64,000 nt of DNA from Nitrospiraceae bacterium (lineage in GTDB: Bacteria; Nitrospirota; Thermodesulfovibrionia; UBA6902). The stretch lies in the NCBI GenBank assembly GCA_003599025.1, contig QZIL01000093.1, positions 24,512 through 88,511 of the forward strand, given 5' to 3'. Numbering within the stretch: position 1 is the first letter of the stretch; every line of letters begins with the position of its first letter. Made by a program: the position numbers and the translations under genes. Positions 1 through 64,000 of the stretch are shown piece after piece. The notes beneath the pieces are model-generated. The model had not been told where the DNA came from. It did not search any database and was given only the letters and a program-made list of their open reading frames with translations.

Positions 1-225
1 ATAGCAAGGTCAGCTGTAAGCGATCTGTTTTTTGGCAGCCTTCGTCTGTAAATGCGTTCCAGCAGCCTGATATCACTTTTTTTCAGGCCGGATGTATTGC
101 CGTATACTGATGGAATGGTTTGCTCCTTTAATAAAGTAGATAGCAGCTTGCAGTTAGCAGTTAGGGAAGCTGTGTGCCTCAATGATACTCAACTACTGAC
201 TGCCAACTTCTGACTACAGTTTTTT

Positions 226-2883
226 TTAGTGTGCTTCACCCCAGTTCTTTCCAATTCCCATATCAACCTTGAGCGGGACAAGGAGACGTATTGCGTTCTC
301 CATCTCATCTTTCACTAACTTCATGACCGCATCTTTTTCCCCTTCAGGGACTTCAAAGAGCAGTTCATCATGAACCTGAAGGAGCATCCGGGTCCTTAAC
401 CCTTCCTTCCCGAGTCTCCTCCAGATATTAATCATCGATACTTTGATTATATCAGCTGCCGAGCCCTGAACCGGGGAGTTGATTGCGAGCCTTTCGCCGA
501 GCTGCCGGATGTTCCTGTTTGAGCTCTTCAGTTCAGGGATTGCGCGTTTTCTGTTGAACAGGGTTGTTACATAACCTGTTTCTGAGGCATCTTTAATAAG
601 CTTGTCCATATAATTTTTTATGCCGCTATGTCGCGCAAAATAAGTGTCGATATAATAGCGGGCCTCGTCAGCCGGAATACCAAGCTGCTGGCTCAATCCG
701 TACGGGCTTATCCCGTACACGATCCCGAAGTTCACGGTCTTTGCGCTGCGCCTCATCTCTGTGGTAACCGACTCAGGCTTTACCCCGAAAAGTTCGCAGG
801 CCGTCCTTGTATGTATATCTCCATCATGGTTAAATACCTCAATAAATCCCTCGTCCTGACTCAGGTGTGAGAGGACGCGAAGCTCGATCTGGGAATAATC
901 CGATGAAAGAAGCAGATGTCCTTCCTCAGCGATAAACGCTTCGCGGATCTTCTTTCCCCATTCGCCTCTGATGGGGATGTTCTGCAAGTTCGGGTCGGAG
1001 CTGCTGAGCCTTCCGGTTGCTGTTATCGTCTGATTAAATGACGTATGTATCCTTCCGGTTTTATTGTTGACGAGCCTTGGCAGTGCGTCGACGTATGTGC
1101 TTTTCAGTTTCGCCAGCCCCCTGTACTCTATGATCTCCCTGGGCAGTTCGTGTACATTGGCAAGCTGTTCGAGCACGTCGATGTTGGTAGAGTATCCTGT
1201 CTTTGTCTTCTTTGTGGGTCTCAGGCCGAGTTTTTCAAACAGGATCTCCTGGAGCTGTTTGGGTGAATTGATATTGAATTCCTCTCCGGCTATAAAATAT
1301 ATCCTCTGCTCTATGCTCGAAAGTTCCTTCTCCAGTTTATTTGAAAAGGTATCCATTAAGGGCAGGTCGATCTTTACCCCTGCCATTTCCATCTCTGCAA
1401 GCACCTCGATCAGTGGCATCTCAAGGCTCTGAAAAAGATCGGTGAGACCTTCATTTTCCATTAGAGGCAGAAAGCGGTTTTTTAATTTCAGGGTGACCGC
1501 TGCGTCTTCTCCGGAATATGAGGAAGCATCTTCAACCGGGACCTCGCTGAAGTCCTTAACGCCTTTTCCGGCAACTTCGCTGTATGAAAGCTTTTTGATC
1601 CCGAGATGTTCCATGGCTGCATCGGTCAGGTTATGGTTGGATTTATTGGGGTTTAACAGGTACGAAGCGAGCATGGTGTCAAAGGCTATGCCTCTTACAT
1701 GCAGCCCTTCATTTTTCAGTACGATTACATCATACTTGATATTGTGGCCGGTCTTTTTGATCTTCTCATCTTCAAGGATCTCTTTTATCCGGTCAATTAC
1801 AAAGGCCTTGGGCAACTGGACGGGTACTCCAAGGTATGAGTGTCCGACAGGGATGTAATAAGCCCTGGCCGGGTCTGCTGAAAGAGAAATACCTACAAGG
1901 TCCGCATTCATTGGTGAGGGGGACGTTGTTTCGGTATCAATAGTAATCTCGTTTTTAACATCTGCAAGGGCCTCTTCAAGCGTCTTCCGGTCGAAGACAG
2001 TGATAAATTCGGTTGTTTCAGCAGCCGTGGAAGCCTGAGCAGGGACGAGCTTTATCAGGCTGCTGAACCCGTATTTTCTGAAGTGCTCAAGCAGCTTCGG
2101 CCATTCAGGTTCTTTTAAGGCGAGGTTACTGACCGGGACATCAACCGGTACCTCCGGATGTACCGTGGCCAATTCCTTACTGAGCCTGATATTGTCGATG
2201 TTTTCGGACACGGCATTACGGGCCTTGGCATTTTTTATCCTGTCCCGGTTTACGATGAGGTTGTCAAGGGTCTCAAATTCCTTTAAGAGCTTTACGGCTG
2301 TTTTTTCTCCGATACCGCGCGCCCCCGGGATATTATCTGATGAGTCTCCCATGAGCGCGATGATTTCCGGGAATTGGGAAGGCCCGACCCCGAACCGCTC
2401 GATGACGTCCTTCTCGTCTGTTATTTTTTCCTTCATCGTGTCATACAGCTTTATCTTTGGACTCACTACCTGGCACATGTCTTTGTCGCCTGTGACAATG
2501 TATACCTCAAGCCCTTCTCCTTCAGCTTCTCTCGCAATATGGGCAAGTATATCGTCGGCCTCATAACCTGTCAGCTCAATGGTCTGAATTCTGAATGCGT
2601 CTATTATTTCCTTGATAAGGGGCACCTGCGGTTTCAGTTCATCCGGCATCCCGGGACGGTTGGCCTTATATTCCTTGAATGCCTCATGTCTGTGAGTGGG
2701 AGAGGGAGTATCAAAAACAACCGCAAAATAGTCCGGCTTTTTCTCTTTTAAAATCTTCAGGATCATGTTGGTAAAACCAAAGATCGCATTAGTAGGTGTC
2801 CCGTCGGATGAAGTGAGACCTCTTATTGCATAGAAGGCGCGATATAAATACGAGTTTCCGTCTATAAGATACAGTGTTGGCAT
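226..2883 (-). CDS. polA: DNA polymerase I
   Basis: 885 aa; 5'-3' exonuclease N-terminus (YLIDGNSYLYRAFYA), 3'-5' exo and family-A polymerase domain (RRSAKTVNFGIVYG, QVHDELLFE). Confidence 0.95.
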   Translation of the reverse strand: MPTLYLIDGNSYLYRAFYAIRGLTSSDGTPTNAIFGFTNMILKILKEKKPDYFAVVFDTPSPTHRHEAFKEYKANRPGMPDELKPQVPLIKEIIDAFRIQTIELTGYEADDILAHIAREAEGEGLEVYIVTGDKDMCQVVSPKIKLYDTMKEKITDEKDVIERFGVGPSQFPEIIALMGDSSDNIPGARGIGEKTAVKLLKEFETLDNLIVNRDRIKNAKARNAVSENIDNIRLSKELATVHPEVPVDVPVSNLALKEPEWPKLLEHFRKYGFSSLIKLVPAQASTAAETTEFITVFDRKTLEEALADVKNEITIDTETTSPSPMNADLVGISLSADPARAYYIPVGHSYLGVPVQLPKAFVIDRIKEILEDEKIKKTGHNIKYDVIVLKNEGLHVRGIAFDTMLASYLLNPNKSNHNLTDAAMEHLGIKKLSYSEVAGKGVKDFSEVPVEDASSYSGEDAAVTLKLKNRFLPLMENEGLTDLFQSLEMPLIEVLAEMEMAGVKIDLPLMDTFSNKLEKELSSIEQRIYFIAGEEFNINSPKQLQEILFEKLGLRPTKKTKTGYSTNIDVLEQLANVHELPREIIEYRGLAKLKSTYVDALPRLVNNKTGRIHTSFNQTITATGRLSSSDPNLQNIPIRGEWGKKIREAFIAEEGHLLLSSDYSQIELRVLSHLSQDEGFIEVFNHDGDIHTRTACELFGVKPESVTTEMRRSAKTVNFGIVYGISPYGLSQQLGIPADEARYYIDTYFARHSGIKNYMDKLIKDASETGYVTTLFNRKRAIPELKSSNRNIRQLGERLAINSPVQGSAADIIKVSMINIWRRLGKEGLRTRMLLQVHDELLFEVPEGEKDAVMKLVKDEMENAIRLLVPLKVDMGIGKNWGEAH

Positions 2884-2960
2884 AGGCTATTATACACTAA
2901 GAGACTACATGAGCCGTCTTAAAGACAGGTGTTAAATGGAGATGTTATAGCGGTGTTAAA

Positions 2961-3434
2961 TTAACGGCCATATTTAGCGCACATATCTTCCAGAAAAAGC
3001 TGAAGTTCGTCCGGTTGTAACAGTTCCTGAGGCAGTGTTGCTCCGAGGATAATGGCTTTGTCGATTTTTTTCAGGAGATTTATGACGCTATAGCTGATTA
3101 TCTGGTCCGGGAGGGAGGCCGGTACATTTTTTATCAGCATATGCTCTGTGGACCAGCTGTCTTTCGGCGGGATCACTGCTGCACATTCATTGCCTCGAAG
3201 TGTTTCTGGCGTTGCTCCATGCTCCAGTGCAAGGGCCCTGACGTCGAGATTTACAAGCTGCAGCCCTCGTATGGCAGGGTTTGACATTGGACGGTGCCGC
3301 CCCTTTGTGATAGGGAGAAAACGGTCTATGTTTATTCCCGAACAGTAAAGATAGGAACTGCCACCGCTGGTGATGGGCTTTAATATGAAATATAGAAAAT
3401 CATTTATATATTCACATGGTCTACTGTCACTCAT
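2961..3434 (-). CDS. hypothetical protein
   Basis: 157-aa ORF between polA and the ytxH-like gene; no family recognised confidently. Confidence 0.4.
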   Translation of the reverse strand: MSDSRPCEYINDFLYFILKPITSGGSSYLYCSGINIDRFLPITKGRHRPMSNPAIRGLQLVNLDVRALALEHGATPETLRGNECAAVIPPKDSWSTEHMLIKNVPASLPDQIISYSVINLLKKIDKAIILGATLPQELLQPDELQLFLEDMCAKYGR

Positions 3435-3512
3435 GGGCGGCTGTTCTGACGCAAGTCTGTCTGGATGAGACTTATCATCTTTTGCACGATATCAGTCTGT
3501 TGATGCCCTATG

Positions 3513-3830
3513 CTAAGATGAATGAGTGTGCTTCTCTTTTTCTTTAGTGTATGCGTCCTTGCCGGCTTCGATGGCAGAGGAGATCAATGATTTCTTCTCT
3601 GATATAAATTCCTTGCCGTGCTCAACAGCAGATGATAGTTTTTCCTTTGCATGTTCTGTATATTCTGAAGCCTTCTTTCTCGATTCGTCACTAAATTCCC
3701 TTATTCTTTCTCTGGTTTCGCGTCCTGAGCGTGGAGCGGTAAGCAAAGCTATACCTGCACCTACGAGACCGCCTAAAACAAATGCAAGAACGACATGGCC
3801 TGAAGCTGAACATCCTCTTTCGTCACTCAT
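3513..3830 (-). CDS. YtxH domain-containing protein
   Basis: 105 aa; N-terminal TM helix (VLAFVLGGLVGAGIALLTAP) followed by a charged Lys/Glu-rich helix, typical YtxH. Confidence 0.6.
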   Translation of the reverse strand: MSDERGCSASGHVVLAFVLGGLVGAGIALLTAPRSGRETRERIREFSDESRKKASEYTEHAKEKLSSAVEHGKEFISEKKSLISSAIEAGKDAYTKEKEKHTHSS

Positions 3831-4222
3831 TTTTCAATCTCCTTTTTTGTAATGCCCTGGGTTAAGACACTCAGAGCGGTTTTTATGCCTGCACCAAAAC
3901 TGCTTATCGTCCCTGATATAAATCTGCTTGTCTGCTTTAACAGAATATTTATTTCATCAATGATAATCCCTGTTTCTCCTACTGCATTAGTAAGGTTTCG
4001 GACACTGCTGATTGATTCATCCAGCTTTTCTGCAACCTGATTTGTCTTCTCAACTGTTTCCTGAAGTTGTATTAAAAGCGGATTCAGCGTTGAATGAGTG
4101 TTCTTCAGGAAGTCTTCAGCAACCTTTGCAGTTCTCTTTATCTGCAGAATAGTGGGAATCAAAAATGCTACTAATATTATAAATGCCCCGGCAATAATCC
4201 CCCAGAAAAACTGAGTGTCCAT
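3827..4222 (-). CDS. DUF948 (YtxG-like) membrane protein
   Basis: 131 aa; N-terminal TM then coiled-coil; overlaps the downstream ytxH-like gene by 4 nt, a usual pairing. Confidence 0.55.
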   Translation of the reverse strand: MDTQFFWGIIAGAFIILVAFLIPTILQIKRTAKVAEDFLKNTHSTLNPLLIQLQETVEKTNQVAEKLDESISSVRNLTNAVGETGIIIDEINILLKQTSRFISGTISSFGAGIKTALSVLTQGITKKEIEK

Positions 4223-4433
4223 AATTGCTCCTTTATAAAAAATATATCATTAAATAAGGTGGTTTGCAAACAAACAATATGATACATGATTAAGGAGCAG
4301 CATGCAATTAATATTATTGAATTGAGTATTATTAAATTACTGAATAAAGAAATTGGCAGTATAATCTATTAAAATCAAATAGATGAAGAAATGTGCGCTC
4401 ATAAGGTCATTAAAGACTATTTTCCATCAGAGG

Positions 4434-5636
4434 CTACCATACCCTGCATAAAAGCCCTTTTAAATAGCTACCTTCCGGGAAGTTCAGAGATGTAGGGTGG
4501 TCGGTGGCCTGGTGAAGCCATCGGATGATTTGTGACTCACGGCCTGCATCCAGAGCGGCATCAGCAACAATTTTTTGAAAAAGATCTTTATCCACAAGCC
4601 CGGAACATGAAAATGTAAACAGGATGCCTCCTGGTCTGAGCAGTTTAATTGCAAGTAAATTTATATCTTTGTATCCACGACATGCACGCATCAACTGGCC
4701 CCTTGAAGCAGCAAATTTGGGGGGATCCAGAATGATGGAGTCAAACCTCCGGTTAGAATCTCGATACTGTCGCATTACAGTGAATACATCACCCTCCATG
4801 TTTATAACCTTTGCATCATCAAGACCATTCAGGATGATGTTCTGAAGGCCAATCTTCAGAGCGTCCGCTGATGAATCGATATTTGTTATACCGGCTGAGC
4901 CTCCCTTTAATGCGGCCACAGCAAAGCCACCTGTATAAGAGAAGCAGTTCAATATCTCAGAGTTACCAGCATATTCAGTTACAATGGTACGGTTGTCCCT
5001 CTGGTCCAGATAAAACCCTGTCTTGTGTCCATATCTGATGTCGACCAGGAAACGGTTTAGTCCCTCCCGGATTTCAACAAGTTCGGGTGGTTCCTGGCCG
5101 CAGAGTAATCCTGTATGTTCCGGAAGCCCTTCTTTCTCACGGGCATTGACATCGGAACGTTCATATATTCCCTTATTAGGTATCAATGCTGATAATTGTC
5201 CTACGATGGTCTGTTTCCAGTATTCAGCACCTGCAGACAGGAACTGACAGACGAGAAAATCACTATATTGGTCTACAATAAGACCAGGCAAGAAGTCTGA
5301 TTCACTGTTTACCAGGCGACATGCATTTGTGGCATATTTTTCCAGAAGATGTAATCTGGATTTTACAGCCCGCTGAAGGCGGGAACGGAACAGGGAAGGG
5401 GAGACTTCTTCATCTCTGTCAAAAGTCCAGATCCGGACCGTAATCTGTGAATGTGGAGAAAAAGCACCGCTACCGCACCATTTACCATCTGAGGCAACTA
5501 TGTCGACGGTTTCTCCTGGCTGAGGTGAACCATGAATTTTTGCAATGGCCCCTGAAAATACCCACGGATGCCGGCGAAGCAGCGATTTTTCACGTTGGGG
5601 TTTGAGGACAACTGATATCATATGTTTTCGAGTCAA
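4434..5636 (-). CDS. rlmI: 23S rRNA (cytosine1962-C5)-methyltransferase RlmI-like, class I SAM MTase
   Basis: 400 aa; PUA-like N-terminus, SAM motif (LNCFSYTGGFAVAA) and DPPKF motif. Confidence 0.8.
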   Translation of the reverse strand: MTRKHMISVVLKPQREKSLLRRHPWVFSGAIAKIHGSPQPGETVDIVASDGKWCGSGAFSPHSQITVRIWTFDRDEEVSPSLFRSRLQRAVKSRLHLLEKYATNACRLVNSESDFLPGLIVDQYSDFLVCQFLSAGAEYWKQTIVGQLSALIPNKGIYERSDVNAREKEGLPEHTGLLCGQEPPELVEIREGLNRFLVDIRYGHKTGFYLDQRDNRTIVTEYAGNSEILNCFSYTGGFAVAALKGGSAGITNIDSSADALKIGLQNIILNGLDDAKVINMEGDVFTVMRQYRDSNRRFDSIILDPPKFAASRGQLMRACRGYKDINLLAIKLLRPGGILFTFSCSGLVDKDLFQKIVADAALDAGRESQIIRWLHQATDHPTSLNFPEGSYLKGLLCRVW

Positions 5637-5886
5637 TATTTTATTTGTTTCACTATAGTTCGATCCAGGGTATATGCCTGCCCTTATGATGTTTCTTGCC
5701 TGAATTTAAGAGAACATGACATGCAACTTATCTAAATAAAAAGTTGCGGGTGAATTTGAGAACACTAATCTTAATATTAAGATAAAAGCTAAAAAGAATT
5801 TTAAGTATATCAAAAATGAAAATTATTTTATGCCTTTATTTATTTATTGAGTTATGCATAATAGTTGCAGCCTTTTCTAATAAAAA

Positions 5887-6282
5887 ATGTTTCAGGAGAC
5901 AGACCGTAATAACGTGTTTATAAGAAAAGAAATTTATGTAATTTATATTATTATGTTGGGCATATTAAATCTTTTCGGATGTGGCATCGAAAAAGATGGT
6001 GGCAGTTCAGCGTCTTCCACCGGAACCGAGGGCGGGTCTGTAACTCTTTCATGGCAAGCCCCGGCAACTGATGAAAATGGATCAGCTTTGAATAATTTAG
6101 CCGGATATAAAATATATTACGGGATGTCTTCCAACAATTATACTCGCTCAATAGATGTTGGTAGTTCTACGAGTATTGTCATTAGTAACCTGTCTCAAGG
6201 GAAATGGTGCTTTGCTGTCACTGCTTATAATGCATCAGGTTTTGAAAGTAAATATTCTAATGAGATGTGTAAAACCATATAA
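5887..6282 (+). CDS. fibronectin type III-like lipoprotein
   Basis: signal peptide with lipobox LFGC; the C-terminal roughly 80 aa (VTLSWQAPA...LAGYKIYYG...WCFAVTAYNASG) is Fn3-like and paralogous to the next gene. Confidence 0.55.
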   Translation: MFQETDRNNVFIRKEIYVIYIIMLGILNLFGCGIEKDGGSSASSTGTEGGSVTLSWQAPATDENGSALNNLAGYKIYYGMSSNNYTRSIDVGSSTSIVISNLSQGKWCFAVTAYNASGFESKYSNEMCKTI

Positions 6283-6599
6283 TTAAATTCTCTCTAAGTC
6301 GACATTTATATATATCATCAAAGTCATCTTCTTAATTCCACATTGAAGATATATGTTCCTCTATGTCTTCTCATCTTAAATTTACTGAAAAACGTTCTGT
6401 AGAAATAATGTTGATGGACAATAAGGAATTATATCCAGATAAATCCGGGAATAGTATGCCGTAATTCTATTGGTAGTTTAAAGAGGGATATTATCACAGC
6501 AATAAGCCGTAACCTGTTTTGTGTTTTTTATTGCACATTTCAAGAGGTGAATCTGTTGGAAATGTACTAAATGTAATTTGAGTGACCTGAATCACATCT

Positions 6600-7118
6600 T
6601 TGATTCTTGATTCCTTTTACCATAAGATCGTGAGGACAAGAAAAAAAGACAGCATTTTTAAGAGGCCCTTTTTAATAACGATCCTTCTTTTTTTAACACT
6701 TTGGGGATGCGGCAGCGGAGGTGGTGGCAGCAGAAGCGGTGCCAGTGAATTTGTAGGGAGTGGGAGTAGCGGAAGCGGGGGGAGTGAATTTGGAGATAAT
6801 GGGAGTGGCGGCAACAGTCAAGACGGAGATGCTGAAGGAAGCGACCCTGGTACCGGCCCGACCCCGGACAATTCTGTAACGCTTGTGTGGGATAACCCTG
6901 ATGGAAACAGCGACGGCTCTGACTTAAATGATTTGGCTGGATATAAAATTTATTATGGTACATCTTCAGGAAACTATACACAATCGATAGATGTTGGAAA
7001 TATAACTAGTGCTGCGATCAGCAATTTGTCCTCAGGGACCTGGTGTTTTGCTACAACTGCCTATGACACATCCGGGAATGAAAGCGATTATTCAAATGAA
7101 GCATGTAAAACAATATAA
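6600..7118 (+). CDS. fibronectin type III-like lipoprotein (paralog, Gly/Ser-rich linker)
   Basis: TTG start; lipobox LTLWGC; G/S-rich linker; C-terminus about 60% identical to the 5887..6282 product. Confidence 0.55.
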   Translation: MILDSFYHKIVRTRKKDSIFKRPFLITILLFLTLWGCGSGGGGSRSGASEFVGSGSSGSGGSEFGDNGSGGNSQDGDAEGSDPGTGPTPDNSVTLVWDNPDGNSDGSDLNDLAGYKIYYGTSSGNYTQSIDVGNITSAAISNLSSGTWCFATTAYDTSGNESDYSNEACKTI

Positions 7119-7153
7119 GAAATTAAATCAGCGCTGATGTTATCTTCTGTCTT

Positions 7154-8605
7154 TTAATAACTGCTTTTTCTATCTTCGTGATATTCCTTTTCTTCGTTTA
7201 CACTCCATAAGTCATGATTGGCACCGTGAATGTTTTCGACTGCCAGCATGGCAGTTAACATGGAGTGGTCCTGATTATTATATCTGTGTAATCCATTTCG
7301 ACCTGCGAGTTGAAGGTTTTTGATCCCTTTTAAATATTGCTGAATAATATTAAGCATTTCCCTGTACTTTGAATCATAAGCCGGGTATGCCTTTGGCATA
7401 CGCACAACGCTTCCGTCTTCTACGTAAGACGACTTGACGAGCCCTATTGCTTCCAGCTCTTTTTTACCAAGCTCTATTAAAGCCTCGTCCGTCATATTCC
7501 AGAGATCATCTCCTTCGAAACAGAAGTACTCAAGTCCAAGGCAAGATTTATTCTGGTCAGCTACCATATCAGGACTCCAGTTCTTAAAGTTCTGGACTCT
7601 ACCGAGCCTGACGAGAGGATCATGAATGTATATCCAGTTGTCAGGGAACAGATCGGGATGGTTAACAATCAATGCAACTGTAAGAAAGTCTCTATAATTG
7701 AGATTGTTTGCAGCTTCAAGTACTTCGCCGGGAACAGTGGGCTGTAATTTCTGTATCAGCTCCCGGATAGGCATAGTGCTTATGAACTCCTTGCCATGAA
7801 ACAGTGTTTTTTGTCCATTTGCCCGGACTTCTATTGCATCTACTCTATTCTTTTTACTGTCCCATACAATACTCTCGACTTCACTGCCGAGATGGACATT
7901 AGAGCCATTTTTCTGAATTATATTTGATACTGTTTGCCACATCATGCCAGGTCCCAGTTTAGGATAATCAAAAGAATTGATCAGTGTCTTGGCAATATGC
8001 CCGTTGTTTTTTTTATGTGGTTTTATAAGAGCATTTTTTAAGGCACTTTTCAGCGATAGCCCCTTTATACGCTGAGCTGCCCATTCAGCCCTTATTTCAT
8101 TGCATGGTAAGCCCCAGACTTTTTCTGTATAAGATTTGAAAAAAATATTGTACAGACGTTTCCCAAATCGATTTGTTACCCACTGCTCGAATGTCTCCTC
8201 GTTTTTATAGGGGAAGATGTGAGCATGTATATAACTTAATACGATCATAGAGCTGTTCCAGATACCAAGCCCTGATAATGCATTAAATAAGCGAATAGGA
8301 TAATAAAAAAATTTCTTGTTGTAGTATATCCTTGACAATCTATTGCGATGAAGAAAGTCTTCCTGAAGCACTTCCTGCCACATATGCTTTGCATCATCTA
8401 TTTTAGTGAAAAAACGATGGCCTCCAATATCAAACAGATAATTTTTGTAATTAACAGTTTTTGCTATTCCACCGACAAGATAGTCTTTTTCCAGGACAAT
8501 GGATTTCCTGCCCAGCTTGCATAATTGATATGCTGCAGTGAGTCCTGCCGGGCCGGCGCCAATTATAATGACTTCACCGTTTTGGTCTTTAGAATAAGTA
8601 TTCAT
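7154..8605 (-). CDS. FAD/NAD(P)-dependent oxidoreductase (amine oxidase/UGM-like superfamily)
   Basis: 483 aa; N-terminal dinucleotide fold (IIGAGPAGLTAAYQL...LEKDYLVGG). Confidence 0.7.
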   Translation of the reverse strand: MNTYSKDQNGEVIIIGAGPAGLTAAYQLCKLGRKSIVLEKDYLVGGIAKTVNYKNYLFDIGGHRFFTKIDDAKHMWQEVLQEDFLHRNRLSRIYYNKKFFYYPIRLFNALSGLGIWNSSMIVLSYIHAHIFPYKNEETFEQWVTNRFGKRLYNIFFKSYTEKVWGLPCNEIRAEWAAQRIKGLSLKSALKNALIKPHKKNNGHIAKTLINSFDYPKLGPGMMWQTVSNIIQKNGSNVHLGSEVESIVWDSKKNRVDAIEVRANGQKTLFHGKEFISTMPIRELIQKLQPTVPGEVLEAANNLNYRDFLTVALIVNHPDLFPDNWIYIHDPLVRLGRVQNFKNWSPDMVADQNKSCLGLEYFCFEGDDLWNMTDEALIELGKKELEAIGLVKSSYVEDGSVVRMPKAYPAYDSKYREMLNIIQQYLKGIKNLQLAGRNGLHRYNNQDHSMLTAMLAVENIHGANHDLWSVNEEKEYHEDRKSSY

Positions 8606-8810
8606 GCTATATACTGGATATTAGAAAAAGTAGACTGAGACATACGAGTAACTGCACATGATACCTTATCATCCTAACTTAATAATATCATTGATATTTA
8701 ATTGAACTGGTTATATCTTATACGAATAAAAAAAATTCAGCAGAAATTGGTGAGTTTATCAGATCGAATGATGATGGTTTATTGCTAATGACTGCCGATC
8801 ATATCCCTGC

Positions 8811-9998
8811 TTATATTTTCTTTAATTTATTATTAACATTGCTTAAAATATTTTTTAATGACTCAGCCTGCTCAGCCAGAGACCTGTCGCTTACAGCATC
8901 ATGATTGTCAGGTGTATTTTCTTCACTTGAGGTGGTCTTTTTTTCGAGGGAGGTCACTCGTTCTGAAAGAGCATTTAACTGATTGTCCGAATCAATGTTT
9001 TTAATCTCTGATACTTCAGATTCTAACTGTGTGAATCTTTCTGATAAAGCAGTAAGTTCTACGATACTCTTCTTGACAGTTTCCTCAAGTTCGATGATCC
9101 TGATTGCGATATCTCCAGTCAATGCCCTGTACTCATGCTCTCCATCTTTACTTTTTTCTGCGGACAGATTGTCCTCAGAAATATGTGAATAAATACGTGA
9201 TTCAAGATCTTTTATTACTTCCCTGACAATATCAGTGCTGACCTCTTTTTTCCCTTCGACAAAGGTGGCCAGCAGCGCAAAATCGCATAATATATTGATA
9301 AGTCGCGGGATGCCTCTGCTGAACCTGTAAATCAGTTCTGACATGTCACCCTGAAACCTGATGACACTTGTGTTGCCTGCGATAGTAAGACGATGAGTGA
9401 TATATTTAATAGTTTCGTCGATTGTCAGTGGACTGATATGGTAGTTAATATTAATACGCTGACGTAACTGCATCATTTCCTGGAGCATAAGCGTCTTATT
9501 CAACTCGGGCTGCCCTACCAGTATTATTTGAAGCAGCTTCGCCCTGTCTGTTTCAAGATTTGAAAGTAACCTTATCTCTTCCAATAAGTTTGGGGAAAGA
9601 TTTTGTGCTTCATCAATGAGTAAAATCGGCTGTGTCTTCTTGGCATACTGATCTATAAGAAAGTCATTTAACTCGCTCAATAATTTGGTTTTACTTTTTC
9701 CTTCAACATCCAGACCGAAGTCTTCATTTATCATGGATATGAGCTGTTGAGAAGATACCTTGGTATTGTTAATTCTGGAAAGTTTGACTGAACTGCTGAG
9801 ATTCTTTATGAAATTCCGGATTATTGTGGTCTTGCCTGAACCTATCTCCCCTGTGATAAGAATAAATCCGACTTTCTCTTTTATTCCATACTCAAGATAG
9901 GTGATTGCTTTCTTGTGCGTGCTGCTCTGGAAAAGAAAATCGGGATTAGGTAATAATTCAAATGGCTTACACCTGAATGAAAAATGTTGTTCGTACAT
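8811..9998 (-). CDS. ExeA-like AAA ATPase, PEP-CTERM locus secretion ATPase subfamily
   Basis: 395 aa; Walker A (GEIGSGKTT), Walker B (LLIDEAQNL), C-terminal coiled coil; adjacent to PEP-CTERM-associated genes. Confidence 0.7.
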   Translation of the reverse strand: MYEQHFSFRCKPFELLPNPDFLFQSSTHKKAITYLEYGIKEKVGFILITGEIGSGKTTIIRNFIKNLSSSVKLSRINNTKVSSQQLISMINEDFGLDVEGKSKTKLLSELNDFLIDQYAKKTQPILLIDEAQNLSPNLLEEIRLLSNLETDRAKLLQIILVGQPELNKTLMLQEMMQLRQRININYHISPLTIDETIKYITHRLTIAGNTSVIRFQGDMSELIYRFSRGIPRLINILCDFALLATFVEGKKEVSTDIVREVIKDLESRIYSHISEDNLSAEKSKDGEHEYRALTGDIAIRIIELEETVKKSIVELTALSERFTQLESEVSEIKNIDSDNQLNALSERVTSLEKKTTSSEENTPDNHDAVSDRSLAEQAESLKNILSNVNNKLKKI

Positions 9999-10438
9999 AT
10001 TAACAACCTGGAAAACTGCCTTTGAAGGCAGTGAAATAGTCTTAATAAAATTTATCTGTTATTGTGTTACAGTCGTTACCGTTGTTGCCTCAGGTCAGGC
10101 ACGAAATAATGTGCCTGTCCAGATTTGTATGGTCCTGTGTTCTATGCCATACATATAAGCATATTCTATTTGGTATCTATAATAATAGCCGGTACTGAAC
10201 TCCGTCAAGACTTCTCGCATATTCAATAAGTAAGCCTTTTACGGTGTCTTGTCATAATAGGTGCGGTGGTGAGCATACTAAATCCGGGAAGCTGGTATAT
10301 CCACGCAGGGAAGATAAGAAATAAACGTATCCTGGTTATTCTCATAAAGGTGTGATTCCTGCATCAGATAAATTATATTGCCCCATTAAAACAGACAGGT
10401 ATAAGCAGGCAATAATTTCAACCGGTGATGGGATTTGA

Positions 10439-11197
10439 TTATAAACCTTTAGTCAGTTCTTCGTATAATTCAGGATATTCCTGCATTATTTCCTGTTCTA
10501 CTTGTCCGAGATCCGCCATGTAAGGAGTTCTGATACCATGATAATCAACGGGATCACCTATTTCCTTAAATATAAAACCGAATTTGTTTAATAAAATAAC
10601 GACCCCTTTTGTCATTACTGCATACCAGTGAGTTATCTTCCTTCGCCTGCTTTCCTGGTACATGGCTTTATATAAACTGATCACCACTTCGTGTCTCTTC
10701 CTTCTCTCGCTGTATGTTTCAATGGACCGCCTGGATCCTTTATGTTTATACTTATCATCGGCTCTTCTGATATAGGACCGGTTATTTGAATAGTTTGATG
10801 AAAAATTGAAGCTGCCGATACTCCGTCTTTCCTCATCAGGGCCATATATGTATTTATCTTCAGCTCTCCTTCTGTAATCTCTGTGGATTACCAGCCTCGA
10901 AACTTCCGCAATTGAGTCCCTTGGTATTTCATCCTTATTGATAGTCAATTCGCAGTATTTTTCAGTCGGGAACCCCTCTGGAGAATTAAGTATTAAACTT
11001 ACTGCCCCCACTATCTTCTGTGTATCATCCTTTACTGCAAAGTGTAACGCATTGCTGTCAAAGACATCTGATACTATTTCATCAGGATGGTTCTCAGGTT
11101 TTTCAAAACACCACTCATAGCAGTATATTTTATAACGCAATTTGTAAATGTCTTTCAGGTCTTTTTCATCTGAAATATGTTTAATTCTTAATGACAT
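10439..11197 (-). CDS. PEP-CTERM/exosortase system-associated N-acyltransferase (FeeM/LuxI-like GNAT)
   Basis: 252 aa; LRYKIYCYEW...FEKP autoinducer-synthase/FeeM-like N-terminus; large basic low-complexity insertion (RRRAEDKY...RRKRHE). Confidence 0.5.
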   Translation of the reverse strand: MSLRIKHISDEKDLKDIYKLRYKIYCYEWCFEKPENHPDEIVSDVFDSNALHFAVKDDTQKIVGAVSLILNSPEGFPTEKYCELTINKDEIPRDSIAEVSRLVIHRDYRRRAEDKYIYGPDEERRSIGSFNFSSNYSNNRSYIRRADDKYKHKGSRRSIETYSERRKRHEVVISLYKAMYQESRRRKITHWYAVMTKGVVILLNKFGFIFKEIGDPVDYHGIRTPYMADLGQVEQEIMQEYPELYEELTKGL

Positions 11198-11890
11198 TTA
11201 ATTTTCTTTTATGAACTTATCTGTTTTAGAGTACAAGGCTGTTTGATGTAAATGACTCATATTGTTTTAAAGTAGCAAGAATTAATTTGTATCTGAAGAC
11301 TAATACTGTAACATGGATTGCTGCATCGTATCAAAGCAGAATGTCTGCAAAATCATATTTGTGTGACATGGCAAAATTGGCACACCTGGTTACAGTGTCA
11401 TCTGTTATATTTATATATTTCGGAAACAAAGCCTGAAAACTTTAAGCATACTTGCAAGCAGGTTTATATGTTATTTAATTTCTTTTAATATTGAAATGTT
11501 ATGCCAAAATATATAAAACATGCTTTATGTACTCTGCCAATATAAAAAATGCACATGTGATTTGGAACAGATTTTGCATTGATAGCAATAAAGTGCTGGT
11601 TGTATGGTCATAAGCTTTAAGTGCTTGACAAAAAGATAGTCATAATTTATAAATATATGTCATCGGGGACATGGGAAATATAATTTGGGCACACAGTTAA
11701 GTGACGTCCTCTCTTTAATTTCCTGACAAATCAGTACAAAGCAAAATTTTGCAGATTTACCTATAGGTAGCGCGAGTGATATTTAGGAATCAGGCACACT
11801 AATACCTGCCTGTTTTCTGAGGGATCTTTGCGGCAACAGCGCTATGGCTTCTTAACATCAAGAAAAAATAATTTAAAGGAGAGTAATAAC

Positions 11891-12463
11891 ATGAAGACAA
11901 TTTTAATCGTTTTTATTGTAGTGGTTAATATATGTACCTGTATACCGGTAGTCAATGCAGCGTTATATGACAGGGGGGGAGGCCTCATATATGATAGTGT
12001 CCTGAATATTACCTGGCTGCAGAACGCAAATTATTCAGGAGGTACTATGACATGGGATAATGCAGTCGACTGGGCTGACAATCTTGTTTTTCAGAATTAT
12101 AATGACTGGCGGTTGCCGTACTCGGATGTTTTTTGCTCAGGTAATAATTGCAGAGAAAGTGAGATGGGCCATCTTTTTTATAATGAGAGTATTACATCAA
12201 CAAATCCGGGCGGGTTTACAGATGTAAAACCTTCCATGTACTGGTCCAGCACTGAAGATGCTGGGAATTCTTCAAATGCCTGGCGGTTCAGTTTTAAGTA
12301 TGGGACACAGGATGTCAGTCTCAAGACATCAACCCGCTATGCGTGGGCGGTGCGTGATGGCGATTCCAATTCTCCTGTGGCTCCGGAACCTGTAAGCTCA
12401 ATACTGTTTATTGCAGGAGGTGTGACTATGGCTGTCAGATCTCTTAAAAAACAGAGCAAGTAG
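11891..12463 (+). CDS. PEP-CTERM sorting domain protein with DUF1566 (Lcl C-terminal-like) domain
   Basis: RBS aaggagag before ATG 11891; signal peptide; DUF1566-like core (NITWLQ...DWRLPY...EMGHLFYN); C-terminal PEP motif (VAPEP) plus TM and basic tail (RSLKKQSK). Confidence 0.75.
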   Translation: MKTILIVFIVVVNICTCIPVVNAALYDRGGGLIYDSVLNITWLQNANYSGGTMTWDNAVDWADNLVFQNYNDWRLPYSDVFCSGNNCRESEMGHLFYNESITSTNPGGFTDVKPSMYWSSTEDAGNSSNAWRFSFKYGTQDVSLKTSTRYAWAVRDGDSNSPVAPEPVSSILFIAGGVTMAVRSLKKQSK

Positions 12464-13056
12464 GATCAGTTTGCAAAACTCCTGAAATTATTCCCTGCAA
12501 TCTGACCAAAGGGAACACTCTTAATGTCCCCTTCTGTTACAGGAGGGGACATGACTATAAGATTATCCATAGAGAAGGAGTATATGTTGATTTAAAGGTA
12601 TCTGAAAAGTAACGCCAAGTGATGTTGTCTTTCCGGGTTTCAGCCGTGCACTGTAAATATCAGCTGAATCTCTGAAGATTAATATGAATATATATTGAAT
12701 TAGCTTGCTTGACTATTAACTTACTCTTGTGTCAATCTTTCTTTATAACTGTAAAGGAGCATAAGTCCGTCAACGTACACTTATCAATTTAAGGAATTCG
12801 CTTCCAGCGTGAATAGCGGAAGGCCCCTGTTCATAGACGACAATTTAATCCCGAGAAGATTTCAGGGTAATTAATAATACTAAGGGTTTGTTTTATTCCA
12901 CTTTCGATAGTATCCTCAGGGTTTTCCTTTTTGATTTTCAGTCGATACGTTTTTAGTTGACTTTCCCTTGTCGATTGAAATCCCGCTTTGAGAGTGGATT
13001 GCCGGGCTGTATGTAAATTGACTTGCAACTCAGGACAATATAAAGGAGGTTTGATT

Positions 13057-13485
13057 ATGAAATCAGCCGAAAGCGGCAATACAGTAAGGGTGCATTATAC
13101 CGGTACATTGAATGACGGGGATGTCTTTGATTCGTCTGTAGACCGTGACCCGCTTGAATTCAGAATAGGTGACGGACAGATGATCCCCGGGTTTGAAAAG
13201 GCTGTTACAGGGATGAATGTTGGAGACACCAAGACAGTGAAAATCCCCGCAAGTGAAGCCTATGGGGCACGCAGGGAGGATCTTGTTGTTAAGTTGACCA
13301 GGAGTCATTTCCCCGATAATATCGTACCGGTGACCGGACTTCAGCTAAGTCTTAAAAGCCCCGAAGGTCAGATCATTAATGCGATTATAACGTCAGTGGA
13401 AGAAGAGAATGTATTCCTGGATGCCAACCATCCGCTTGCAGGAAAAGATCTAACCTTTGAGATTGAACTTATGGAAATATTTTAA
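13057..13485 (+). CDS. FKBP-type peptidyl-prolyl cis-trans isomerase (SlyD-like)
   Basis: RBS aaggagg; VRVHYTGTLNDGDVFDSS...GDGQMIPGFEKAV FKBP core with IF-domain insert. Confidence 0.85.
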   Translation: MKSAESGNTVRVHYTGTLNDGDVFDSSVDRDPLEFRIGDGQMIPGFEKAVTGMNVGDTKTVKIPASEAYGARREDLVVKLTRSHFPDNIVPVTGLQLSLKSPEGQIINAIITSVEEENVFLDANHPLAGKDLTFEIELMEIF

Positions 13486-13546
13486 GCTTTTATTGTAAAG
13501 AGATACTGCTTACAGATCAGTTGTTGCCTGGCATTTTTTTGTAGGG

Positions 13547-14374
13547 CTACAAACCCAGGTATTCCTTCAGCGCTTCTTTCCAGGGTCTGGCTTCGCTGAT
13601 CCCTTCAAGTCTCAGCATGGTGTTATTGAGAACAGAAAAGGCCGGTCTTCTGGCAGGGAGATTAAATATGTCTGAAGTTGTTTTTCTGATTTCAGAACTG
13701 CTTGATCGCAGCCTCGCTATTTCAACTGCGAAATCGTACCATGAACAATATGAAGAATTGGTTATATGATATGTACCGTATCCCCTGCCAATAAGCTCCT
13801 TCAGTTTTATCGCAAGATCAAGGGTATAAGTTGGTGATCCTACCTGATCTGTCACAACGTCTATTTCATTTCTTTCCATAAGCAGTCTGCTGATCGTATC
13901 AACAAAGTTTTTCCCTTTTTTACCGTAGAGCCAGGAAGTCCGTACAATATAAAACCTGTTTGTAAGAGATGTTACGTATCTTTCTCCGAGCAGTTTAGAG
14001 AGCCCGTAATGACTTATCGGGTTAGGTATGTCCCATTCATTATAGGGTTCATTCTTTGTACCGTCAAATACATAGTCAGAACTGATATAGATTATCGGGC
14101 AGCCGGTCTCCTCACATGCCATGGTTACGTTTCTTGTCCCGATACCATTAACAAGATATGCTGTGTCAGGGTCCTTTTCACTTCCATCAACGTTTGTATA
14201 AGCTGCCGCATGAATTACGTAGTCAGGTTTGACATCTCTTATAGCTGCAACTGATGCATCAAGGTTGGTGATATCAAAATCCTTTAAAGTAAATGCAGTC
14301 ATTTTGACATCTGAAAAAACACGGCATAAGTCACTGCCGAGCATCCCGTCTGATCCGGTCAAAGCGATTTTCAA
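13547..14374 (-). CDS. rfbD: dTDP-4-dehydrorhamnose reductase
   Basis: 275 aa; MKIALTGSDGMLG Rossmann fold; last gene of the rml operon. Confidence 0.85.
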   Translation of the reverse strand: MKIALTGSDGMLGSDLCRVFSDVKMTAFTLKDFDITNLDASVAAIRDVKPDYVIHAAAYTNVDGSEKDPDTAYLVNGIGTRNVTMACEETGCPIIYISSDYVFDGTKNEPYNEWDIPNPISHYGLSKLLGERYVTSLTNRFYIVRTSWLYGKKGKNFVDTISRLLMERNEIDVVTDQVGSPTYTLDLAIKLKELIGRGYGTYHITNSSYCSWYDFAVEIARLRSSSSEIRKTTSDIFNLPARRPAFSVLNNTMLRLEGISEARPWKEALKEYLGL

Positions 14375-15396
14375 GTCTTCAGCCTTTCCCCGTACTGGGT
14401 GTTATAGTATGTCATATAATCACCGGATAGAATTCTTTGCCACCACTGTTTGTTAGATATGTACCATTCAATTGTTTTTTCGATCCCGTCCTCAAAATTA
14501 ATATCCGGTTTCCAACCGATTTCCTGCTCGATCCTGGAAGGATCGATTGCATATCTCCGGTCATGACCTTTCCGGTCCCTGACATAGGAGATGAGATTCG
14601 TCAGTACCTTTTCTTCAACGTGGAATTTTTCAGCAACTATACTCAATATCAGATTCACAATCTCAATATTTTGCCGCTCGTTTCTGGAACCGATATTGTA
14701 TATTCCACCGGTTGTCCCGTTATGGAAGACCGCATCAACAGCCCTGCAATGGTCGGTTACGTGGATCCAATCTCTGACGTTCATTCCATCCCCGTATACA
14801 GGGATCGGATTTCTGTTTAACGCATTTATAATAACGAGTGGAATAAGCTTCTCAGGAAACTGATAGGGTCCGTAATTATTTGAACACCTGGTGATCATTG
14901 CCTTAAGATTGTGGGTTTCAACATAGGACCTTACCAGGAGGTCTGATGAGGCCTTACTTGCTGCGTAAGGGCTGTTGGGTAATAACGGGGAGGCCTCATT
15001 AAATGCCCCCTCTGTGGTGGAGCCGTATACCTCATCAGTTGATACATGCAAGAATGTGCACCCTCTCTGTCTGGCAATTTCAAGAAGGCTGCATGTGCCC
15101 ATGACATTTGTCTGTAAAAAAGGCTGAGCATCGAGGATACTTCTGTCCACATGACTCTCTGCGGCAAAATTAATAATTGCATCGAATTCTGTTTCCCGCA
15201 GAAGCTCTCCGTCGCAGATATCTCCTTTAATAAATGTGTATCTGTCGGATGTTTCAATATCCTTAAGATTTTCAAGGTTGCCGGCATAGGTAAGCTTGTC
15301 GAGATTAATAATGTGGTAATCAGGATATGTAGAGAGGATATGTCTGATGTAATTTGATGCTATGAAGCCTGCACCGCCTGTAACTAACAGTTTCAT
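14371..15396 (-). CDS. rfbB: dTDP-glucose 4,6-dehydratase
   Basis: 341 aa; MKLLVTGGAGFIASNY and YAASKASSD catalytic motif. Confidence 0.9.
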   Translation of the reverse strand: MKLLVTGGAGFIASNYIRHILSTYPDYHIINLDKLTYAGNLENLKDIETSDRYTFIKGDICDGELLRETEFDAIINFAAESHVDRSILDAQPFLQTNVMGTCSLLEIARQRGCTFLHVSTDEVYGSTTEGAFNEASPLLPNSPYAASKASSDLLVRSYVETHNLKAMITRCSNNYGPYQFPEKLIPLVIINALNRNPIPVYGDGMNVRDWIHVTDHCRAVDAVFHNGTTGGIYNIGSRNERQNIEIVNLILSIVAEKFHVEEKVLTNLISYVRDRKGHDRRYAIDPSRIEQEIGWKPDINFEDGIEKTIEWYISNKQWWQRILSGDYMTYYNTQYGERLKT

Positions 15397-15398
15397 TC

Positions 15399-15842
15399 TT
15401 AATCCCCTATCCTGAATGGAGATTCGGGATCATCTTCATACCTTATTTCATCTATATCTTCAGTTTTCCCCCACCCCCCATAAAGCTTGTCAGGCAGATT
15501 TATTACAAGACCCTGCACGCTGCCAATATTTCTGTACGCATGTACTATCCCCGGAGGTACGATTGCCATTGTTGGAATGTCTGATGTGTCTATAATTTTA
15601 TGTTCCCCGTACGTGGAAGAATTGTCCCTGTTGTCCCACAGGTAAATCCTGAACCTGCCGACAAAACAGAAGCAGTCTGTCTGCTCTTTGTGCTCATGGG
15701 GACCTCTGGAATAACCGAGGTTCGTCATTGACAGATATGACATGACAGGCCTGAACGGGTTTTGATCGTCTCTGAGTATCTCCGCAAGCCAGCCCCGCTG
15801 GTCTTTGTGAAGACCTAACTCCTTTACCTCAAGTCCTTCCAT
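15399..15842 (-). CDS. rfbC: dTDP-4-dehydrorhamnose 3,5-epimerase family (short cupin type)
   Basis: 147 aa; HKDQRGWLAEI motif; sits between rmlA and rmlB. Confidence 0.6.
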   Translation of the reverse strand: MEGLEVKELGLHKDQRGWLAEILRDDQNPFRPVMSYLSMTNLGYSRGPHEHKEQTDCFCFVGRFRIYLWDNRDNSSTYGEHKIIDTSDIPTMAIVPPGIVHAYRNIGSVQGLVINLPDKLYGGWGKTEDIDEIRYEDDPESPFRIGD

Positions 15843-16910
15843 CTACACCTCCACCACTGAATCATCGCCTATCATAAGCCTGAGTGCCTTATGCAGTTTA
15901 TTGTTCCTGAAGATCCTGACATTCCGGCCGATAAGGCTTTCTTCCAGTCGTTCAATCTCATTCAGTTCGCTACCATCCATTATGACGGAATGCTCTACGG
16001 AAGATCTGACGATTTTTACACTATTGCCTATGCTGGTATATGGACCGATAAAAGAATTCTCGACAACTGTATTTTCACCTATAACAACAGGCCCGCGTAT
16101 CTTGCTTTCTCTGACAACAGAACCCTTGCCGATAGAAACACGGCCGAGTATGTTGCTTTTATCATCTACTTTGGCATCAATGCCTGCTTTAAGCCATTCA
16201 TCAAGCACTATTACGTTTGCAGTAAGCATGTCATCTTTTTTCCCTGTATCTAGCCACCACATTTCAAGGATAAAACTCTCCACTTTGCATCCCATGTCGA
16301 TCAATTCCTGAATGGCATCGGTTATTTCCAGTTCTCCTCTTTTGGAAGGTCGTATCCTGTCAATGGCTTCGTGTATCTTCGGAGAAAAGATATATATTCC
16401 TACAAGTGCCAGATTTGATGGAGGCACCTCCGGTTTTTCGATCAGTCTGAGTACCTTGCCCTCTTTTGTAACATCAGCGACACCGAACTGCTTCGGGTTA
16501 TCCACTTCTTTAAGTAGAATCAGTGCCTCAGGAGAATTATCGTTGAATTCCCTGACAAAGGTGTCAATCCTGGTCCCGATAAGATTGTCTCCCAGATACA
16601 TGATGAATGAAGAACCAGCCAGAAAATTTCTGGCTGTCTTAATGGCATGTGCAAGTCCGCCGGGGACATCCTGCTGTATATATTCTATGGAGATGCCCCA
16701 TCGGCTTCCGTCACCGACTGCTCTCTTTATCTCTTCTCCTGTTTCAGGTGATATGATGATTCCGACATCAGTTATCCCAGCCTGCACTATATTGTCTATG
16801 CAATAAAATAAAATCGGTTTATTGGCCACTGGTACAAGCTGTTTTGCGCCTGAATAGGTCAACGGCCTCAGACGTGTACCTTTACCGCCGCTTAATATGA
16901 TAGCTTTCAT
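15843..16910 (-). CDS. rfbA: glucose-1-phosphate thymidylyltransferase (long form with LbH C-terminus)
   Basis: 355 aa; MKAIILSGGKGTRLRPLT; C-terminal hexapeptide-repeat region. Confidence 0.85.
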   Translation of the reverse strand: MKAIILSGGKGTRLRPLTYSGAKQLVPVANKPILFYCIDNIVQAGITDVGIIISPETGEEIKRAVGDGSRWGISIEYIQQDVPGGLAHAIKTARNFLAGSSFIMYLGDNLIGTRIDTFVREFNDNSPEALILLKEVDNPKQFGVADVTKEGKVLRLIEKPEVPPSNLALVGIYIFSPKIHEAIDRIRPSKRGELEITDAIQELIDMGCKVESFILEMWWLDTGKKDDMLTANVIVLDEWLKAGIDAKVDDKSNILGRVSIGKGSVVRESKIRGPVVIGENTVVENSFIGPYTSIGNSVKIVRSSVEHSVIMDGSELNEIERLEESLIGRNVRIFRNNKLHKALRLMIGDDSVVEV

Positions 16911-16943
16911 GCAATCTATGTTATCCCAAATACCTCAAGAACT

Positions 16944-18428
16944 TCAAACCTGCCGCTTTCTTAATTCCGTCTTCTTTATTTTACCTGTAGCAGTCTTTGG
17001 AAATTCATCAATGAAAATTATTTTTCTGGGGATCTTAAATGGAGCTATGCGCCCTTTAAGGGAGTCCATTATATCCGTTTCCTTAATGACAGCGTCTTCT
17101 TTCTTTTTTATATAAAGCAGCGGCGTCTCTGATCCCCTGCCGTCAGGGACTCCTACCATAGCGCATTCTTCCACTGGCTCAAGTCTCATAATTATATCTT
17201 CAATTTCACGCGGATAAATATTCATTCCATCGACGATGATCAGGTCTTTCTTCCTGTCGACTATATAGATATAACCTTCATCATCAATTTTCCCCATATC
17301 ACCTGTATAAAGCCAGCCGTCCCTTAATACTGCCCAGGTTTCTTCTTCCTTGTTAAAGTATCCCTTCATAATATTGGGGCCTTTTACAACAATTTCCCCA
17401 ACAACGCCTGACGGAGCTTTATTACCGTCCTCGTCGATTACCCTGACCTCAACTCCCGGCACAGGAAGCCCGACAGAAGCAGGTTTGCGAGTCCCCTGTA
17501 ACGGATTCACGGCCACAACAGGGGAAGCCTCAGTAAGTCCGTAGCCTTCAATCAATGGGACTTTAAAGCGTGACTCAAACGCACTTAATGTATCTGCGGG
17601 CAGGGCTGCTGCCCCTGATATACAGGCCCTGATGTTCAGAAGAAGCTTCAGCATAAATCTCATAAGCACAGGTATCCTCTTGCCGGCAAGAATGTTATAT
17701 ATTGTGGGGACCCCGGCTAATAATGTTATCCTGTGACGGATAATGCTTTTTAACACGATTGAAAAGGGCTTCACTGATTTAAGCAGGATAATGCTCGAGC
17801 CGGAATAGACCGGAACAAGAACGCAGGCAGTAAATGCAAATGAATGAAATAAAGGGAGAAACAGCAGGAACCTGTCCAGCCTGGAAACCTGCAGCGCCTT
17901 TACAGAGGCCTCCGCATTAGAAACAAGATTTGTATGAGTGAGCATTGCCCCTTTGGGAAATCCAGTTGTGCCGGAAGTATAAAGGAACACAGCAATATCA
18001 CTGTCAAAGATGTGTACCGGACCTGTTTCTTCGCGGGGGATCTCATTGAACTGTAATGCAGTCAGCCCTGGCACAGAGACTGTTATCTTTTCAATATGAG
18101 ATAAGAAACCGTCACTGTAAATGAGAATTTTTGCGCCTGAGTCCCTGAGAATGTAAGAGATCTCATCAGGGGTCAGAAAAGTATTAATGGGGACCGTAAT
18201 GCCGCCGGCCCTGAGAATCGCAAAATATGAAATAATGTATTCAGGGCAGTTATCCATCAGAATGGCAACGCGACCCTGGTCCTGCAACCCGATGGCCCTG
18301 AGTCCACCTGCACAGAGGGTTACGAGATGGTCAGCCTCAGAATAAGACAGCTTTCTCTTTTCGAACTTTATAAAGGTCCTGTTTTTGTTCTGCTGCGCAC
18401 TTTCGGACAGTAAATTATCGAGTGTCAA
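16944..18428 (-). CDS. long-chain acyl-CoA synthetase (AMP-binding)
   Basis: 494 aa; LYTSGTTGFPKG AMP-binding motif, YGLTE, and GWLYTGD..DRKKD. Confidence 0.8.
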   Translation of the reverse strand: MTLDNLLSESAQQNKNRTFIKFEKRKLSYSEADHLVTLCAGGLRAIGLQDQGRVAILMDNCPEYIISYFAILRAGGITVPINTFLTPDEISYILRDSGAKILIYSDGFLSHIEKITVSVPGLTALQFNEIPREETGPVHIFDSDIAVFLYTSGTTGFPKGAMLTHTNLVSNAEASVKALQVSRLDRFLLFLPLFHSFAFTACVLVPVYSGSSIILLKSVKPFSIVLKSIIRHRITLLAGVPTIYNILAGKRIPVLMRFMLKLLLNIRACISGAAALPADTLSAFESRFKVPLIEGYGLTEASPVVAVNPLQGTRKPASVGLPVPGVEVRVIDEDGNKAPSGVVGEIVVKGPNIMKGYFNKEEETWAVLRDGWLYTGDMGKIDDEGYIYIVDRKKDLIIVDGMNIYPREIEDIIMRLEPVEECAMVGVPDGRGSETPLLYIKKKEDAVIKETDIMDSLKGRIAPFKIPRKIIFIDEFPKTATGKIKKTELRKRQV

Positions 18429-18644
18429 CTGGCGCTGTCCTTTCTTGCATATTTCTGGATGTTGTTGGAGTGTTCCATGTTTTGTCTAGGAAATGGCGAA
18501 GTCCTGTTTTTTTACTGCCATAATATATCATTTTCAAGTACGTTCCTGCTCTGAGCATCACAAAGAAGGGAATATTTTGTATACTATAATGCGATTAATT
18601 TTTTACATTCAGTCATTCATTTAATCCCGGACAAATAAATCGTT

Positions 18645-19532
18645 ATGGACCTTAAACTTTATTTAAGCAGGAAAAAAAAGATAATAGATGATTTCCTTGG
18701 AAATTATATTACGTCTAAAAAGAAAAATAAGGACTGTCCTGCGAAGTTGGCTGAGGCTATGGGTTATGCTCTCTTGGCCGGAGGAAAAAGGGTAAGGCCC
18801 ATACTCGCGATTGCAGCGTTCGAGGCTGCGGGTGGCAGATCTAAAGGTATCGTCCCTGTTGCAGCATCTCTTGAACTCATTCACACTTACTCTCTCATAC
18901 ACGATGACCTTCCTGCCATGGACGATGATGACTTCAGGAGGAACAAGCCGACCACGCACAAGGTGTTTGGAGAGGGTACGGCTATACTGGCAGGGGACGC
19001 GCTTCTTACTGACGCCTTCAATATTATATCAAAGACAAAAACCGATCCTGCAATATTAATAAAGGTAGTCAGCGAGTTGTCCCATGGAGCAGGCCCGGAC
19101 GGAATGGTCGGAGGACAGACAGTGGACCTGATGCTTGAAGGGACAAAGGCCGGGAAAAAGGACCTTCTCTATATCCATACTCACAAGACAGGGGCCCTTA
19201 TCAGGGCCTCGATCAGGATCGGCGCTATAATGGCCGGGTGCTCGCCAGCTGCATTAAGGGCACTGACGGGATATGGGGATAAAATAGGACTTGCATTTCA
19301 GATAGCTGATGATATCCTTGATATAACAGGAACTAAAGAAGAGATGGGCAAGACTACAGGGGCGGATGATGCCAGAGGCAAAAACACCTATCCTTCAACA
19401 TTTGGCCTCGAGGAATCGCAGAAAATGGCGGAGAAACTTGTAAATGACTCCCTTAAGGCAATACAATATCTAGACAAGAAGGCAGAACCGCTGGCAGAGA
19501 TCGCCAGATACATAATAGCAAGGCGCAATTAG
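18645..19532 (+). CDS. ispA: polyprenyl (farnesyl/geranylgeranyl) diphosphate synthase
   Basis: 295 aa; FARM motif (LIHDDLPAMDDDDFRR) and second D-rich motif (IADDILD); directly upstream of dxs. Confidence 0.85.
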   Translation: MDLKLYLSRKKKIIDDFLGNYITSKKKNKDCPAKLAEAMGYALLAGGKRVRPILAIAAFEAAGGRSKGIVPVAASLELIHTYSLIHDDLPAMDDDDFRRNKPTTHKVFGEGTAILAGDALLTDAFNIISKTKTDPAILIKVVSELSHGAGPDGMVGGQTVDLMLEGTKAGKKDLLYIHTHKTGALIRASIRIGAIMAGCSPAALRALTGYGDKIGLAFQIADDILDITGTKEEMGKTTGADDARGKNTYPSTFGLEESQKMAEKLVNDSLKAIQYLDKKAEPLAEIARYIIARRN

Positions 19533-19542
19533 AGTCCGTTGC

Positions 19543-19612
19543 GTCATTCCCGCAAGCGAAGCGCGTCGGGAATCCTTCTTGAAAAAGATTCTGGACAAGC
19601 CGGAATGACAGA
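19543..19612 (+). repeat. family-A palindromic interspersed element (GTCATTCCCGC..CGGGAATC..CCGGAATGAC)
   Basis: about 70 nt with terminal and internal inverted repeats; near-identical inverted copy at 54727..54800. Confidence 0.7.
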
Positions 19613-19658
19613 CAAACAGTAATTAGTCGGCTTTATAAACACTAAACAGAGAACAGAC

Positions 19659-21557
19659 ATGTATTTGGAAAAAATAAAAAGCCCGGCAGACATAAAGAAA
19701 CTTTCAATTACTGACCTGAAAGAACTTGCACAGGAATTGAGGGAGATAATCATTCAGACCGTTGCTACCAACGGGGGGCATCTCGCTTCGAATCTCGGAA
19801 CAGTGGACCTGACTATCGCACTTCATTATGTGTTTAATTCCCCGGAGGACAAGATAATCTGGGACGTAGGCCACCAGGCTTATACTCACAAATTACTTAC
19901 CGGCAGATTTGATTTGTTTCCTACTATCAGAAAGTATAAAGGCCTTTCCGGATTTCCGAAAATGACTGAAAGCCCCCATGATTCCTTTGGCACGGGCCAC
20001 AGTTCTACTTCAATATCCGCAGCGCTCGGTATTCTGGAGGGACGGGACCATAACAGGAAAAAATTCAAGGTCATCCCGGTAATAGGTGACGGTGCACTTA
20101 CTGCAGGACTCGCCTTTGAAGGGCTTAACCATGCCGGACATTTAAAGAAGGACATTATTGTCATTCTTAATGATAATGAGATGTCGATTTCTCCCAATGT
20201 TGGCGCACTGTCCGCATATCTTCGGAGATTGATGATGGGGGACCTGTATACAAAATTTAAAAAAGAGACCAAGCTGTTCCTCGAAAGAATCCCCGGTGTA
20301 GGCGAGCCGGTCCTCAAGATTGCCCAGAAGGCCGAGGATACAGTAAAGGGGCTTTTTGTACCGGGCCTGCTTTTTGAAGAACTCGGATTTGAATATGTCG
20401 GACCTGTGGACGGACATAAAATAGATGCCCTGATAGAGACTCTGAACACCTTTAAGGACTTTCCGGGGCCTGTCCTTATTCATACAATTACAAAGAAGGG
20501 TAAGGGATATGAGCCTGCTGAGAAAAACCCCTGGAACTTTCACGGGGTCGGGCCTTTTGATATTGAGACAGGTGAGTCTCAGCCTTCATCCAGAAAATCA
20601 TACAGCGAAATATTCGGCAACTGTCTTACCAGACTCGCTGCAGAAGACAATCGTATAATTGCTATAACCGCAGCAATGACAGAGGGTACAGGCCTTTCTG
20701 AATTCGTAAGGTCCTACCCTAAAAGATTTTACGATGTGGGAATAGCCGAACCTCATGCTGCTACCTTTGCGGCAGGTCTTGCCAGTCAGGGGCTGAAACC
20801 TGTGGTAGCAATTTATTCTACATTTCTCCAGAGGTCATATGATGAGATCATCCATGACATCTGTCTGCAGGACCTGCCGGTCGTTTTTGCCATTGACAGG
20901 GCCGGGATAGTCGGAGATGACGGGCCTACCCATAACGGGACCTTTGACCTTTCCTATCTCAGGCATATACCTAACCTTATCGTCATGGCACCTAAAGATG
21001 GGTATGAACTCAGATGCATGCTTAAGACAGCGTTGTCACTGAATAAACCTGCGGCCATAAGATATCCGAGAGGATCTGTAATCGATAGTAAGGAGGATTC
21101 AGAATTAAAAAGTATCACGTTAGGGACGGCCGAGGTAGCAAGAGAAGGAAAGGACATCCTGATCCTGGCTGTCGGAAATACTGTTGAGCCGGCTATTGCT
21201 GCTTCTGAACTTCTTGCAGGTGCTGATATTGATGCATGCATTGTAAATGCAAGATTTGTTAAACCGCTTGATATCGAACTGATCTCCCGCTATGCAAAAG
21301 AAATCGGACATGTACTCACAGTCGAGGAAAATGCGGTTTCCGGCGGTTTTGGCAGTGCAGTTCTGGAGGAACTCACTGCATATGGGGTATCGGGGCTGAA
21401 CTTCAGGATGCTCGGGCTTCCGGACAGATTTATTGAACATGGCACGCAAAGTCTCCTGAGACAGCAGTTGGGCCTTGATGCAGAAGGTATTGCACGGGAG
21501 GCTTTGGCCCTGGTCGGTAAAAAGCATAATGCCTTGAGCAGCCGTCCAGCCACTTAG
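19659..21557 (+). CDS. dxs: 1-deoxy-D-xylulose-5-phosphate synthase
   Basis: 632 aa; GGHLASNLGTVDLTIALHYVF, the TPP-binding motif (GDGALTAG) and transketolase-like C-terminus. Confidence 0.95.
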   Translation: MYLEKIKSPADIKKLSITDLKELAQELREIIIQTVATNGGHLASNLGTVDLTIALHYVFNSPEDKIIWDVGHQAYTHKLLTGRFDLFPTIRKYKGLSGFPKMTESPHDSFGTGHSSTSISAALGILEGRDHNRKKFKVIPVIGDGALTAGLAFEGLNHAGHLKKDIIVILNDNEMSISPNVGALSAYLRRLMMGDLYTKFKKETKLFLERIPGVGEPVLKIAQKAEDTVKGLFVPGLLFEELGFEYVGPVDGHKIDALIETLNTFKDFPGPVLIHTITKKGKGYEPAEKNPWNFHGVGPFDIETGESQPSSRKSYSEIFGNCLTRLAAEDNRIIAITAAMTEGTGLSEFVRSYPKRFYDVGIAEPHAATFAAGLASQGLKPVVAIYSTFLQRSYDEIIHDICLQDLPVVFAIDRAGIVGDDGPTHNGTFDLSYLRHIPNLIVMAPKDGYELRCMLKTALSLNKPAAIRYPRGSVIDSKEDSELKSITLGTAEVAREGKDILILAVGNTVEPAIAASELLAGADIDACIVNARFVKPLDIELISRYAKEIGHVLTVEENAVSGGFGSAVLEELTAYGVSGLNFRMLGLPDRFIEHGTQSLLRQQLGLDAEGIAREALALVGKKHNALSSRPAT

Positions 21558-21649
21558 AACAAATAATGCAGCCATTGAAAAATAAATTAATTAATTTTCC
21601 AACATCTGCTTTATTTGAAATGCATTTTCTTGGTTGAAATTACTTTTCT

Positions 21650-22396
21650 ATGGGTTCCAGCGCTTTAAAAAAATCCCGCCTTGACATTATATTGGTTGAA
21701 AAAGGTCTTGTGGAAAGCAGAGAAAGGGCAAAGGCCCTGATCCTTGAGGGCAGTGTCCTTGTAAACGGAATTGTTGTAGACAAGGCCGGAGCGCTCGTGC
21801 GGCTGGACGACGAAATGACAGTGGTAAATAAAATGCCTTATGTCAGCCGGGGCGGTCTTAAGCTTGAACATGCGATCCGGGAATTTAATATTGACGTAAA
21901 AGGCAAAACAGCAATGGATGTGGGCGCTTCCACCGGCGGCTTTACAGACTGCCTGTTGCAGAACGGCGTGAGGAAGGTCTTTGCGATTGATGTGGGATAC
22001 GGGCAGTTCAGCTGGATATTGAGGACTGATGAAAGAGTAGTGCTATTTGAAAAGACAAACATCAGGTATCTTGATAACGACTTGATATACGATGAAATAG
22101 ATATTGCTGTCATAGATGTATCTTTTATCTCTCTTCTTAAAGTCATCCCCAATGTCCTGGGATTTCTGGGACACTCAGGGGTCATTGTCGCATTGATCAA
22201 ACCTCAGTTTGAGGCAGGCAGAAAAGACGTTGGAAAAGGAGGGGTTGTCAAAAGCGAAGACAAGCGGCTTGAGATTATTCAAAATATCAAAAACGAAACA
22301 GCAAAAATGGGCCTTGATATTTTAGGTGTAACACCGTCTCCAATCAAGGGCCCAAAAGGAAATGTAGAGTACCTGCTTTATTTACGAAAACCCTGA
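21650..22396 (+). CDS. tlyA: TlyA family rRNA (cytidine-2'-O)-methyltransferase
   Basis: 248 aa; S4 domain (RLDIILVEKGL) plus FtsJ-like MTase (DVGASTGGFTDCLL). Confidence 0.85.
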   Translation: MGSSALKKSRLDIILVEKGLVESRERAKALILEGSVLVNGIVVDKAGALVRLDDEMTVVNKMPYVSRGGLKLEHAIREFNIDVKGKTAMDVGASTGGFTDCLLQNGVRKVFAIDVGYGQFSWILRTDERVVLFEKTNIRYLDNDLIYDEIDIAVIDVSFISLLKVIPNVLGFLGHSGVIVALIKPQFEAGRKDVGKGGVVKSEDKRLEIIQNIKNETAKMGLDILGVTPSPIKGPKGNVEYLLYLRKP

Positions 22397-22411
22397 CCGG
22401 GGCATCCGTAA

Positions 22412-22657
22412 TTACGATAAGACCAGTTCGTCCTCATTTTCAGGAGCATGTTCCTCTTCTACCTCAATTTCCTTTATCTTTCTTCTTTTTTTGGCAAGGC
22501 TGTCTTCCTTGATTTTCATCAGTAACTGTTCTACGCTCTCACAATATTTTTCTATTTCATCGTCGGTATATGGTTTGTTTTTGCTATGTTTTTGTTTTAG
22601 TACCATTTTTCTCTCCTTTATCAGGGCCATCTTCCCTGATAAAGACAGATGGCACAT
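22412..22657 (-). CDS. small Lys/Glu-rich hypothetical protein
   Basis: 81-aa ORF (or 72 aa from MALIKERK); no similarity recognised. Confidence 0.3.
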   Translation of the reverse strand: MCHLSLSGKMALIKERKMVLKQKHSKNKPYTDDEIEKYCESVEQLLMKIKEDSLAKKRRKIKEIEVEEEHAPENEDELVLS

Positions 22658-22795
22658 CCGGTATTACCCGGCCTCCAATCTGCCTATAAAAATAATATAG
22701 TGCTTCTTGGCAAAACATAACATGATATTTATCATATCGGACGACACGTTAATAATTAGATTCCGCTGTGGAAAGTGATTTCCACTTACCTGAAT

Positions 22796-22865
22796 GTCAT
22801 TTCGAACGGAGTGAGAAATCCAAACATGCTGCGAATGCAAGATTTCTCCCGTTGGTCGAAATGAC
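22796..22865. repeat. family-B palindromic element (GTCATTTCGA..GAGAAATC..GATTTCTC..TCGAAATGAC)
   Basis: nested inverted repeats; second copy at 27334..27405. Confidence 0.65.
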
Positions 22866-22950
22866 AATGTTCCCTGAATATTCTTATTTCAGGTTTCCGC
22901 AAGAGTTCTAACATAAGGAGTTGAGAAGGTAAGACGTTATCAAGTCGACT

Positions 22951-23451
22951 CTATATTGTTCTGGTAAATGCGTGGAGATAGTCTATCTCTTCAGCGCAGG
23001 AGCCTACCCCGTATTCTGAAGTCCCGTATAATATTTTCGTGATATGCAGCTGTGAAGACTTATCTAACTGGCGGATTTTCCGGAATGAGTACGTGCCGGC
23101 CAGAATCAATCCTGTCAGTCCGGATGCTACGTCTAAGGAATTGACTCCTGTATACTGGGAAAGGACCTGTCCTGCGTATGCAGCAAGAAACAGGACAATT
23201 ACCGGGAGTATGAAAGCCAGAAAATATCCTTTTATATGTATGGTCTTATCAAGCCCCAGCTCCACGGTATCACCTCTCTCAGCGCCGAGCTGATTACCTA
23301 CTTTGAGCACCATGCCCGCCCCGCTCTTCCCGCATATCCCGGCCTGTGCCTTTCCGCATTCCCGGCAGGACTTGCTCTTGTTTGTTATTACGAGCGCACT
23401 GGTACCCTCGGCCTTGAGGACTGTACCTGTTTCGATGTCTGAGCTTTGCAT
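22951..23451 (-). CDS. RseC/MucC family (SoxR-reducing system) Fe-S membrane protein
   Basis: 166 aa; N-terminal SCRECGKAQAGICG cysteine cluster, then two TM helices. Confidence 0.55.
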   Translation of the reverse strand: MQSSDIETGTVLKAEGTSALVITNKSKSCRECGKAQAGICGKSGAGMVLKVGNQLGAERGDTVELGLDKTIHIKGYFLAFILPVIVLFLAAYAGQVLSQYTGVNSLDVASGLTGLILAGTYSFRKIRQLDKSSQLHITKILYGTSEYGVGSCAEEIDYLHAFTRTI

Positions 23452-23666
23452 GGTTATATTTTATTAGAATGGGATGAGCTTTGGTATGATGTATATCATC
23501 CTGGAAAAGCATTTATCTGCAGATTATCACAGATGAAAGAAAGAAGCGGAGAGCATACCTGTAAATTACATTTAACAGAATTCACTAAATGTACAATGCA
23601 GCCTTGACCTGCGCATCTTGTGAGTATGTGGGGCAATTCAGCTGAAAGCTGACGCCTGGCCACTTC

Positions 23667-24293
23667 CTATAAAAAATCATTAACAAAATAATTTGTCTTT
23701 TTCTCCATTCCAACAGTGCTCTCAGGGCCATGGCCTGAATATACTTTTGTGTTTTCGGGTAAACTGAGAAGGCGTCTGAAGGATTTCTTGAGCGCTTCCA
23801 TACTGCCTCCGGGAAAGTCGGTCCTTCCGACAGAGCCCTTAAAAAGGGTGTCCCCGGTTATCAATATACCATTGCCATGCAGACATATCCCTCCGGGGCT
23901 GTGGCCGGGGGTGTGCATGACCTTTAAGCTGAAACTGCCGACCTGGATATTATCTCCTTCATCAATAAAGCCGTCAGGCTGCGGAATATCGTCAAAGTCA
24001 TACCCCCAGAAAGCGGCCTGGTCCTTGGCTGTCTCATATACCTGCTGGTCCTCCCTGTGGATCAGTATTCTGGCCCCGGTCGCTTTCTTGATATCGCCTA
24101 CCGCTCCCACGTGATCAAAGTGGGTATGAGTGCATATTATGGAATGCACCTGCAGGCCCTTGTCTTTAATTATTTCGATAATCCTGTCGGGTTCGTCTCC
24201 GGGATCTACGATAATGGCCTGTTTTGTCACTTCATCTCCGATGATATAAGTGTTTTCCTCAAGCGGACCAACAATAAGCCTTTCAAGAATCAT
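23667..24293 (-). CDS. MBL-fold metallo-hydrolase (glyoxalase II-like)
   Basis: 208 aa; CTHTHFDHVGAVGD metal-binding motif. Confidence 0.8.
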   Translation of the reverse strand: MILERLIVGPLEENTYIIGDEVTKQAIIVDPGDEPDRIIEIIKDKGLQVHSIICTHTHFDHVGAVGDIKKATGARILIHREDQQVYETAKDQAAFWGYDFDDIPQPDGFIDEGDNIQVGSFSLKVMHTPGHSPGGICLHGNGILITGDTLFKGSVGRTDFPGGSMEALKKSFRRLLSLPENTKVYSGHGPESTVGMEKKTNYFVNDFL

Positions 24294-24488
24294 GCACTTT
24301 CTCCTTTGTTATGTAGGGTCTGTATATTATAATAAAAACCCGGAACTAGTGAAACAGGCCACGATGGATACAGGGTTTATTTTCTGACTGCGTTAGCAGT
24401 TCCCTGATCATTACACTTGAATCCCCGGCCCTCAAATTGTTTACATCCATTTAAACTTTCAGGCTAAGGAACTATAATTATAAATACC

Positions 24489-25298
24489 ATGAAATATCTT
24501 GACCTCTATAAACTCCTTAATAAATCAAACTGCCGTGCCTGCGGGCTGCCGACCTGCATGGCGTTTGCTCATGCTGTTATCAACAGCGGGAAGAAAATCG
24601 GGGATTGTCCTCATCTTAATAAGCACGTTGTAGAAGGCCTGAATGCAAAAATTGTAAGGAGAGACCAGGGCAGGGAATATGAGTTGGCAATCCGGAATCT
24701 CAAAAAAGCGGTATCCGGTATGAATTTCAGTATTATGGCAGATGCCTTAGGGGCCAGGATTGTCGGGGGCAGGCTCTGCATTAAATGTCTGGGCAGGGAT
24801 TTTTATATAGATACTAATGGTAATGTTGAATCTGACTGCCACATAATCACGTGGGTCACATTGCCGCTGCTCAGCTATATAAAATCAGGAGGAGGCCCCG
24901 GACTGTCAGGCAGGTGGGTATCGTTTGAGGAGCTGAAAAACGGGCCTTCCATGCTCAATTTTTTCAACAGGAGATGCATAGAGCCCTTAAGGCAGATAGC
25001 AGAATCCCACACAGACATCTTCTTTGACCTGCTTGATATTTTTGGAGGGCAGGAAATAGAGGGATTTACTTCTGATTACTCACGCATTATTTATCCGCTT
25101 CCCAGGGTGCCTTTCCTTGTCCTGTACTCGAGGCCTGAAGGGGAATTTCAATCGCGCATCAATATACTCTTTGACAGCACAGCAGATGCATTCCTTGAGA
25201 TTGACCCTTTATGTATACTTAGCAGGGGAATAGTGGAAATGTTCAAGAAGCTCATTGATAAACATGAGGAACTGCTGCCGGGACTTCGGGCCATGTGA
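24489..25298 (+). CDS. DUF3786 protein with N-terminal (Fe-S)-binding domain
   Basis: 269 aa; N-terminal CRACGLPTCMAFA...GDCP motif as in the corrinoid Fe-S protein N-terminal domain. Confidence 0.5.
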   Translation: MKYLDLYKLLNKSNCRACGLPTCMAFAHAVINSGKKIGDCPHLNKHVVEGLNAKIVRRDQGREYELAIRNLKKAVSGMNFSIMADALGARIVGGRLCIKCLGRDFYIDTNGNVESDCHIITWVTLPLLSYIKSGGGPGLSGRWVSFEELKNGPSMLNFFNRRCIEPLRQIAESHTDIFFDLLDIFGGQEIEGFTSDYSRIIYPLPRVPFLVLYSRPEGEFQSRINILFDSTADAFLEIDPLCILSRGIVEMFKKLIDKHEELLPGLRAM

Positions 25299-25528
25299 TT
25301 TTATGGTGCATTTACCAGATATATGGACAATGCTGTCTATATGAATAATATTTACTGAAATTCAGGCAGGCACCTGATTTCCTGAACTAACTGATGCTAA
25401 AAGGAATACAGGCTAACGCCTTGACTTTAATTGCTCTTTAAGGTTTAATAATACTCTGTTTTTGACATCCAGAGTCCTGACTCAGATCAAAAGGGACTTT
25501 AAATTATTAAGTATACGGAGGTATCACA

Positions 25529-25825
25529 TTGCCAGCAAAAGCAGCACCAAAGAAAAGCAAATCAGGCATTAAAAGAGCACGTCAGACCGTAGCGATTACC
25601 GTGGAAAACAAGTCTGCAAAGAACATGCTGAAGACACTGTCAAAGAAGGTTGAAAAGGCGGTGGCCGAAAAAAATAAGGACACTGCAGGGACAGCCCTGA
25701 AAGAAATTATTTCCGCGGTTGACAAGGCAGCCAGAAAAGGACTTATTCACAGGAACACAGCATCCAGAAAGGTCTCCCGGCTCACAAAGCTCGTCAATTC
25801 CATACTCCCTTCTGAAGCAGCCTGA
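25529..25825 (+). CDS. rpsT: 30S ribosomal protein S20
   Basis: 98 aa, basic; SGIKRARQ...KNMLKT...AARKGLIHRNTASRK; TTG start. Confidence 0.9.
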   Translation: MPAKAAPKKSKSGIKRARQTVAITVENKSAKNMLKTLSKKVEKAVAEKNKDTAGTALKEIISAVDKAARKGLIHRNTASRKVSRLTKLVNSILPSEAA

Positions 25826-26747
25826 TCAGCAGGACCTCAAGCACAAGCCCCGGTCTCCCCGTTGTCTTGATCCCGAGGTCCGCTTCATGCAGGCTCCGGA
25901 AAATACGGTAAAAGTCGTCTTCTTTATATGAAGGCAGGTATTTGACGAGTGTCCTGTATGTCTTTTCCCGCATCTTGGCAGGCCTCTGTCCGTTGTTTCT
26001 CCAGAGAGTATAAAACTGTTTGAAATGCCAGTTCAGCGTCCCGAGAATGACAGGTGCATCAAAGGCATTTCCTGAAAGCATTGTGTTCAGAATCCTGAAG
26101 GCCCTTGTATTCTGGCCTGCAATCAACGTATCTAACAGGTCAAAAGATGTATATTTTCTCATAGTGCTTGTCGAGGAAATAATGTCTTTGCCTGTTACTG
26201 TCCCGCTCCCCGAAAGTGCGAGTTTTTCGACCTCTGAAATTAACAAACCAACGTCATGTCCCACAAATTCAATCAGCATCTCTACCGCATCAGCAGACAT
26301 TTTTACGCCTTTGCCTGCTGCATAGTTTCTCAGCCATGCAGGGATGTCCCATTCTTTTATATTAAGTGAATAGACCTTCCAGTTGAATTTGAGGGCCGCC
26401 CTGGGTGCATTTTTTGAAAGGACCACCATGCAGGTAGTTGCGGAAGGTCCGTCCAGATATGGCGTCAGCACCTGGACAGCTGAGGCATTAAGCTCGTGAA
26501 AGTCCTTCAGAACAACCAGACGCCGCATTGCCATTACCGGCAGTGTCAATGCAGCATCTACAATTTCCTGCGGTCTTGAAGATGAATCAAACACATCATA
26601 ATTGAAGTCTGCCGGCCCAGAGGCCATAACGGTCTTAACAATCCCGGCGAGCGCTTCATCAAGAAAACAGCTTTCGTCACTCCAGAGAAAATAAAGGGGA
26701 GAGGACACGCCGCTTTCGATCTCTTTCTGGAGGGCCTTATTTAGCAT
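25794..26747 (-). CDS. holA: DNA polymerase III subunit delta
   Basis: 317 aa; LYFLWSDE N-terminus; the holA-lptE-leuS block is conserved. Confidence 0.8.
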   Translation of the reverse strand: MLNKALQKEIESGVSSPLYFLWSDESCFLDEALAGIVKTVMASGPADFNYDVFDSSSRPQEIVDAALTLPVMAMRRLVVLKDFHELNASAVQVLTPYLDGPSATTCMVVLSKNAPRAALKFNWKVYSLNIKEWDIPAWLRNYAAGKGVKMSADAVEMLIEFVGHDVGLLISEVEKLALSGSGTVTGKDIISSTSTMRKYTSFDLLDTLIAGQNTRAFRILNTMLSGNAFDAPVILGTLNWHFKQFYTLWRNNGQRPAKMREKTYRTLVKYLPSYKEDDFYRIFRSLHEADLGIKTTGRPGLVLEVLLIRLLQKGVWN

Positions 26748-27264
26748 ATTCGATAATGATTTTGCTTACTATTTCCTTGGCTATCTCTCTGCAGGCCTTG
26801 TCTGCTGCGGACTCTTTGCGGGCCACGCTTTCATTTACAGTACCGGTGGACTGAAAGGTGATTTTGATAGGCGATGCGACAGAATTGAATTCAGTTATCT
26901 TTCCGTTACTGATCAACCTGAGGTCTACATTCATTATTATCTCCTGCTCCTTCACCGTCTCGTCAACAGCTGCCACGGCCCCCAGCGCGAATGTAATAAT
27001 GGTCGTTTCGAGGACCGCATCAGTGCCTGCTGACCTGACCTCCATCCCCTGGTTTATGAATTCATTGGAGAGGGCCATGTGCATCCTCTCCTCAAGCTTG
27101 GGTTCATAGGTGTTGTTTATGACGGGCTTGATGGTTATTGCATCAAAGGGGAGGGACCCAGAACCGATAAATCTGTATCCGCAGGAGCTGACTAAAATAG
27201 CTAAAATAAAAAAGAGAGGAGTAAAAATAAGAAGATCCTGAAATTTAATTTTTGAATGCTCCAT
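26737..27264 (-). CDS. lptE: LPS-assembly lipoprotein LptE
   Basis: 175 aa; lipobox LVSSCGY; located between leuS and holA. Confidence 0.7.
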   Translation of the reverse strand: MEHSKIKFQDLLIFTPLFFILAILVSSCGYRFIGSGSLPFDAITIKPVINNTYEPKLEERMHMALSNEFINQGMEVRSAGTDAVLETTIITFALGAVAAVDETVKEQEIIMNVDLRLISNGKITEFNSVASPIKITFQSTGTVNESVARKESAADKACREIAKEIVSKIIIEYAK

Positions 27265-27333
27265 ATTATATTCCCTCTTTTCTGCTAACTAGTTCCTGTT
27301 GCGGAAACTATAAAATACTTATGTAGCTGGATG

Positions 27334-27405
27334 GTCATTTCGACCAGCGGGAGAAATCTTTCGGTATTGCAACGGGTTAAGATTTCTCGCTTCACTCGAA
27401 ATGAC
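27334..27405. repeat. family-B palindromic element
   Basis: gtcatttcgaccagcgggagaaatc...gatttctcgcttcactcgaaatgac between lptE and leuS. Confidence 0.65.
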
Positions 27406-27470
27406 ATGTTAATATCAGATTATCACTTTCCTCAACAGATACTGACTACTAACTCCTGACTACTTGCTAC

Positions 27471-29927
27471 TTAAATTACTATATTCACCAGCCGGCCCTG
27501 TACAACTATCACCTTTTTAGGGACACCGCCCTTTATGAGTTCCTGAATTTTCTCATCGCTGAAGGCCGTTTCCCTGACAGTCTCATCATCAAGGCCTGCG
27601 GCTATAGTTGTCCTGGCCCGGACCTTGCCGTTAATCTGAATGACAAGCTCTATCTCGTCATCTTTGGCAATATCATCATCCCAGGACGGCCATTTTTCAG
27701 TACACATTGAGCTGCTTTCCCCAAACTCCATCCAGAGTTCTTCAGAAAAGTGCGGGGCAAAAGGAGAGAGGAGCATAACTAACTGCCGGACGGTATATCT
27801 CAGCAGGTCCCTCTCATCTTCGTCTGAAGGATTGAAGGTCAGTGTCTCGTTGACAAGTTCCATTAATGCTGCAATTGCGGTGTTGAAATGATAGTCGCGT
27901 TCAATGCTGTTGGTGACCTTTTTGATTGTCTGGTGGGTCTTCCGCAGTAATTGAGAAGCGGATGCAGAAAAATGCGATACGTCCTTTAGCTGCCCGCCAG
28001 ACCTTTTGCTCAATATATCGTGGTTTTTGTAGACGAATGTCCATATGCGGTTTAAAAACCGCAGTGCGCCTTCTACCCCCTGGTCAGACCATTCCAGGTC
28101 CCTTTCCGGAGGGGCCGCAAACATGCTGAAAATCCTTACTGTGTCAGTGCCATACCTGTTCACAAGCATGTCGGGGTCCACTACATTGCCCTTTGATTTG
28201 GACATCTTGGCACCGTCTTTTATGACCATGCCCTGTGTAAGCAGGCTCTTGAATGGTTCGCTCACCATGACCAGCCCGAGGTCCCTGAGTACCTTTGTGA
28301 AAAATCTTGAATAAAGCAGGTGCAGCACTGCGTGCTCTATGCCGCCGATATATTGGTCAACCGGCATCCAGTACTGAAGAGGTGAGGTGTTCCCGCCCGT
28401 AAAATTGACCTTGTGATTTCCGCCAAGACAGTAAGCGATAAAATACCATGATGAATCCACAAAGGTGTCCATGGTGTCTGTCTCTCTGCGTGCATCTGCG
28501 CTGCACCGGGGGCACTTTATATTTACAAAGCTTTCAGTTTCTGCAAGCGGAGAAGCGCCTTTCCCTGAGATATGTACGTCTTCAGGAAGAATGACAGGCA
28601 GGTCATCCACCGGAACAGGAACAATACCACAGGACGGACAATAAATTATCGGTATTGGTGTTCCCCAGTATCTCTGACGTGATATACCCCAGTCCCTGAG
28701 CTTGTAATTCACTACCTTGCTGCCGAGACCTTCTTTCTCAATGAACCCTGCGATCTTTTCCCTTGCCTCTTCAGAGGTGAGCCCTGAATACGGCCCTGAA
28801 TCTACGAGGATGCCGTAAGCTTCAAATGCTTCACTCATTGTGGCTGGTTCCTCTGCGGCGTGTTCTTTGCCCCGTATTACGATCCTGATCGGAATGTTAT
28901 ACTTTTTCGCGAATTCAAAGTCCCTCTGATCATGGGCAGGTACGGCCATTACTGCCCCGGTCCCGTATTCCATAAGGACAAAGTTTGCGGCATAGATCGG
29001 TATGCTTTCTCCAGTAAGGGGATTTTCCGCATGGCAGCCGGTGAACACCCCCTGCTTTTCTTCAGGATCATCTGAAAGCGCCCTGATCTGCCTTAGTATA
29101 TCTTCATCTTTTACCAGTTCGTGTATGAGAGGATGTTTACGGGCAACGCTCATGAAGGTAGCGCCGTACAGCGTGTCCTGCCTTGTTGTGAATATCCTTA
29201 ATTTTTTGTCTGAGCCTGTTACCCTGAAATCAACCTCGACACCCTCGCTCCTGCCTATCCAGTTGCGCTGCATGGTCACGACCTTCTCAGGCCAGCCGCT
29301 GAGAGTATCAGCATCTTTCAGGAGTTCCTCTGCATAGTCGGTAATCTTGAAAAACCACTGCTCAAGGTCCTTTTGCACCACAACAGTGTCACAGCGCCAG
29401 CACCCCTCGTTAATTACCTGTTCGTTTGCCAGTACGGTCTCACATGCCGGGCACCAGTTAACAGAGGAGGCCTTTTTATAGGCAAGGCCGCGCTCCAGCA
29501 TCTTAAGGAAAAACCACTGGTTCCACCTGTAATATTCGGGACTGCATGTGGTCACTTCCCGCTGCCAGTCATACACAAGCCCCATCTTTTTAAGCTGGTC
29601 CTTCATGTAAGCGATATTTTCATGGGTCCACTTTGAAGGATGTACCCCGTGTTTTATAGCGGCATTTTCTGCAGGCATGCCGAAAGAGTCCCACCCCATC
29701 GGATGCATAACATTAAAGCCACGCATCTTTTTGTATCTTGTTATAACATCGCCGATAACATAATTCCTGACATGCCCCATGTGTATCCTGCCGGAGGGGT
29801 AGGGGAACATCTCAAGACAGTAGAATTTGGGAAGCCCGGGATCTTCTTTGACTGCAAACAGCTTTTCCCGGTCCCAGAACTCCTGCCACTTCTTTTCTAT
29901 ACTCTGCGCATTATATCTTTCGTCCAA
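27471..29927 (-). CDS. leuS: leucine--tRNA ligase
   Basis: 818 aa; HMGHVRNY (HIGH) and KMSKSKGN (KMSKS) motifs. Confidence 0.95.
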
Positions 29928-30211
29928 TCTGGCCTCCGCTGTTTATAATAGTACTTTATATCTATGGTCTTTACATCTTCAGGGCATCTGACCACTATCG
30001 TTAAAGTGTGTATTTTACCATAAACATTCACTCAAAAAACCAAATCGGGCGGGCTGATTACCCGTTGGATTTAAAAATTAATTTAGTGCTATACTACCTC
30101 TTGATTTTTACAGGAAGATCCAGAAAAAGTTGTCTCTGCATGCTCAAAGCCGGTGTCCAGATTTAATCCTGTAAGGCAATCATTCTGAAAGGTAAGCTCA
30201 GGTCTATTAAT

Positions 30212-32518
30212 TTGACACGTAAAGATTCAACAGAATTAAGTGCACGCGTTCTGCTTTCCGGTGCCGGTCATTTCCTTATTGCACTTGCACTGACAATATC
30301 ATTAGTTCTTGCCGGTATTTTAACCGCCTCAGCTGAAACTTCTCCCCTTATCAAGATGATTGATATAAAGGGAAACCGGAAAATCAGTACAGATACAATT
30401 TACTCAAAGATGATCAGTAAGGCAGGCGCCCCTTTTTCCAAGAATACAGTACAGGAAGACATTAAAAAATTATACGGGATAGGTTACTTTGATGATATCA
30501 GGGTCGAGATAGAGGCATTTGAAGGCGGGGTCCGACTTGTCTATATACTCATTGAAAAACCTTCGATTATCAGTCTGGATTTTCAGGGCAACAAGGAACT
30601 GGAGACCAACAACATCAGGGAAAAGATCACCCTGACTACGGGTGCTATAGCCAACCTGGCCCTCATAACTGATAATGCAAAAAAGATCGTCGTCTATTAT
30701 CAGTCAGAAGGATACTGGCTCGCAACCGTAGTCCCTGTCATCAATAAGGTCTCGGAAGACGGCATTGCCCTTACCTTTCAGATACAGGAGGGGCCGAAAG
30801 TAAGCATAGACACGATCACCTTTGACGGCAATGAGGCACTTTCTGACAGAGAGATCAAGCGTGTGATGAAAACAAAGGAATGGTGGATATTTTCTTTTCT
30901 TACAGGATCGGGGGTTTACAGTGAAGAACAGATGAGGGCGGATTTATCAGCAATAAAGGAGTTGTGTCAGAGTAAGGGGTACATTTACATTGCCGTCTCT
31001 GATCCGCGAGTTGTGCTGAGTGAGGACAAAAAAGACCTTGATATTACAATATCAATTTCTGAAGGCGACCAGTACAGGGTCGGGAGTATAAAAGTGAAGG
31101 ACAACACTGTTTTTTCTGACGCTGAACTTTATGAGCAGGTCAGGACGGCCCCGGGGCTGATATTTGACAGGACCGCACTCAAAAAGGACATTGATAAAAT
31201 CATAGACCTGTATATGGACCGGGGCTATGCCCGGGCTGATGTTGATCCTATTGTTGATGTAAATAAGGAAGAGAAGACCGCAGACATAACCCTGTCTGTA
31301 ATTGAAGGGGGAATATACAAGATCGGCAGGATTGATGTCACCGGCAATATCAAGACGCGCGACAAGGTCATACGCCGGGAGATGAGGCTTGATGAGGGGG
31401 ATACTTTCAGCAAGAAGCTCCTGATGAGAAGCTATCAGAGAATAAACAATCTTAACTATTTTGAAAGCGTGGATATCAGGCCGACTCCCAAGGTAGAGAC
31501 CCAGCTTATGGACCTTGATGTCAGGGTGGAGGAAAAGCTGACGGGCATGCTGAGCATTGGAGGCGGTTACAGTTCCGTAGACAAATTCATGGTCATGGGC
31601 GAGGTGACCCAGACAAACCTGTTCGGGAAGGGACTGCATTTAAAATTGAAAGCAGACTTCAGCTCAAGAAGAACAACCTACAATTTATCACTCCGGGACC
31701 CCTGGTTCATGGACAAACCTGTCTCCGCAGCCATAGGCGTATATAATGAAGTTATCGATTACCCTGACTATGACAAGAAGGCCACAGGCGGCAACATAAG
31801 CTTCGGTAAAGAATTGTCCGAATACGTTGGAGGCAACATCCATTATGAGATTGAACAGGTGGAGATAACAAATGTTTCGGATGATGCTTCATCACTCACG
31901 AGAGAACAGGAAGGGTCAAAGCTCACCAGCAGCATCAGCCCTTCGATATGGAGGGACACAAGGGACAATTATCTTGACCCGACAACAGGTTCAAGGAACG
32001 CGCTTTATTTAACCGTTGCCGGACTTGGAGGAGACAACCATTTCTGGAAGATGGTAGTTGATTCCGGATGGTTTTTCCCTGTAATATGGGATACGACATT
32101 CGGCATACACGGACGGTATGGGGCCGTAAGTGGCTATAACAGTCATGAGGTGCCACTGTATGAAAGATTTTACGTTGGCGGCATTAATACCATAAGGGGG
32201 CTTGGATTTGGTGAAGGCGGCCCCATTAATGAAGAGGGTGAAGAAATCGGAGGGGTCCAGCAGATGATAATCAATGCTGAATATATTTTCCCTCTGGTAA
32301 ATGAAATGAAACTAAAAGGGGTGCTGTTTTTTGACTACGGAGGCGCCTTTGATCAGAGTTACAGCGTGTCTGAACGCAATATGAGAAGGACAACCGGTGC
32401 CGGGGTGAGATGGATGTCTCCGCTGGGCCCGCTGAGACTTGAGTGGGGATATAATCTGGACAAGAGAGAAAACGAGGGCCAGCATAAATGGGAATTTTCA
32501 TTGGGAGGGTTCTTTTAG
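30212..32518 (+). CDS. bamA: outer membrane protein assembly factor BamA
   Basis: 768 aa; TTG start; signal peptide, five POTRA-like repeats, Omp85 barrel ending ...WEFSLGGFF. Confidence 0.9.
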   Translation: MTRKDSTELSARVLLSGAGHFLIALALTISLVLAGILTASAETSPLIKMIDIKGNRKISTDTIYSKMISKAGAPFSKNTVQEDIKKLYGIGYFDDIRVEIEAFEGGVRLVYILIEKPSIISLDFQGNKELETNNIREKITLTTGAIANLALITDNAKKIVVYYQSEGYWLATVVPVINKVSEDGIALTFQIQEGPKVSIDTITFDGNEALSDREIKRVMKTKEWWIFSFLTGSGVYSEEQMRADLSAIKELCQSKGYIYIAVSDPRVVLSEDKKDLDITISISEGDQYRVGSIKVKDNTVFSDAELYEQVRTAPGLIFDRTALKKDIDKIIDLYMDRGYARADVDPIVDVNKEEKTADITLSVIEGGIYKIGRIDVTGNIKTRDKVIRREMRLDEGDTFSKKLLMRSYQRINNLNYFESVDIRPTPKVETQLMDLDVRVEEKLTGMLSIGGGYSSVDKFMVMGEVTQTNLFGKGLHLKLKADFSSRRTTYNLSLRDPWFMDKPVSAAIGVYNEVIDYPDYDKKATGGNISFGKELSEYVGGNIHYEIEQVEITNVSDDASSLTREQEGSKLTSSISPSIWRDTRDNYLDPTTGSRNALYLTVAGLGGDNHFWKMVVDSGWFFPVIWDTTFGIHGRYGAVSGYNSHEVPLYERFYVGGINTIRGLGFGEGGPINEEGEEIGGVQQMIINAEYIFPLVNEMKLKGVLFFDYGGAFDQSYSVSERNMRRTTGAGVRWMSPLGPLRLEWGYNLDKRENEGQHKWEFSLGGFF

Positions 32519-32564
32519 ATGCGGGTGTTTTGCTGTCAGTGTACAGCTATATAAAATTTAATGT

Positions 32565-32795
32565 TTCATAAATCAGGCAAGCGGCCTCGGAATCAAGTCG
32601 GATCGACTCGCCGCAAAACCTTTACAATGCGATTGAATATTGAAATTAAACCATTACGGCAGGACTTAACACCTGGTGAAATCCGGAAAGACACCATTTA
32701 TGCTTTCATGAATTTCGCTAACGTAACGCAGGTAAAGCTTTTCCATCAAGTCCGCTTGCCTGGCATAAACAATCTAATGCAACTGCAATATAAAT
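32565..32795 (+). repeat. conserved ~225-nt noncoding element, copy 1 (candidate sRNA or 5' leader)
   Basis: about 75% identical to 51836..52055 along most of its length; carries a 27-nt family-A fragment insertion; the overlapping 78-aa ORF is not conserved in copy 2. Confidence 0.5.
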
Positions 32796-32805
32796 AGGAG
32801 GATTT

Positions 32806-33324
32806 ATGAGAAAGATATTTTTTCTGATTATTATCATTTCTGTGGCCGCATTCAGTGCTCAGGCAGCTGAGCTCAAGATTGGATACATAGATTTTCAAAA
32901 GATCGTATCGCAATCCGAGCAGGGCAAGCAGGCAATGAAGACACTGGATAGCATTGAGAATGCAAAAAATGCTCTTATTAATGATAAGATCGAACAGATC
33001 AAGAAGCTTGAAGAGGAGCTGACCAAGCAGGGGGCTGTCCTTAATCTTGAGACCAAAGAAAAGAAACAGGCAGACCATGAAAGACTGATGATGGAATATC
33101 AGAAGATGAGAAGAGACCGTGACGAAGAACTGAAAAAGAATGAGGCTGAATTAATCCAGAAGATAGTCCTGGATGTCAGAAAACTCCTGGCAAAGATATC
33201 TGAAGAGGAGGGCTATGCGGTAATTCTTAATGAGGCCGGCATTGCATATATCCGCCCTGAGTCTGACATGACTGACAGGGTGCTTAAATTGTTCAATGAA
33301 TCTTCTGTTAACGTTAAAAAATAG
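32806..33324 (+). CDS. skp: OmpH/Skp family periplasmic chaperone
   Basis: 172 aa; signal peptide, KIGYIDFQKI start of Skp fold, coiled-coil body. Confidence 0.8.
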   Translation: MRKIFFLIIIISVAAFSAQAAELKIGYIDFQKIVSQSEQGKQAMKTLDSIENAKNALINDKIEQIKKLEEELTKQGAVLNLETKEKKQADHERLMMEYQKMRRDRDEELKKNEAELIQKIVLDVRKLLAKISEEEGYAVILNEAGIAYIRPESDMTDRVLKLFNESSVNVKK

Positions 33325-33351
33325 AGTCTTGCGACTGACTATTAATCTGCT

Positions 33352-34377
33352 ATGAAATTAAGAGAACTGGCCGACCTCATCGGCGGCAGGATAGCGGGCG
33401 ATCCCGAGGTAGAAATAACCGGAGTAGCAGGCATTGAGAATGCCGGAGAAGGGGACATCACCTTTCTGCATGACATTAATAATGTCCCTGCGGTGTCAGC
33501 CTCGGCCCTGATAGTGAAAGAAGAAATCAGCGGACTGAAGGCAAGCCTGCTGATAGCCGGCAACCCTCACTATGCATTTGCAAGGGCACTGGAGGTTTTT
33601 TATGTTAAGCCGTACAGTCCATCGGGCATCAGCGACAGGGCCCTAATCGGTACCAATGTCAGGATGGGAGACAATGTATCAGTCCATTCGAATGTGTATA
33701 TAGGCAACGATGCTGAGCTGGGGGCAGGTGTAACTTTGTCTTCCGGGGTCTTTCTGGGCGAGGGGTCTGCAGTAGGGGAAGGCTCATTCATCTATCCGAA
33801 TGTGACAATAAGGGAGAAGGTGAAGATTGGCAGGAGAGTTATCGTGCATTCAGGTGCGGTCATCGGTTCTGATGGATTCGGTTATGTTCCTGAAAAAGGC
33901 AGCCACTACAAAATACCGCAGGTGGGAGGTGTAATTATTGAAGATGACGTGGAGATCGGGGCCAATGTATGTATTGACAGGGGTACTGTAGGTAATACCG
34001 TCATAGGCAGCGGGACCAAGATCGATAATCTGGTGCAGGTTGCCCATAATGTAAAAATCGGAAGGAATTGTATAATAGTGGCGCAGGTCGGCATAAGCGG
34101 CAGTGTGGAAATAGGCAACGGGGCGATTATAGCAGGGCAGGTCGGGATCAAAGACCATGTTAAGATAGGCGCCGGAGCAATTGTTGCCGCACAGGCGGGC
34201 GTGTCCGGCGATCTTTCAGGAGGCCAGATATATTCAGGGAGCCCGGCAATTCCTCATGGAATATCGCTGAGGGCCCAGAGCATTTATTCAAAACTGCCGG
34301 AATATATTAAACGCATACGGGAAATCGAAAAGAAACTGGGGATATCCGGAAAGGTCGACGAAAAAAAGGACAAGTGA
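33352..34377 (+). CDS. lpxD: UDP-3-O-acylglucosamine N-acyltransferase
   Basis: 341 aa; N-terminal LpxD domain plus hexapeptide LbH repeats. Confidence 0.9.
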
Positions 34378-34465
34378 TAAAACTGCAGCGGGCACTTTTT
34401 CCATAGCAGTGTTACCGTGGTCAAGTTTAGATAATACGAATAGCTGGACAAGGAGGAAAAGTCAG

Positions 34466-34906
34466 ATGATGAACATCCGTGAAATTCAAAAAATCCTGCC
34501 GCACCGTTATCCTTTTCTGCTGATCGACAGGATTATTGAAATGAACCCGAAGGAAAAGGCGGTGGGTCTTAAGAATGTAACTGCCAATGAGCAGTTTTTT
34601 CAGGGACACTTCCCGGGTTATCCAATAATGCCGGGCGTATTAATAATAGAAGCGATGGCCCAGGTGGCAGGTATACTCGCATTTCAATCCGGTGCCCAGG
34701 GGAATTCAGTATATTTTATGAGTGTTGAGAAGGCCAAATTCAGGAAACCGGTCGTCCCCGGAGACCAGCTCCGTTTCGAAGTGAACATAATTCAGAACAG
34801 AAGCAATGTCTGGAAATTTTCCGGGCAGGCCTTTGTCGACGAACAGGTTGTCGCAGAGGCTGATTTTACCGCTATGGTGACAGAACAGGAACTCGGAAAT
34901 GGCTAA
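34466..34906 (+). CDS. fabZ: 3-hydroxyacyl-ACP dehydratase
   Basis: RBS aggagg; LPHRYPFLLIDRI...GHFPGYPIMPGVLIIEAMAQ. Confidence 0.9.
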   Translation: MMNIREIQKILPHRYPFLLIDRIIEMNPKEKAVGLKNVTANEQFFQGHFPGYPIMPGVLIIEAMAQVAGILAFQSGAQGNSVYFMSVEKAKFRKPVVPGDQLRFEVNIIQNRSNVWKFSGQAFVDEQVVAEADFTAMVTEQELGNG

Positions 34907-35678
34907 ACAAAAAATTCATCCAACAGCAATAGTTGATTCAAAGGCGAAATTTTCAGAAGGAGTTGAGATCGGCCCTTACTGTATTGTCGGCGCCGGGGTA
35001 CATCTGGGTAAAAATACTAAACTGATTTCGAATGTTCATATAGAAGAGACGGAAATGGGCAGTGACTGCACAGTATACCCGTTTACAGTGATAGGCCTGC
35101 AGCCCCAGGACATGAAGTACAAAGGAGAGAAGACTAAAGTCCATATCGGCGATAACAATATTATCAGGGAGTACATTTCGATCCATCGCGGTTCAGTAGG
35201 CGGAGAGGGAATTACAAGAATAGGGAGCAATAATTTCCTGATGGCATATGTGCACATTGCCCACGACTGCCGTGTAGGAGACAACGTAATAATGGCCAAT
35301 GCCACGACACTTGCGGGCCATGTTACAGTAGAGGACTATGTTTTTATCGGAGGTCATGTTGCTGTGCACCAGTTTACAAATATAGGGGCATATGCCATGA
35401 TCGGTGGGTTCAGTGCCATACCGCAGGACATCCCGCCTTACACAACGGCGGCAGGCGACAGGGCCAAATTATACGGGTTGAACACAGTCGGTCTTAAGCG
35501 CCAGAATTTCAGCGACGCACAGATAAAGGAACTGAAACATGCATACAAGATACTGTTCCGCAGCAAACTTACACTGAAGGAGGCCCTTGCCCTCTTAAAG
35601 CAGGATGGAAAACTCTCAAAGGAAATAAAAAATCTGATCGAGTTTATTGAAAAGAACAAAAGAGGGATATGCCGGTAA
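34899..35678 (+). CDS. lpxA: acyl-ACP--UDP-GlcNAc O-acyltransferase
   Basis: 259 aa; IHPTAIVD start, hexapeptide repeats, C-terminal helical domain. Confidence 0.9.
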   Translation: MAKQKIHPTAIVDSKAKFSEGVEIGPYCIVGAGVHLGKNTKLISNVHIEETEMGSDCTVYPFTVIGLQPQDMKYKGEKTKVHIGDNNIIREYISIHRGSVGGEGITRIGSNNFLMAYVHIAHDCRVGDNVIMANATTLAGHVTVEDYVFIGGHVAVHQFTNIGAYAMIGGFSAIPQDIPPYTTAAGDRAKLYGLNTVGLKRQNFSDAQIKELKHAYKILFRSKLTLKEALALLKQDGKLSKEIKNLIEFIEKNKRGICR

Positions 35679-35690
35679 AGGCAGCGGCAA

Positions 35691-36560
35691 GTGGCAAGTA
35701 AAGAAAAGAACAGCTCACAGCCCGCGAACCCCGCCCCCCGCATTTTAGCCCTTATCGCCGGGATGGGGCAGCTGCCCCTCTCAATTGCAGTCGAGGCAAA
35801 GAAAATGGGGTATTATGTTGTAGGCATAGCCCTGCAGCCTCCTGCAGATGAGTCCCTGAGGCCTGTTGCGGATGAATTTCATAAGGTAAGAATAGGCAGC
35901 TTCGGCGGCCTGCTTGCATTACTGAAAAAACTGTCAGTGACAGAAGCTGTTATGGCCGGTAAAATCCCCAAAAAACTCCTTTACGAAAACAAAAAGAGTC
36001 TTATCCCTGATATCCAGGCCGTAAAACTTATCTTTTCCTTAAAGGACCGCGCTGATGATTCTATAATGAAGGCCGTTGTGAAGGAGCTTGAGAAAAATAA
36101 CGTTAAGGTCCACATGACGACCACATTTACCAGGGACCTCATGGCACCGGAAGGGGTTTTGACCCGGCAGAAACCTTCAAAGGATGACATGAAGGACATC
36201 GAGTTCGGATGGGCCATAGCCAGGGAAATAGGCAAGCTTGATATCGGCCAGACGGTCGTAGTAAAGAAGATGGCCGTGATGGCGGTTGAGGCGATTGAAG
36301 GCACTGATGAAGCTATTCTGAGAGGCGGGTCCCTCGCTCAGAAAGATGCCGTTGTAATAAAAGTAAGTAAACCCCAGCAGGACATGAGATTTGATGTGCC
36401 GGCAGTCGGGCACGATACGCTCGGCTCCATGAAAAAGGTCGGAGCAAAGGTGCTGGCGCTGGAAGCAGGGAAATGCATCATCGTTGATAAAGACCATTTC
36501 CTTAAAGAGGCGGACAAGGCAGGCATATCAGTCATTGGTATCAATCCTGAAAAGAGCTGA
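35691..36560 (+). CDS. lpxI: LpxI family UDP-2,3-diacylglucosamine hydrolase (DUF1009)
   Basis: 289 aa; GTG start; LALIAGMGQLP N-terminus; follows lpxA as in lpxI-type clusters. Confidence 0.7.
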   Translation: MASKEKNSSQPANPAPRILALIAGMGQLPLSIAVEAKKMGYYVVGIALQPPADESLRPVADEFHKVRIGSFGGLLALLKKLSVTEAVMAGKIPKKLLYENKKSLIPDIQAVKLIFSLKDRADDSIMKAVVKELEKNNVKVHMTTTFTRDLMAPEGVLTRQKPSKDDMKDIEFGWAIAREIGKLDIGQTVVVKKMAVMAVEAIEGTDEAILRGGSLAQKDAVVIKVSKPQQDMRFDVPAVGHDTLGSMKKVGAKVLALEAGKCIIVDKDHFLKEADKAGISVIGINPEKS

Positions 36561-36769
36561 GAGCTTCCTTATTTACAACTGACGAAAAGAATTCCTTGCC
36601 CTTTACTATAATAGCAATCGTAACCATTCACTAAAGGGTGGAAAGCTTCTGGTCCGTAATTTATCCGCAAGATAATCACTTCGGGAATCTGCCTTTTTAT
36701 TCCCCATTAAAAAAAGGGGGACACAGGGGGATATTGAAATAATACACACCCATAGTCCCTTTTACTGGT

Positions 36770-36803
36770 GAAGGGGATTCCGGACAAGCCGGAATGACAG
36801 GTT
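36770..36803. repeat. family-A element, partial (3' module ggattccggacaagccggaatgac)
   Basis: matches the right half of the 19543 copy. Confidence 0.5.
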
Positions 36804-36940
36804 ATCTCTACCCTTAAGTGAAGGGTTGCCGGCAACCTGAAATCTGAAATTTTCCCTACCCCTTTATCATTTGTTTTGTTATACTTATTTTATTTTTGTC
36901 CGGCTTTTCATTTAAATCAATCTTATATTGAGGCATAATA

Positions 36941-37333
36941 ATGTCCGATTTTGTAAAAGACGACATAGCACTTGCCAATGCTGTAGGCGCAGGCATTACT
37001 CATTCGTGTGAGTCGTTTGTGGAAGAATATACCGACCTTGTGCTGTCCAGGGTATGGAACCTTGCAAAGACTCACTGCGGACATCCTGCCAGAGAAAGAG
37101 TATGTTCTCTTGTCATACTTCAGAAACAGAGGAAAGGCTCTGATTATTACGTTGAAGACCAGTGTGATGACTGCCTGGACTCATACATATGGTTTTTTGA
37201 TTTCCTGAAAAGAAAGGTCAAGACATATAAAGGGACCAATAACTGCCGTCTCAAGACATATGTCTGGTCATTGGTCAACTCCAACTCTACATATATTGAA
37301 TGGTTAAGGTGGAAATATGGAAGGGCCTTTTAG
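36941..37333 (+). CDS. sigma-70 family region-2-like protein with Cys-rich insertion (possible split sigma factor, part 1)
   Basis: 130 aa; FVEEYTDLVLSRVW...TYVWSLVNSNSTYIEWLRWK resembles sigma70_r2; Cys cluster HSCES..HCGHP..C..DQCDDC. Confidence 0.45.
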   Translation: MSDFVKDDIALANAVGAGITHSCESFVEEYTDLVLSRVWNLAKTHCGHPARERVCSLVILQKQRKGSDYYVEDQCDDCLDSYIWFFDFLKRKVKTYKGTNNCRLKTYVWSLVNSNSTYIEWLRWKYGRAF

Positions 37334-37928
37334 CAAAACCGTCATAGAGAGGTTCCCGTCAGTAATTAAAGCCCTGAATGAAACCTGTCAGCAGGCTTTC
37401 ATATATCTGCGTTTAAGAAAAACAGAAACAGAAATATCAAGGCTGCTTAATCTGACTATTGATGATACTCGGGAAATGATAGAAACAGTCCGGAATGAAC
37501 TCATCAGGGCCGGTCTGCTCGACCTGATAGAAGATCCACGCTTTGTACCGATACACTCGGACGACCCTGACCTGCCTGACCTGCCGATTGAGGCAGGGGA
37601 ACTTGCTGCAGACAGCAGACTTATTGTCAGTGAATTCTTCTCACATCTCAAGGATGCAGTCACTAAGCTTCATGGTCATCAGACCAATCTGTTACGGCTG
37701 AGATACAAACACCAGCTTTCGGCCAAAGATATACTGGGGTTCTGCAAACATATTGGGACAAGCCTTGTCCCCGGCAGAGATGTTTCAGAACTGAAAGAAC
37801 AGGATGTCTTCTATGCACTCAATACAGCAGTAAAAGAGGTCCTTAAACAGCTGAAGTCCCGGTACAAGGGAGAAGAATCATTCAGTACGGAGAACCTCAA
37901 ATACATCTTTGAAGAGATTGGCTTGTGA
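37317..37928 (+). CDS. sigma-70 region-4-like protein with duplicated HTH (possible split sigma factor, part 2)
   Basis: 203 aa; +1 frame and 17-nt overlap with previous ORF; two region-4-like segments (QQAFIYLRLRKTETEISRLLNLTIDDTREM and NLLRLRYKHQLSAKDILGF). Confidence 0.45.
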   Translation: MEGPFSKTVIERFPSVIKALNETCQQAFIYLRLRKTETEISRLLNLTIDDTREMIETVRNELIRAGLLDLIEDPRFVPIHSDDPDLPDLPIEAGELAADSRLIVSEFFSHLKDAVTKLHGHQTNLLRLRYKHQLSAKDILGFCKHIGTSLVPGRDVSELKEQDVFYALNTAVKEVLKQLKSRYKGEESFSTENLKYIFEEIGL

Positions 37929-37981
37929 GAGGTTTAAATCTCCAGCATCCTGTCCGTCTAATTAAGAACGGGAGGTAATAT

Positions 37982-38875
37982 ATGGAACATATAAGTCTTG
38001 AAAAAATATTATCTTACACCGGGAAACGGCTCGATGACCGGGAGGCCCGTGAAGTTGAGGGGCATCTGGCAACATGTGAAAGGTGTCATGAGGTGTTTAT
38101 GGGCCTGAATTCAGCCGGAATTGCGGTGGGCAGGGCCTTTGATCCGGAACCTGCTACATCTTTATGCCCGGAAGACTGGGAGATGGCTGCACTGGTCCGG
38201 AAGGAACTTCCCTCCCAAACTGCAGAAAAGATAAAGACCCATTTGAAGGATTGCGGTTTCTGCGTTGACAGGGCTGCCGGATATTATAAGGCCTTGCATT
38301 TTGAAAGGCCTCCATTTATAACCCCTGAACAGTGGAAACATAAGGCCGTTCAGGGCATGGAAAACAGGCATGCAGTTATGGAGGAAGCAAAGGTTTCATT
38401 AATGCAACGCATTTTGTCTTCTTTCTCACAGATGACATCACCGCTGCCTGCTGTTGCCGGACTGGCTATAGCATTGCTCGCAATTGCCGTAATTACATGG
38501 ATCATCCTGCCGGGGAAAGGTACTCTGCAGGCCCTTGCATCAAATGAGACCCTGCTCATGAGGGATTCCGAAATCCCTTCATCGCTCGGTTTTTCCGGGA
38601 CTGATGATATAAGGGAAGTCAGCAAGATGGACATATCCCTTAACGGGAAGGAAATAATATTCATGTGGAAACCCATAGAAGGGGCGGTTGAATACAACTT
38701 CACGCTCATGGAAGGAAAACATCCTGTCTATGATGTGAAGACAGGCAACGGCGCACTGGTTGCTTTAAGCAATGAACTGATAGAGACACATACGACGTAT
38801 AACTGGCTTATTACCGGCAGGACAGCCGATAACAGATATTTTGAATATAAGGGCAACGTTGTACTGGTCAAGTAA
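37982..38875 (+). CDS. zf-HC2 anti-sigma factor, membrane-spanning
   Basis: RBS gggagg; HLATCERCHE and HLKDCGFCVD zinc-finger motifs; single TM (AVAGLAIALLAIAVITWIIL); periplasmic C-terminal domain. Confidence 0.6.
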   Translation: MEHISLEKILSYTGKRLDDREAREVEGHLATCERCHEVFMGLNSAGIAVGRAFDPEPATSLCPEDWEMAALVRKELPSQTAEKIKTHLKDCGFCVDRAAGYYKALHFERPPFITPEQWKHKAVQGMENRHAVMEEAKVSLMQRILSSFSQMTSPLPAVAGLAIALLAIAVITWIILPGKGTLQALASNETLLMRDSEIPSSLGFSGTDDIREVSKMDISLNGKEIIFMWKPIEGAVEYNFTLMEGKHPVYDVKTGNGALVALSNELIETHTTYNWLITGRTADNRYFEYKGNVVLVK

Positions 38876-38918
38876 CATGTCGATAGTCAGCAAGATAAGA
38901 AGTTGGGAAGTTAAGAAG

Positions 38919-40610
38919 ATGAGAAACAAAATTATTGTGGCCTTTGCTCGACAGCTAAACATCTTATGTTCTCATTTTCTATTTATTGCAATCTTCATGG
39001 CCTTTGCCTCTTCAGGGGCCTTTGCCGAAGACAGGGGAAGAAAGGAATTCTGGATAAACAAATACGGAATAACAAAAGAATACAGGTATACTGCGCGGGC
39101 ATACGCAGTGTTTGAGAGGGTCCTTGCTGCAGCCGACAGGCGGACCGGGATTGAACCTGCTTTATATATTGTGGATTATGATAAAACACCCTGGGCGCAG
39201 GCCCTTGCCGACGGTTCAATAATCCTGTCGAGAAAGGGCCTTGAATTTTGCTACAGCAGACAGGCCCCTGAAGACGGTGACTCGAGGCTGGCCTTTGTAA
39301 TAGGTCATGAGCTGGCCCACCAGTTTAACGGGGACTTCTGGCATTACAAATTCCTGAGAACAGCAGAAGACAGCGATGATAACATCCGGGCCTTTCAGGA
39401 CATAAAAGAACTCGCAAAGAGCACGGACATGCTTCTGGCCAAGGAACTGCAGGCAGACCAGTATGGCATTATTTTCGCCACAATGGCTGGTTACAACAGT
39501 GACAGGATCATTGCCGGTGACAGGAATTTTTTCCTTGAATGGGCTGAAAAAGAGACGCCTTCAGGCCGTCTGACCGAAAATCTCCGGTCCCTGTCCAGCA
39601 AAAGGGCAAAGGCTGTGTCAATGCGTCTCCAGGAAGTTTCGGACAGGATAGTCCTTTTTGATATGGGGGTCATCAGTTACCACCTTGGAAGGTTTGATGA
39701 GTCCCTGGTGCTTTTTAAAAGGTTTGCTTCCTTTTTCCCGGGCAGGGAGGTCTATACAAATGTCGGCACAATATACCTGCAGATGGCCTACAATAAATTC
39801 CGTATGGCAAGGAGTCCCGAGTCTTTTCCCTATGCACTCTCTTTCGGTATTGAAAAAAGGACGAGGGCCGAGTCTATTGATATTGCTTCAAAGGGCTTTA
39901 CAGAAACCGGGTACCGGGAATATAATGAGCTACTTCACATCGCGACCGATAATCTGAAAAAGGCGATTGAATATGATCCGTTTTACCACGAGGCAAAAAA
40001 CAATTTAGGATGCGCCTATATTATGGAAAACAGATATTATGACGCGGTATCTGTACTTGAGGATGCATTGAAGTCAGCACCTGATAGTGCTAAAATCCAG
40101 AATAATCTGGGGGTCGCCTATATTATGCTTGGACAATCAGTCGGCAGTAAGGGCCTTCTGGAAAAAGCGGAAAAAATGTTACTGGCTGCCCGGACCAGGG
40201 ACCGGAAGGCAGGCAGTAATTTCACTTCCTATCAGCGTATGTTTACGGATTTAAACAGCGGCCCTGAATCAGATAGTCCGATTGATGACCCGTTTGATGA
40301 TATTAATATTGAATTCAAGTCTTCTCCAAAATATAAACCTGAGATGAGTGTTTCTCCCGGGTACGGCCTTTCTTTGCTGGAAGTGATTTCTGACAGGGGG
40401 GATTCTGATCTGAAGGTTTTAAAGAAGGTCAGGGAAAATATATTCATCCTTGCCATGGGAGACAGAATTCGTCTGGTCTTATATAAAGAACCATCTCAAC
40501 TGATTACAAATATAAAAGGAGGTGAGCAGAGAAGCGTCTATGTGTCTGGCACGGGCAGGAACGGCGTTGTTATTTCAGTAAATACATCGCCTGATTATTT
40601 TGAATTTTAA
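38919..40610 (+). CDS. M48 family metallopeptidase with TPR repeats (BepA-like)
   Basis: signal peptide; HELAHQ zinc motif; C-terminal TPR-like repeats (NNLGCAYIMENRYYDA..., NNLGVAYIMLGQ). Confidence 0.7.
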   Translation: MRNKIIVAFARQLNILCSHFLFIAIFMAFASSGAFAEDRGRKEFWINKYGITKEYRYTARAYAVFERVLAAADRRTGIEPALYIVDYDKTPWAQALADGSIILSRKGLEFCYSRQAPEDGDSRLAFVIGHELAHQFNGDFWHYKFLRTAEDSDDNIRAFQDIKELAKSTDMLLAKELQADQYGIIFATMAGYNSDRIIAGDRNFFLEWAEKETPSGRLTENLRSLSSKRAKAVSMRLQEVSDRIVLFDMGVISYHLGRFDESLVLFKRFASFFPGREVYTNVGTIYLQMAYNKFRMARSPESFPYALSFGIEKRTRAESIDIASKGFTETGYREYNELLHIATDNLKKAIEYDPFYHEAKNNLGCAYIMENRYYDAVSVLEDALKSAPDSAKIQNNLGVAYIMLGQSVGSKGLLEKAEKMLLAARTRDRKAGSNFTSYQRMFTDLNSGPESDSPIDDPFDDINIEFKSSPKYKPEMSVSPGYGLSLLEVISDRGDSDLKVLKKVRENIFILAMGDRIRLVLYKEPSQLITNIKGGEQRSVYVSGTGRNGVVISVNTSPDYFEF

Positions 40611-40720
40611 TCGGGATAACTCTGTCCGTCCAATAATAATTACAATGATACTTTCCCTCACCCGGACCGGTTCTGAGAGCAGGAGGGCGATATTAAGGGA
40701 ACAAAAAAAGGAGGTCAGTA

Positions 40721-41311
40721 ATGAAAAAAGCTGTGAGGTTATGGTTTGTCTTATTATCAGCAATGGTATTGATTTCAGGATGTGCAGGCAGCAAGAAAGT
40801 GACCGATATGACACCGATACAGGAACTTAAGGCCCCTGAATGGGTAATGAAGGGAAGCGGTGCATTTGGCGGGGAAAAGGGCAAGGTGTTTTACGGGGTG
40901 GCGTCAGCCTCAAGGATGCAGAACATTTCCCTTATGCGTACTGCCGCAGACAACCGGGCGAGGAATGAAGTCGCAAAGGTCTTTCAGTTTTACACAGCGT
41001 CTCTGATGAAAGATTACGCTGCATCTACCGTTGCAGGAGACCCTGATGTCAGCTCTGAGGAACAGCATGTTGAGCAGGCCATAAAGACAGTCACGTCAAT
41101 GACTCTGTCCGGTGTTGAAGTTGTAGACCACTGGCAGAACCCTGCCACTCAGGAATTCTTCGCCCTTGCCAGGCTGGACCTCAATTCATTCAAGGACAAC
41201 TTTGACAAGATGCAGACCCTGGACAAGAAGGTAAGAGATTACATCAGAGAAAACGCGGACCGCATGCACGAGGAACTCGAAAAAGAAGAGGCAAAAAAGG
41301 CGGGCCAGTAA
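40721..41311 (+). CDS. LPP20/FlgP-like lipoprotein
   Basis: RBS aaggagg; lipobox LISGC; PEWVMKGSG...GVASA...AADNRARNEVAKV LPP20-type core. Confidence 0.55.
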   Translation: MKKAVRLWFVLLSAMVLISGCAGSKKVTDMTPIQELKAPEWVMKGSGAFGGEKGKVFYGVASASRMQNISLMRTAADNRARNEVAKVFQFYTASLMKDYAASTVAGDPDVSSEEQHVEQAIKTVTSMTLSGVEVVDHWQNPATQEFFALARLDLNSFKDNFDKMQTLDKKVRDYIRENADRMHEELEKEEAKKAGQ

Positions 41312-41411
41312 CAGGTAAATTGACGGGTTGCAGGGGGTGACATTTGCTCTGCAGCCCGGACATAAATTCGAAGTTGCTGAGAAGGCCATAAGTATGATTA
41401 CAACTTGGTTC

Positions 41412-41487
41412 GTCATTCCCGCAATACGTTGAGCGGGAATCCATTTAAGGAACTGGATACCTGATTAAGGACTTTGGGTATGACAGT
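41412..41487. repeat. family-A element
   Basis: GTCATTCCCGCaatacgttgaGCGGGAATCC...GGGTATGACAG; related to the 52375 copy. Confidence 0.65.
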
Positions 41488-41545
41488 CAATAACGGATCA
41501 TACATATAAGCTTATTGATAGGTAATTAGGATATGTGAGGTTGCC

Positions 41546-41995
41546 ATGAAAAAACTTTTTCTGACATTAACAATAATTCTGTCTATGACCGGCACGGTCT
41601 TTGCCGGCCCTGAAAGAGTAACGCTGATTACAGAGGATGAAGGCGCCATGAAAGATGCCCCCCCAGGACTTTATGACGTGGGGAGGGTTCTTAACACCGG
41701 TCCTGAGATAAAGATTATTTCACCCGAAATTGCAGATGAATATCATCCCCCTGTTGACATTAACATTGTTTTTGAACCGACAGATGATGCGAAAGTCGAC
41801 ATGTCAAAGTTCAAGGTTGAGTATATTAAAATAATGTCTCTTGATATTACAGACAGGTTTTTGCAATACACAACTAAAGATGGGATAAGGATCAAGAATG
41901 CCGACTTCCCGAGAGGCAAACACAAATTGAAGGTCACTATCGGGGATGATCATGGCGGGATAACTGAGGAGATATTTACAGTCAAGCTGCTGTAG
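41546..41995 (+). CDS. secreted hypothetical protein
   Basis: 149 aa with signal peptide (TGTVFA/GPE); no family recognised. Confidence 0.45.
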   Translation: MKKLFLTLTIILSMTGTVFAGPERVTLITEDEGAMKDAPPGLYDVGRVLNTGPEIKIISPEIADEYHPPVDINIVFEPTDDAKVDMSKFKVEYIKIMSLDITDRFLQYTTKDGIRIKNADFPRGKHKLKVTIGDDHGGITEEIFTVKLL

Positions 41996-42191
41996 TTTTT
42001 TAGTGTTCCGGCGGTCTGCGGCGATCAGACAGAAGACTGCTGAAACCAATTGTCATTATTAGAAACTGTCATGCCCGTTCCGTGACAAAGCGCGGAACGG
42101 GTCTCCGGTTATTTAAAGAGCTGCTGCCTGTTCCATAAGTTATGACGCTGAGGACAGGTTTTACCGGAATTATAGAAAAAGGACACGAAGC

Positions 42192-42839
42192 ATGTTCAGA
42201 TTACAGTCTCTTTTTTCATTGCTGGTTTTTCTGATTGCATTGGCAGACGGTGCCTCTGCAGGGTCTGCTTATGACAATGTTTACGCGGAATACCCGAAAG
42301 ATAAATACCTTGTGGGTATAGGCGAGACCGGCAGGACCGGGAATTTCCTGAATGACAAAAGGGTTGCTGAGGTGCTTGCGAGGCTCGAAATTGCCAAGCA
42401 GATAAAGGTCAGGCTCAAAGAAGAAACCGTAGATATAATGTGTGAAGGCGGGGCAGCAAGGCTGTTCAAAGACATGCGCGAATGCAGAAATGAATTTGTC
42501 ATGGTAGTTGAAGTCACTGTCGATGAGTTTCTTTCGGGCTCAAAGATAGTCAGTCATTGGGAACAGGATGGAATTGTATATGCAGTAGCTGTACTGCCGA
42601 AGGCAGAGGCTGTCAAAGAACTTGATGACAGGTCAAAGGAGTCGGCAGACAGGACCAGGGAAAATATTGAAAAGGCCAAAAACGGAGACGACGGGGCTGC
42701 TGGCGAAGCACAAAGGGAATATATGAAAGCAGTGACATATGACAGGGAAAAAGAGATGCTTGACGGAGTCAGAAGCCGTTCATCGGACATGTTTGATGAG
42801 CTTGAGAAGGAGTTGGTGAAGCTGGGGGGTAAGGAATGA
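42192..42839 (+). CDS. LPP20-like secreted protein
   Basis: 215 aa; signal peptide; YLVGIGETG...AEVLARLEIAKQIKVRL core similar to 40721 and 45301 products. Confidence 0.5.
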   Translation: MFRLQSLFSLLVFLIALADGASAGSAYDNVYAEYPKDKYLVGIGETGRTGNFLNDKRVAEVLARLEIAKQIKVRLKEETVDIMCEGGAARLFKDMRECRNEFVMVVEVTVDEFLSGSKIVSHWEQDGIVYAVAVLPKAEAVKELDDRSKESADRTRENIEKAKNGDDGAAGEAQREYMKAVTYDREKEMLDGVRSRSSDMFDELEKELVKLGGKE

Positions 42840-45160
42840 AAACCATAAAGATGGCAATGCTGCTTTTGGTCCTTATTATGCCGGCATATGTTTATTCTGC
42901 CGACAACAAAAAAGATCCCTCTCAGAATGGGGAGAAAACTGACTTCAGGATATTTAAGGGCCATTCAGAGGAAGTTCTCACGATTGCCTTAAGTCCGGAC
43001 GGCCGGATGCTGGCATCGGGTGGTGAAGATGAAATTGTTATTCTCTGGAATGTATCCACCGGAGAAAAGATAAGGACGCTCAAGGGACACTCGGGCCATG
43101 TTACGGCACTGTCCTTCAGTCCTGCCAACCAGACACTGGCTTCTGGAAGCAAGGACAAGAAGATAATTATATGGGATGCAGCTACCGGTGAGAAGATAAA
43201 GGACTTCAGTGACGACAGCTTCGATGCTGTCCTGTCAATTGCCTTCAGTCCTGACGGCAAAAGCCTTGCGGTCGGAAGTGAGGAGGAAACCATTACCTTA
43301 TGGGACCCGGAATCTGGAAAGACAATAAGAACTCTGAAGGGACATTCAGATGAAGTCTGTTCCCTGGCCTTCAGCCCAGACGGAAAATTGCTCGCCTCAG
43401 GCAGCGGTGATAAAACAATTATTATATGGAACCCTGTGACCAGCGAAATCCGCAACACCCTGAAAGGCCACAAAGATACGGTAAACTCTGTGGCGTTCAG
43501 TCCCGATGGCCGGGTGTTGGCCTCTGGTAGTGAGGACAGGACAATCGCCCTCTGGAATATTGCTTCCGGGGAAAAAATAAATATGCTGACTGACAATAAA
43601 GACTCTGTGCAGTCTGTTGCCTTCAGTCCTGATGGAATGCTTCTCGTCTCAGGCAATGAGGACGAAACCGTTACCATATGGGACGCGCAGACCGGAGGTA
43701 AACTAAAAATTCTTTCAGGGCATAAGGACATGATTACATCAGTTATATTCAGTCTGGATGGAAGCTCCCTTATATCAGCCGGTGAGGACAGAAATATAAT
43801 TGTCTGGAATACCGGCTACAGGACCTCATTCGCAGGTCCGCCGGCATCTGTCCCCTCACCCGCTGCTCCCCTGTCGGCAACAAAGGCCCCGGCAAATAAA
43901 ATCCCGGAAGTCAAGGTCCCGACTGTTAAAACCCCGGCATTTGCCCCTAATCTCCCTGTTCTGGCTGCGCCTGAACTGATGTACGATGTCAGGGTGGATG
44001 ATGCGAATGGCAACGGGATTTTCGAGGGAGGAGAAACTATCAAAGTGACAGTGAATATTGAAAACAGGGGCAAGGGTGCTGCCGAGGCTGTTGAGATATT
44101 GGTGTCCGGCAATAATTCACTGATATACTGCCTTGGAAACAGCAGGGTTGTGGGCGATGTTGGCCCCGGCAGTAAAAAAGATGTAATCCTGCAATGCACT
44201 CTGCCCACTCGCCTTAAGGCTGAAACAGCCCACATTTCTCTGGAACTGGCAGAGCAGAGGGGTTATTCACCCGCGGAAATAAAGTCCTTTACTGTTGCCA
44301 TGAAACCAGCTGATATAATAAAGACCGAGCACATAATTTCCCGGCATATAGATGTGGATGTGGTCCCTGCAAAAAACAGTAATTTCAGGAGGGACAATTC
44401 ATATGCTCTTGTAATAGGGATCAGCAATTATCGTGACAAGGAAATTCCTCCGGTCAAATACGCAAAATCAGACGCGGAGAAATTTGCAAAGTACCTCGAA
44501 AATATCGGAGGGGTCCCGGCAAAGAACATCAAGCTGGTCACTGACGAGATGGTGACCAAGGGTGACATTGAAGCATATATCGAAGACTGGCTGCCGAGAA
44601 GGATAAAAAAAGATTCCGAGGTCTTTGTTTATTATGCCGGACACGGTACTCCTGACCCCCGTACCGGTGAGGCATATATTGTACCATATGACGGAAATCC
44701 TGATTACAAATCAAAGCTCTATCCCCTTAAAAGGATGTATGCCTCTTTAAACAAGCTGCCGTCAGAACAGGTTGTTGTTATGCTGGATTCCTGTTTCTCC
44801 GGAGGAGGGGAGAGGGGTGTAATGAGTCAGGGGACCAGGCCTGTAAGTCTGTCTGTTGAGAACCCTATCCTGGCCGGAGGGAAGGTTTTTGTACTTGCTT
44901 CAGCTTCAGGGACGCAGATAAGTTCAGATTTTGATAAGGTAAAACACGGATTATTTACTTATTATCTTCTTAAAGGGATGAAGGGCGATGCGGACGAAGA
45001 CATGAACGATAAAATAGAGCTTCAGGAACTCTATAAGTATGTAAAGCATAACGTCTCTGAGACCGCATCATCTGAACTGAACAGAGAACAGATGCCTGTG
45101 CTTCTGCCTGATATGGAGCAGCACAGACCTGCAGCGATCGAAATAACAAGGGTGAAGTAG
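42836..45160 (+). CDS. secreted WD40-repeat / CARDB-like / caspase (peptidase C14) fusion protein
   Basis: 774 aa; signal peptide; seven WD40 blades (LASGS.D..I.IWD); CARDB-like middle; C-terminal caspase fold with His (YYAGHG) and Cys (LDSCFSGG) dyad. Confidence 0.8.
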   Translation: MKTIKMAMLLLVLIMPAYVYSADNKKDPSQNGEKTDFRIFKGHSEEVLTIALSPDGRMLASGGEDEIVILWNVSTGEKIRTLKGHSGHVTALSFSPANQTLASGSKDKKIIIWDAATGEKIKDFSDDSFDAVLSIAFSPDGKSLAVGSEEETITLWDPESGKTIRTLKGHSDEVCSLAFSPDGKLLASGSGDKTIIIWNPVTSEIRNTLKGHKDTVNSVAFSPDGRVLASGSEDRTIALWNIASGEKINMLTDNKDSVQSVAFSPDGMLLVSGNEDETVTIWDAQTGGKLKILSGHKDMITSVIFSLDGSSLISAGEDRNIIVWNTGYRTSFAGPPASVPSPAAPLSATKAPANKIPEVKVPTVKTPAFAPNLPVLAAPELMYDVRVDDANGNGIFEGGETIKVTVNIENRGKGAAEAVEILVSGNNSLIYCLGNSRVVGDVGPGSKKDVILQCTLPTRLKAETAHISLELAEQRGYSPAEIKSFTVAMKPADIIKTEHIISRHIDVDVVPAKNSNFRRDNSYALVIGISNYRDKEIPPVKYAKSDAEKFAKYLENIGGVPAKNIKLVTDEMVTKGDIEAYIEDWLPRRIKKDSEVFVYYAGHGTPDPRTGEAYIVPYDGNPDYKSKLYPLKRMYASLNKLPSEQVVVMLDSCFSGGGERGVMSQGTRPVSLSVENPILAGGKVFVLASASGTQISSDFDKVKHGLFTYYLLKGMKGDADEDMNDKIELQELYKYVKHNVSETASSELNREQMPVLLPDMEQHRPAAIEITRVK

Positions 45161-45194
45161 AGGTACTAAGACATAACTTAACAAAGCCTCATGC

Positions 45195-45253
45195 CCGTCA
45201 TTCCGGGCTTGACCCGGTCGGATCGACTCGCCCCGACCTTCGCGGGAATGACA
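45195..45253. repeat. family-A element variant
   Basis: cGTCATTCCGGG...GGTCGGatcgactcgcCCCGACC...CGCGGGAATGAC. Confidence 0.6.
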
Positions 45254-45300
45254 AACAAGGTGGCTTTCAATATGTAGTTGTTAGTAAGGGGTAGGTTCAC

Positions 45301-45837
45301 ATGAAGTTATTTCTGACATCGATTTTTCTTTTTTCATTCTTGACAGCCTGCCAGTCAGCCTATGTCAAACCATCAGGCCCGCCGCCTGCCTGGGTGGTCA
45401 GGACGCCTGATATGAAAGGCATGATCTGTGCTGTCGGGGCAAGCGGTCCCACGTATTTCAGGGATGACGCGCAGTTGAATGCTGCTGAAAACGCGAGGGC
45501 GGAGCTCGCAAGGACGATAAGCGTCAGCATTAAGAACATAATGGTCGAGATGACTTCTGACAAAGGCAGCTATATTGATGACGCGACCGTAAGTGAGGTC
45601 TCGTCTTGGGCCACCTCGGCAGTTGTGGAAAATTCCAGCATAATGGAGTACTGGTATGACGCGGACGGTCAGGTGTCGAAAAAGGATTTCACCTATGCCC
45701 TTGGCTGCATGCCGCGCAAGTTTGACAGGAAGTCTCTTGAGGCGCACATGTCTGATTCACATTCTGCCGGCCAGGGGAGTCATAATGACATCAGCCGCGC
45801 GGCAGATGAGATACTCAGGCAGCTTGAGGGGGAGTGA
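45301..45837 (+). CDS. LPP20/FlgP-like lipoprotein
   Basis: 178 aa; lipobox LTAC; PPAWVVRTPD...AVGASG...AAENARAELARTISVSI. Confidence 0.55.
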   Translation: MKLFLTSIFLFSFLTACQSAYVKPSGPPPAWVVRTPDMKGMICAVGASGPTYFRDDAQLNAAENARAELARTISVSIKNIMVEMTSDKGSYIDDATVSEVSSWATSAVVENSSIMEYWYDADGQVSKKDFTYALGCMPRKFDRKSLEAHMSDSHSAGQGSHNDISRAADEILRQLEGE

Positions 45838-45925
45838 ATGCTTATGTTGGTTCAATCATTCTGATTGAACTATAAAGCTAAATTATATGGAGCATCTCCG
45901 AAAAAGTGCTAATAAGCAGATGGTT

Positions 45926-45998
45926 GTCATTCCCGCGCAGGCGGGAATCCAGAGCCTTTGAAAGGACCAGATTCCGGTTTAAGGACTGCCGGAATGAC
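45926..45998. repeat. family-A element
   Basis: GTCATTCCCGCgcagGCGGGAATCC...gccGGAATGACag; overlaps the 5' leader of the FGE-like gene. Confidence 0.7.
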
Positions 45999-46007
45999 AG
46001 GAAGGGC

Positions 46008-47054
46008 ATGAAAAATATAATCCTGGCCATCATTATCTCTATGGTATTATCCTCTTATGCATTCGCTGCCGAGGTCAAGAACGTTGTCTCCTCCCAGTCA
46101 GGCAACCGCGTGCTCTTTGAATATGACCTGACCGGAGAAGAGAAAGAGGCTGACGTTAATATCACGATCACCGTCAACGGCACGGCCTATAGCGCAGAAA
46201 AGCTCTACCTTGAGGGTGATTATGGGAAGGTCAGCTTAGGCAAGGGTAGGAAGATATACTGGAACGTGCTCCAGGACTTTCCGAGGGGACTTAATACGAC
46301 GTTTGAGTGGGAGATAACTGAGGGAGGCAAAGACTTCAAAGATCCGTTGACAGGAATGGAGTTTGTCTTTGTTAAAGGTGGGTGTTTTCAGATGGGGGAT
46401 ACGTTTGGCGATGGAGATGCGGATGCGAAGCCGGTACATGAGGTGTGCGTGGATGATTTTTATCTGGGGAAATATGAGGTGACTCAGAGGCAATGGAGAG
46501 AGGTTATGGGGAACAATCCTTCGTATTTCAAGAACTGTGGCGATGACTGCCCTGTGGAACAGGTGAGTTGGAACGATGTGCAGGAGTTCATTAATAAGCT
46601 GAATGAAAAGATAACCCCCCATAGTCCCCCCTTAGATAAGGGGGGAAGAAAAGGGGGGTACAGACTTCCTACAGAGGCGGAGTGGGAGTATGCCGTACGG
46701 AGCTGTGGGAAGAAGGAGGAGTACTCAGGTAGTGACAGTATTGACAGTGTGGCATGGTATGACAGTAATTCGGGAAGAAAGACACATCCTGTAGGGCAGA
46801 GAAGTCCTAATGGTCTCGGCATTTATGACATGAGCGGCAATGTATGGGAATGGGTACAGGACTGGTACGGGGAGAAATATTACGGTGAAAGTCCCAAGTA
46901 CAATCCTAATGGACCGAACAGTGGAACCGCTCGCGTGCTGCGCGGCGGGTCTTGGAGCAATATTACGAGGTATGCTCTCACATCCAATCGCGTCAGGTAC
47001 CATCCCGACTACAGATTCAACAACGTCGGGTACCGCCTTCTTTGGACTAAGTAG
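46008..47054 (+). CDS. secreted FGE-sulfatase (SUMF1/EgtB/PvdO) fold protein, apparently lacking the catalytic Cys pair
   Basis: signal peptide; N-terminal beta domain; FGE core (YRLPTEAEWEYA...NGLGIYDMSGNVWEW...RVLRGGSW...VGYRL). Confidence 0.8.
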   Translation: MKNIILAIIISMVLSSYAFAAEVKNVVSSQSGNRVLFEYDLTGEEKEADVNITITVNGTAYSAEKLYLEGDYGKVSLGKGRKIYWNVLQDFPRGLNTTFEWEITEGGKDFKDPLTGMEFVFVKGGCFQMGDTFGDGDADAKPVHEVCVDDFYLGKYEVTQRQWREVMGNNPSYFKNCGDDCPVEQVSWNDVQEFINKLNEKITPHSPPLDKGGRKGGYRLPTEAEWEYAVRSCGKKEEYSGSDSIDSVAWYDSNSGRKTHPVGQRSPNGLGIYDMSGNVWEWVQDWYGEKYYGESPKYNPNGPNSGTARVLRGGSWSNITRYALTSNRVRYHPDYRFNNVGYRLLWTK

Positions 47055-47276
47055 TTTATTAGTCTTTAGACTTTTTGCTTTTTTACACTTTGTTTTTTTG
47101 GGGTACAGGGGCATTGCCCCTGTAGAAAATAAATATGGAGGTAGGATAGGAGCACACTCCTCAGTCCCTTCTCGGAATCGAGTCAATACGACTTTATAGA
47201 GAAGAGATACAGTGAAACAACTTGAAATATGAAAAGTACATAAGTAATCTAATAAAAAATCATTAAATCGTTTATT

Positions 47277-47618
47277 ATGAAGAAGACAATAAAACCGCCT
47301 CTAAGAAAGTCTGTGCTGAACACCATATTAAAACGTCTGGTGGATAACCTTGACGTTGTCAAGATAATCCTATTTGGCTCCTATGCTTCAGGCAAGCCGA
47401 CAAAGGACAGCGACCTGGACCTTCTCATCATTCTGAATACCAAAGAAAAAGGGCTGAAACGCTATGCGATGGTCAGTGAGCTGCTTGAGCCGAGAAAAAT
47501 ACCGATGGACATCATTGTAAAGACGCCTGAAGAGATGAAGAGCAGGGCCAGGATGTTTGACCCATTTTTGAGAACGGTTCAGAAAACAGGGAAGATCCTC
47601 TATGAAAAACCAGCCTGA
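47277..47618 (+). CDS. nucleotidyltransferase (MNT-type antitoxin)
   Basis: 113 aa; LFGSYASGKPTKDSDLDLLIIL Pol-beta NTase motif. Confidence 0.8.
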   Translation: MKKTIKPPLRKSVLNTILKRLVDNLDVVKIILFGSYASGKPTKDSDLDLLIILNTKEKGLKRYAMVSELLEPRKIPMDIIVKTPEEMKSRARMFDPFLRTVQKTGKILYEKPA

Positions 47619-47988
47619 TGTCCTTGAATGGATATTGAAAGCAGAACAGGATTATGAGACTGCTGAAACAATGGCCCGCAGAAGGAAGAATCCTGTGCCT
47701 GATGTGGTCGGTTTCCACAGCCAGCAATGCATTGAAAAATATTTAAAGGCCTATCTCGTTTTGAAAAAGCTCGATTTTCACAAGACGCACGACCTGCTTG
47801 AACTCCTTGAAATAGCTCTCGCAAAAGATCCGCTCCTCGAAGGATACAGGGCCGACCTGCGACTGTTAAATCCATTCTCTGTTCAATTCCGTTATCCCGG
47901 TGAAAGCGCGACACTGGAAGAGTCAAAAACGGCATTGAAGGCCATGCGCAAGGTGCGGATGTTTATTAGAGAAAAGTTTAATCTGTAA
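47602..47988 (+). CDS. HEPN domain protein (toxin partner of MNT)
   Basis: 128 aa; overlaps MNT gene by 17 nt; HEPN fold with conserved ...FRYPG.. region. Confidence 0.75.
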   Translation: MKNQPDVLEWILKAEQDYETAETMARRRKNPVPDVVGFHSQQCIEKYLKAYLVLKKLDFHKTHDLLELLEIALAKDPLLEGYRADLRLLNPFSVQFRYPGESATLEESKTALKAMRKVRMFIREKFNL

Positions 47989-48005
47989 AGTCACAGGGAT
48001 GGGGC

Positions 48006-49397
48006 ATGTTTAAAAAATTATCTGCCGTTACATTAGCAATTATCCTTTCAGCCTCAATGGCTTTTGCCGAGAAAGGCTCTCTTAAGATCGGCATCCTTCC
48101 CGCGCCCCCAAACATTTCAGCGAGCGTGAAATTTACCGAGCCGTCAGGCAACAACATCCTCGACGCGGAGGAGACAGGCACGCTGACCATCATTATAAGC
48201 AATTCCGGGAAGGGGGACGCCTTTGACGTCACGGCTGAGCTAAAGGCGGACAAAAAGACCAGAGGCTTTACCTATAACAATACCGTATCTTTTGGCACGA
48301 TACCTGCCGGTAAGCAGTCATCGATGGACATTGAACTAAGGGCCGGGGAAGACATCCCCACCGATAATATAGCTTTCTCGATAACCGTAAAGGAGGCAAA
48401 CGGCTTTGACGCGGACCCGCTTAAGGTGGCGTTCAGGACAAAGTCCTTTGAGCCTCCAAGTCTCATTATCGCTGACATCGGCATAGACGACCAGAACGGC
48501 AATTCATCTGTCGAGCAGATGGAGATTGTGGTTGAGGGCGTAGACGCGCCGAAGGGAGAGATAAGGGTAGCAAAAGGTCTCAGCGTGGACATTGAACAGG
48601 GCCTGCCGGTCACAAAGACACAGAACAGGGACGCCTTTGCGGTGGTCATGGGCAACTCGGAGTACAAATACGCGAAGAACGTCGACTTTGCGGTAAATGA
48701 CGCTCAGATGGTAAAACGCTATTTGACCGAAGTCCTTGGCTTCAGGGAGGGCAATATCTTCATACTTGCCAACGCGACAAAAGGGGACCTTGAGCTCTAC
48801 TTCGGGACCAAAGACAATTTCAAAGGCAAACTCTTTAACCAGGTAAAGCCGGGCAGGTCGGACATTTTTATCTATTATTCAGGGCATGGCGCCCCGGGCC
48901 TGAAAGACAGGAAAGGCTACATCGTCCCTGTCGAGGCAGACCCGCAATATATCGAACTGAGCGGCTACCCGCTGGATGTCTTCTACAGCAACCTCTCGAA
49001 GCTTCCTGCAAAGTCCGTGACGGTAGTGACGGACGCGTGCTTTTCAGGCGCAGACATTTATGACAGCATCTCACCGATAGTCCTTGAGATAGACAACCCG
49101 GTCATAAACCTGAATAACGGAATCGTGCTTTCAAGTTCGACAGGAACTCAGGTCTCGACATGGTACAATGAGAAGAAGCACGGGATGTTCACGTACTTCT
49201 TTTTGAAAGCAATACACGACAGGAACGCGGATTATGATGGGAACAGGGAGCTTACATTTGATGAAATTTACCGGTATATTTCGGACAGGTCCGACGGCGT
49301 TCCCTATTACGCAAGAAGCATACATAATGTGGAGCAGACGCCTGTCATTCAGGGAAAGTATCAGGGCAGGGTGTTGGTGACGTATGAGGAGAAATGA
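48006..49397 (+). CDS. secreted caspase family protein (peptidase C14) with N-terminal CARDB-like domains
   Basis: 463 aa; signal peptide; His (IYYSGHG) and Cys (VTDACFSG) catalytic dyad. Confidence 0.8.
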   Translation: MFKKLSAVTLAIILSASMAFAEKGSLKIGILPAPPNISASVKFTEPSGNNILDAEETGTLTIIISNSGKGDAFDVTAELKADKKTRGFTYNNTVSFGTIPAGKQSSMDIELRAGEDIPTDNIAFSITVKEANGFDADPLKVAFRTKSFEPPSLIIADIGIDDQNGNSSVEQMEIVVEGVDAPKGEIRVAKGLSVDIEQGLPVTKTQNRDAFAVVMGNSEYKYAKNVDFAVNDAQMVKRYLTEVLGFREGNIFILANATKGDLELYFGTKDNFKGKLFNQVKPGRSDIFIYYSGHGAPGLKDRKGYIVPVEADPQYIELSGYPLDVFYSNLSKLPAKSVTVVTDACFSGADIYDSISPIVLEIDNPVINLNNGIVLSSSTGTQVSTWYNEKKHGMFTYFFLKAIHDRNADYDGNRELTFDEIYRYISDRSDGVPYYARSIHNVEQTPVIQGKYQGRVLVTYEEK

Positions 49398-49496
49398 AAA
49401 TAAACACACCCCTCTATCCCTTCTTTTTAGAGGGGATGAATTGGAATGGCCCAAAAAATGAAAACAGTGTCCGTCAAAATATTTAAACACATAAAT

Positions 49497-49528
49497 ACCT
49501 GGATTCCGGATCAAGTCCGGAATGACGC
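49497..49528. repeat. family-A element, partial (3' module)
   Basis: ggattccggatcaagtccggaatgacgcc. Confidence 0.5.
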
Positions 49529-49592
49529 CATTAAACTGAAGCATTGATTGTTTATTATTAGAATAATGAATTAACGATATTATGGAGGGCAT

Positions 49593-50930
49593 ATGAAAAA
49601 AATATTTCTGGTATCGGCCATATTATTCATTTTTACCTCGTCAGCCTTTGCCGAGTTCCCTGCTGTAAAGGTATACGAGAAGACGGCAAAGAATGTTGTG
49701 CTGATAATCGCCAAAAGCGAAGACACCAGCAGTATGATAGGCGCGGGATCCATTATTTCAGGCACTGGACTGGTCTCTACAAACGCACATGTAGTTGTTG
49801 ACAAGTCTACCTCAAAACCATATTCAAAGATCAGGGTATATCTTAAACCTGATAAGGTGACCGGGAAGTTCAGGAAGGACCTTGTCCATAGCCATAAGGC
49901 TGAAATAGTAGCATATGACATCGACCTGGACCTGGCCATTCTGAAAGCTGAAGAAATCCCGTCCGGGACAGGGACCATAGAACTTGCAAACCCGGATGAG
50001 ATAAAAGTCGGCGAAGAGGCAGTGGCTATCGGCCACCCTGAGCAGGGAGGCCTCTGGACCCTCACATACGGAAGAATAAGCGGAGAAATAGAAGACCAGA
50101 ACAGCATAAAGGGTAAAGACGTATTTCAGACAGACGCGAGCGTCAACCGCGGCAATTCCGGCGGCCCTCTCCTCGATAAAAGAGGGTACATGATAGGCAT
50201 AAACTCAAACATGGCGCGTCTGGGGGCAGGTGATATTCCGATAACAGGTGTTAATTTTGCTGTCAAGGCCTCGGTGCTGAAAAGCTGGCTTCAGAAGCAG
50301 GGGATTACACTTGCTTATGGAAAAGCGGACCTGTACAAAGAAGAACGGGTGAAGCCCGCAGGAGCAGAACTTGAGATGGAGAAAAAATCTGAACAACCGG
50401 AAGTACCAAGGGCAGAACCCTCTGTTGAGAAAGCAGAGCCTGTTATAGAGAAACCGGAACCGTCTGTTGAAAAGACTGAGCCGTCGGTAGAAAAAGCAGA
50501 ACCAGTCGCTGAGAAAGCGGAACCATCTGTTGAAAAGACTGAGCCGTCGGTAGAAAAAGCAGAACCAGTCGCTGAGAAAGCGGAACCATCTGTTGAAAAG
50601 ACTGAGCCATCAGTAGAAAAAGCCGAACCTGTCGTTGAGAAGGCGGAACCATCTGTTGAAAAGGCGGAAGCCCCTGTCGAGAAGGCGAAACCTGTAATAA
50701 GGCAGGCTGAACCACCTGTCAGGAAATCACATACTGTTGTTGAAAAAGCGGAACCCCGTGCTGAACAGAAAGACATGAAAGACGGGGACGGAGAGAAAAC
50801 GCCGGAGACTGAACAGACTGAAAAATACCAGCCTCATCGTAAGGCCTACAGCTATGACTCATTGTTGAAGGCAGCTGAAGAAGATCTTGAAGACATGATG
50901 GAGGAGATGAGGGGAAAGATCAGAAGGTGA
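49593..50930 (+). CDS. secreted trypsin-like serine protease with C-terminal EK/P-rich tandem-repeat linker
   Basis: signal peptide; TNAHVV (His), DLAIL (Asp), GNSGGPL (Ser) triad; C-terminal repeats (EKAEPSVEKTEPSVEKAEPVA)n. Confidence 0.7.
   Translation: MKKIFLVSAILFIFTSSAFAEFPAVKVYEKTAKNVVLIIAKSEDTSSMIGAGSIISGTGLVSTNAHVVVDKSTSKPYSKIRVYLKPDKVTGKFRKDLVHSHKAEIVAYDIDLDLAILKAEEIPSGTGTIELANPDEIKVGEEAVAIGHPEQGGLWTLTYGRISGEIEDQNSIKGKDVFQTDASVNRGNSGGPLLDKRGYMIGINSNMARLGAGDIPITGVNFAVKASVLKSWLQKQGITLAYGKADLYKEERVKPAGAELEMEKKSEQPEVPRAEPSVEKAEPVIEKPEPSVEKTEPSVEKAEPVAEKAEPSVEKTEPSVEKAEPVAEKAEPSVEKTEPSVEKAEPVVEKAEPSVEKAEAPVEKAKPVIRQAEPPVRKSHTVVEKAEPRAEQKDMKDGDGEKTPETEQTEKYQPHRKAYSYDSLLKAAEEDLEDMMEEMRGKIRR
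50448..50700 (+). repeat. in-frame 63-bp coding tandem repeat (about 3.5 units)
   Basis: the unit gagaaagcggaaccatctgttgaaaagactgagccgtcggtagaaaaagcagaaccagtcgct is repeated nearly perfectly inside the protease gene. Confidence 0.75.
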
Positions 50931-51817
50931 TGAAGATAGAGAGCATAAAAATAATCAAATGCCTGCTTTCATTTTTTATTGTTACATATGCTGTGGCGGT
51001 ATATTCTTCAAAGGCGCTTAGAGCTGAGGACACGGCCCCGCTTGTTCCGGACAATGATAACCTTAAGATAGTAGAAGCTGTTGGAGAAATTCTGCTTGGT
51101 GATGACACCACCCCTGCACAGGGCAGGGCAATGGCCCGTAATAACGCGAGGAGAAATGCTCTTGAACAGGCAGTAGGGGTAAAGGTCCACAGCTCGACAG
51201 TTTTATACAATAGCAGCCTTATAAGCGACCTTGTTGTAACAGCCACCAAGGGGCTGATAGTTGAAGAACAAATAATTGATGACGGGCCGGTCATAAAAGG
51301 AGACCAGATATATCATATTTGCAAGCTCAGGGCATATGTAAAGCCTGTCAATATAGAAAAGAGAGGGAACTTCAGGGTCCTTAAAGCTGAAGTCCTGAGG
51401 GCCGGGTCGGACAGAGGTCTTAAAAACCCTGTATTTCAGGACAATGATGAAATACAGGTGATAGTAAGTGTTAATGAAGCTTCACATATAAATATTTTCA
51501 GCGTGAGCCAGGACGGAATGGTTTCGCAGCTTTATCCGAATAAATTTTTTAAATCAGAGCAGCTGGCTGCCGACAAGACCATGATATTCCCGGATGATGC
51601 CCAGCGGGCACTTGGACTGAGACTCCGTGTAAGGACCCCGAAAAAACTGAGCTCGGCACTTGAATCGGTGCTCGTGGTAGCTTCAAAGGAAATGATCGAG
51701 TTGCATCCTGCAGACGGGATGAATGAGCTTATGCTTACGGACGTTCTGAAGAGTCTTTCTGGAATCGATCCGTCATTATGGGCTGATATGACAGTCGGGT
51801 ATGAGGTGAGGAAGTAG
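50927..51817 (+). CDS. LPP20-like plus DUF4384 domain protein
   Basis: 296 aa; signal peptide; N-terminal LPP20-like core (AVGEIL..AQGRAMARNNARRNALEQAVGVKV); C-terminal DUF4384-like (EIQVIVSVNEASHINIFSVSQDGMVSQLYPNKFF). Confidence 0.55.
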   Translation: MMKIESIKIIKCLLSFFIVTYAVAVYSSKALRAEDTAPLVPDNDNLKIVEAVGEILLGDDTTPAQGRAMARNNARRNALEQAVGVKVHSSTVLYNSSLISDLVVTATKGLIVEEQIIDDGPVIKGDQIYHICKLRAYVKPVNIEKRGNFRVLKAEVLRAGSDRGLKNPVFQDNDEIQVIVSVNEASHINIFSVSQDGMVSQLYPNKFFKSEQLAADKTMIFPDDAQRALGLRLRVRTPKKLSSALESVLVVASKEMIELHPADGMNELMLTDVLKSLSGIDPSLWADMTVGYEVRK

Positions 51818-51835
51818 CGGGTCAATTTTACCTTA

Positions 51836-52055
51836 ATGTTGCATAAAGCAGGCAAGCGGCCTTGCTGTAAAACCTTTACAATGCGATGGTAAATTGGGAT
51901 TAAACTTTGGCAGCAGGTCTTAATGCTAAGCGAAGTTCAGAATAATATACGTTATGCTTTTATGAATCTTGCTGAGGTATCGCAGGTAAAGCTTTTCCGT
52001 CAAGCCCGCTCACCTTATACGAGTAATTTAATGCAACTGGAAAGTTTATATATGA
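51836..52055 (+). repeat. conserved ~225-nt noncoding element, copy 2
   Basis: shares blocks with copy 1: taatgtt.cataaa.caggcaagcggcc, aaacctttacaatgcgat, gcaggtaaagcttttcc.tcaag.ccgct, taatgcaactg. Confidence 0.5.
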
Positions 52056-52066
52056 AGTGAGGTGAT

Positions 52067-52285
52067 ATGTCAGCAGTGAAATGTACATCTAAACTCATAA
52101 TCGGCCTTTTGATTGGTGCGATGCTCGGACTCTGGATCGGCGTCAATATCGGAAGGGAACGCCCCCTGTTCAGCAATCCCTTCAGGAAGGAAAGCGTATA
52201 TGAAAAATTCAGGAAAGCGGGCAGGGGATTAGGTGACGCTATAAAGGAAAGCGCTGATGAATTGCACGATAAATTGAAAGAATGA
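52067..52285 (+). CDS. small membrane protein, hypothetical
   Basis: 72 aa; one TM helix (LIIGLLIGAMLGLWIGVNI); downstream of the conserved noncoding element. Confidence 0.3.
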   Translation: MSAVKCTSKLIIGLLIGAMLGLWIGVNIGRERPLFSNPFRKESVYEKFRKAGRGLGDAIKESADELHDKLKE

Positions 52286-52374
52286 CGTGTACATGAATCA
52301 GGATAGACATAATTGTATTTATTAAGACGGTCATAAGTAAAGCGGCATAGCTTGACTTAAAGTACCTACTGTTG

Positions 52375-52443
52375 GCAGTCTGTTGAGCGGGAATCCGGAC
52401 AGCTAAAGAACTGGATGCCAGATTAAGAACTTCGGGCATGACG
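52375..52443. repeat. family-A element, 5'-truncated
   Basis: ...ttgaGCGGGAATCCggacagctaaagaactggat...ttcgGGCATGACg; similar to the 41412 copy. Confidence 0.55.
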
Positions 52444-52576
52444 CTAATTTATTTATCTTTACTTTTGACTTCATTAGTATATGCACTTTAAATCTTTCTG
52501 CGCTTTGATGTAAAATTAACGTCGGCTTAATTATTGGTTGAGCAATAAATATCATCTGACAGGAAACGATATATAA

Positions 52577-53497
52577 ATGATAAACGCAGGTGTTATCGGA
52601 ACAGGATCAATCGGGATGCATCATGCCAGGATTTATTCCGGCCTGGAAGGGGTGCATCTTGCCGGAATATTTGATGCAGATGCTGCACGGGCGCAGGAAA
52701 TTGCGGCGAAGTTTAACTGTAAGGTGTTCAGCAGTTATCAGGAGCTTATAGACTCTGTTGATGCTGTCAGCATTGCGGTCCCCACTACTTTGCATTATGA
52801 AATAGCTATGGCCTGTCTGAAAAATAACAGGCACATTCTGGTTGAAAAACCGGTCACCACTACACTGGATGAGGCTGACAGACTAATTGAGGAGGCAGAC
52901 AGCAGAAATCTGACATTCCAGGTCGGTCATCTGGAACGGTTCAATGCCGGGGTCTCCATGATAAGCGCCATGGTGAACAAGCCGAAATTCATCGAATCCC
53001 AGCGTCTTTCACCATTTCTGGGCAGGGGGACGGATGTTGATGTTACCCTTGACTTAATGATACATGACATAGATATAATACTGAGCCTGGTTGATTCGGA
53101 GATTGCCGATATCCGTGCAACAGGGGCAAGGGTGCTTACAGGAAATATAGACATTGCACATGCATGGATAGAGTTTGAAAACGGCTGCATTGCTGAAGCA
53201 GTGTCAAGCCGGATAGCAGAGGACAAAAAAAGAGAGCTCAAGGTCTTCCAGCATAATGCTTACCTGAATCTGGACTACCAGAAGCAGGAAGTGTCGAGTT
53301 ATATAAAACAAAACGGAAACGTGGAAAAGGAGACAAGGAACCCCGAGGTAAAAGAACCGTTAAAAGAGCAGCTGGTCTCTTTTATCGAATGTATCAGGAA
53401 CTCTACTGAGCCGCTGGTCTCAGGCAGGGAAGGGAAAGAGGCTCTGAAAGTGGTACTGAAAATATCAGGGCTGGTCAACCGGGGGTTTGCAAGCTAA
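52577..53497 (+). CDS. Gfo/Idh/MocA family sugar-nucleotide dehydrogenase
   Basis: 306 aa; MINAGVIGTGSIGMHHA Rossmann fold; paired with a DegT aminotransferase. Confidence 0.8.
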   Translation: MINAGVIGTGSIGMHHARIYSGLEGVHLAGIFDADAARAQEIAAKFNCKVFSSYQELIDSVDAVSIAVPTTLHYEIAMACLKNNRHILVEKPVTTTLDEADRLIEEADSRNLTFQVGHLERFNAGVSMISAMVNKPKFIESQRLSPFLGRGTDVDVTLDLMIHDIDIILSLVDSEIADIRATGARVLTGNIDIAHAWIEFENGCIAEAVSSRIAEDKKRELKVFQHNAYLNLDYQKQEVSSYIKQNGNVEKETRNPEVKEPLKEQLVSFIECIRNSTEPLVSGREGKEALKVVLKISGLVNRGFAS

Positions 53498-54632
53498 GAA
53501 AAAAGATATGCCAAAAATAACAGAAAACATAAAGACAATACCCATGCTTGATCTCAAGGCACAACATGAACCTCTCAATGAGGAAATTAAGACCGCTGTA
53601 AGAGAGATACTCGACAGCAGCCGCTTTATACTGGGTCCTAATGTGTCTTCATTTGAACAGGAAGTTGCTGCTTATCATAATGTAGCAGGCGCAGTCGGCC
53701 TTGGATCAGGCACAGATGCCCTCTACCTTGCTCTAAGGGCTCTTGATATTAAAGAAGGCGATGAGGTTATTACAACACCGTTTACTTTTTTTGCTACTGC
53801 TGAGGCGATAACCTATGTAGGTGCGACCCCGGTTTTTGTTGATATAGACCGGCAGACCCTGAATATCGACCCTTTAAAAATAGAAGAGAAAATTACTTCA
53901 AAAACAAAGGCCATCATTGTTGTACATCTCTTTGGTCAGCCTGCAGAGATGGATGAAATTATGTCCATAGCCGGCAAACACGGGCTGAAAGTCATTGAAG
54001 ATTCTGCACAGGCCTTCGGGGCAAAGTATAAGGGCAGGCCCGTAGCAGGTATCGGTGATGCGGGATGCTTCAGCTTTTACCCGAGCAAGAATCTGGGGGC
54101 TTACGGTGACGGCGGTATGCTGATAACTAATAATCCCGAAATATCCGAAAAGGTCAAACTGTTAAGAAATCACGGTACAACGGGCCCCTATCAGCACAGC
54201 TTTATCGGGTACAACAGCAGGCTTGATGAAATACAGGCAGCTATACTGAGAATAAAATTTAAACACATAGATACTTATAACAGTAAAAGGCGTGATATTG
54301 CCGCGCTCTACACCTCGTTGATCGGTAATGCCGTTGCATGTCCGGTAGAAAAACAGGACAGGGTGCATGTTTACCACCAGTATACATTCAGGACCCCTGT
54401 AAGGGCAGCAGTGGAAAAGGCCCTGCACGACAACCATATATCAGCGGTTGTGTACTACCCCATTCCACTCCATTTGCAGGTGGCCTTTAACTATCTCGGT
54501 TACAAACCTGGTGATCTGCCGGAAGCAGAGGCAGCAGCCGGGGAAGTGCTCTCAATACCCATCTACCCGGAGCTTGAACCGGAAGACGTAAAGATGATTG
54601 CAGGGGTCATTCTTAAGGCTCTGCAAAAATAG
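53487..54632 (+). CDS. DegT/DnrJ/EryC1/StrS family aminotransferase
   Basis: 381 aa; PLP-dependent fold (VHLFGQPAEMDEI...FSFYPSKNLGAYGDGG); start ambiguous (TTG 53487 or ATG 53508). Confidence 0.85.
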   Translation: MQAKKKDMPKITENIKTIPMLDLKAQHEPLNEEIKTAVREILDSSRFILGPNVSSFEQEVAAYHNVAGAVGLGSGTDALYLALRALDIKEGDEVITTPFTFFATAEAITYVGATPVFVDIDRQTLNIDPLKIEEKITSKTKAIIVVHLFGQPAEMDEIMSIAGKHGLKVIEDSAQAFGAKYKGRPVAGIGDAGCFSFYPSKNLGAYGDGGMLITNNPEISEKVKLLRNHGTTGPYQHSFIGYNSRLDEIQAAILRIKFKHIDTYNSKRRDIAALYTSLIGNAVACPVEKQDRVHVYHQYTFRTPVRAAVEKALHDNHISAVVYYPIPLHLQVAFNYLGYKPGDLPEAEAAAGEVLSIPIYPELEPEDVKMIAGVILKALQK

Positions 54633-54726
54633 CCGGAAAAATTTCTGTGATAATCTGCGTCCATCTGTGAATGAAATATTTCTAAAACCTATCTCAAAAT
54701 CAAAAACAGAACATTATTGAATAGCT

Positions 54727-54800
54727 TGTCATTCCGGCTTGTCCGGAATCTTTCTTTGTTTTCAGTAAGATTCCCGACGCGCTTCGCTTGCGGGAATGAC
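54727..54800 (-). repeat. family-A element (inverted copy of the 19543 element)
   Basis: reverse complement of 19543..19612 matches 54727..54800 with only a few substitutions. Confidence 0.7.
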
Positions 54801-54834
54801 ATTCTAATCAGAAGAACCTATTTTGAGATAGGTT

Positions 54835-56589
54835 CTACTCCGTCACCAGAAGTACCTGACCGGCTTTCAGGTTTGTTGACCGCAGGTTATTAATCTGCTG
54901 CAGGGTTCTTGTATCAGTGTTGAATTTCCTGGCTATGAGCCAGAGAGTATCACCTCTTTTGACCAGGTATTTCCCGTTAGATGGAACGCTCGCCTTTGCG
55001 GTATAAGTATTGTCTCCTGAACTTCCGCGCAGTGGTATCTTCAGTTTCTGACCGGCCCTGATAAAATACTTTCTGTTCAGATTGTTTGCATTGGCAATTT
55101 TCTGTGGTGAGGTGTGATATTTTCTTGCGATTGCGGCCAGTGTTTCGCCGCTCCGGACGCGGTGATATACATAGGCGCTGCTCGAAAGCATAATATCATT
55201 TTTCGACGACGCCCACTCCTGCATAGTGTCTTTGCAGGCCAGGAATGCTTCATTCTTTCCGGCAGGGATTTTAAGCGAGTACCTCGTCGGCGGTGTCACC
55301 TGTAAACGAAGTTCGGGATTTAATGCCGTGAGCTCCTCCAGTGTTATACCCAGAGACTCTGCCACTGTTTTCAGGTGGACCTGTTTCTCAATACTCACTG
55401 TTTCATAAGAAACAGGCTGATCAATTTCATCGAAAGTAAAACCGTATTTCTCAGGGTCTTTCATTATATGCAGCGTGGCAAGGAACCTTGGGACGTAGCG
55501 GGCGGTTTCACGGGGAAGCTGACTGTACAGGTCCCAGAAATTATCAAGATAGTTGATCTTCTGATTGCGAATCTTTCTCAATACCGCGCCCTCGCCGCAG
55601 TTGTAAGCAGCAAGAACAGTGGTCCAGTCCCCGAACATCTGGTGAAGTTCCTTTAAATATGCTATGGCAGCTGCTGTGGCTTTTTCAGGGTCCATCCGCT
55701 CGTCTATCCATGTGTCCCTCTTCAGACCGAATTTATACCCGGTTGAGGGGATGAACTGCCAGATGCCGAGCGCGCGGGCCGGAGACAGCGCCTTTACCTT
55801 AAACCAGCTCTCAATATGAGGCATCCACGCGAGTTCTTCTGGCAGGCCGGCATCTCTGAGAGAGGCCCTTATTTTATCAATATAAAGACCTGAACGCTTG
55901 TAAGATTCTATAAAAAACTGGCGTTCATACCCCTGGAATGATTTGATCTCCATCTGAACATGCTCGTTCATTATCAGGGGTATTTCAAGATGATTGCCAT
56001 TGACTGCTTTATATCTTGAGGCATAAATCTCAAGGATACGCTTTGCAGTCATGAAACGCAGATCATCCTGCTGCTGGATCAGGTCAGGCCTGCTTTCAGT
56101 ATCAACGCTCAGGACCAGCTCATATGCACGGTCCAGTGTCTCGATAGCCTTTTCGAGATTGCCATCAGCCCAGAATTCCTGGGAGGCGTTAACAAAATCA
56201 AGGGCAGTATCAAGCATTTCCTCTTCAGTAGCAACTTCCTCAAGATTATCAACTACATCCTCAATCGCTTCTTTTGCCGGCCCTGCATCATCAACAGAGC
56301 TGGTGATCTGGATATTTGCACGGTTTTGTTCCGGGATGCTCAGAGCATCATTACTGATATTTTTTTTATTACAGCCATCAGCACCCGGGCATTTAATATC
56401 CCCGGAGTCAGCGGCTTTAATCTCTGATGCAGCGTTATTATTTCCCGCGTTATCTTCAACAACAATCGAAGGAATGATCCTGGGCAAATGAATGTCAGTA
56501 TTGCCCTGGACCCGGGGTTGACTGTAGCTGCAGCTGAACATCAGGAGAAAAACCAGCAGACCCGCAATTTTGAATTTATATGGTTTCAT
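54835..56589 (-). CDS. mltD: membrane-bound lytic murein transglycosylase D-like (SLT domain plus 2 LysM)
   Basis: 584 aa; signal peptide; SLT motifs (ESWFKVKALSPARALGIWQF, AAYNCGEG); two C-terminal LysM domains. Confidence 0.8.
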   Translation of the reverse strand: MKPYKFKIAGLLVFLLMFSCSYSQPRVQGNTDIHLPRIIPSIVVEDNAGNNNAASEIKAADSGDIKCPGADGCNKKNISNDALSIPEQNRANIQITSSVDDAGPAKEAIEDVVDNLEEVATEEEMLDTALDFVNASQEFWADGNLEKAIETLDRAYELVLSVDTESRPDLIQQQDDLRFMTAKRILEIYASRYKAVNGNHLEIPLIMNEHVQMEIKSFQGYERQFFIESYKRSGLYIDKIRASLRDAGLPEELAWMPHIESWFKVKALSPARALGIWQFIPSTGYKFGLKRDTWIDERMDPEKATAAAIAYLKELHQMFGDWTTVLAAYNCGEGAVLRKIRNQKINYLDNFWDLYSQLPRETARYVPRFLATLHIMKDPEKYGFTFDEIDQPVSYETVSIEKQVHLKTVAESLGITLEELTALNPELRLQVTPPTRYSLKIPAGKNEAFLACKDTMQEWASSKNDIMLSSSAYVYHRVRSGETLAAIARKYHTSPQKIANANNLNRKYFIRAGQKLKIPLRGSSGDNTYTAKASVPSNGKYLVKRGDTLWLIARKFNTDTRTLQQINNLRSTNLKAGQVLLVTE

Positions 56590-57082
56590 GTTAATTGATT
56601 TCCTCCTTGTATAACACCTTTACAGGCAGCATTGATAATATTATTTACTGTATTCGGACAAGAACACAAAGATATTCCTTATCGGAAACAAAATATAAAA
56701 GCTCCATTCATTTTACCTATCCATATAGGAATATGCAATTACAAAACAATGCAATATCTATTCCATTTATCTGGCTGTCTTATCAACAATAAAACATTTA
56801 AATATCGGCTTGTTACAAATCCCGTCATTAATATGCGAACGTCACGGACCTGACGAATGTCAATATTGCATGCATTATTGCTAATGTGACGGACTTATCA
56901 AGGGAAACAATTTATGACTGCTGTCCAAAACAGTTAAAACATCAGAGGCGTTTGGCCTCCCTAATATAGTTAAGCTGGACAAGTGTGTAATTTGATAATC
57001 TTAAAATGCCTGCCCCTGCTGTTTTCAGGTCATTTCCGATGCTGTTTACTTAACACCATGTTTTTTATAAAATAGACGGGTC

Positions 57083-57871
57083 ATGAATATCCTGAAAGAC
57101 AAGGTCGTACTTATAACAGGCAGTTCAAGGGGTATTGGGCGGGCCATAGCAAAAACATGCGCGCTTGCCGGTGCGGATATAGTTGTCAATTACCGGAAGG
57201 CCGGAGGCTCGTCGCAGGCCCAGGGAGAGGAGCTATGCGGGGAGATTGAAGCTATGGGACGCCGGGCAATAATAGTCCATGCTGACATTGCTTCAAAGGA
57301 TTCGGTCAGGGGCATGTTTAACGAAGTGATGGAAAAAATGGGGAGACTGGATTATCTCATACTGAATGCCGCAAAGGCCCCTTTTAAACCGCTCGAGAAA
57401 TTATTCGAGAGGGAACTGAGACAGCTGGTGGATACCAACTATATAGGCAATATATTCTGCATTCAGGCAGCAATGCCCATGCTCGAAAAAACCGGAGGAA
57501 GAATAATATTCATATCGAGCCTCGGAAGCCGTTTCTACAACCAGGCTTATCCTCTGGGCAGCATGAAGGCCGCAATGGAGTCAGTCGTAAGAGATTGCGC
57601 AGAGAGCCTTCGCTTAAAAAATATTTCTGTAAATGCTGTGTGCGGTGGTATTGTCAAGACTGATTCCTTCAAGGTGCTTCGCCAGTTCTGGGACAATATA
57701 GATATGCTTCCTGCTGAACTTTATGTTGAGCCGGAGGAAATAGCTGATGTGGTGCTTTTTCTGTGCAGTGATGCGAGCAGGGGAATAACCGGACAGACTA
57801 TTGTTGTTGACAAGGGGCTGAGCAATGCAATATGCCGGACACCGGTGAAAACAGTGAATAGTGAACAGTGA
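57083..57871 (+). CDS. SDR family oxidoreductase (FabG-like ketoreductase)
   Basis: 262 aa; TGSSRGIGRAIA cofactor motif and S/Y/K catalytic residues. Confidence 0.8.
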   Translation: MNILKDKVVLITGSSRGIGRAIAKTCALAGADIVVNYRKAGGSSQAQGEELCGEIEAMGRRAIIVHADIASKDSVRGMFNEVMEKMGRLDYLILNAAKAPFKPLEKLFERELRQLVDTNYIGNIFCIQAAMPMLEKTGGRIIFISSLGSRFYNQAYPLGSMKAAMESVVRDCAESLRLKNISVNAVCGGIVKTDSFKVLRQFWDNIDMLPAELYVEPEEIADVVLFLCSDASRGITGQTIVVDKGLSNAICRTPVKTVNSEQ

Positions 57872-57978
57872 ATAGTGAACAGTCAGTCGATGTATCGAAT
57901 GGTTTTCCCTTTTCAACTTCTATCTGCTTTAAACATACAACATATAAAATTATAAGTCATCAGACATAAGGAGGCGCA

Positions 57979-58542
57979 ATGAGTCAGAACCAGATTACTG
58001 AAGAGAAGGTATTTGAAGAGCTTAAAAAGGCCATAGTCGAGACACTGCGGGTTGATGAAGGCTCGATCACAAGGGAGAGTTCCCTGATAAACGACCTCGG
58101 GGCCGAGTCACTCGATTTCCTCGATATAAACTACAGACTGGAGCAGGCATTCGGCATGAAAATGGCCCGCCACTTTGTCCTTGAACACATTGAGGAAATG
58201 TTTGGTGAAGGCACTGCCATAGACGAGGACGGCCGCCTGACTGACAAGGCCATTGAATTGCTGAAGATCCGTTTTGGAAGCAACATGCCGGCATTGCAAT
58301 CAGGCATGGACATGGATGAAATTCCTGCCATGGTCACTGTCCAGTCAATGGTCCAGGGAGTAATGGACATACTTGGCAGCCTTCCCGAGAAGTGCTCAAA
58401 CTGCGGCAATTCAGCATGGCAGTCTGAGGACGGGACCAAAATCAAATGCGGCTCCTGCGGGGAAGGTGCAACATTCACAAATGGTGATGATTTAATAAAG
58501 GCCTGGCTCACAAAGGTACAGGACGAGAAAAAAATCTTCTGA
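57979..58542 (+). CDS. acyl carrier protein with about 100-aa C-terminal extension containing a Cys4 zinc-ribbon
   Basis: RBS aaggagg; phosphopantetheine site (DLGAESLDFLDI); C-terminal CSNCGNS...CGSCGEG. Confidence 0.65.
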   Translation: MSQNQITEEKVFEELKKAIVETLRVDEGSITRESSLINDLGAESLDFLDINYRLEQAFGMKMARHFVLEHIEEMFGEGTAIDEDGRLTDKAIELLKIRFGSNMPALQSGMDMDEIPAMVTVQSMVQGVMDILGSLPEKCSNCGNSAWQSEDGTKIKCGSCGEGATFTNGDDLIKAWLTKVQDEKKIF

Positions 58543-58543
58543 T

Positions 58544-59839
58544 ATGACCACGAAATCTTCCAGGCGAAGGGTGGTTGTTACGGGATACGGGATGATCACC
58601 ACTTCAGGAAAAAACACTGAGGAGACCTTTGCAAAGTGCAGTCAGGGGCTTTCCGGAATTGATTACATCAGGTCTTTTGATACGACAGGGCTTCCCTGTC
58701 AGATAGCCGGTGAAGTCAACAACTCCTGGATTGAAGAATTTGAGAGCAGGACCGACCAGAGGTTGAGAAAATTCTCATCACGCGGGCTCCGCCTCATGAG
58801 AATAGCTGTTTCAGAGGCAGCAGCACAGGCAGGTCTTGATAATGTCAGGGACCGTGAAAATATCGGGGTCTCGCTCGGCTCTCATGGAGACAATCCTGAT
58901 GTGGAAGACATCAAACTGATCCACAGGTTCTATGATGGGGACGGCCATTGGGACATGAAAAACCTGTTAAAGACAGGGGGGTATCCGTTCCTGCATTTTT
59001 TCAGGAGAAAACCGGACGCTGCGGCATCCATACTGTCAACCACATTTGACTGCAGAGGCCCTGTCCTGTCCCTTGTTTCCGCCTGCGCAGCAGGCTCTCA
59101 GGCCATTGGAGAGGCAGTGCGGCTGATTGAGGACAGAAAGTGCAATGTCATGATAGCAGGCGGCTGTGAGGCCACTATTGATTTTACCGGGATGATCGGG
59201 TTTATACTGCTTAAGGCGCTCTGTGAGAAATATACTGAACCCCAAAAGGCCTCAAGGCCGTTTGACAGAAAGCGCAGCGGCTTTGTCATGTCTGAGGGCG
59301 GAGGAGCCCTTGTCCTGGAAGAACTTGAACATGCCCGCGCACGAGGCGCTCAGATACTCGGGGAAATAAAGGGCTATGGTTCTTCTGCTGATGCCTATCG
59401 TATAACCGACACTCACCCTAAAGGACTGGGCGCAGTGATTGCGATGAAGGCAGCGCTGAATGATGCGGGAATAACTCCTGATGAGGTCGACTACATAAAT
59501 GCCCACGGGACATCTACATCACAGAACGACCTGACAGAGACACGGGCCATCAAAGAAGTGTTCGGAGCACGCGCAGGGGACGTGCCTGTAAGTTCCAACA
59601 AGTCCATGCTTGGCCATGCGATAGCAGCGGCAGGCCCTATTGAATGTATACTGACTCTGGTAGGCATCAGCCGTTCAATATTGCTCCCGACTATTAATTA
59701 TGAGTCCCGTGACCCCAAGTGCGACCTTGATTACGTGCCGAATGAAGCCAGGAACAAGGAGCACAGTATAGCGCTTTCAAACTCATTCGGCTTCGGAGGA
59801 CAGAACGCCTGTCTGTGCGTCGGCAGGTATGAAGGTTAA
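58544..59839 (+). CDS. beta-ketoacyl-ACP synthase (KAS I/II family)
   Basis: 431 aa; active-site Cys (LVSACAAGSQAIG), His motifs (NAHGTST, LGHAIAAAG). Confidence 0.85.
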   Translation: MTTKSSRRRVVVTGYGMITTSGKNTEETFAKCSQGLSGIDYIRSFDTTGLPCQIAGEVNNSWIEEFESRTDQRLRKFSSRGLRLMRIAVSEAAAQAGLDNVRDRENIGVSLGSHGDNPDVEDIKLIHRFYDGDGHWDMKNLLKTGGYPFLHFFRRKPDAAASILSTTFDCRGPVLSLVSACAAGSQAIGEAVRLIEDRKCNVMIAGGCEATIDFTGMIGFILLKALCEKYTEPQKASRPFDRKRSGFVMSEGGGALVLEELEHARARGAQILGEIKGYGSSADAYRITDTHPKGLGAVIAMKAALNDAGITPDEVDYINAHGTSTSQNDLTETRAIKEVFGARAGDVPVSSNKSMLGHAIAAAGPIECILTLVGISRSILLPTINYESRDPKCDLDYVPNEARNKEHSIALSNSFGFGGQNACLCVGRYEG

Positions 59840-59882
59840 AAGAACCGGTTGAATGGCCCATGGGGTCATAAGGGGGATTTTT

Positions 59883-60314
59883 ATGAGAATAGCACCGTTA
59901 GACATACAACAGAAGAAATTCCCTAAACGCTTTAAAGGCTATGATCCGGAGGATGTTCGTATATTTCTCGAGATAGTCAGCGGAGAAGTGGAAGAACTTC
60001 GCAGGGAAAATGCCGCTTTAAAGGAAGAGGCCAGGGCAACAGGGGACCAGTTAAAAGAGTTCGACGGGCTGGAAGTCGCACTAAGAGACACTGTCATAAA
60101 GGCACAGGAATTCGTAGAAACATACAGGGCAAATGTTCACAGAAGCGCGGAGCTTCTTCAGAAAGAAGCGGAAGCGCGGGCAGAGGAAATGCTGAAGGGA
60201 CTGCAGCATAAGGTCGTTGAAATACACAGGGAAATTACCGAGCTTAAGGGCATCAGGAAGCATTTTAAAGATGAGATGACAAGTTTAATTGAAAGCTCCC
60301 TTGAGAAGGTCTAG
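59883..60314 (+). CDS. DivIVA domain protein
   Basis: RBS aaggggg; MRIAPLDIQQKKFPKRFKGYDPEDV N-terminal DivIVA motif, then coiled coil. Confidence 0.7.
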   Translation: MRIAPLDIQQKKFPKRFKGYDPEDVRIFLEIVSGEVEELRRENAALKEEARATGDQLKEFDGLEVALRDTVIKAQEFVETYRANVHRSAELLQKEAEARAEEMLKGLQHKVVEIHREITELKGIRKHFKDEMTSLIESSLEKV

Positions 60315-60536
60315 GCCAGATTAGGCATATCTGACACAGATGTAGTTGATCCGGAAAAAGTATTTATCCGCAGTTTATCACTGATTTATTACAGGTTAAC
60401 CATCCTTATTGCCGGCCGGCCTGCAGGCTTGTCAACTCGCATGGCCTGTCGCATTTATATCTGTGCTTTATCTCTGAAACCTGCCCGTCCGGCAGGCAGG
60501 TCTGTGGAATTACGGACGTTCCTGGATGAATAAGAT

Positions 60537-62852
60537 TCAGGAGCGCCTTGGAATGATGTCGTGCAGCAGTTCACTCAGGGTCTCAATCTGATAAGGTTTT
60601 GTAATCACGCTGCAGAAACCGTGTGTTTTGTAATTTGCCATGACTGTATCAGTCGAATAACCGCTCGATACAATGACCCTCGCTTCCGGGTCTATCTCGA
60701 GCAGTTTGCCGACAGCCTCTTTACCGCCCATTCCTTCACGGATTGTTAAATCCATTATTACAACATTAAAAGGGTCAGAGTTCATAGCATTTTTATAGAG
60801 TTCGACTGCCTGGGCCCCGTCTCTGGCAAGTTCCACTTTATACCCGATCTTCACAAGCGTTTTCCGGACGGTCGTCAATATACTTTCATCATCATCCATG
60901 AGCAGGATTTTACCTTCGCCATTAATTAACGCAGGTTTTCTGTCAGGCTCAATTAAGCCATGTCTTCTGATTGCGGGGAGATAAAAGTGAAAGGTTGTGC
61001 CGGCATCAGGAGCTGAATCCACTTCGATATAGCCATCATGGTTCATAATGATTGCATATGTGCTTGAAAGCCCGAGGCCGTGCCCTTTCTGCTTTGTTGT
61101 GAAATACGGATCAAATATTTTCTGAATGTTCTCTTTTGGAATACCGACTCCCTGGTCTTTAACAGTCACCTTTACGTATTCCCTGTTCAGCAAAGGCAGG
61201 CCACACTGTTCATCAATTATTACATTCTCGGCGCTTATCCTGATAGTTCCGCCTTCAGGCATGGCCTGACGGGCGTTTATTATCAAATTGAAAAAAACCT
61301 GGTTAATCTGTCCCTCGTCGACTTCAACCGCCCATAAATCAGGTGGTATGAAAAATTCACAGTTAATGTCAGAGCCCCTTAACACAATGCGCGCTGAATT
61401 CTTTAACTGTTTTGCAATAGACACTATTTTCTTGACAGGCGCTCCGCCTTTGGAGAAAGTCAGCAGCTGCGCAGTCAGGTCCTTTGCGCGGAGGCATGCC
61501 TCTTCAGCGTCAGCCAGTATTTCATATGTGTTTTTCATGATACCGGATGACATCTTCGCCAGTGCAATATTGCCGATTATGGAAGTCATGATATTGTTAA
61601 AGTCATGGGCGATTCCTCCAGCCAGAACGCCGACTGATTCGAGCTTCTGGACCCTCAGCTGTTCTTCCTCGATTTTCTTGCGTTCTGTAATGTCCACCAG
61701 TATTGTCATGATATGAGAGGGTCTTCCCTGCGAATCCCTGAGTACAGTGGAATTAATATATCCCCAGATTATACTGCCATTTTTTGTGATATACCTTTTT
61801 TCCATTCTGTAGCCGTCGCTTTTATCTTCCAGCAGTTCCTTATACAGCGCAAGATTTTTTCCCATATCTTCAGGATGGGAAAGGTCAGATATCGACAAAC
61901 CGGATATTTCCTCTCTTGTGTAGCCGAAAATATTGTGAAATGCCGGATTGAATGTTGCGAATGAGAGGTCCCTGTCCAGGGGTGCTGATTCGATGGGGTA
62001 AATAATAATTCCTGTCGGGGACATTTCAAAAAAAGTCCTGAACTTTTCCTCGCTCTGGCGCAATGCCTCTTCAGTCTGTTTGCGTTCCGTGATTTCTCTT
62101 TGAATACTGTCATACGCATCTTTTATCCCGGTGCTCATGGCATTAAAATGGTTGGCGAGTTCCCCGAATTCTGTCTTGTCCTTATAGGAAATCGCAGCGC
62201 CATACTCACCTGACGTTATCATTCTGGTAGCATTAACAAGGGCATTGACCGGCTTTGTGACCGATTTAATAAGCCTTATGGCGACCAGTATACTTAGCAG
62301 CAGGGTCACCAATACTGTTATGAAGAGAATAGTTTTTACATTGCTGATATTTGCCATGGCTGCCCCTGTCTTTTCATCAAGACTGGTCGTGGCACTGTGG
62401 GACATATGTTCTGTAACTTCGATAAGCCTGTCCCCCGTATTGACGGCATCTTTTTTCAATTGCAGTAATCTGGTTGTGTTCGCTCTCGATGTCAGGTAAT
62501 AGCTCAGGGCGACCTCGTAATCCTGCATAATGGACTGCATATTAATTATGCGGTCAGCGAGGTTTTGCGGATGGTGGCAGGAAGAGCATTTATTGGCGGA
62601 TTCCTCAAGCGACAGGACATTAAGCACGATCGAATCGAGGTCAGTGGCAAAAGGGGTGTCCACAGAAAGGAGGTTGGACTGGACAGTTTGAATATTGATG
62701 ATTAGTGAGCGTCGCAGCTCTTCTACCTGATACAGTTCAATGAGCCGCTTCAGCTCAGCGGTAGTGCTGGTCATGTAAAGTACGCCAAGCCCTGTACCTA
62801 CTGAAAAAAAGAGCAAGAGTGCGAACAGTGATAAGATAATTTTTTTCTTCAT
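60537..62852 (-). CDS. hybrid sensor histidine kinase (TM/HAMP/PAS/HisKA/HATPase/REC)
   Basis: 771 aa; N-terminal TM, HAMP, PAS, H-box (AGGIAHDFNNIMT), ATPase G-boxes, C-terminal receiver (IMDLTIREGMGG). Confidence 0.85.
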   Translation of the reverse strand: MKKKIILSLFALLLFFSVGTGLGVLYMTSTTAELKRLIELYQVEELRRSLIINIQTVQSNLLSVDTPFATDLDSIVLNVLSLEESANKCSSCHHPQNLADRIINMQSIMQDYEVALSYYLTSRANTTRLLQLKKDAVNTGDRLIEVTEHMSHSATTSLDEKTGAAMANISNVKTILFITVLVTLLLSILVAIRLIKSVTKPVNALVNATRMITSGEYGAAISYKDKTEFGELANHFNAMSTGIKDAYDSIQREITERKQTEEALRQSEEKFRTFFEMSPTGIIIYPIESAPLDRDLSFATFNPAFHNIFGYTREEISGLSISDLSHPEDMGKNLALYKELLEDKSDGYRMEKRYITKNGSIIWGYINSTVLRDSQGRPSHIMTILVDITERKKIEEEQLRVQKLESVGVLAGGIAHDFNNIMTSIIGNIALAKMSSGIMKNTYEILADAEEACLRAKDLTAQLLTFSKGGAPVKKIVSIAKQLKNSARIVLRGSDINCEFFIPPDLWAVEVDEGQINQVFFNLIINARQAMPEGGTIRISAENVIIDEQCGLPLLNREYVKVTVKDQGVGIPKENIQKIFDPYFTTKQKGHGLGLSSTYAIIMNHDGYIEVDSAPDAGTTFHFYLPAIRRHGLIEPDRKPALINGEGKILLMDDDESILTTVRKTLVKIGYKVELARDGAQAVELYKNAMNSDPFNVVIMDLTIREGMGGKEAVGKLLEIDPEARVIVSSGYSTDTVMANYKTHGFCSVITKPYQIETLSELLHDIIPRRS

Positions 62853-62948
62853 TTGCCGTCCGTTATTTATCCATTATTCCGTACCGATGGTCCGGGTCTG
62901 CTGCCCTGGGTACTCAGTGATTCCAGCTTTGCATACAGTTAAGCGAAT

Positions 62949-64000
62949 CTATACGGAATAATATATTATCCTGCGTAACAGTGCGCTGAGGTCTTCTATT
63001 TCATACGGTTTGGGGATGACACCGCAAAAGCCGTATTTTTTATAATCAGACATTATCGGGTCATTAAAATATCCGCTTGATACTATGGCCTTTACATCAG
63101 GGTCTATTTTAAGGAGGTTCAGTATTGTTTCCTGCCCTCCCATGCCTCCGCGTATTGTAAGATCCATAATGACAGCATTAAAGGGCCTTCCGGATTTTAA
63201 CGCTTTCTCGTAAGACGCGATGGCTTCATCACCGTTGGAAGCGACTTCCACATCATAACCTAAATGGTTCAGCATCTTACGGACAGTCGTTCTTACAGAA
63301 TGTTCGTCGTCCATCAGAAGGACCCTCCCCTCACCCTTATGGGCCTTGAATCTTTCATGGACGTTGACCGGATAAGCCTCTTTTGAGGCGTGCAGGTATA
63401 TAGTGAATGTGGTCCCCTTACCGACCTCGGAATTAACGTCAATAAATCCATTGTGGTTTTTAATAATCGAAAAGGTGGTCGCAAGTCCTAATCCGCTTCC
63501 TTCACTTTTTGTCGTGAAGTACGGATCAAATATTTTTTTTACATGGTCCTCAGGTATGCCAACACCCTCATCTCTTACCGAGATTTTAATGTAATCACCA
63601 TGTTCGAGGGACAGGACGTTTTCAACGGAAACCATCATGTTTTCAGCTGTGATGTTTATAGAGCCGCCTTCCGGCATCGCCTGCACAGCATTAATAACGA
63701 GATTATAAATGACCTGTGCAATCTGGCCTTCATCGACCTCTACAGGCCAGAGGTCATCCGGAATGGAAAAAAAGCAGTTGACGTGGGACCCTCTTGACGC
63801 GAAATTGGCTGAATTTATTATAAGCTCCTCAATCCTGGTGACCTTCTTTATGGGAGCCCCGCCCTTGGAAAATGTGAGCAGCTGGTTAGTCAGGTTTTTT
63901 GCCTGGAAACAAGCCTTTTCAGCATCGATTAAAATCTCGGACAGCCTGCTGCCGGAATCCACTGATACCTTTGCAAGTGAGATGCTTCCTGCAATGGTCG
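62949..64000 (-). CDS. hybrid sensor histidine kinase, paralog (N-terminus beyond window edge)
   Basis: partial; HisKA C-part/HATPase/REC about 55% identical to the C-terminal half of the 60537..62852 product. Confidence 0.8.
   Translation of the reverse strand, partial: TIAGSISLAKVSVDSGSRLSEILIDAEKACFQAKNLTNQLLTFSKGGAPIKKVTRIEELIINSANFASRGSHVNCFFSIPDDLWPVEVDEGQIAQVIYNLVINAVQAMPEGGSINITAENMMVSVENVLSLEHGDYIKISVRDEGVGIPEDHVKKIFDPYFTTKSEGSGLGLATTFSIIKNHNGFIDVNSEVGKGTTFTIYLHASKEAYPVNVHERFKAHKGEGRVLLMDDEHSVRTTVRKMLNHLGYDVEVASNGDEAIASYEKALKSGRPFNAVIMDLTIRGGMGGQETILNLLKIDPDVKAIVSSGYFNDPIMSDYKKYGFCGVIPKPYEIEDLSALLRRIIYYSV

Follow-up and report, generated by a model that had tools for sequence, protein, structure and literature searches.

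The window analyzed here, a 64-kb stretch of DNA, carries a gene for an exported protein of 348 amino acids that begins with ATG, ends with TAG, and is preceded by a ribosome-binding site, AGGAAGGG. The product has an exact database match in RJR15915.1 (GenBank; MAG Nitrospiraceae bacterium), and the Pfam family PF03781 (FGE-sulfatase) covers its residues 118-345 with an E value so low that the assignment is not due to chance. We refer to the protein as the lectin, after the formylglycine-generating enzyme (FGE)/C-type-lectin fold of its larger domain. Upstream lie genes for a WD40-caspase protein and an LPP20 lipoprotein; downstream lie a junction at which the closest ortholog locus (L081) carries an avd-RT-TR cassette, a toxin-antitoxin (TA)-like gene pair, a second caspase gene, and a gene for a DUF4384 protein (Table 1).

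Table 1. Features of the lectin locus, with positions in the window
Feature	Position	Strand	Basis
Exported WD40 β-propeller plus caspase, lineage-specific extra protease of the island	42836..45160	+	NCBIfam, PADLOC, motifs
LPP20 lipoprotein gene, between the WD40-caspase and lectin genes	45301-45837		
Exported FGE/C-type-lectin-fold protein gene, 348 aa	46008..47054	+	ORF; PF03781 E 1.4e-48; AF2 model pLDDT 82
Signal peptide, residues 1-21, predicted cleavage after AFA	46008..46070	+	Sequence reading; modeled helix and conserved A20-A21-E22
N-terminal all-β Ig-like sandwich, residues 22-112	46071..46343	+	Domain model pLDDT 84
FGE-sulfatase/C-type-lectin-fold domain, residues 113-345	46344..47042	+	Pfam, HMMER, Foldseek
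Apparent relic of a variable region (VR), homologous to template repeats (TRs) of ortholog DGRs	46931..47041	+	blastn vs L081 TR (11354-11464) and L085 TR; codon comparison with four TRs
Hypervariable VR core, residues 317-340, SNITRYALTSNRVRYHPDYRFNNV	46956..47027	+	Column entropy; codon-position pattern; amino-acid spectrum
GC-rich hairpin TACAGGGGC-ATT-GCCCCTGTA, 50 nt past the stop codon	47104..47124	+	Conserved block in L081, L085, L130
Junction where L081 carries avd-RT-TR; no detectable remnant	47140..47276	+	Comparison with L081
MNT (nucleotidyltransferase)/HEPN toxin-antitoxin-like pair	47277..47988	+	Pfam NTP_transf_2 2.5e-15, HEPN 4.9e-24
Exported CARDB-like plus Peptidase_C14 caspase, conserved partner	48006..49397	+	Pfam C14 1.1e-13; signal peptide; His/Cys motifs
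Exported DUF4384 protein, third conserved module member	50930..51817	+	Pfam DUF4384 3.6e-12

The lectin is an exported relative of TvpA

The N terminus of the protein reads MKNIILAIIISMVLSSYAFA followed by AE, which supports export by sequence reading; the AF2 model places a helix at residues 2-15 and then a low-confidence linker, and among orthologs the conservation of the 'AAE' junction is 90% or higher. The Ig-like N-terminal domain that follows is conserved across orthologs (mean pairwise identity, 0.57), its matches in the PDB are merely generic Ig/Fn3-like folds (best E, 0.03), and it is absent from FGEs.

For the larger domain, the best match in both sequence and fold is TvpA, a DGR variable protein of Treponema denticola (PDB 2y3c). 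TvpA heads the Foldseek results (E, 7.8e-20; TM, 0.73) and is matched in sequence searches with an E value of 2e-41, versus 2e-24 for true FGEs; it is approximately 32% identical to the lectin. [quoted passage not shown] They differ in that the lectin has an additional Ig-like N-terminal domain of approximately 90 residues, which TvpA lacks, and sits in a caspase/DUF4384 module at a locus without a DGR cassette. Wu et al. (2018, PMC5758913) report that TvpA is devoid of FGE activity and presumably functions in binding.

The lectin also shares the PF03781 fold with FGEs of human (SUMF1), S. coelicolor, and T. curvata (Foldseek E, ~1e-16; TM, 0.62-0.67), along with the core motifs RLPTEAEWE, NxWEW, and RGGS. 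These correspond to elements listed in a first-pass annotation of this DNA, all of which we recovered: YRLPTEAEWEYA (residues 218-229), NVWEW (278-282), RVLRGGSW (309-316), and VGYRL (340-344). Residues 317-348, after RGGSW, contain no Cys, again as annotated. In HMMER alignments with the S. coelicolor (2q17/6muj) and T. curvata (6s07) enzymes, whose catalytic segment reads '..LCHDSYCNRY..', the first Cys of the Cu-binding/catalytic pair is opposite a 4-residue gap in the lectin and the second is opposite Ile319. Two Cys residues in the segment occur in 0 of 103 orthologs and a single one in 7 of 103. Given the gap, the Ile, and the lack of any ortholog with a pair, the cysteines have not moved to shifted positions. 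The first-pass annotation had proposed an exported, non-catalytic ligand binder, and this is still the best reading of an FGE-fold protein that lacks the pair. In the lectin family, the segment corresponding to the FGE active site is hypervariable, which is incompatible with catalysis, and no sulfatase is encoded among the approximately 20 neighboring products scanned.

Variation in orthologs is confined to AAY-templated codons

We aligned 103 orthologs and defined the FGE core as residues 113-316. The 13 most variable residues all fall directly after RGGSW. At the 13 positions that AAY codons encode in the template, column entropy is 2.8 to 3.7 bits (mean of 0.83 in the FGE core) and mean pairwise identity is 0.11 (0.73 in the core). 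Lys, Glu, Gln, Met, and Trp, the residues unreachable from AAY through A-to-N changes, make up 2.3% of residues at these positions versus 23.5% elsewhere. The amino-acid spectrum, composed almost only of AAY-reachable residues, thus fits AAY mutagenesis.

A database search with the lectin gave more than 8,000 hits. Orthologs with 57 to 72% identity over the full length and the same domain order are found in Nitrospirota and Syntrophales/Smithella MAGs, the closest being L081 (GCA_016217725.1, contig JACRHB010000041.1; 72% identity). At four loci (L081, L085, L130, and L133), bAvd/HRDC and RVT_1 genes adjoin the ortholog gene and a template repeat lies beside it. Mismatches between VR and TR fall on template adenines in 21 of 22, 19 of 22, 13 of 15, and 22 of 23 cases, respectively. 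The avd-RT-TR cassette in these orthologs sits between the target gene and the TA pair and caspase; it has also been lost at L131, and L082 retains avd alone. Among the best 120 RT homologs, relatives of the ortholog RTs include cyanobacterial RTs with approximately 55% identity.

The Cys-less segment after RGGSW is thus the VR of a protein targeted by a DGR. The first-pass annotation was right about the fold, the missing Cys pair, export, and linkage to C14 peptidases, and what must be revised is the nature of this segment: it was taken for an active site that had degenerated, the fold itself having no known function, and is instead the C-terminal VR of a target of the TvpA/CLec1 'FGE-sulfatase' class. 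This class, category b of Wu et al. (2018, PMC5758913) and also represented in Kaur et al. (2020, PMC7159879) and Dore et al. (2024, PMC10907252), has already been described, and the window gene is a further member. It has the C-terminal VR (317-340 of 348) and the AAY-confined variation of CLec1/FGE-sulfatase targets; the cognate TR, RT, and Avd are missing from the 64-kb window.

The window gene retains the codon signature of a DGR target

The 13 VR codons of the window gene that match AAY codons of the L081 TR are AGC, AAT, ATT, TAT, AAT, GTC, TAC, CAT, TAC, TTC, AAC, AAC, and GTC. All are of the form NNY, and the third base is that of the L081 TR in 12 of 13. Compared with the L081 gene, differences per site at codon positions 1, 2, and 3 are 0.77, 0.69, and 0.08 at these codons versus 0.15, 0.11, and 0.43 in the FGE core, so that the codon-position bias is inverted. 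Direct comparison of the window VR with the L081 TR shows mismatches at 14 of 34 A sites and 8 of 38 non-A sites, a cross-species contrast that is weak when taken alone (Fisher P = 0.08). Together with the ortholog DGRs, the codon signature suggests that a DGR has acted on the window gene.

Two scaffold residues depart from the family. Position 324 is Leu in the window and Arg in 99 of 102 orthologs, and position 342 is Tyr in the window and Phe in 98 of 103; both sites are encoded by non-A bases in the four TRs examined. Drift of this sort (R324L and F342Y) is to be expected once a VR has ceased to be copied from a TR.

The window VR and the L081 VR have identical 3′ boundaries, GGACTAAGTAG/GGACTAAGTAGTTT; the spacer and GC-rich hairpin that follow are the same as at the ortholog loci. 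The hairpin block, GGGGTRCAGGGGC, is kept at the equivalent site in L081, L085, and L130. No T-run lies downstream of the hairpin, and a terminator scan made no call there. Covariation was not seen among the ortholog loci compared, as the sequences are too similar. This element may be a DGR target-site hairpin.

The DGR cassette is missing from the window

A point beyond the first-pass annotation is that the window contains no DGR cassette. Four ortholog loci have avd-RT-TR at this site. Homology to L081 extends to window position 47139 (L081 position 9934), 3 nt short of avd; positions 47140-47276 have no match to L081, and homology resumes, in protein order, at the MNT/HEPN pair and caspase. 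No Avd gene adjoining an RT is present at the window locus, L081 homology ending where avd begins. Across the 64 kb, a six-frame scan found no RT motif (YxDD/IGNLTSQ), an adenine-tolerant sliding comparison of the VR with both strands found no TR, a repeat search found no copy of the VR, and there was no Rfam match. None of the best 120 RT homologs lies on the 102,827-bp contig of the lectin gene or on a contig of 73,263 bp, the contigs that this comparison covered. An independent JGI contig has the same gene order as the window, and the VR is identical in the two assemblies. A metagenome scan with an A-free 21-mer of the VR, in a collection without the window's own contig, returned 44 loci, all of them unrelated FGE-type VRs or TRs.

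We considered loss of the cassette through recombination between VR and TR and rejected it: the post-VR spacer and hairpin survive in the window as far as 3 nt short of the avd start, and sequence from beyond the TR is absent. With avd-RT-TR absent from the locus, the VR of the window gene is orphaned; it may have become frozen, or a cassette at another genomic site may still rewrite it.

The lectin gene belongs to a conserved exported module

The first-pass annotation placed the lectin between caspase genes. Both caspases are real and flank the gene, but they are not immediate neighbors, as the LPP20 and MNT/HEPN genes intervene. The caspase part of the upstream protein (residues 522-741) matches NF047832 (NCBIfam; 2e-27) and the PADLOC caspase model (1.9e-17). 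The N-terminal 199 amino acids of the downstream CARDB-caspase are 61% identical to the L081 caspase. GHG and D[AS]CFSG motifs are retained in both.

As at the window, ortholog loci such as L081 have a DUF4384 gene, a TA pair, and a CARDB-caspase gene as neighbors; the MNT/HEPN pair holds the same relative position in L081 and L130, and the window DUF4384 protein is homologous to those encoded beside the orthologs. Co-occurrence with C14 peptidases, a check proposed in the first-pass annotation, proved strong: a caspase lies within a few kilobases at 8 of 8 ortholog-family loci versus 7 of 80 background loci, which carry generic FGE-domain paralogs (31 to 53% identity) drawn from the matches listed in the contig scan with the ortholog alignment. 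DUF4384 is present at 7 of 8 ortholog-family loci. All three proteins (DUF4384, lectin, and CARDB-caspase) have predicted signal peptides. By synteny, they form a conserved, apparently exported three-gene module. The conserved synteny and shared export suggest functional coupling of lectin and caspase.

The TA pair accompanies the trio almost always. In the window lineage, the module lies in an island with the WD40-caspase, a trypsin-like protease, an M48-TPR protein, and three LPP20 lipoproteins, and this multi-protease island is directly downstream of a zf-HC2 anti-sigma-like gene at 37982-38875. In PADLOC, the lectin, the DUF4384 protein, and the LPP20 protein scanned (45301) had no match to any defense-system model.

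DISCUSSION

Our results make it probable that the window gene encodes an exported, non-enzymatic binder whose C-terminal surface was written by a DGR, whose VR is now orphaned and likely frozen, and which belongs to a DUF4384-lectin-caspase module. [quoted passage not shown] In the family, as shown in orthologs, an adjoining avd-RT-TR copies the TR with adenine-specific errors and pastes the copy over the 3′ end of the gene, so that ~13 AAY codons are randomized and the Arg/Pro/Gly-Phe-Arg scaffold is kept. The VR of the window would then most likely represent a specificity fixed ('frozen') after DGR loss, and the lectin would act as a recognition subunit that brings a cell-envelope ligand to the co-exported caspase-like protease or signals to it. 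To our knowledge, no ligand has been found for any member of this family, TvpA included.

We regard it as unlikely that the window gene is instead an active remote target, rewritten in trans by an avd-RT-TR elsewhere in the genome and encoding a protein that is hypervariable in the population. Wu et al. (2018, PMC5758913) document non-adjacent and remote targets for cellular DGRs, that of Treponema among them, and put the share of DGRs with non-adjacent targets at approximately 12%. The intact VR 3′ boundary and hairpin block would suit such an arrangement, and the 64 kb is the whole extent of genome examined. However, the cassette directly adjoins the gene in every DGR-bearing ortholog, the same contig holds no related RT among the best 120 homologs, the two assemblies agree in the VR, and R324L and F342Y are rare changes at sites where the codons of the four ortholog TRs rely on non-A bases.

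It is far less probable that the protein is a static FGE-fold binder that was never hypermutated and merely lost its Cys pair, as the first-pass annotation had it. Full-length orthologs have demonstrated VR/TR pairs, and the variable codons of the window gene are all NNY with an inverted codon-position pattern, which together outweigh the lack of DGR components in the 64-kb window and the existence of many bacterial PF03781 paralogs without a Cys pair or a DGR (an RT is nearby at 5 of the 80 generic FGE loci). Membership in another PF03781 branch, as an FGE with alternative catalytic residues, an EgtB/OvoA/PvdO-type oxidase, or a PorK/GldK-like secretion-ring lipoprotein, can be practically discounted: PDB matches to PorK, PvdO, and EgtB exist, but the NCBIfam matches to GldK, PvdO, and EgtB (E, 6e-26 to 2e-17) are weak, at 91.6, 65.7, and 63.7 bits against curated cut-offs of 350, 500, and 360, there is no DinB-like N-terminal domain, lipobox, or Cys pair, the approximately 20 neighboring products scanned include no T9SS component and no ergothioneine or pyoverdine enzyme, and the would-be active-site region is hypervariable. 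A PorK/GldK T9SS ring lipoprotein (TIGR03525) would have a lipoprotein signal, and the lectin has no lipobox Cys at its AFA/AE junction. The matches to EgtB/OvoA/SenA and PvdO score 34 to 66 bits against cut-offs of 360 to 500, and the N-terminal domain of the lectin is an Ig-like β sandwich and not the DinB-like domain with an iron-binding His triad that marks EgtB/OvoA.

DGR-diversified CLec/FGS conflict sensors have been described in multicellular bacteria (Kaur et al. 2020, PMC7159879; Vallota-Eastman et al. 2020, PMC7517822; Dore et al. 2024, PMC10907252). Like the module reported here, these systems couple a hypervariable FGE-type lectin, a proposed antigen sensor, to caspase- or trypsin-like peptidases. 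Unlike it, they are mostly cytoplasmic STAND NTPase fusions or vWA-MoxR ternary systems with adaptor domains; in the window, the lectin, caspase, and DUF4384 proteins are separate and all have predicted signal peptides. No MoxR AAA+ ATPase, vWA, or STAND NTPase was found in the lectin, in the genes at 36941-51817, or in the ortholog core modules. We found no description of the DUF4384-lectin-CARDB-caspase trio in the literature examined. We offer, tentatively and as a possibility that may well prove wrong, the idea that the trio is a distinct extracytoplasmic 'antibody plus protease' module of Nitrospirota/Desulfobacterota. Its lectin would bind a ligand on the envelope side that changes over time (for example, the receptor-binding protein of a phage, a molecule on a competitor's surface, or a toxin) and deliver this ligand to a caspase in the periplasm or at the cell surface. 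In the window, the specificity would have become fixed and the module would have grown into a multi-protease island.

The GenBank label of the window protein, 'formylglycine-generating enzyme family protein,' is a common annotation that our results correct; the protein is a hypervariable lectin and no enzyme. At least for its family, the association of caspases with FGE-sulfatase domains, which has long been noted, is explained: the FGE part serves in recognition and can be diversified. The family also provides a natural series, from an intact DGR (L081, L085, L130, and L133) through avd only (L082) to loss of the cassette (L131 and the window), that can be used to ask what becomes of a DGR target after hypermutation ends. 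The exported trio offers a concrete, testable case in which extracytoplasmic proteolysis may be coupled to recognition.

An FGE fold without the catalytic cysteines

The target protein, which we call the lectin, matches the FGE-sulfatase family (PF03781; Pfam E value of 1.4e-48, residues 118-345) and is identical to GenBank RJR15915.1, carried by a 102,827-bp contig and annotated as [quoted passage not shown] The first-pass annotation had described an exported protein with FGE core motifs and no catalytic cysteine pair. All of the motifs it quoted are found in the ORF, residues 317-348 contain no cysteine, and in HMMER alignments with the FGEs of S. coelicolor and T. curvata the first catalytic cysteine of "...GGS[YF]LCH[DE]SYCNRY..." lies opposite a 4-residue gap while the second aligns with Ile319. 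Together, these results confirm that the protein has an FGE/C-type-lectin fold without catalytic cysteines. Nor are the cysteines present at shifted positions, either here or in 103 orthologs, none of which has two cysteines in the segment after RGGSW. Export is likewise predicted, from an N terminus typical of Sec signals (MKNIILAIIISMVLSSYAFA/AE) whose AAE junction is kept in orthologs.

The closest solved relative by sequence is TvpA, the diversity-generating retroelement (DGR) variable protein of Treponema denticola (E value of 2e-41, versus 2e-24 for FGEs). TvpA also ranks first by fold when the AlphaFold model of the lectin (pLDDT of 82) is used as the query (E value of 7.8e-20). An N-terminal Ig-like domain of approximately 90 residues has no counterpart in TvpA and is a candidate docking domain.

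The C-terminal segment is hypervariable across orthologs

The database holds thousands of homologs of the lectin. We compared 103 full-length orthologs (57-72% identity) from Nitrospirota, Nitrospinota, Syntrophales/Smithella, and Deferribacter, which are strongly conserved throughout except directly after RGGSW. In this segment (consensus RGGSWxxxxxxxRAAxRxxxxPxxRxxxxGFRL), 13 positions have entropies of 2.8-3.7 bits and a mean pairwise identity of 0.11, versus 0.73 in the FGE core. Nearly all residues at these positions can be reached from AAY codons through adenine changes, and K, E, Q, M, and W make up 2.3% of them, versus 23.5% elsewhere. This pattern is characteristic of a DGR variable region (VR) and identifies the C-terminal surface of the lectin as the hypervariable part of a DGR-rewritten family.

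The exact 21-mer encoding VLRGGSW is shared with 44 unrelated contigs from metagenomes, many of them clearly DGR VRs or template repeats (TRs); at the nucleotide level, this scaffold is thus strongly conserved among DGR targets. In one such contig (L128), a VR and an AAC-rich TR lie 281 nt apart, with the 21-mer at 713-733 and 994-1014.

Orthologous loci carry DGR cassettes at different stages of decay

The closest ortholog (P0002; 72% identical), from a Nitrospirae MAG, is encoded at locus L081 in the order DUF4384, Avd-like gene, target, bAvd, RVT_1 reverse transcriptase (RT), short "FGE-like" ORF, MNT, HepT, and CARDB-caspase. The short ORF is the TR and can be aligned to the target's 3' end over 119 nt. 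VR/TR mismatches fall at template adenines in 21 of 22 cases at L081, and in 19/22, 13/15, and 22/23 cases at L085, L130, and L133, respectively. All four TRs share one design, with AAY at hypervariable positions and CGN, CCN, and GGN-TTY-CGN at scaffold positions. Intermediate degrees of DGR decay are seen at two further ortholog loci. At L082, a bAvd gene (11141-11476) still follows the target, and RT and TR are absent; at L131, nothing of the cassette is left (DUF4384, target, DUF2442, caspase).

The window retains the VR signature and lacks the cassette

Compared codon by codon with the four TRs, the window VR reads AGC AAT ATT TAT AAT GTC TAC CAT TAC TTC AAC AAC GTC at the 13 AAY positions. 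All 13 codons are NNY, and the third base is that of the L081 TR in 12. With the L081 gene as reference, these codons show 0.77, 0.69, and 0.08 differences per site at their first, second, and third bases, versus 0.15, 0.11, and 0.43 in the FGE core. Adenine mutagenesis of AAY codons yields such an inverted pattern; ordinary divergence does not.

The cassette itself is absent from this locus. DNA homology to L081 runs through the stop codon, a T-rich spacer, and a GC hairpin up to position 47139, 3 nt upstream of the L081 avd start; no match to L081 was found within 47140-47276, beyond which the encoded proteins again follow the L081 order, first MNT/HEPN and then the caspase. Neither an RT motif nor an adenine-tolerant repeat of the VR was found within the 64-kb window, and among the 120 best-scoring RT homologs found with L081, none is on a contig of 102,827 bp. 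An independent JGI contig has an identical VR and the same gene order.

A DGR elsewhere in the genome could still serve this VR in trans, beyond the 64 kb that the search covered, but we consider this unlikely. Leu324 and Tyr342 replace residues that are otherwise nearly invariant (Arg in 99/102 and Phe in 98/103 orthologs, respectively) at positions with non-A bases in all four TRs. These changes are consistent with a VR that has ceased to be overwritten from a TR, and both may represent drift after DGR loss. The lectin is an orphaned new member of the TvpA-like class of DGR variable proteins, misannotated as an FGE.

Features of the window discussed in the text
Feature	Position	Strand	Remarks
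Lcl_C (DUF1566) protein gene	11891-12463	+	Exported, 190 aa; E value of 2.1e-17
~230-nt repeat, copy one	32580-32806	+	Between bamA and skp
Two ORFs (130, 203 aa), then zf-HC2 gene	36941-38875	+	Directly upstream of island
zf-HC2 anti-sigma-like gene	37982		Membrane protein
~75-nt element	41415-41490	+
WD40 + caspase gene	42836-45160	+	His/Cys motifs kept
~75-nt element	45925-46003	+	Ends 5 nt upstream of lectin start codon
Lectin ORF	46008-47054	+	ATG to TAG, 348 codons, good ribosome-binding site
Leu324 codon (CTC)	46977-46979
Tyr342 codon (TAC)	47031-47033
GC hairpin	47104-47124		Homologous DNA in L081
MNT/HEPN pair	47277-47988	+
CARDB-like + Peptidase_C14 gene	48006-49397	+	His/Cys motifs kept
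Trypsin-like protease gene	49593-50930		Exported
21-nt tandem units	50408-50764	+	At least 11 units
~230-nt repeat, copy two	51835-52060	+	Just 3' of DUF4384 gene
~75-nt element	52370-52446	+

Lectin, caspase, and DUF4384 genes are conserved neighbors

The caspase genes noted at first pass on both sides of the lectin gene are real. An exported CARDB + Peptidase_C14 caspase is encoded a few kilobases or less from the lectin gene in 8/8 family loci, versus a nearby caspase in 7/80 loci of generic FGE-domain paralogs (several as fusions), and the link to C14 peptidases is therefore specific to this family. A DGR-type RT occurs at 5 of the 80 generic loci. A gene for an exported DUF4384 protein adjoins the lectin gene in seven of the eight family loci, and the synteny of all three genes is conserved. 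A toxin-antitoxin-like pair usually lies between them, beside the lectin gene in nearly every locus; its type (MNT/HEPN, ParE-like, HicB, YafQ, or Zeta toxin) and exact position vary among the window, L081 (11790-12424), L130 (10972-11651), L082, L085, L131, and L132.

The window's CARDB-caspase appears chimeric or rearranged: identity to the L081 caspase is 61% over the first 199 residues and approximately 35% over the remainder. The protein is about 100 residues shorter than its 563- to 566-residue orthologs and apparently lacks their second CARDB-like domain.

The window carries an enlarged version of the module, an island with, in order, a zf-HC2 anti-sigma-like gene, an M48-TPR protein, three LPP20 lipoproteins, an unassigned exported protein, the WD40-caspase, the lectin, MNT/HEPN, the second caspase, a trypsin-like protease, and a DUF4384 protein. 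All structural members carry export signals. The island is bordered by lpxI on one side and, on the other, by two genes resembling Gfo/Idh/MocA oxidoreductases and DegT-type aminotransferases (both assigned by eye). The position of the zf-HC2 gene and of the two ORFs preceding it suggests control by envelope signals; these two ORFs have no family match and were not recognized as a sigma factor.

Several other elements were observed. The ~75-nt intergenic element looks like a MITE/REP-like repeat, with terminal inverted repeats (TGTCATTCC...GGAATGACA), two hairpins with compensatory stem changes between copies (ATACC/GGTAT, ATTCCGG/CCGGAAT, ATGCC/GGCAT), a conserved loop (GATTAAGGACT), and no Rfam match. 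The two noncoding, directly repeated ~230-nt copies (73% identical over 182 nt by repeat search; 81% mean column identity by alignment) flank 19 kb of sequence that extends from skp/lpx through the caspase island and could be a leader, promoter, or recombination scar. Translation of the 21-nt units gives a low-complexity heptad repeat of the (E/V)EKAEPSV type within the C-terminal half of the trypsin-like protease. The Lcl_C gene lies in a low-GC stretch (0.36-0.37); Lcl_C is a lectin-like domain family that is often a DGR target.

Relation to known systems and possible function

The finding is genuine, yet the explanation is of a kind already known. The largest class of DGR targets comprises CLec1 proteins of the FGE-sulfatase type, such as TvpA (PMC5758913). 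Fusions between caspase and FGE domains, catalogued in 2012, were interpreted at that time as enzymes (PMC3501461). In cyanobacteria and other multicellular bacteria, a role as antigen sensors has been proposed for CLec domains that are diversified by DGRs and coupled to caspase or trypsin effectors (PMC7517822, PMC7159879, PMC10907252). Most such systems are cytoplasmic fusions that include STAND or vWA-MoxR components, whereas the window module has neither component, and its lectin, caspase, and DUF4384 proteins are separate and exported. We found no description of such a trio in the literature examined, and, judged from synteny, it is possibly the one new aspect. That it constitutes a distinct extracytoplasmic recognition-plus-caspase module is a tentative and rather doubtful proposal.

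TvpA and other CLec targets are regarded as binding proteins (PMC5758913, PMC7159879). By analogy, the VR surface of the lectin would bind an envelope-side ligand, and the protein may serve as the recognition subunit for the coexported caspase, with a binding specificity that would now be fixed in this genome.
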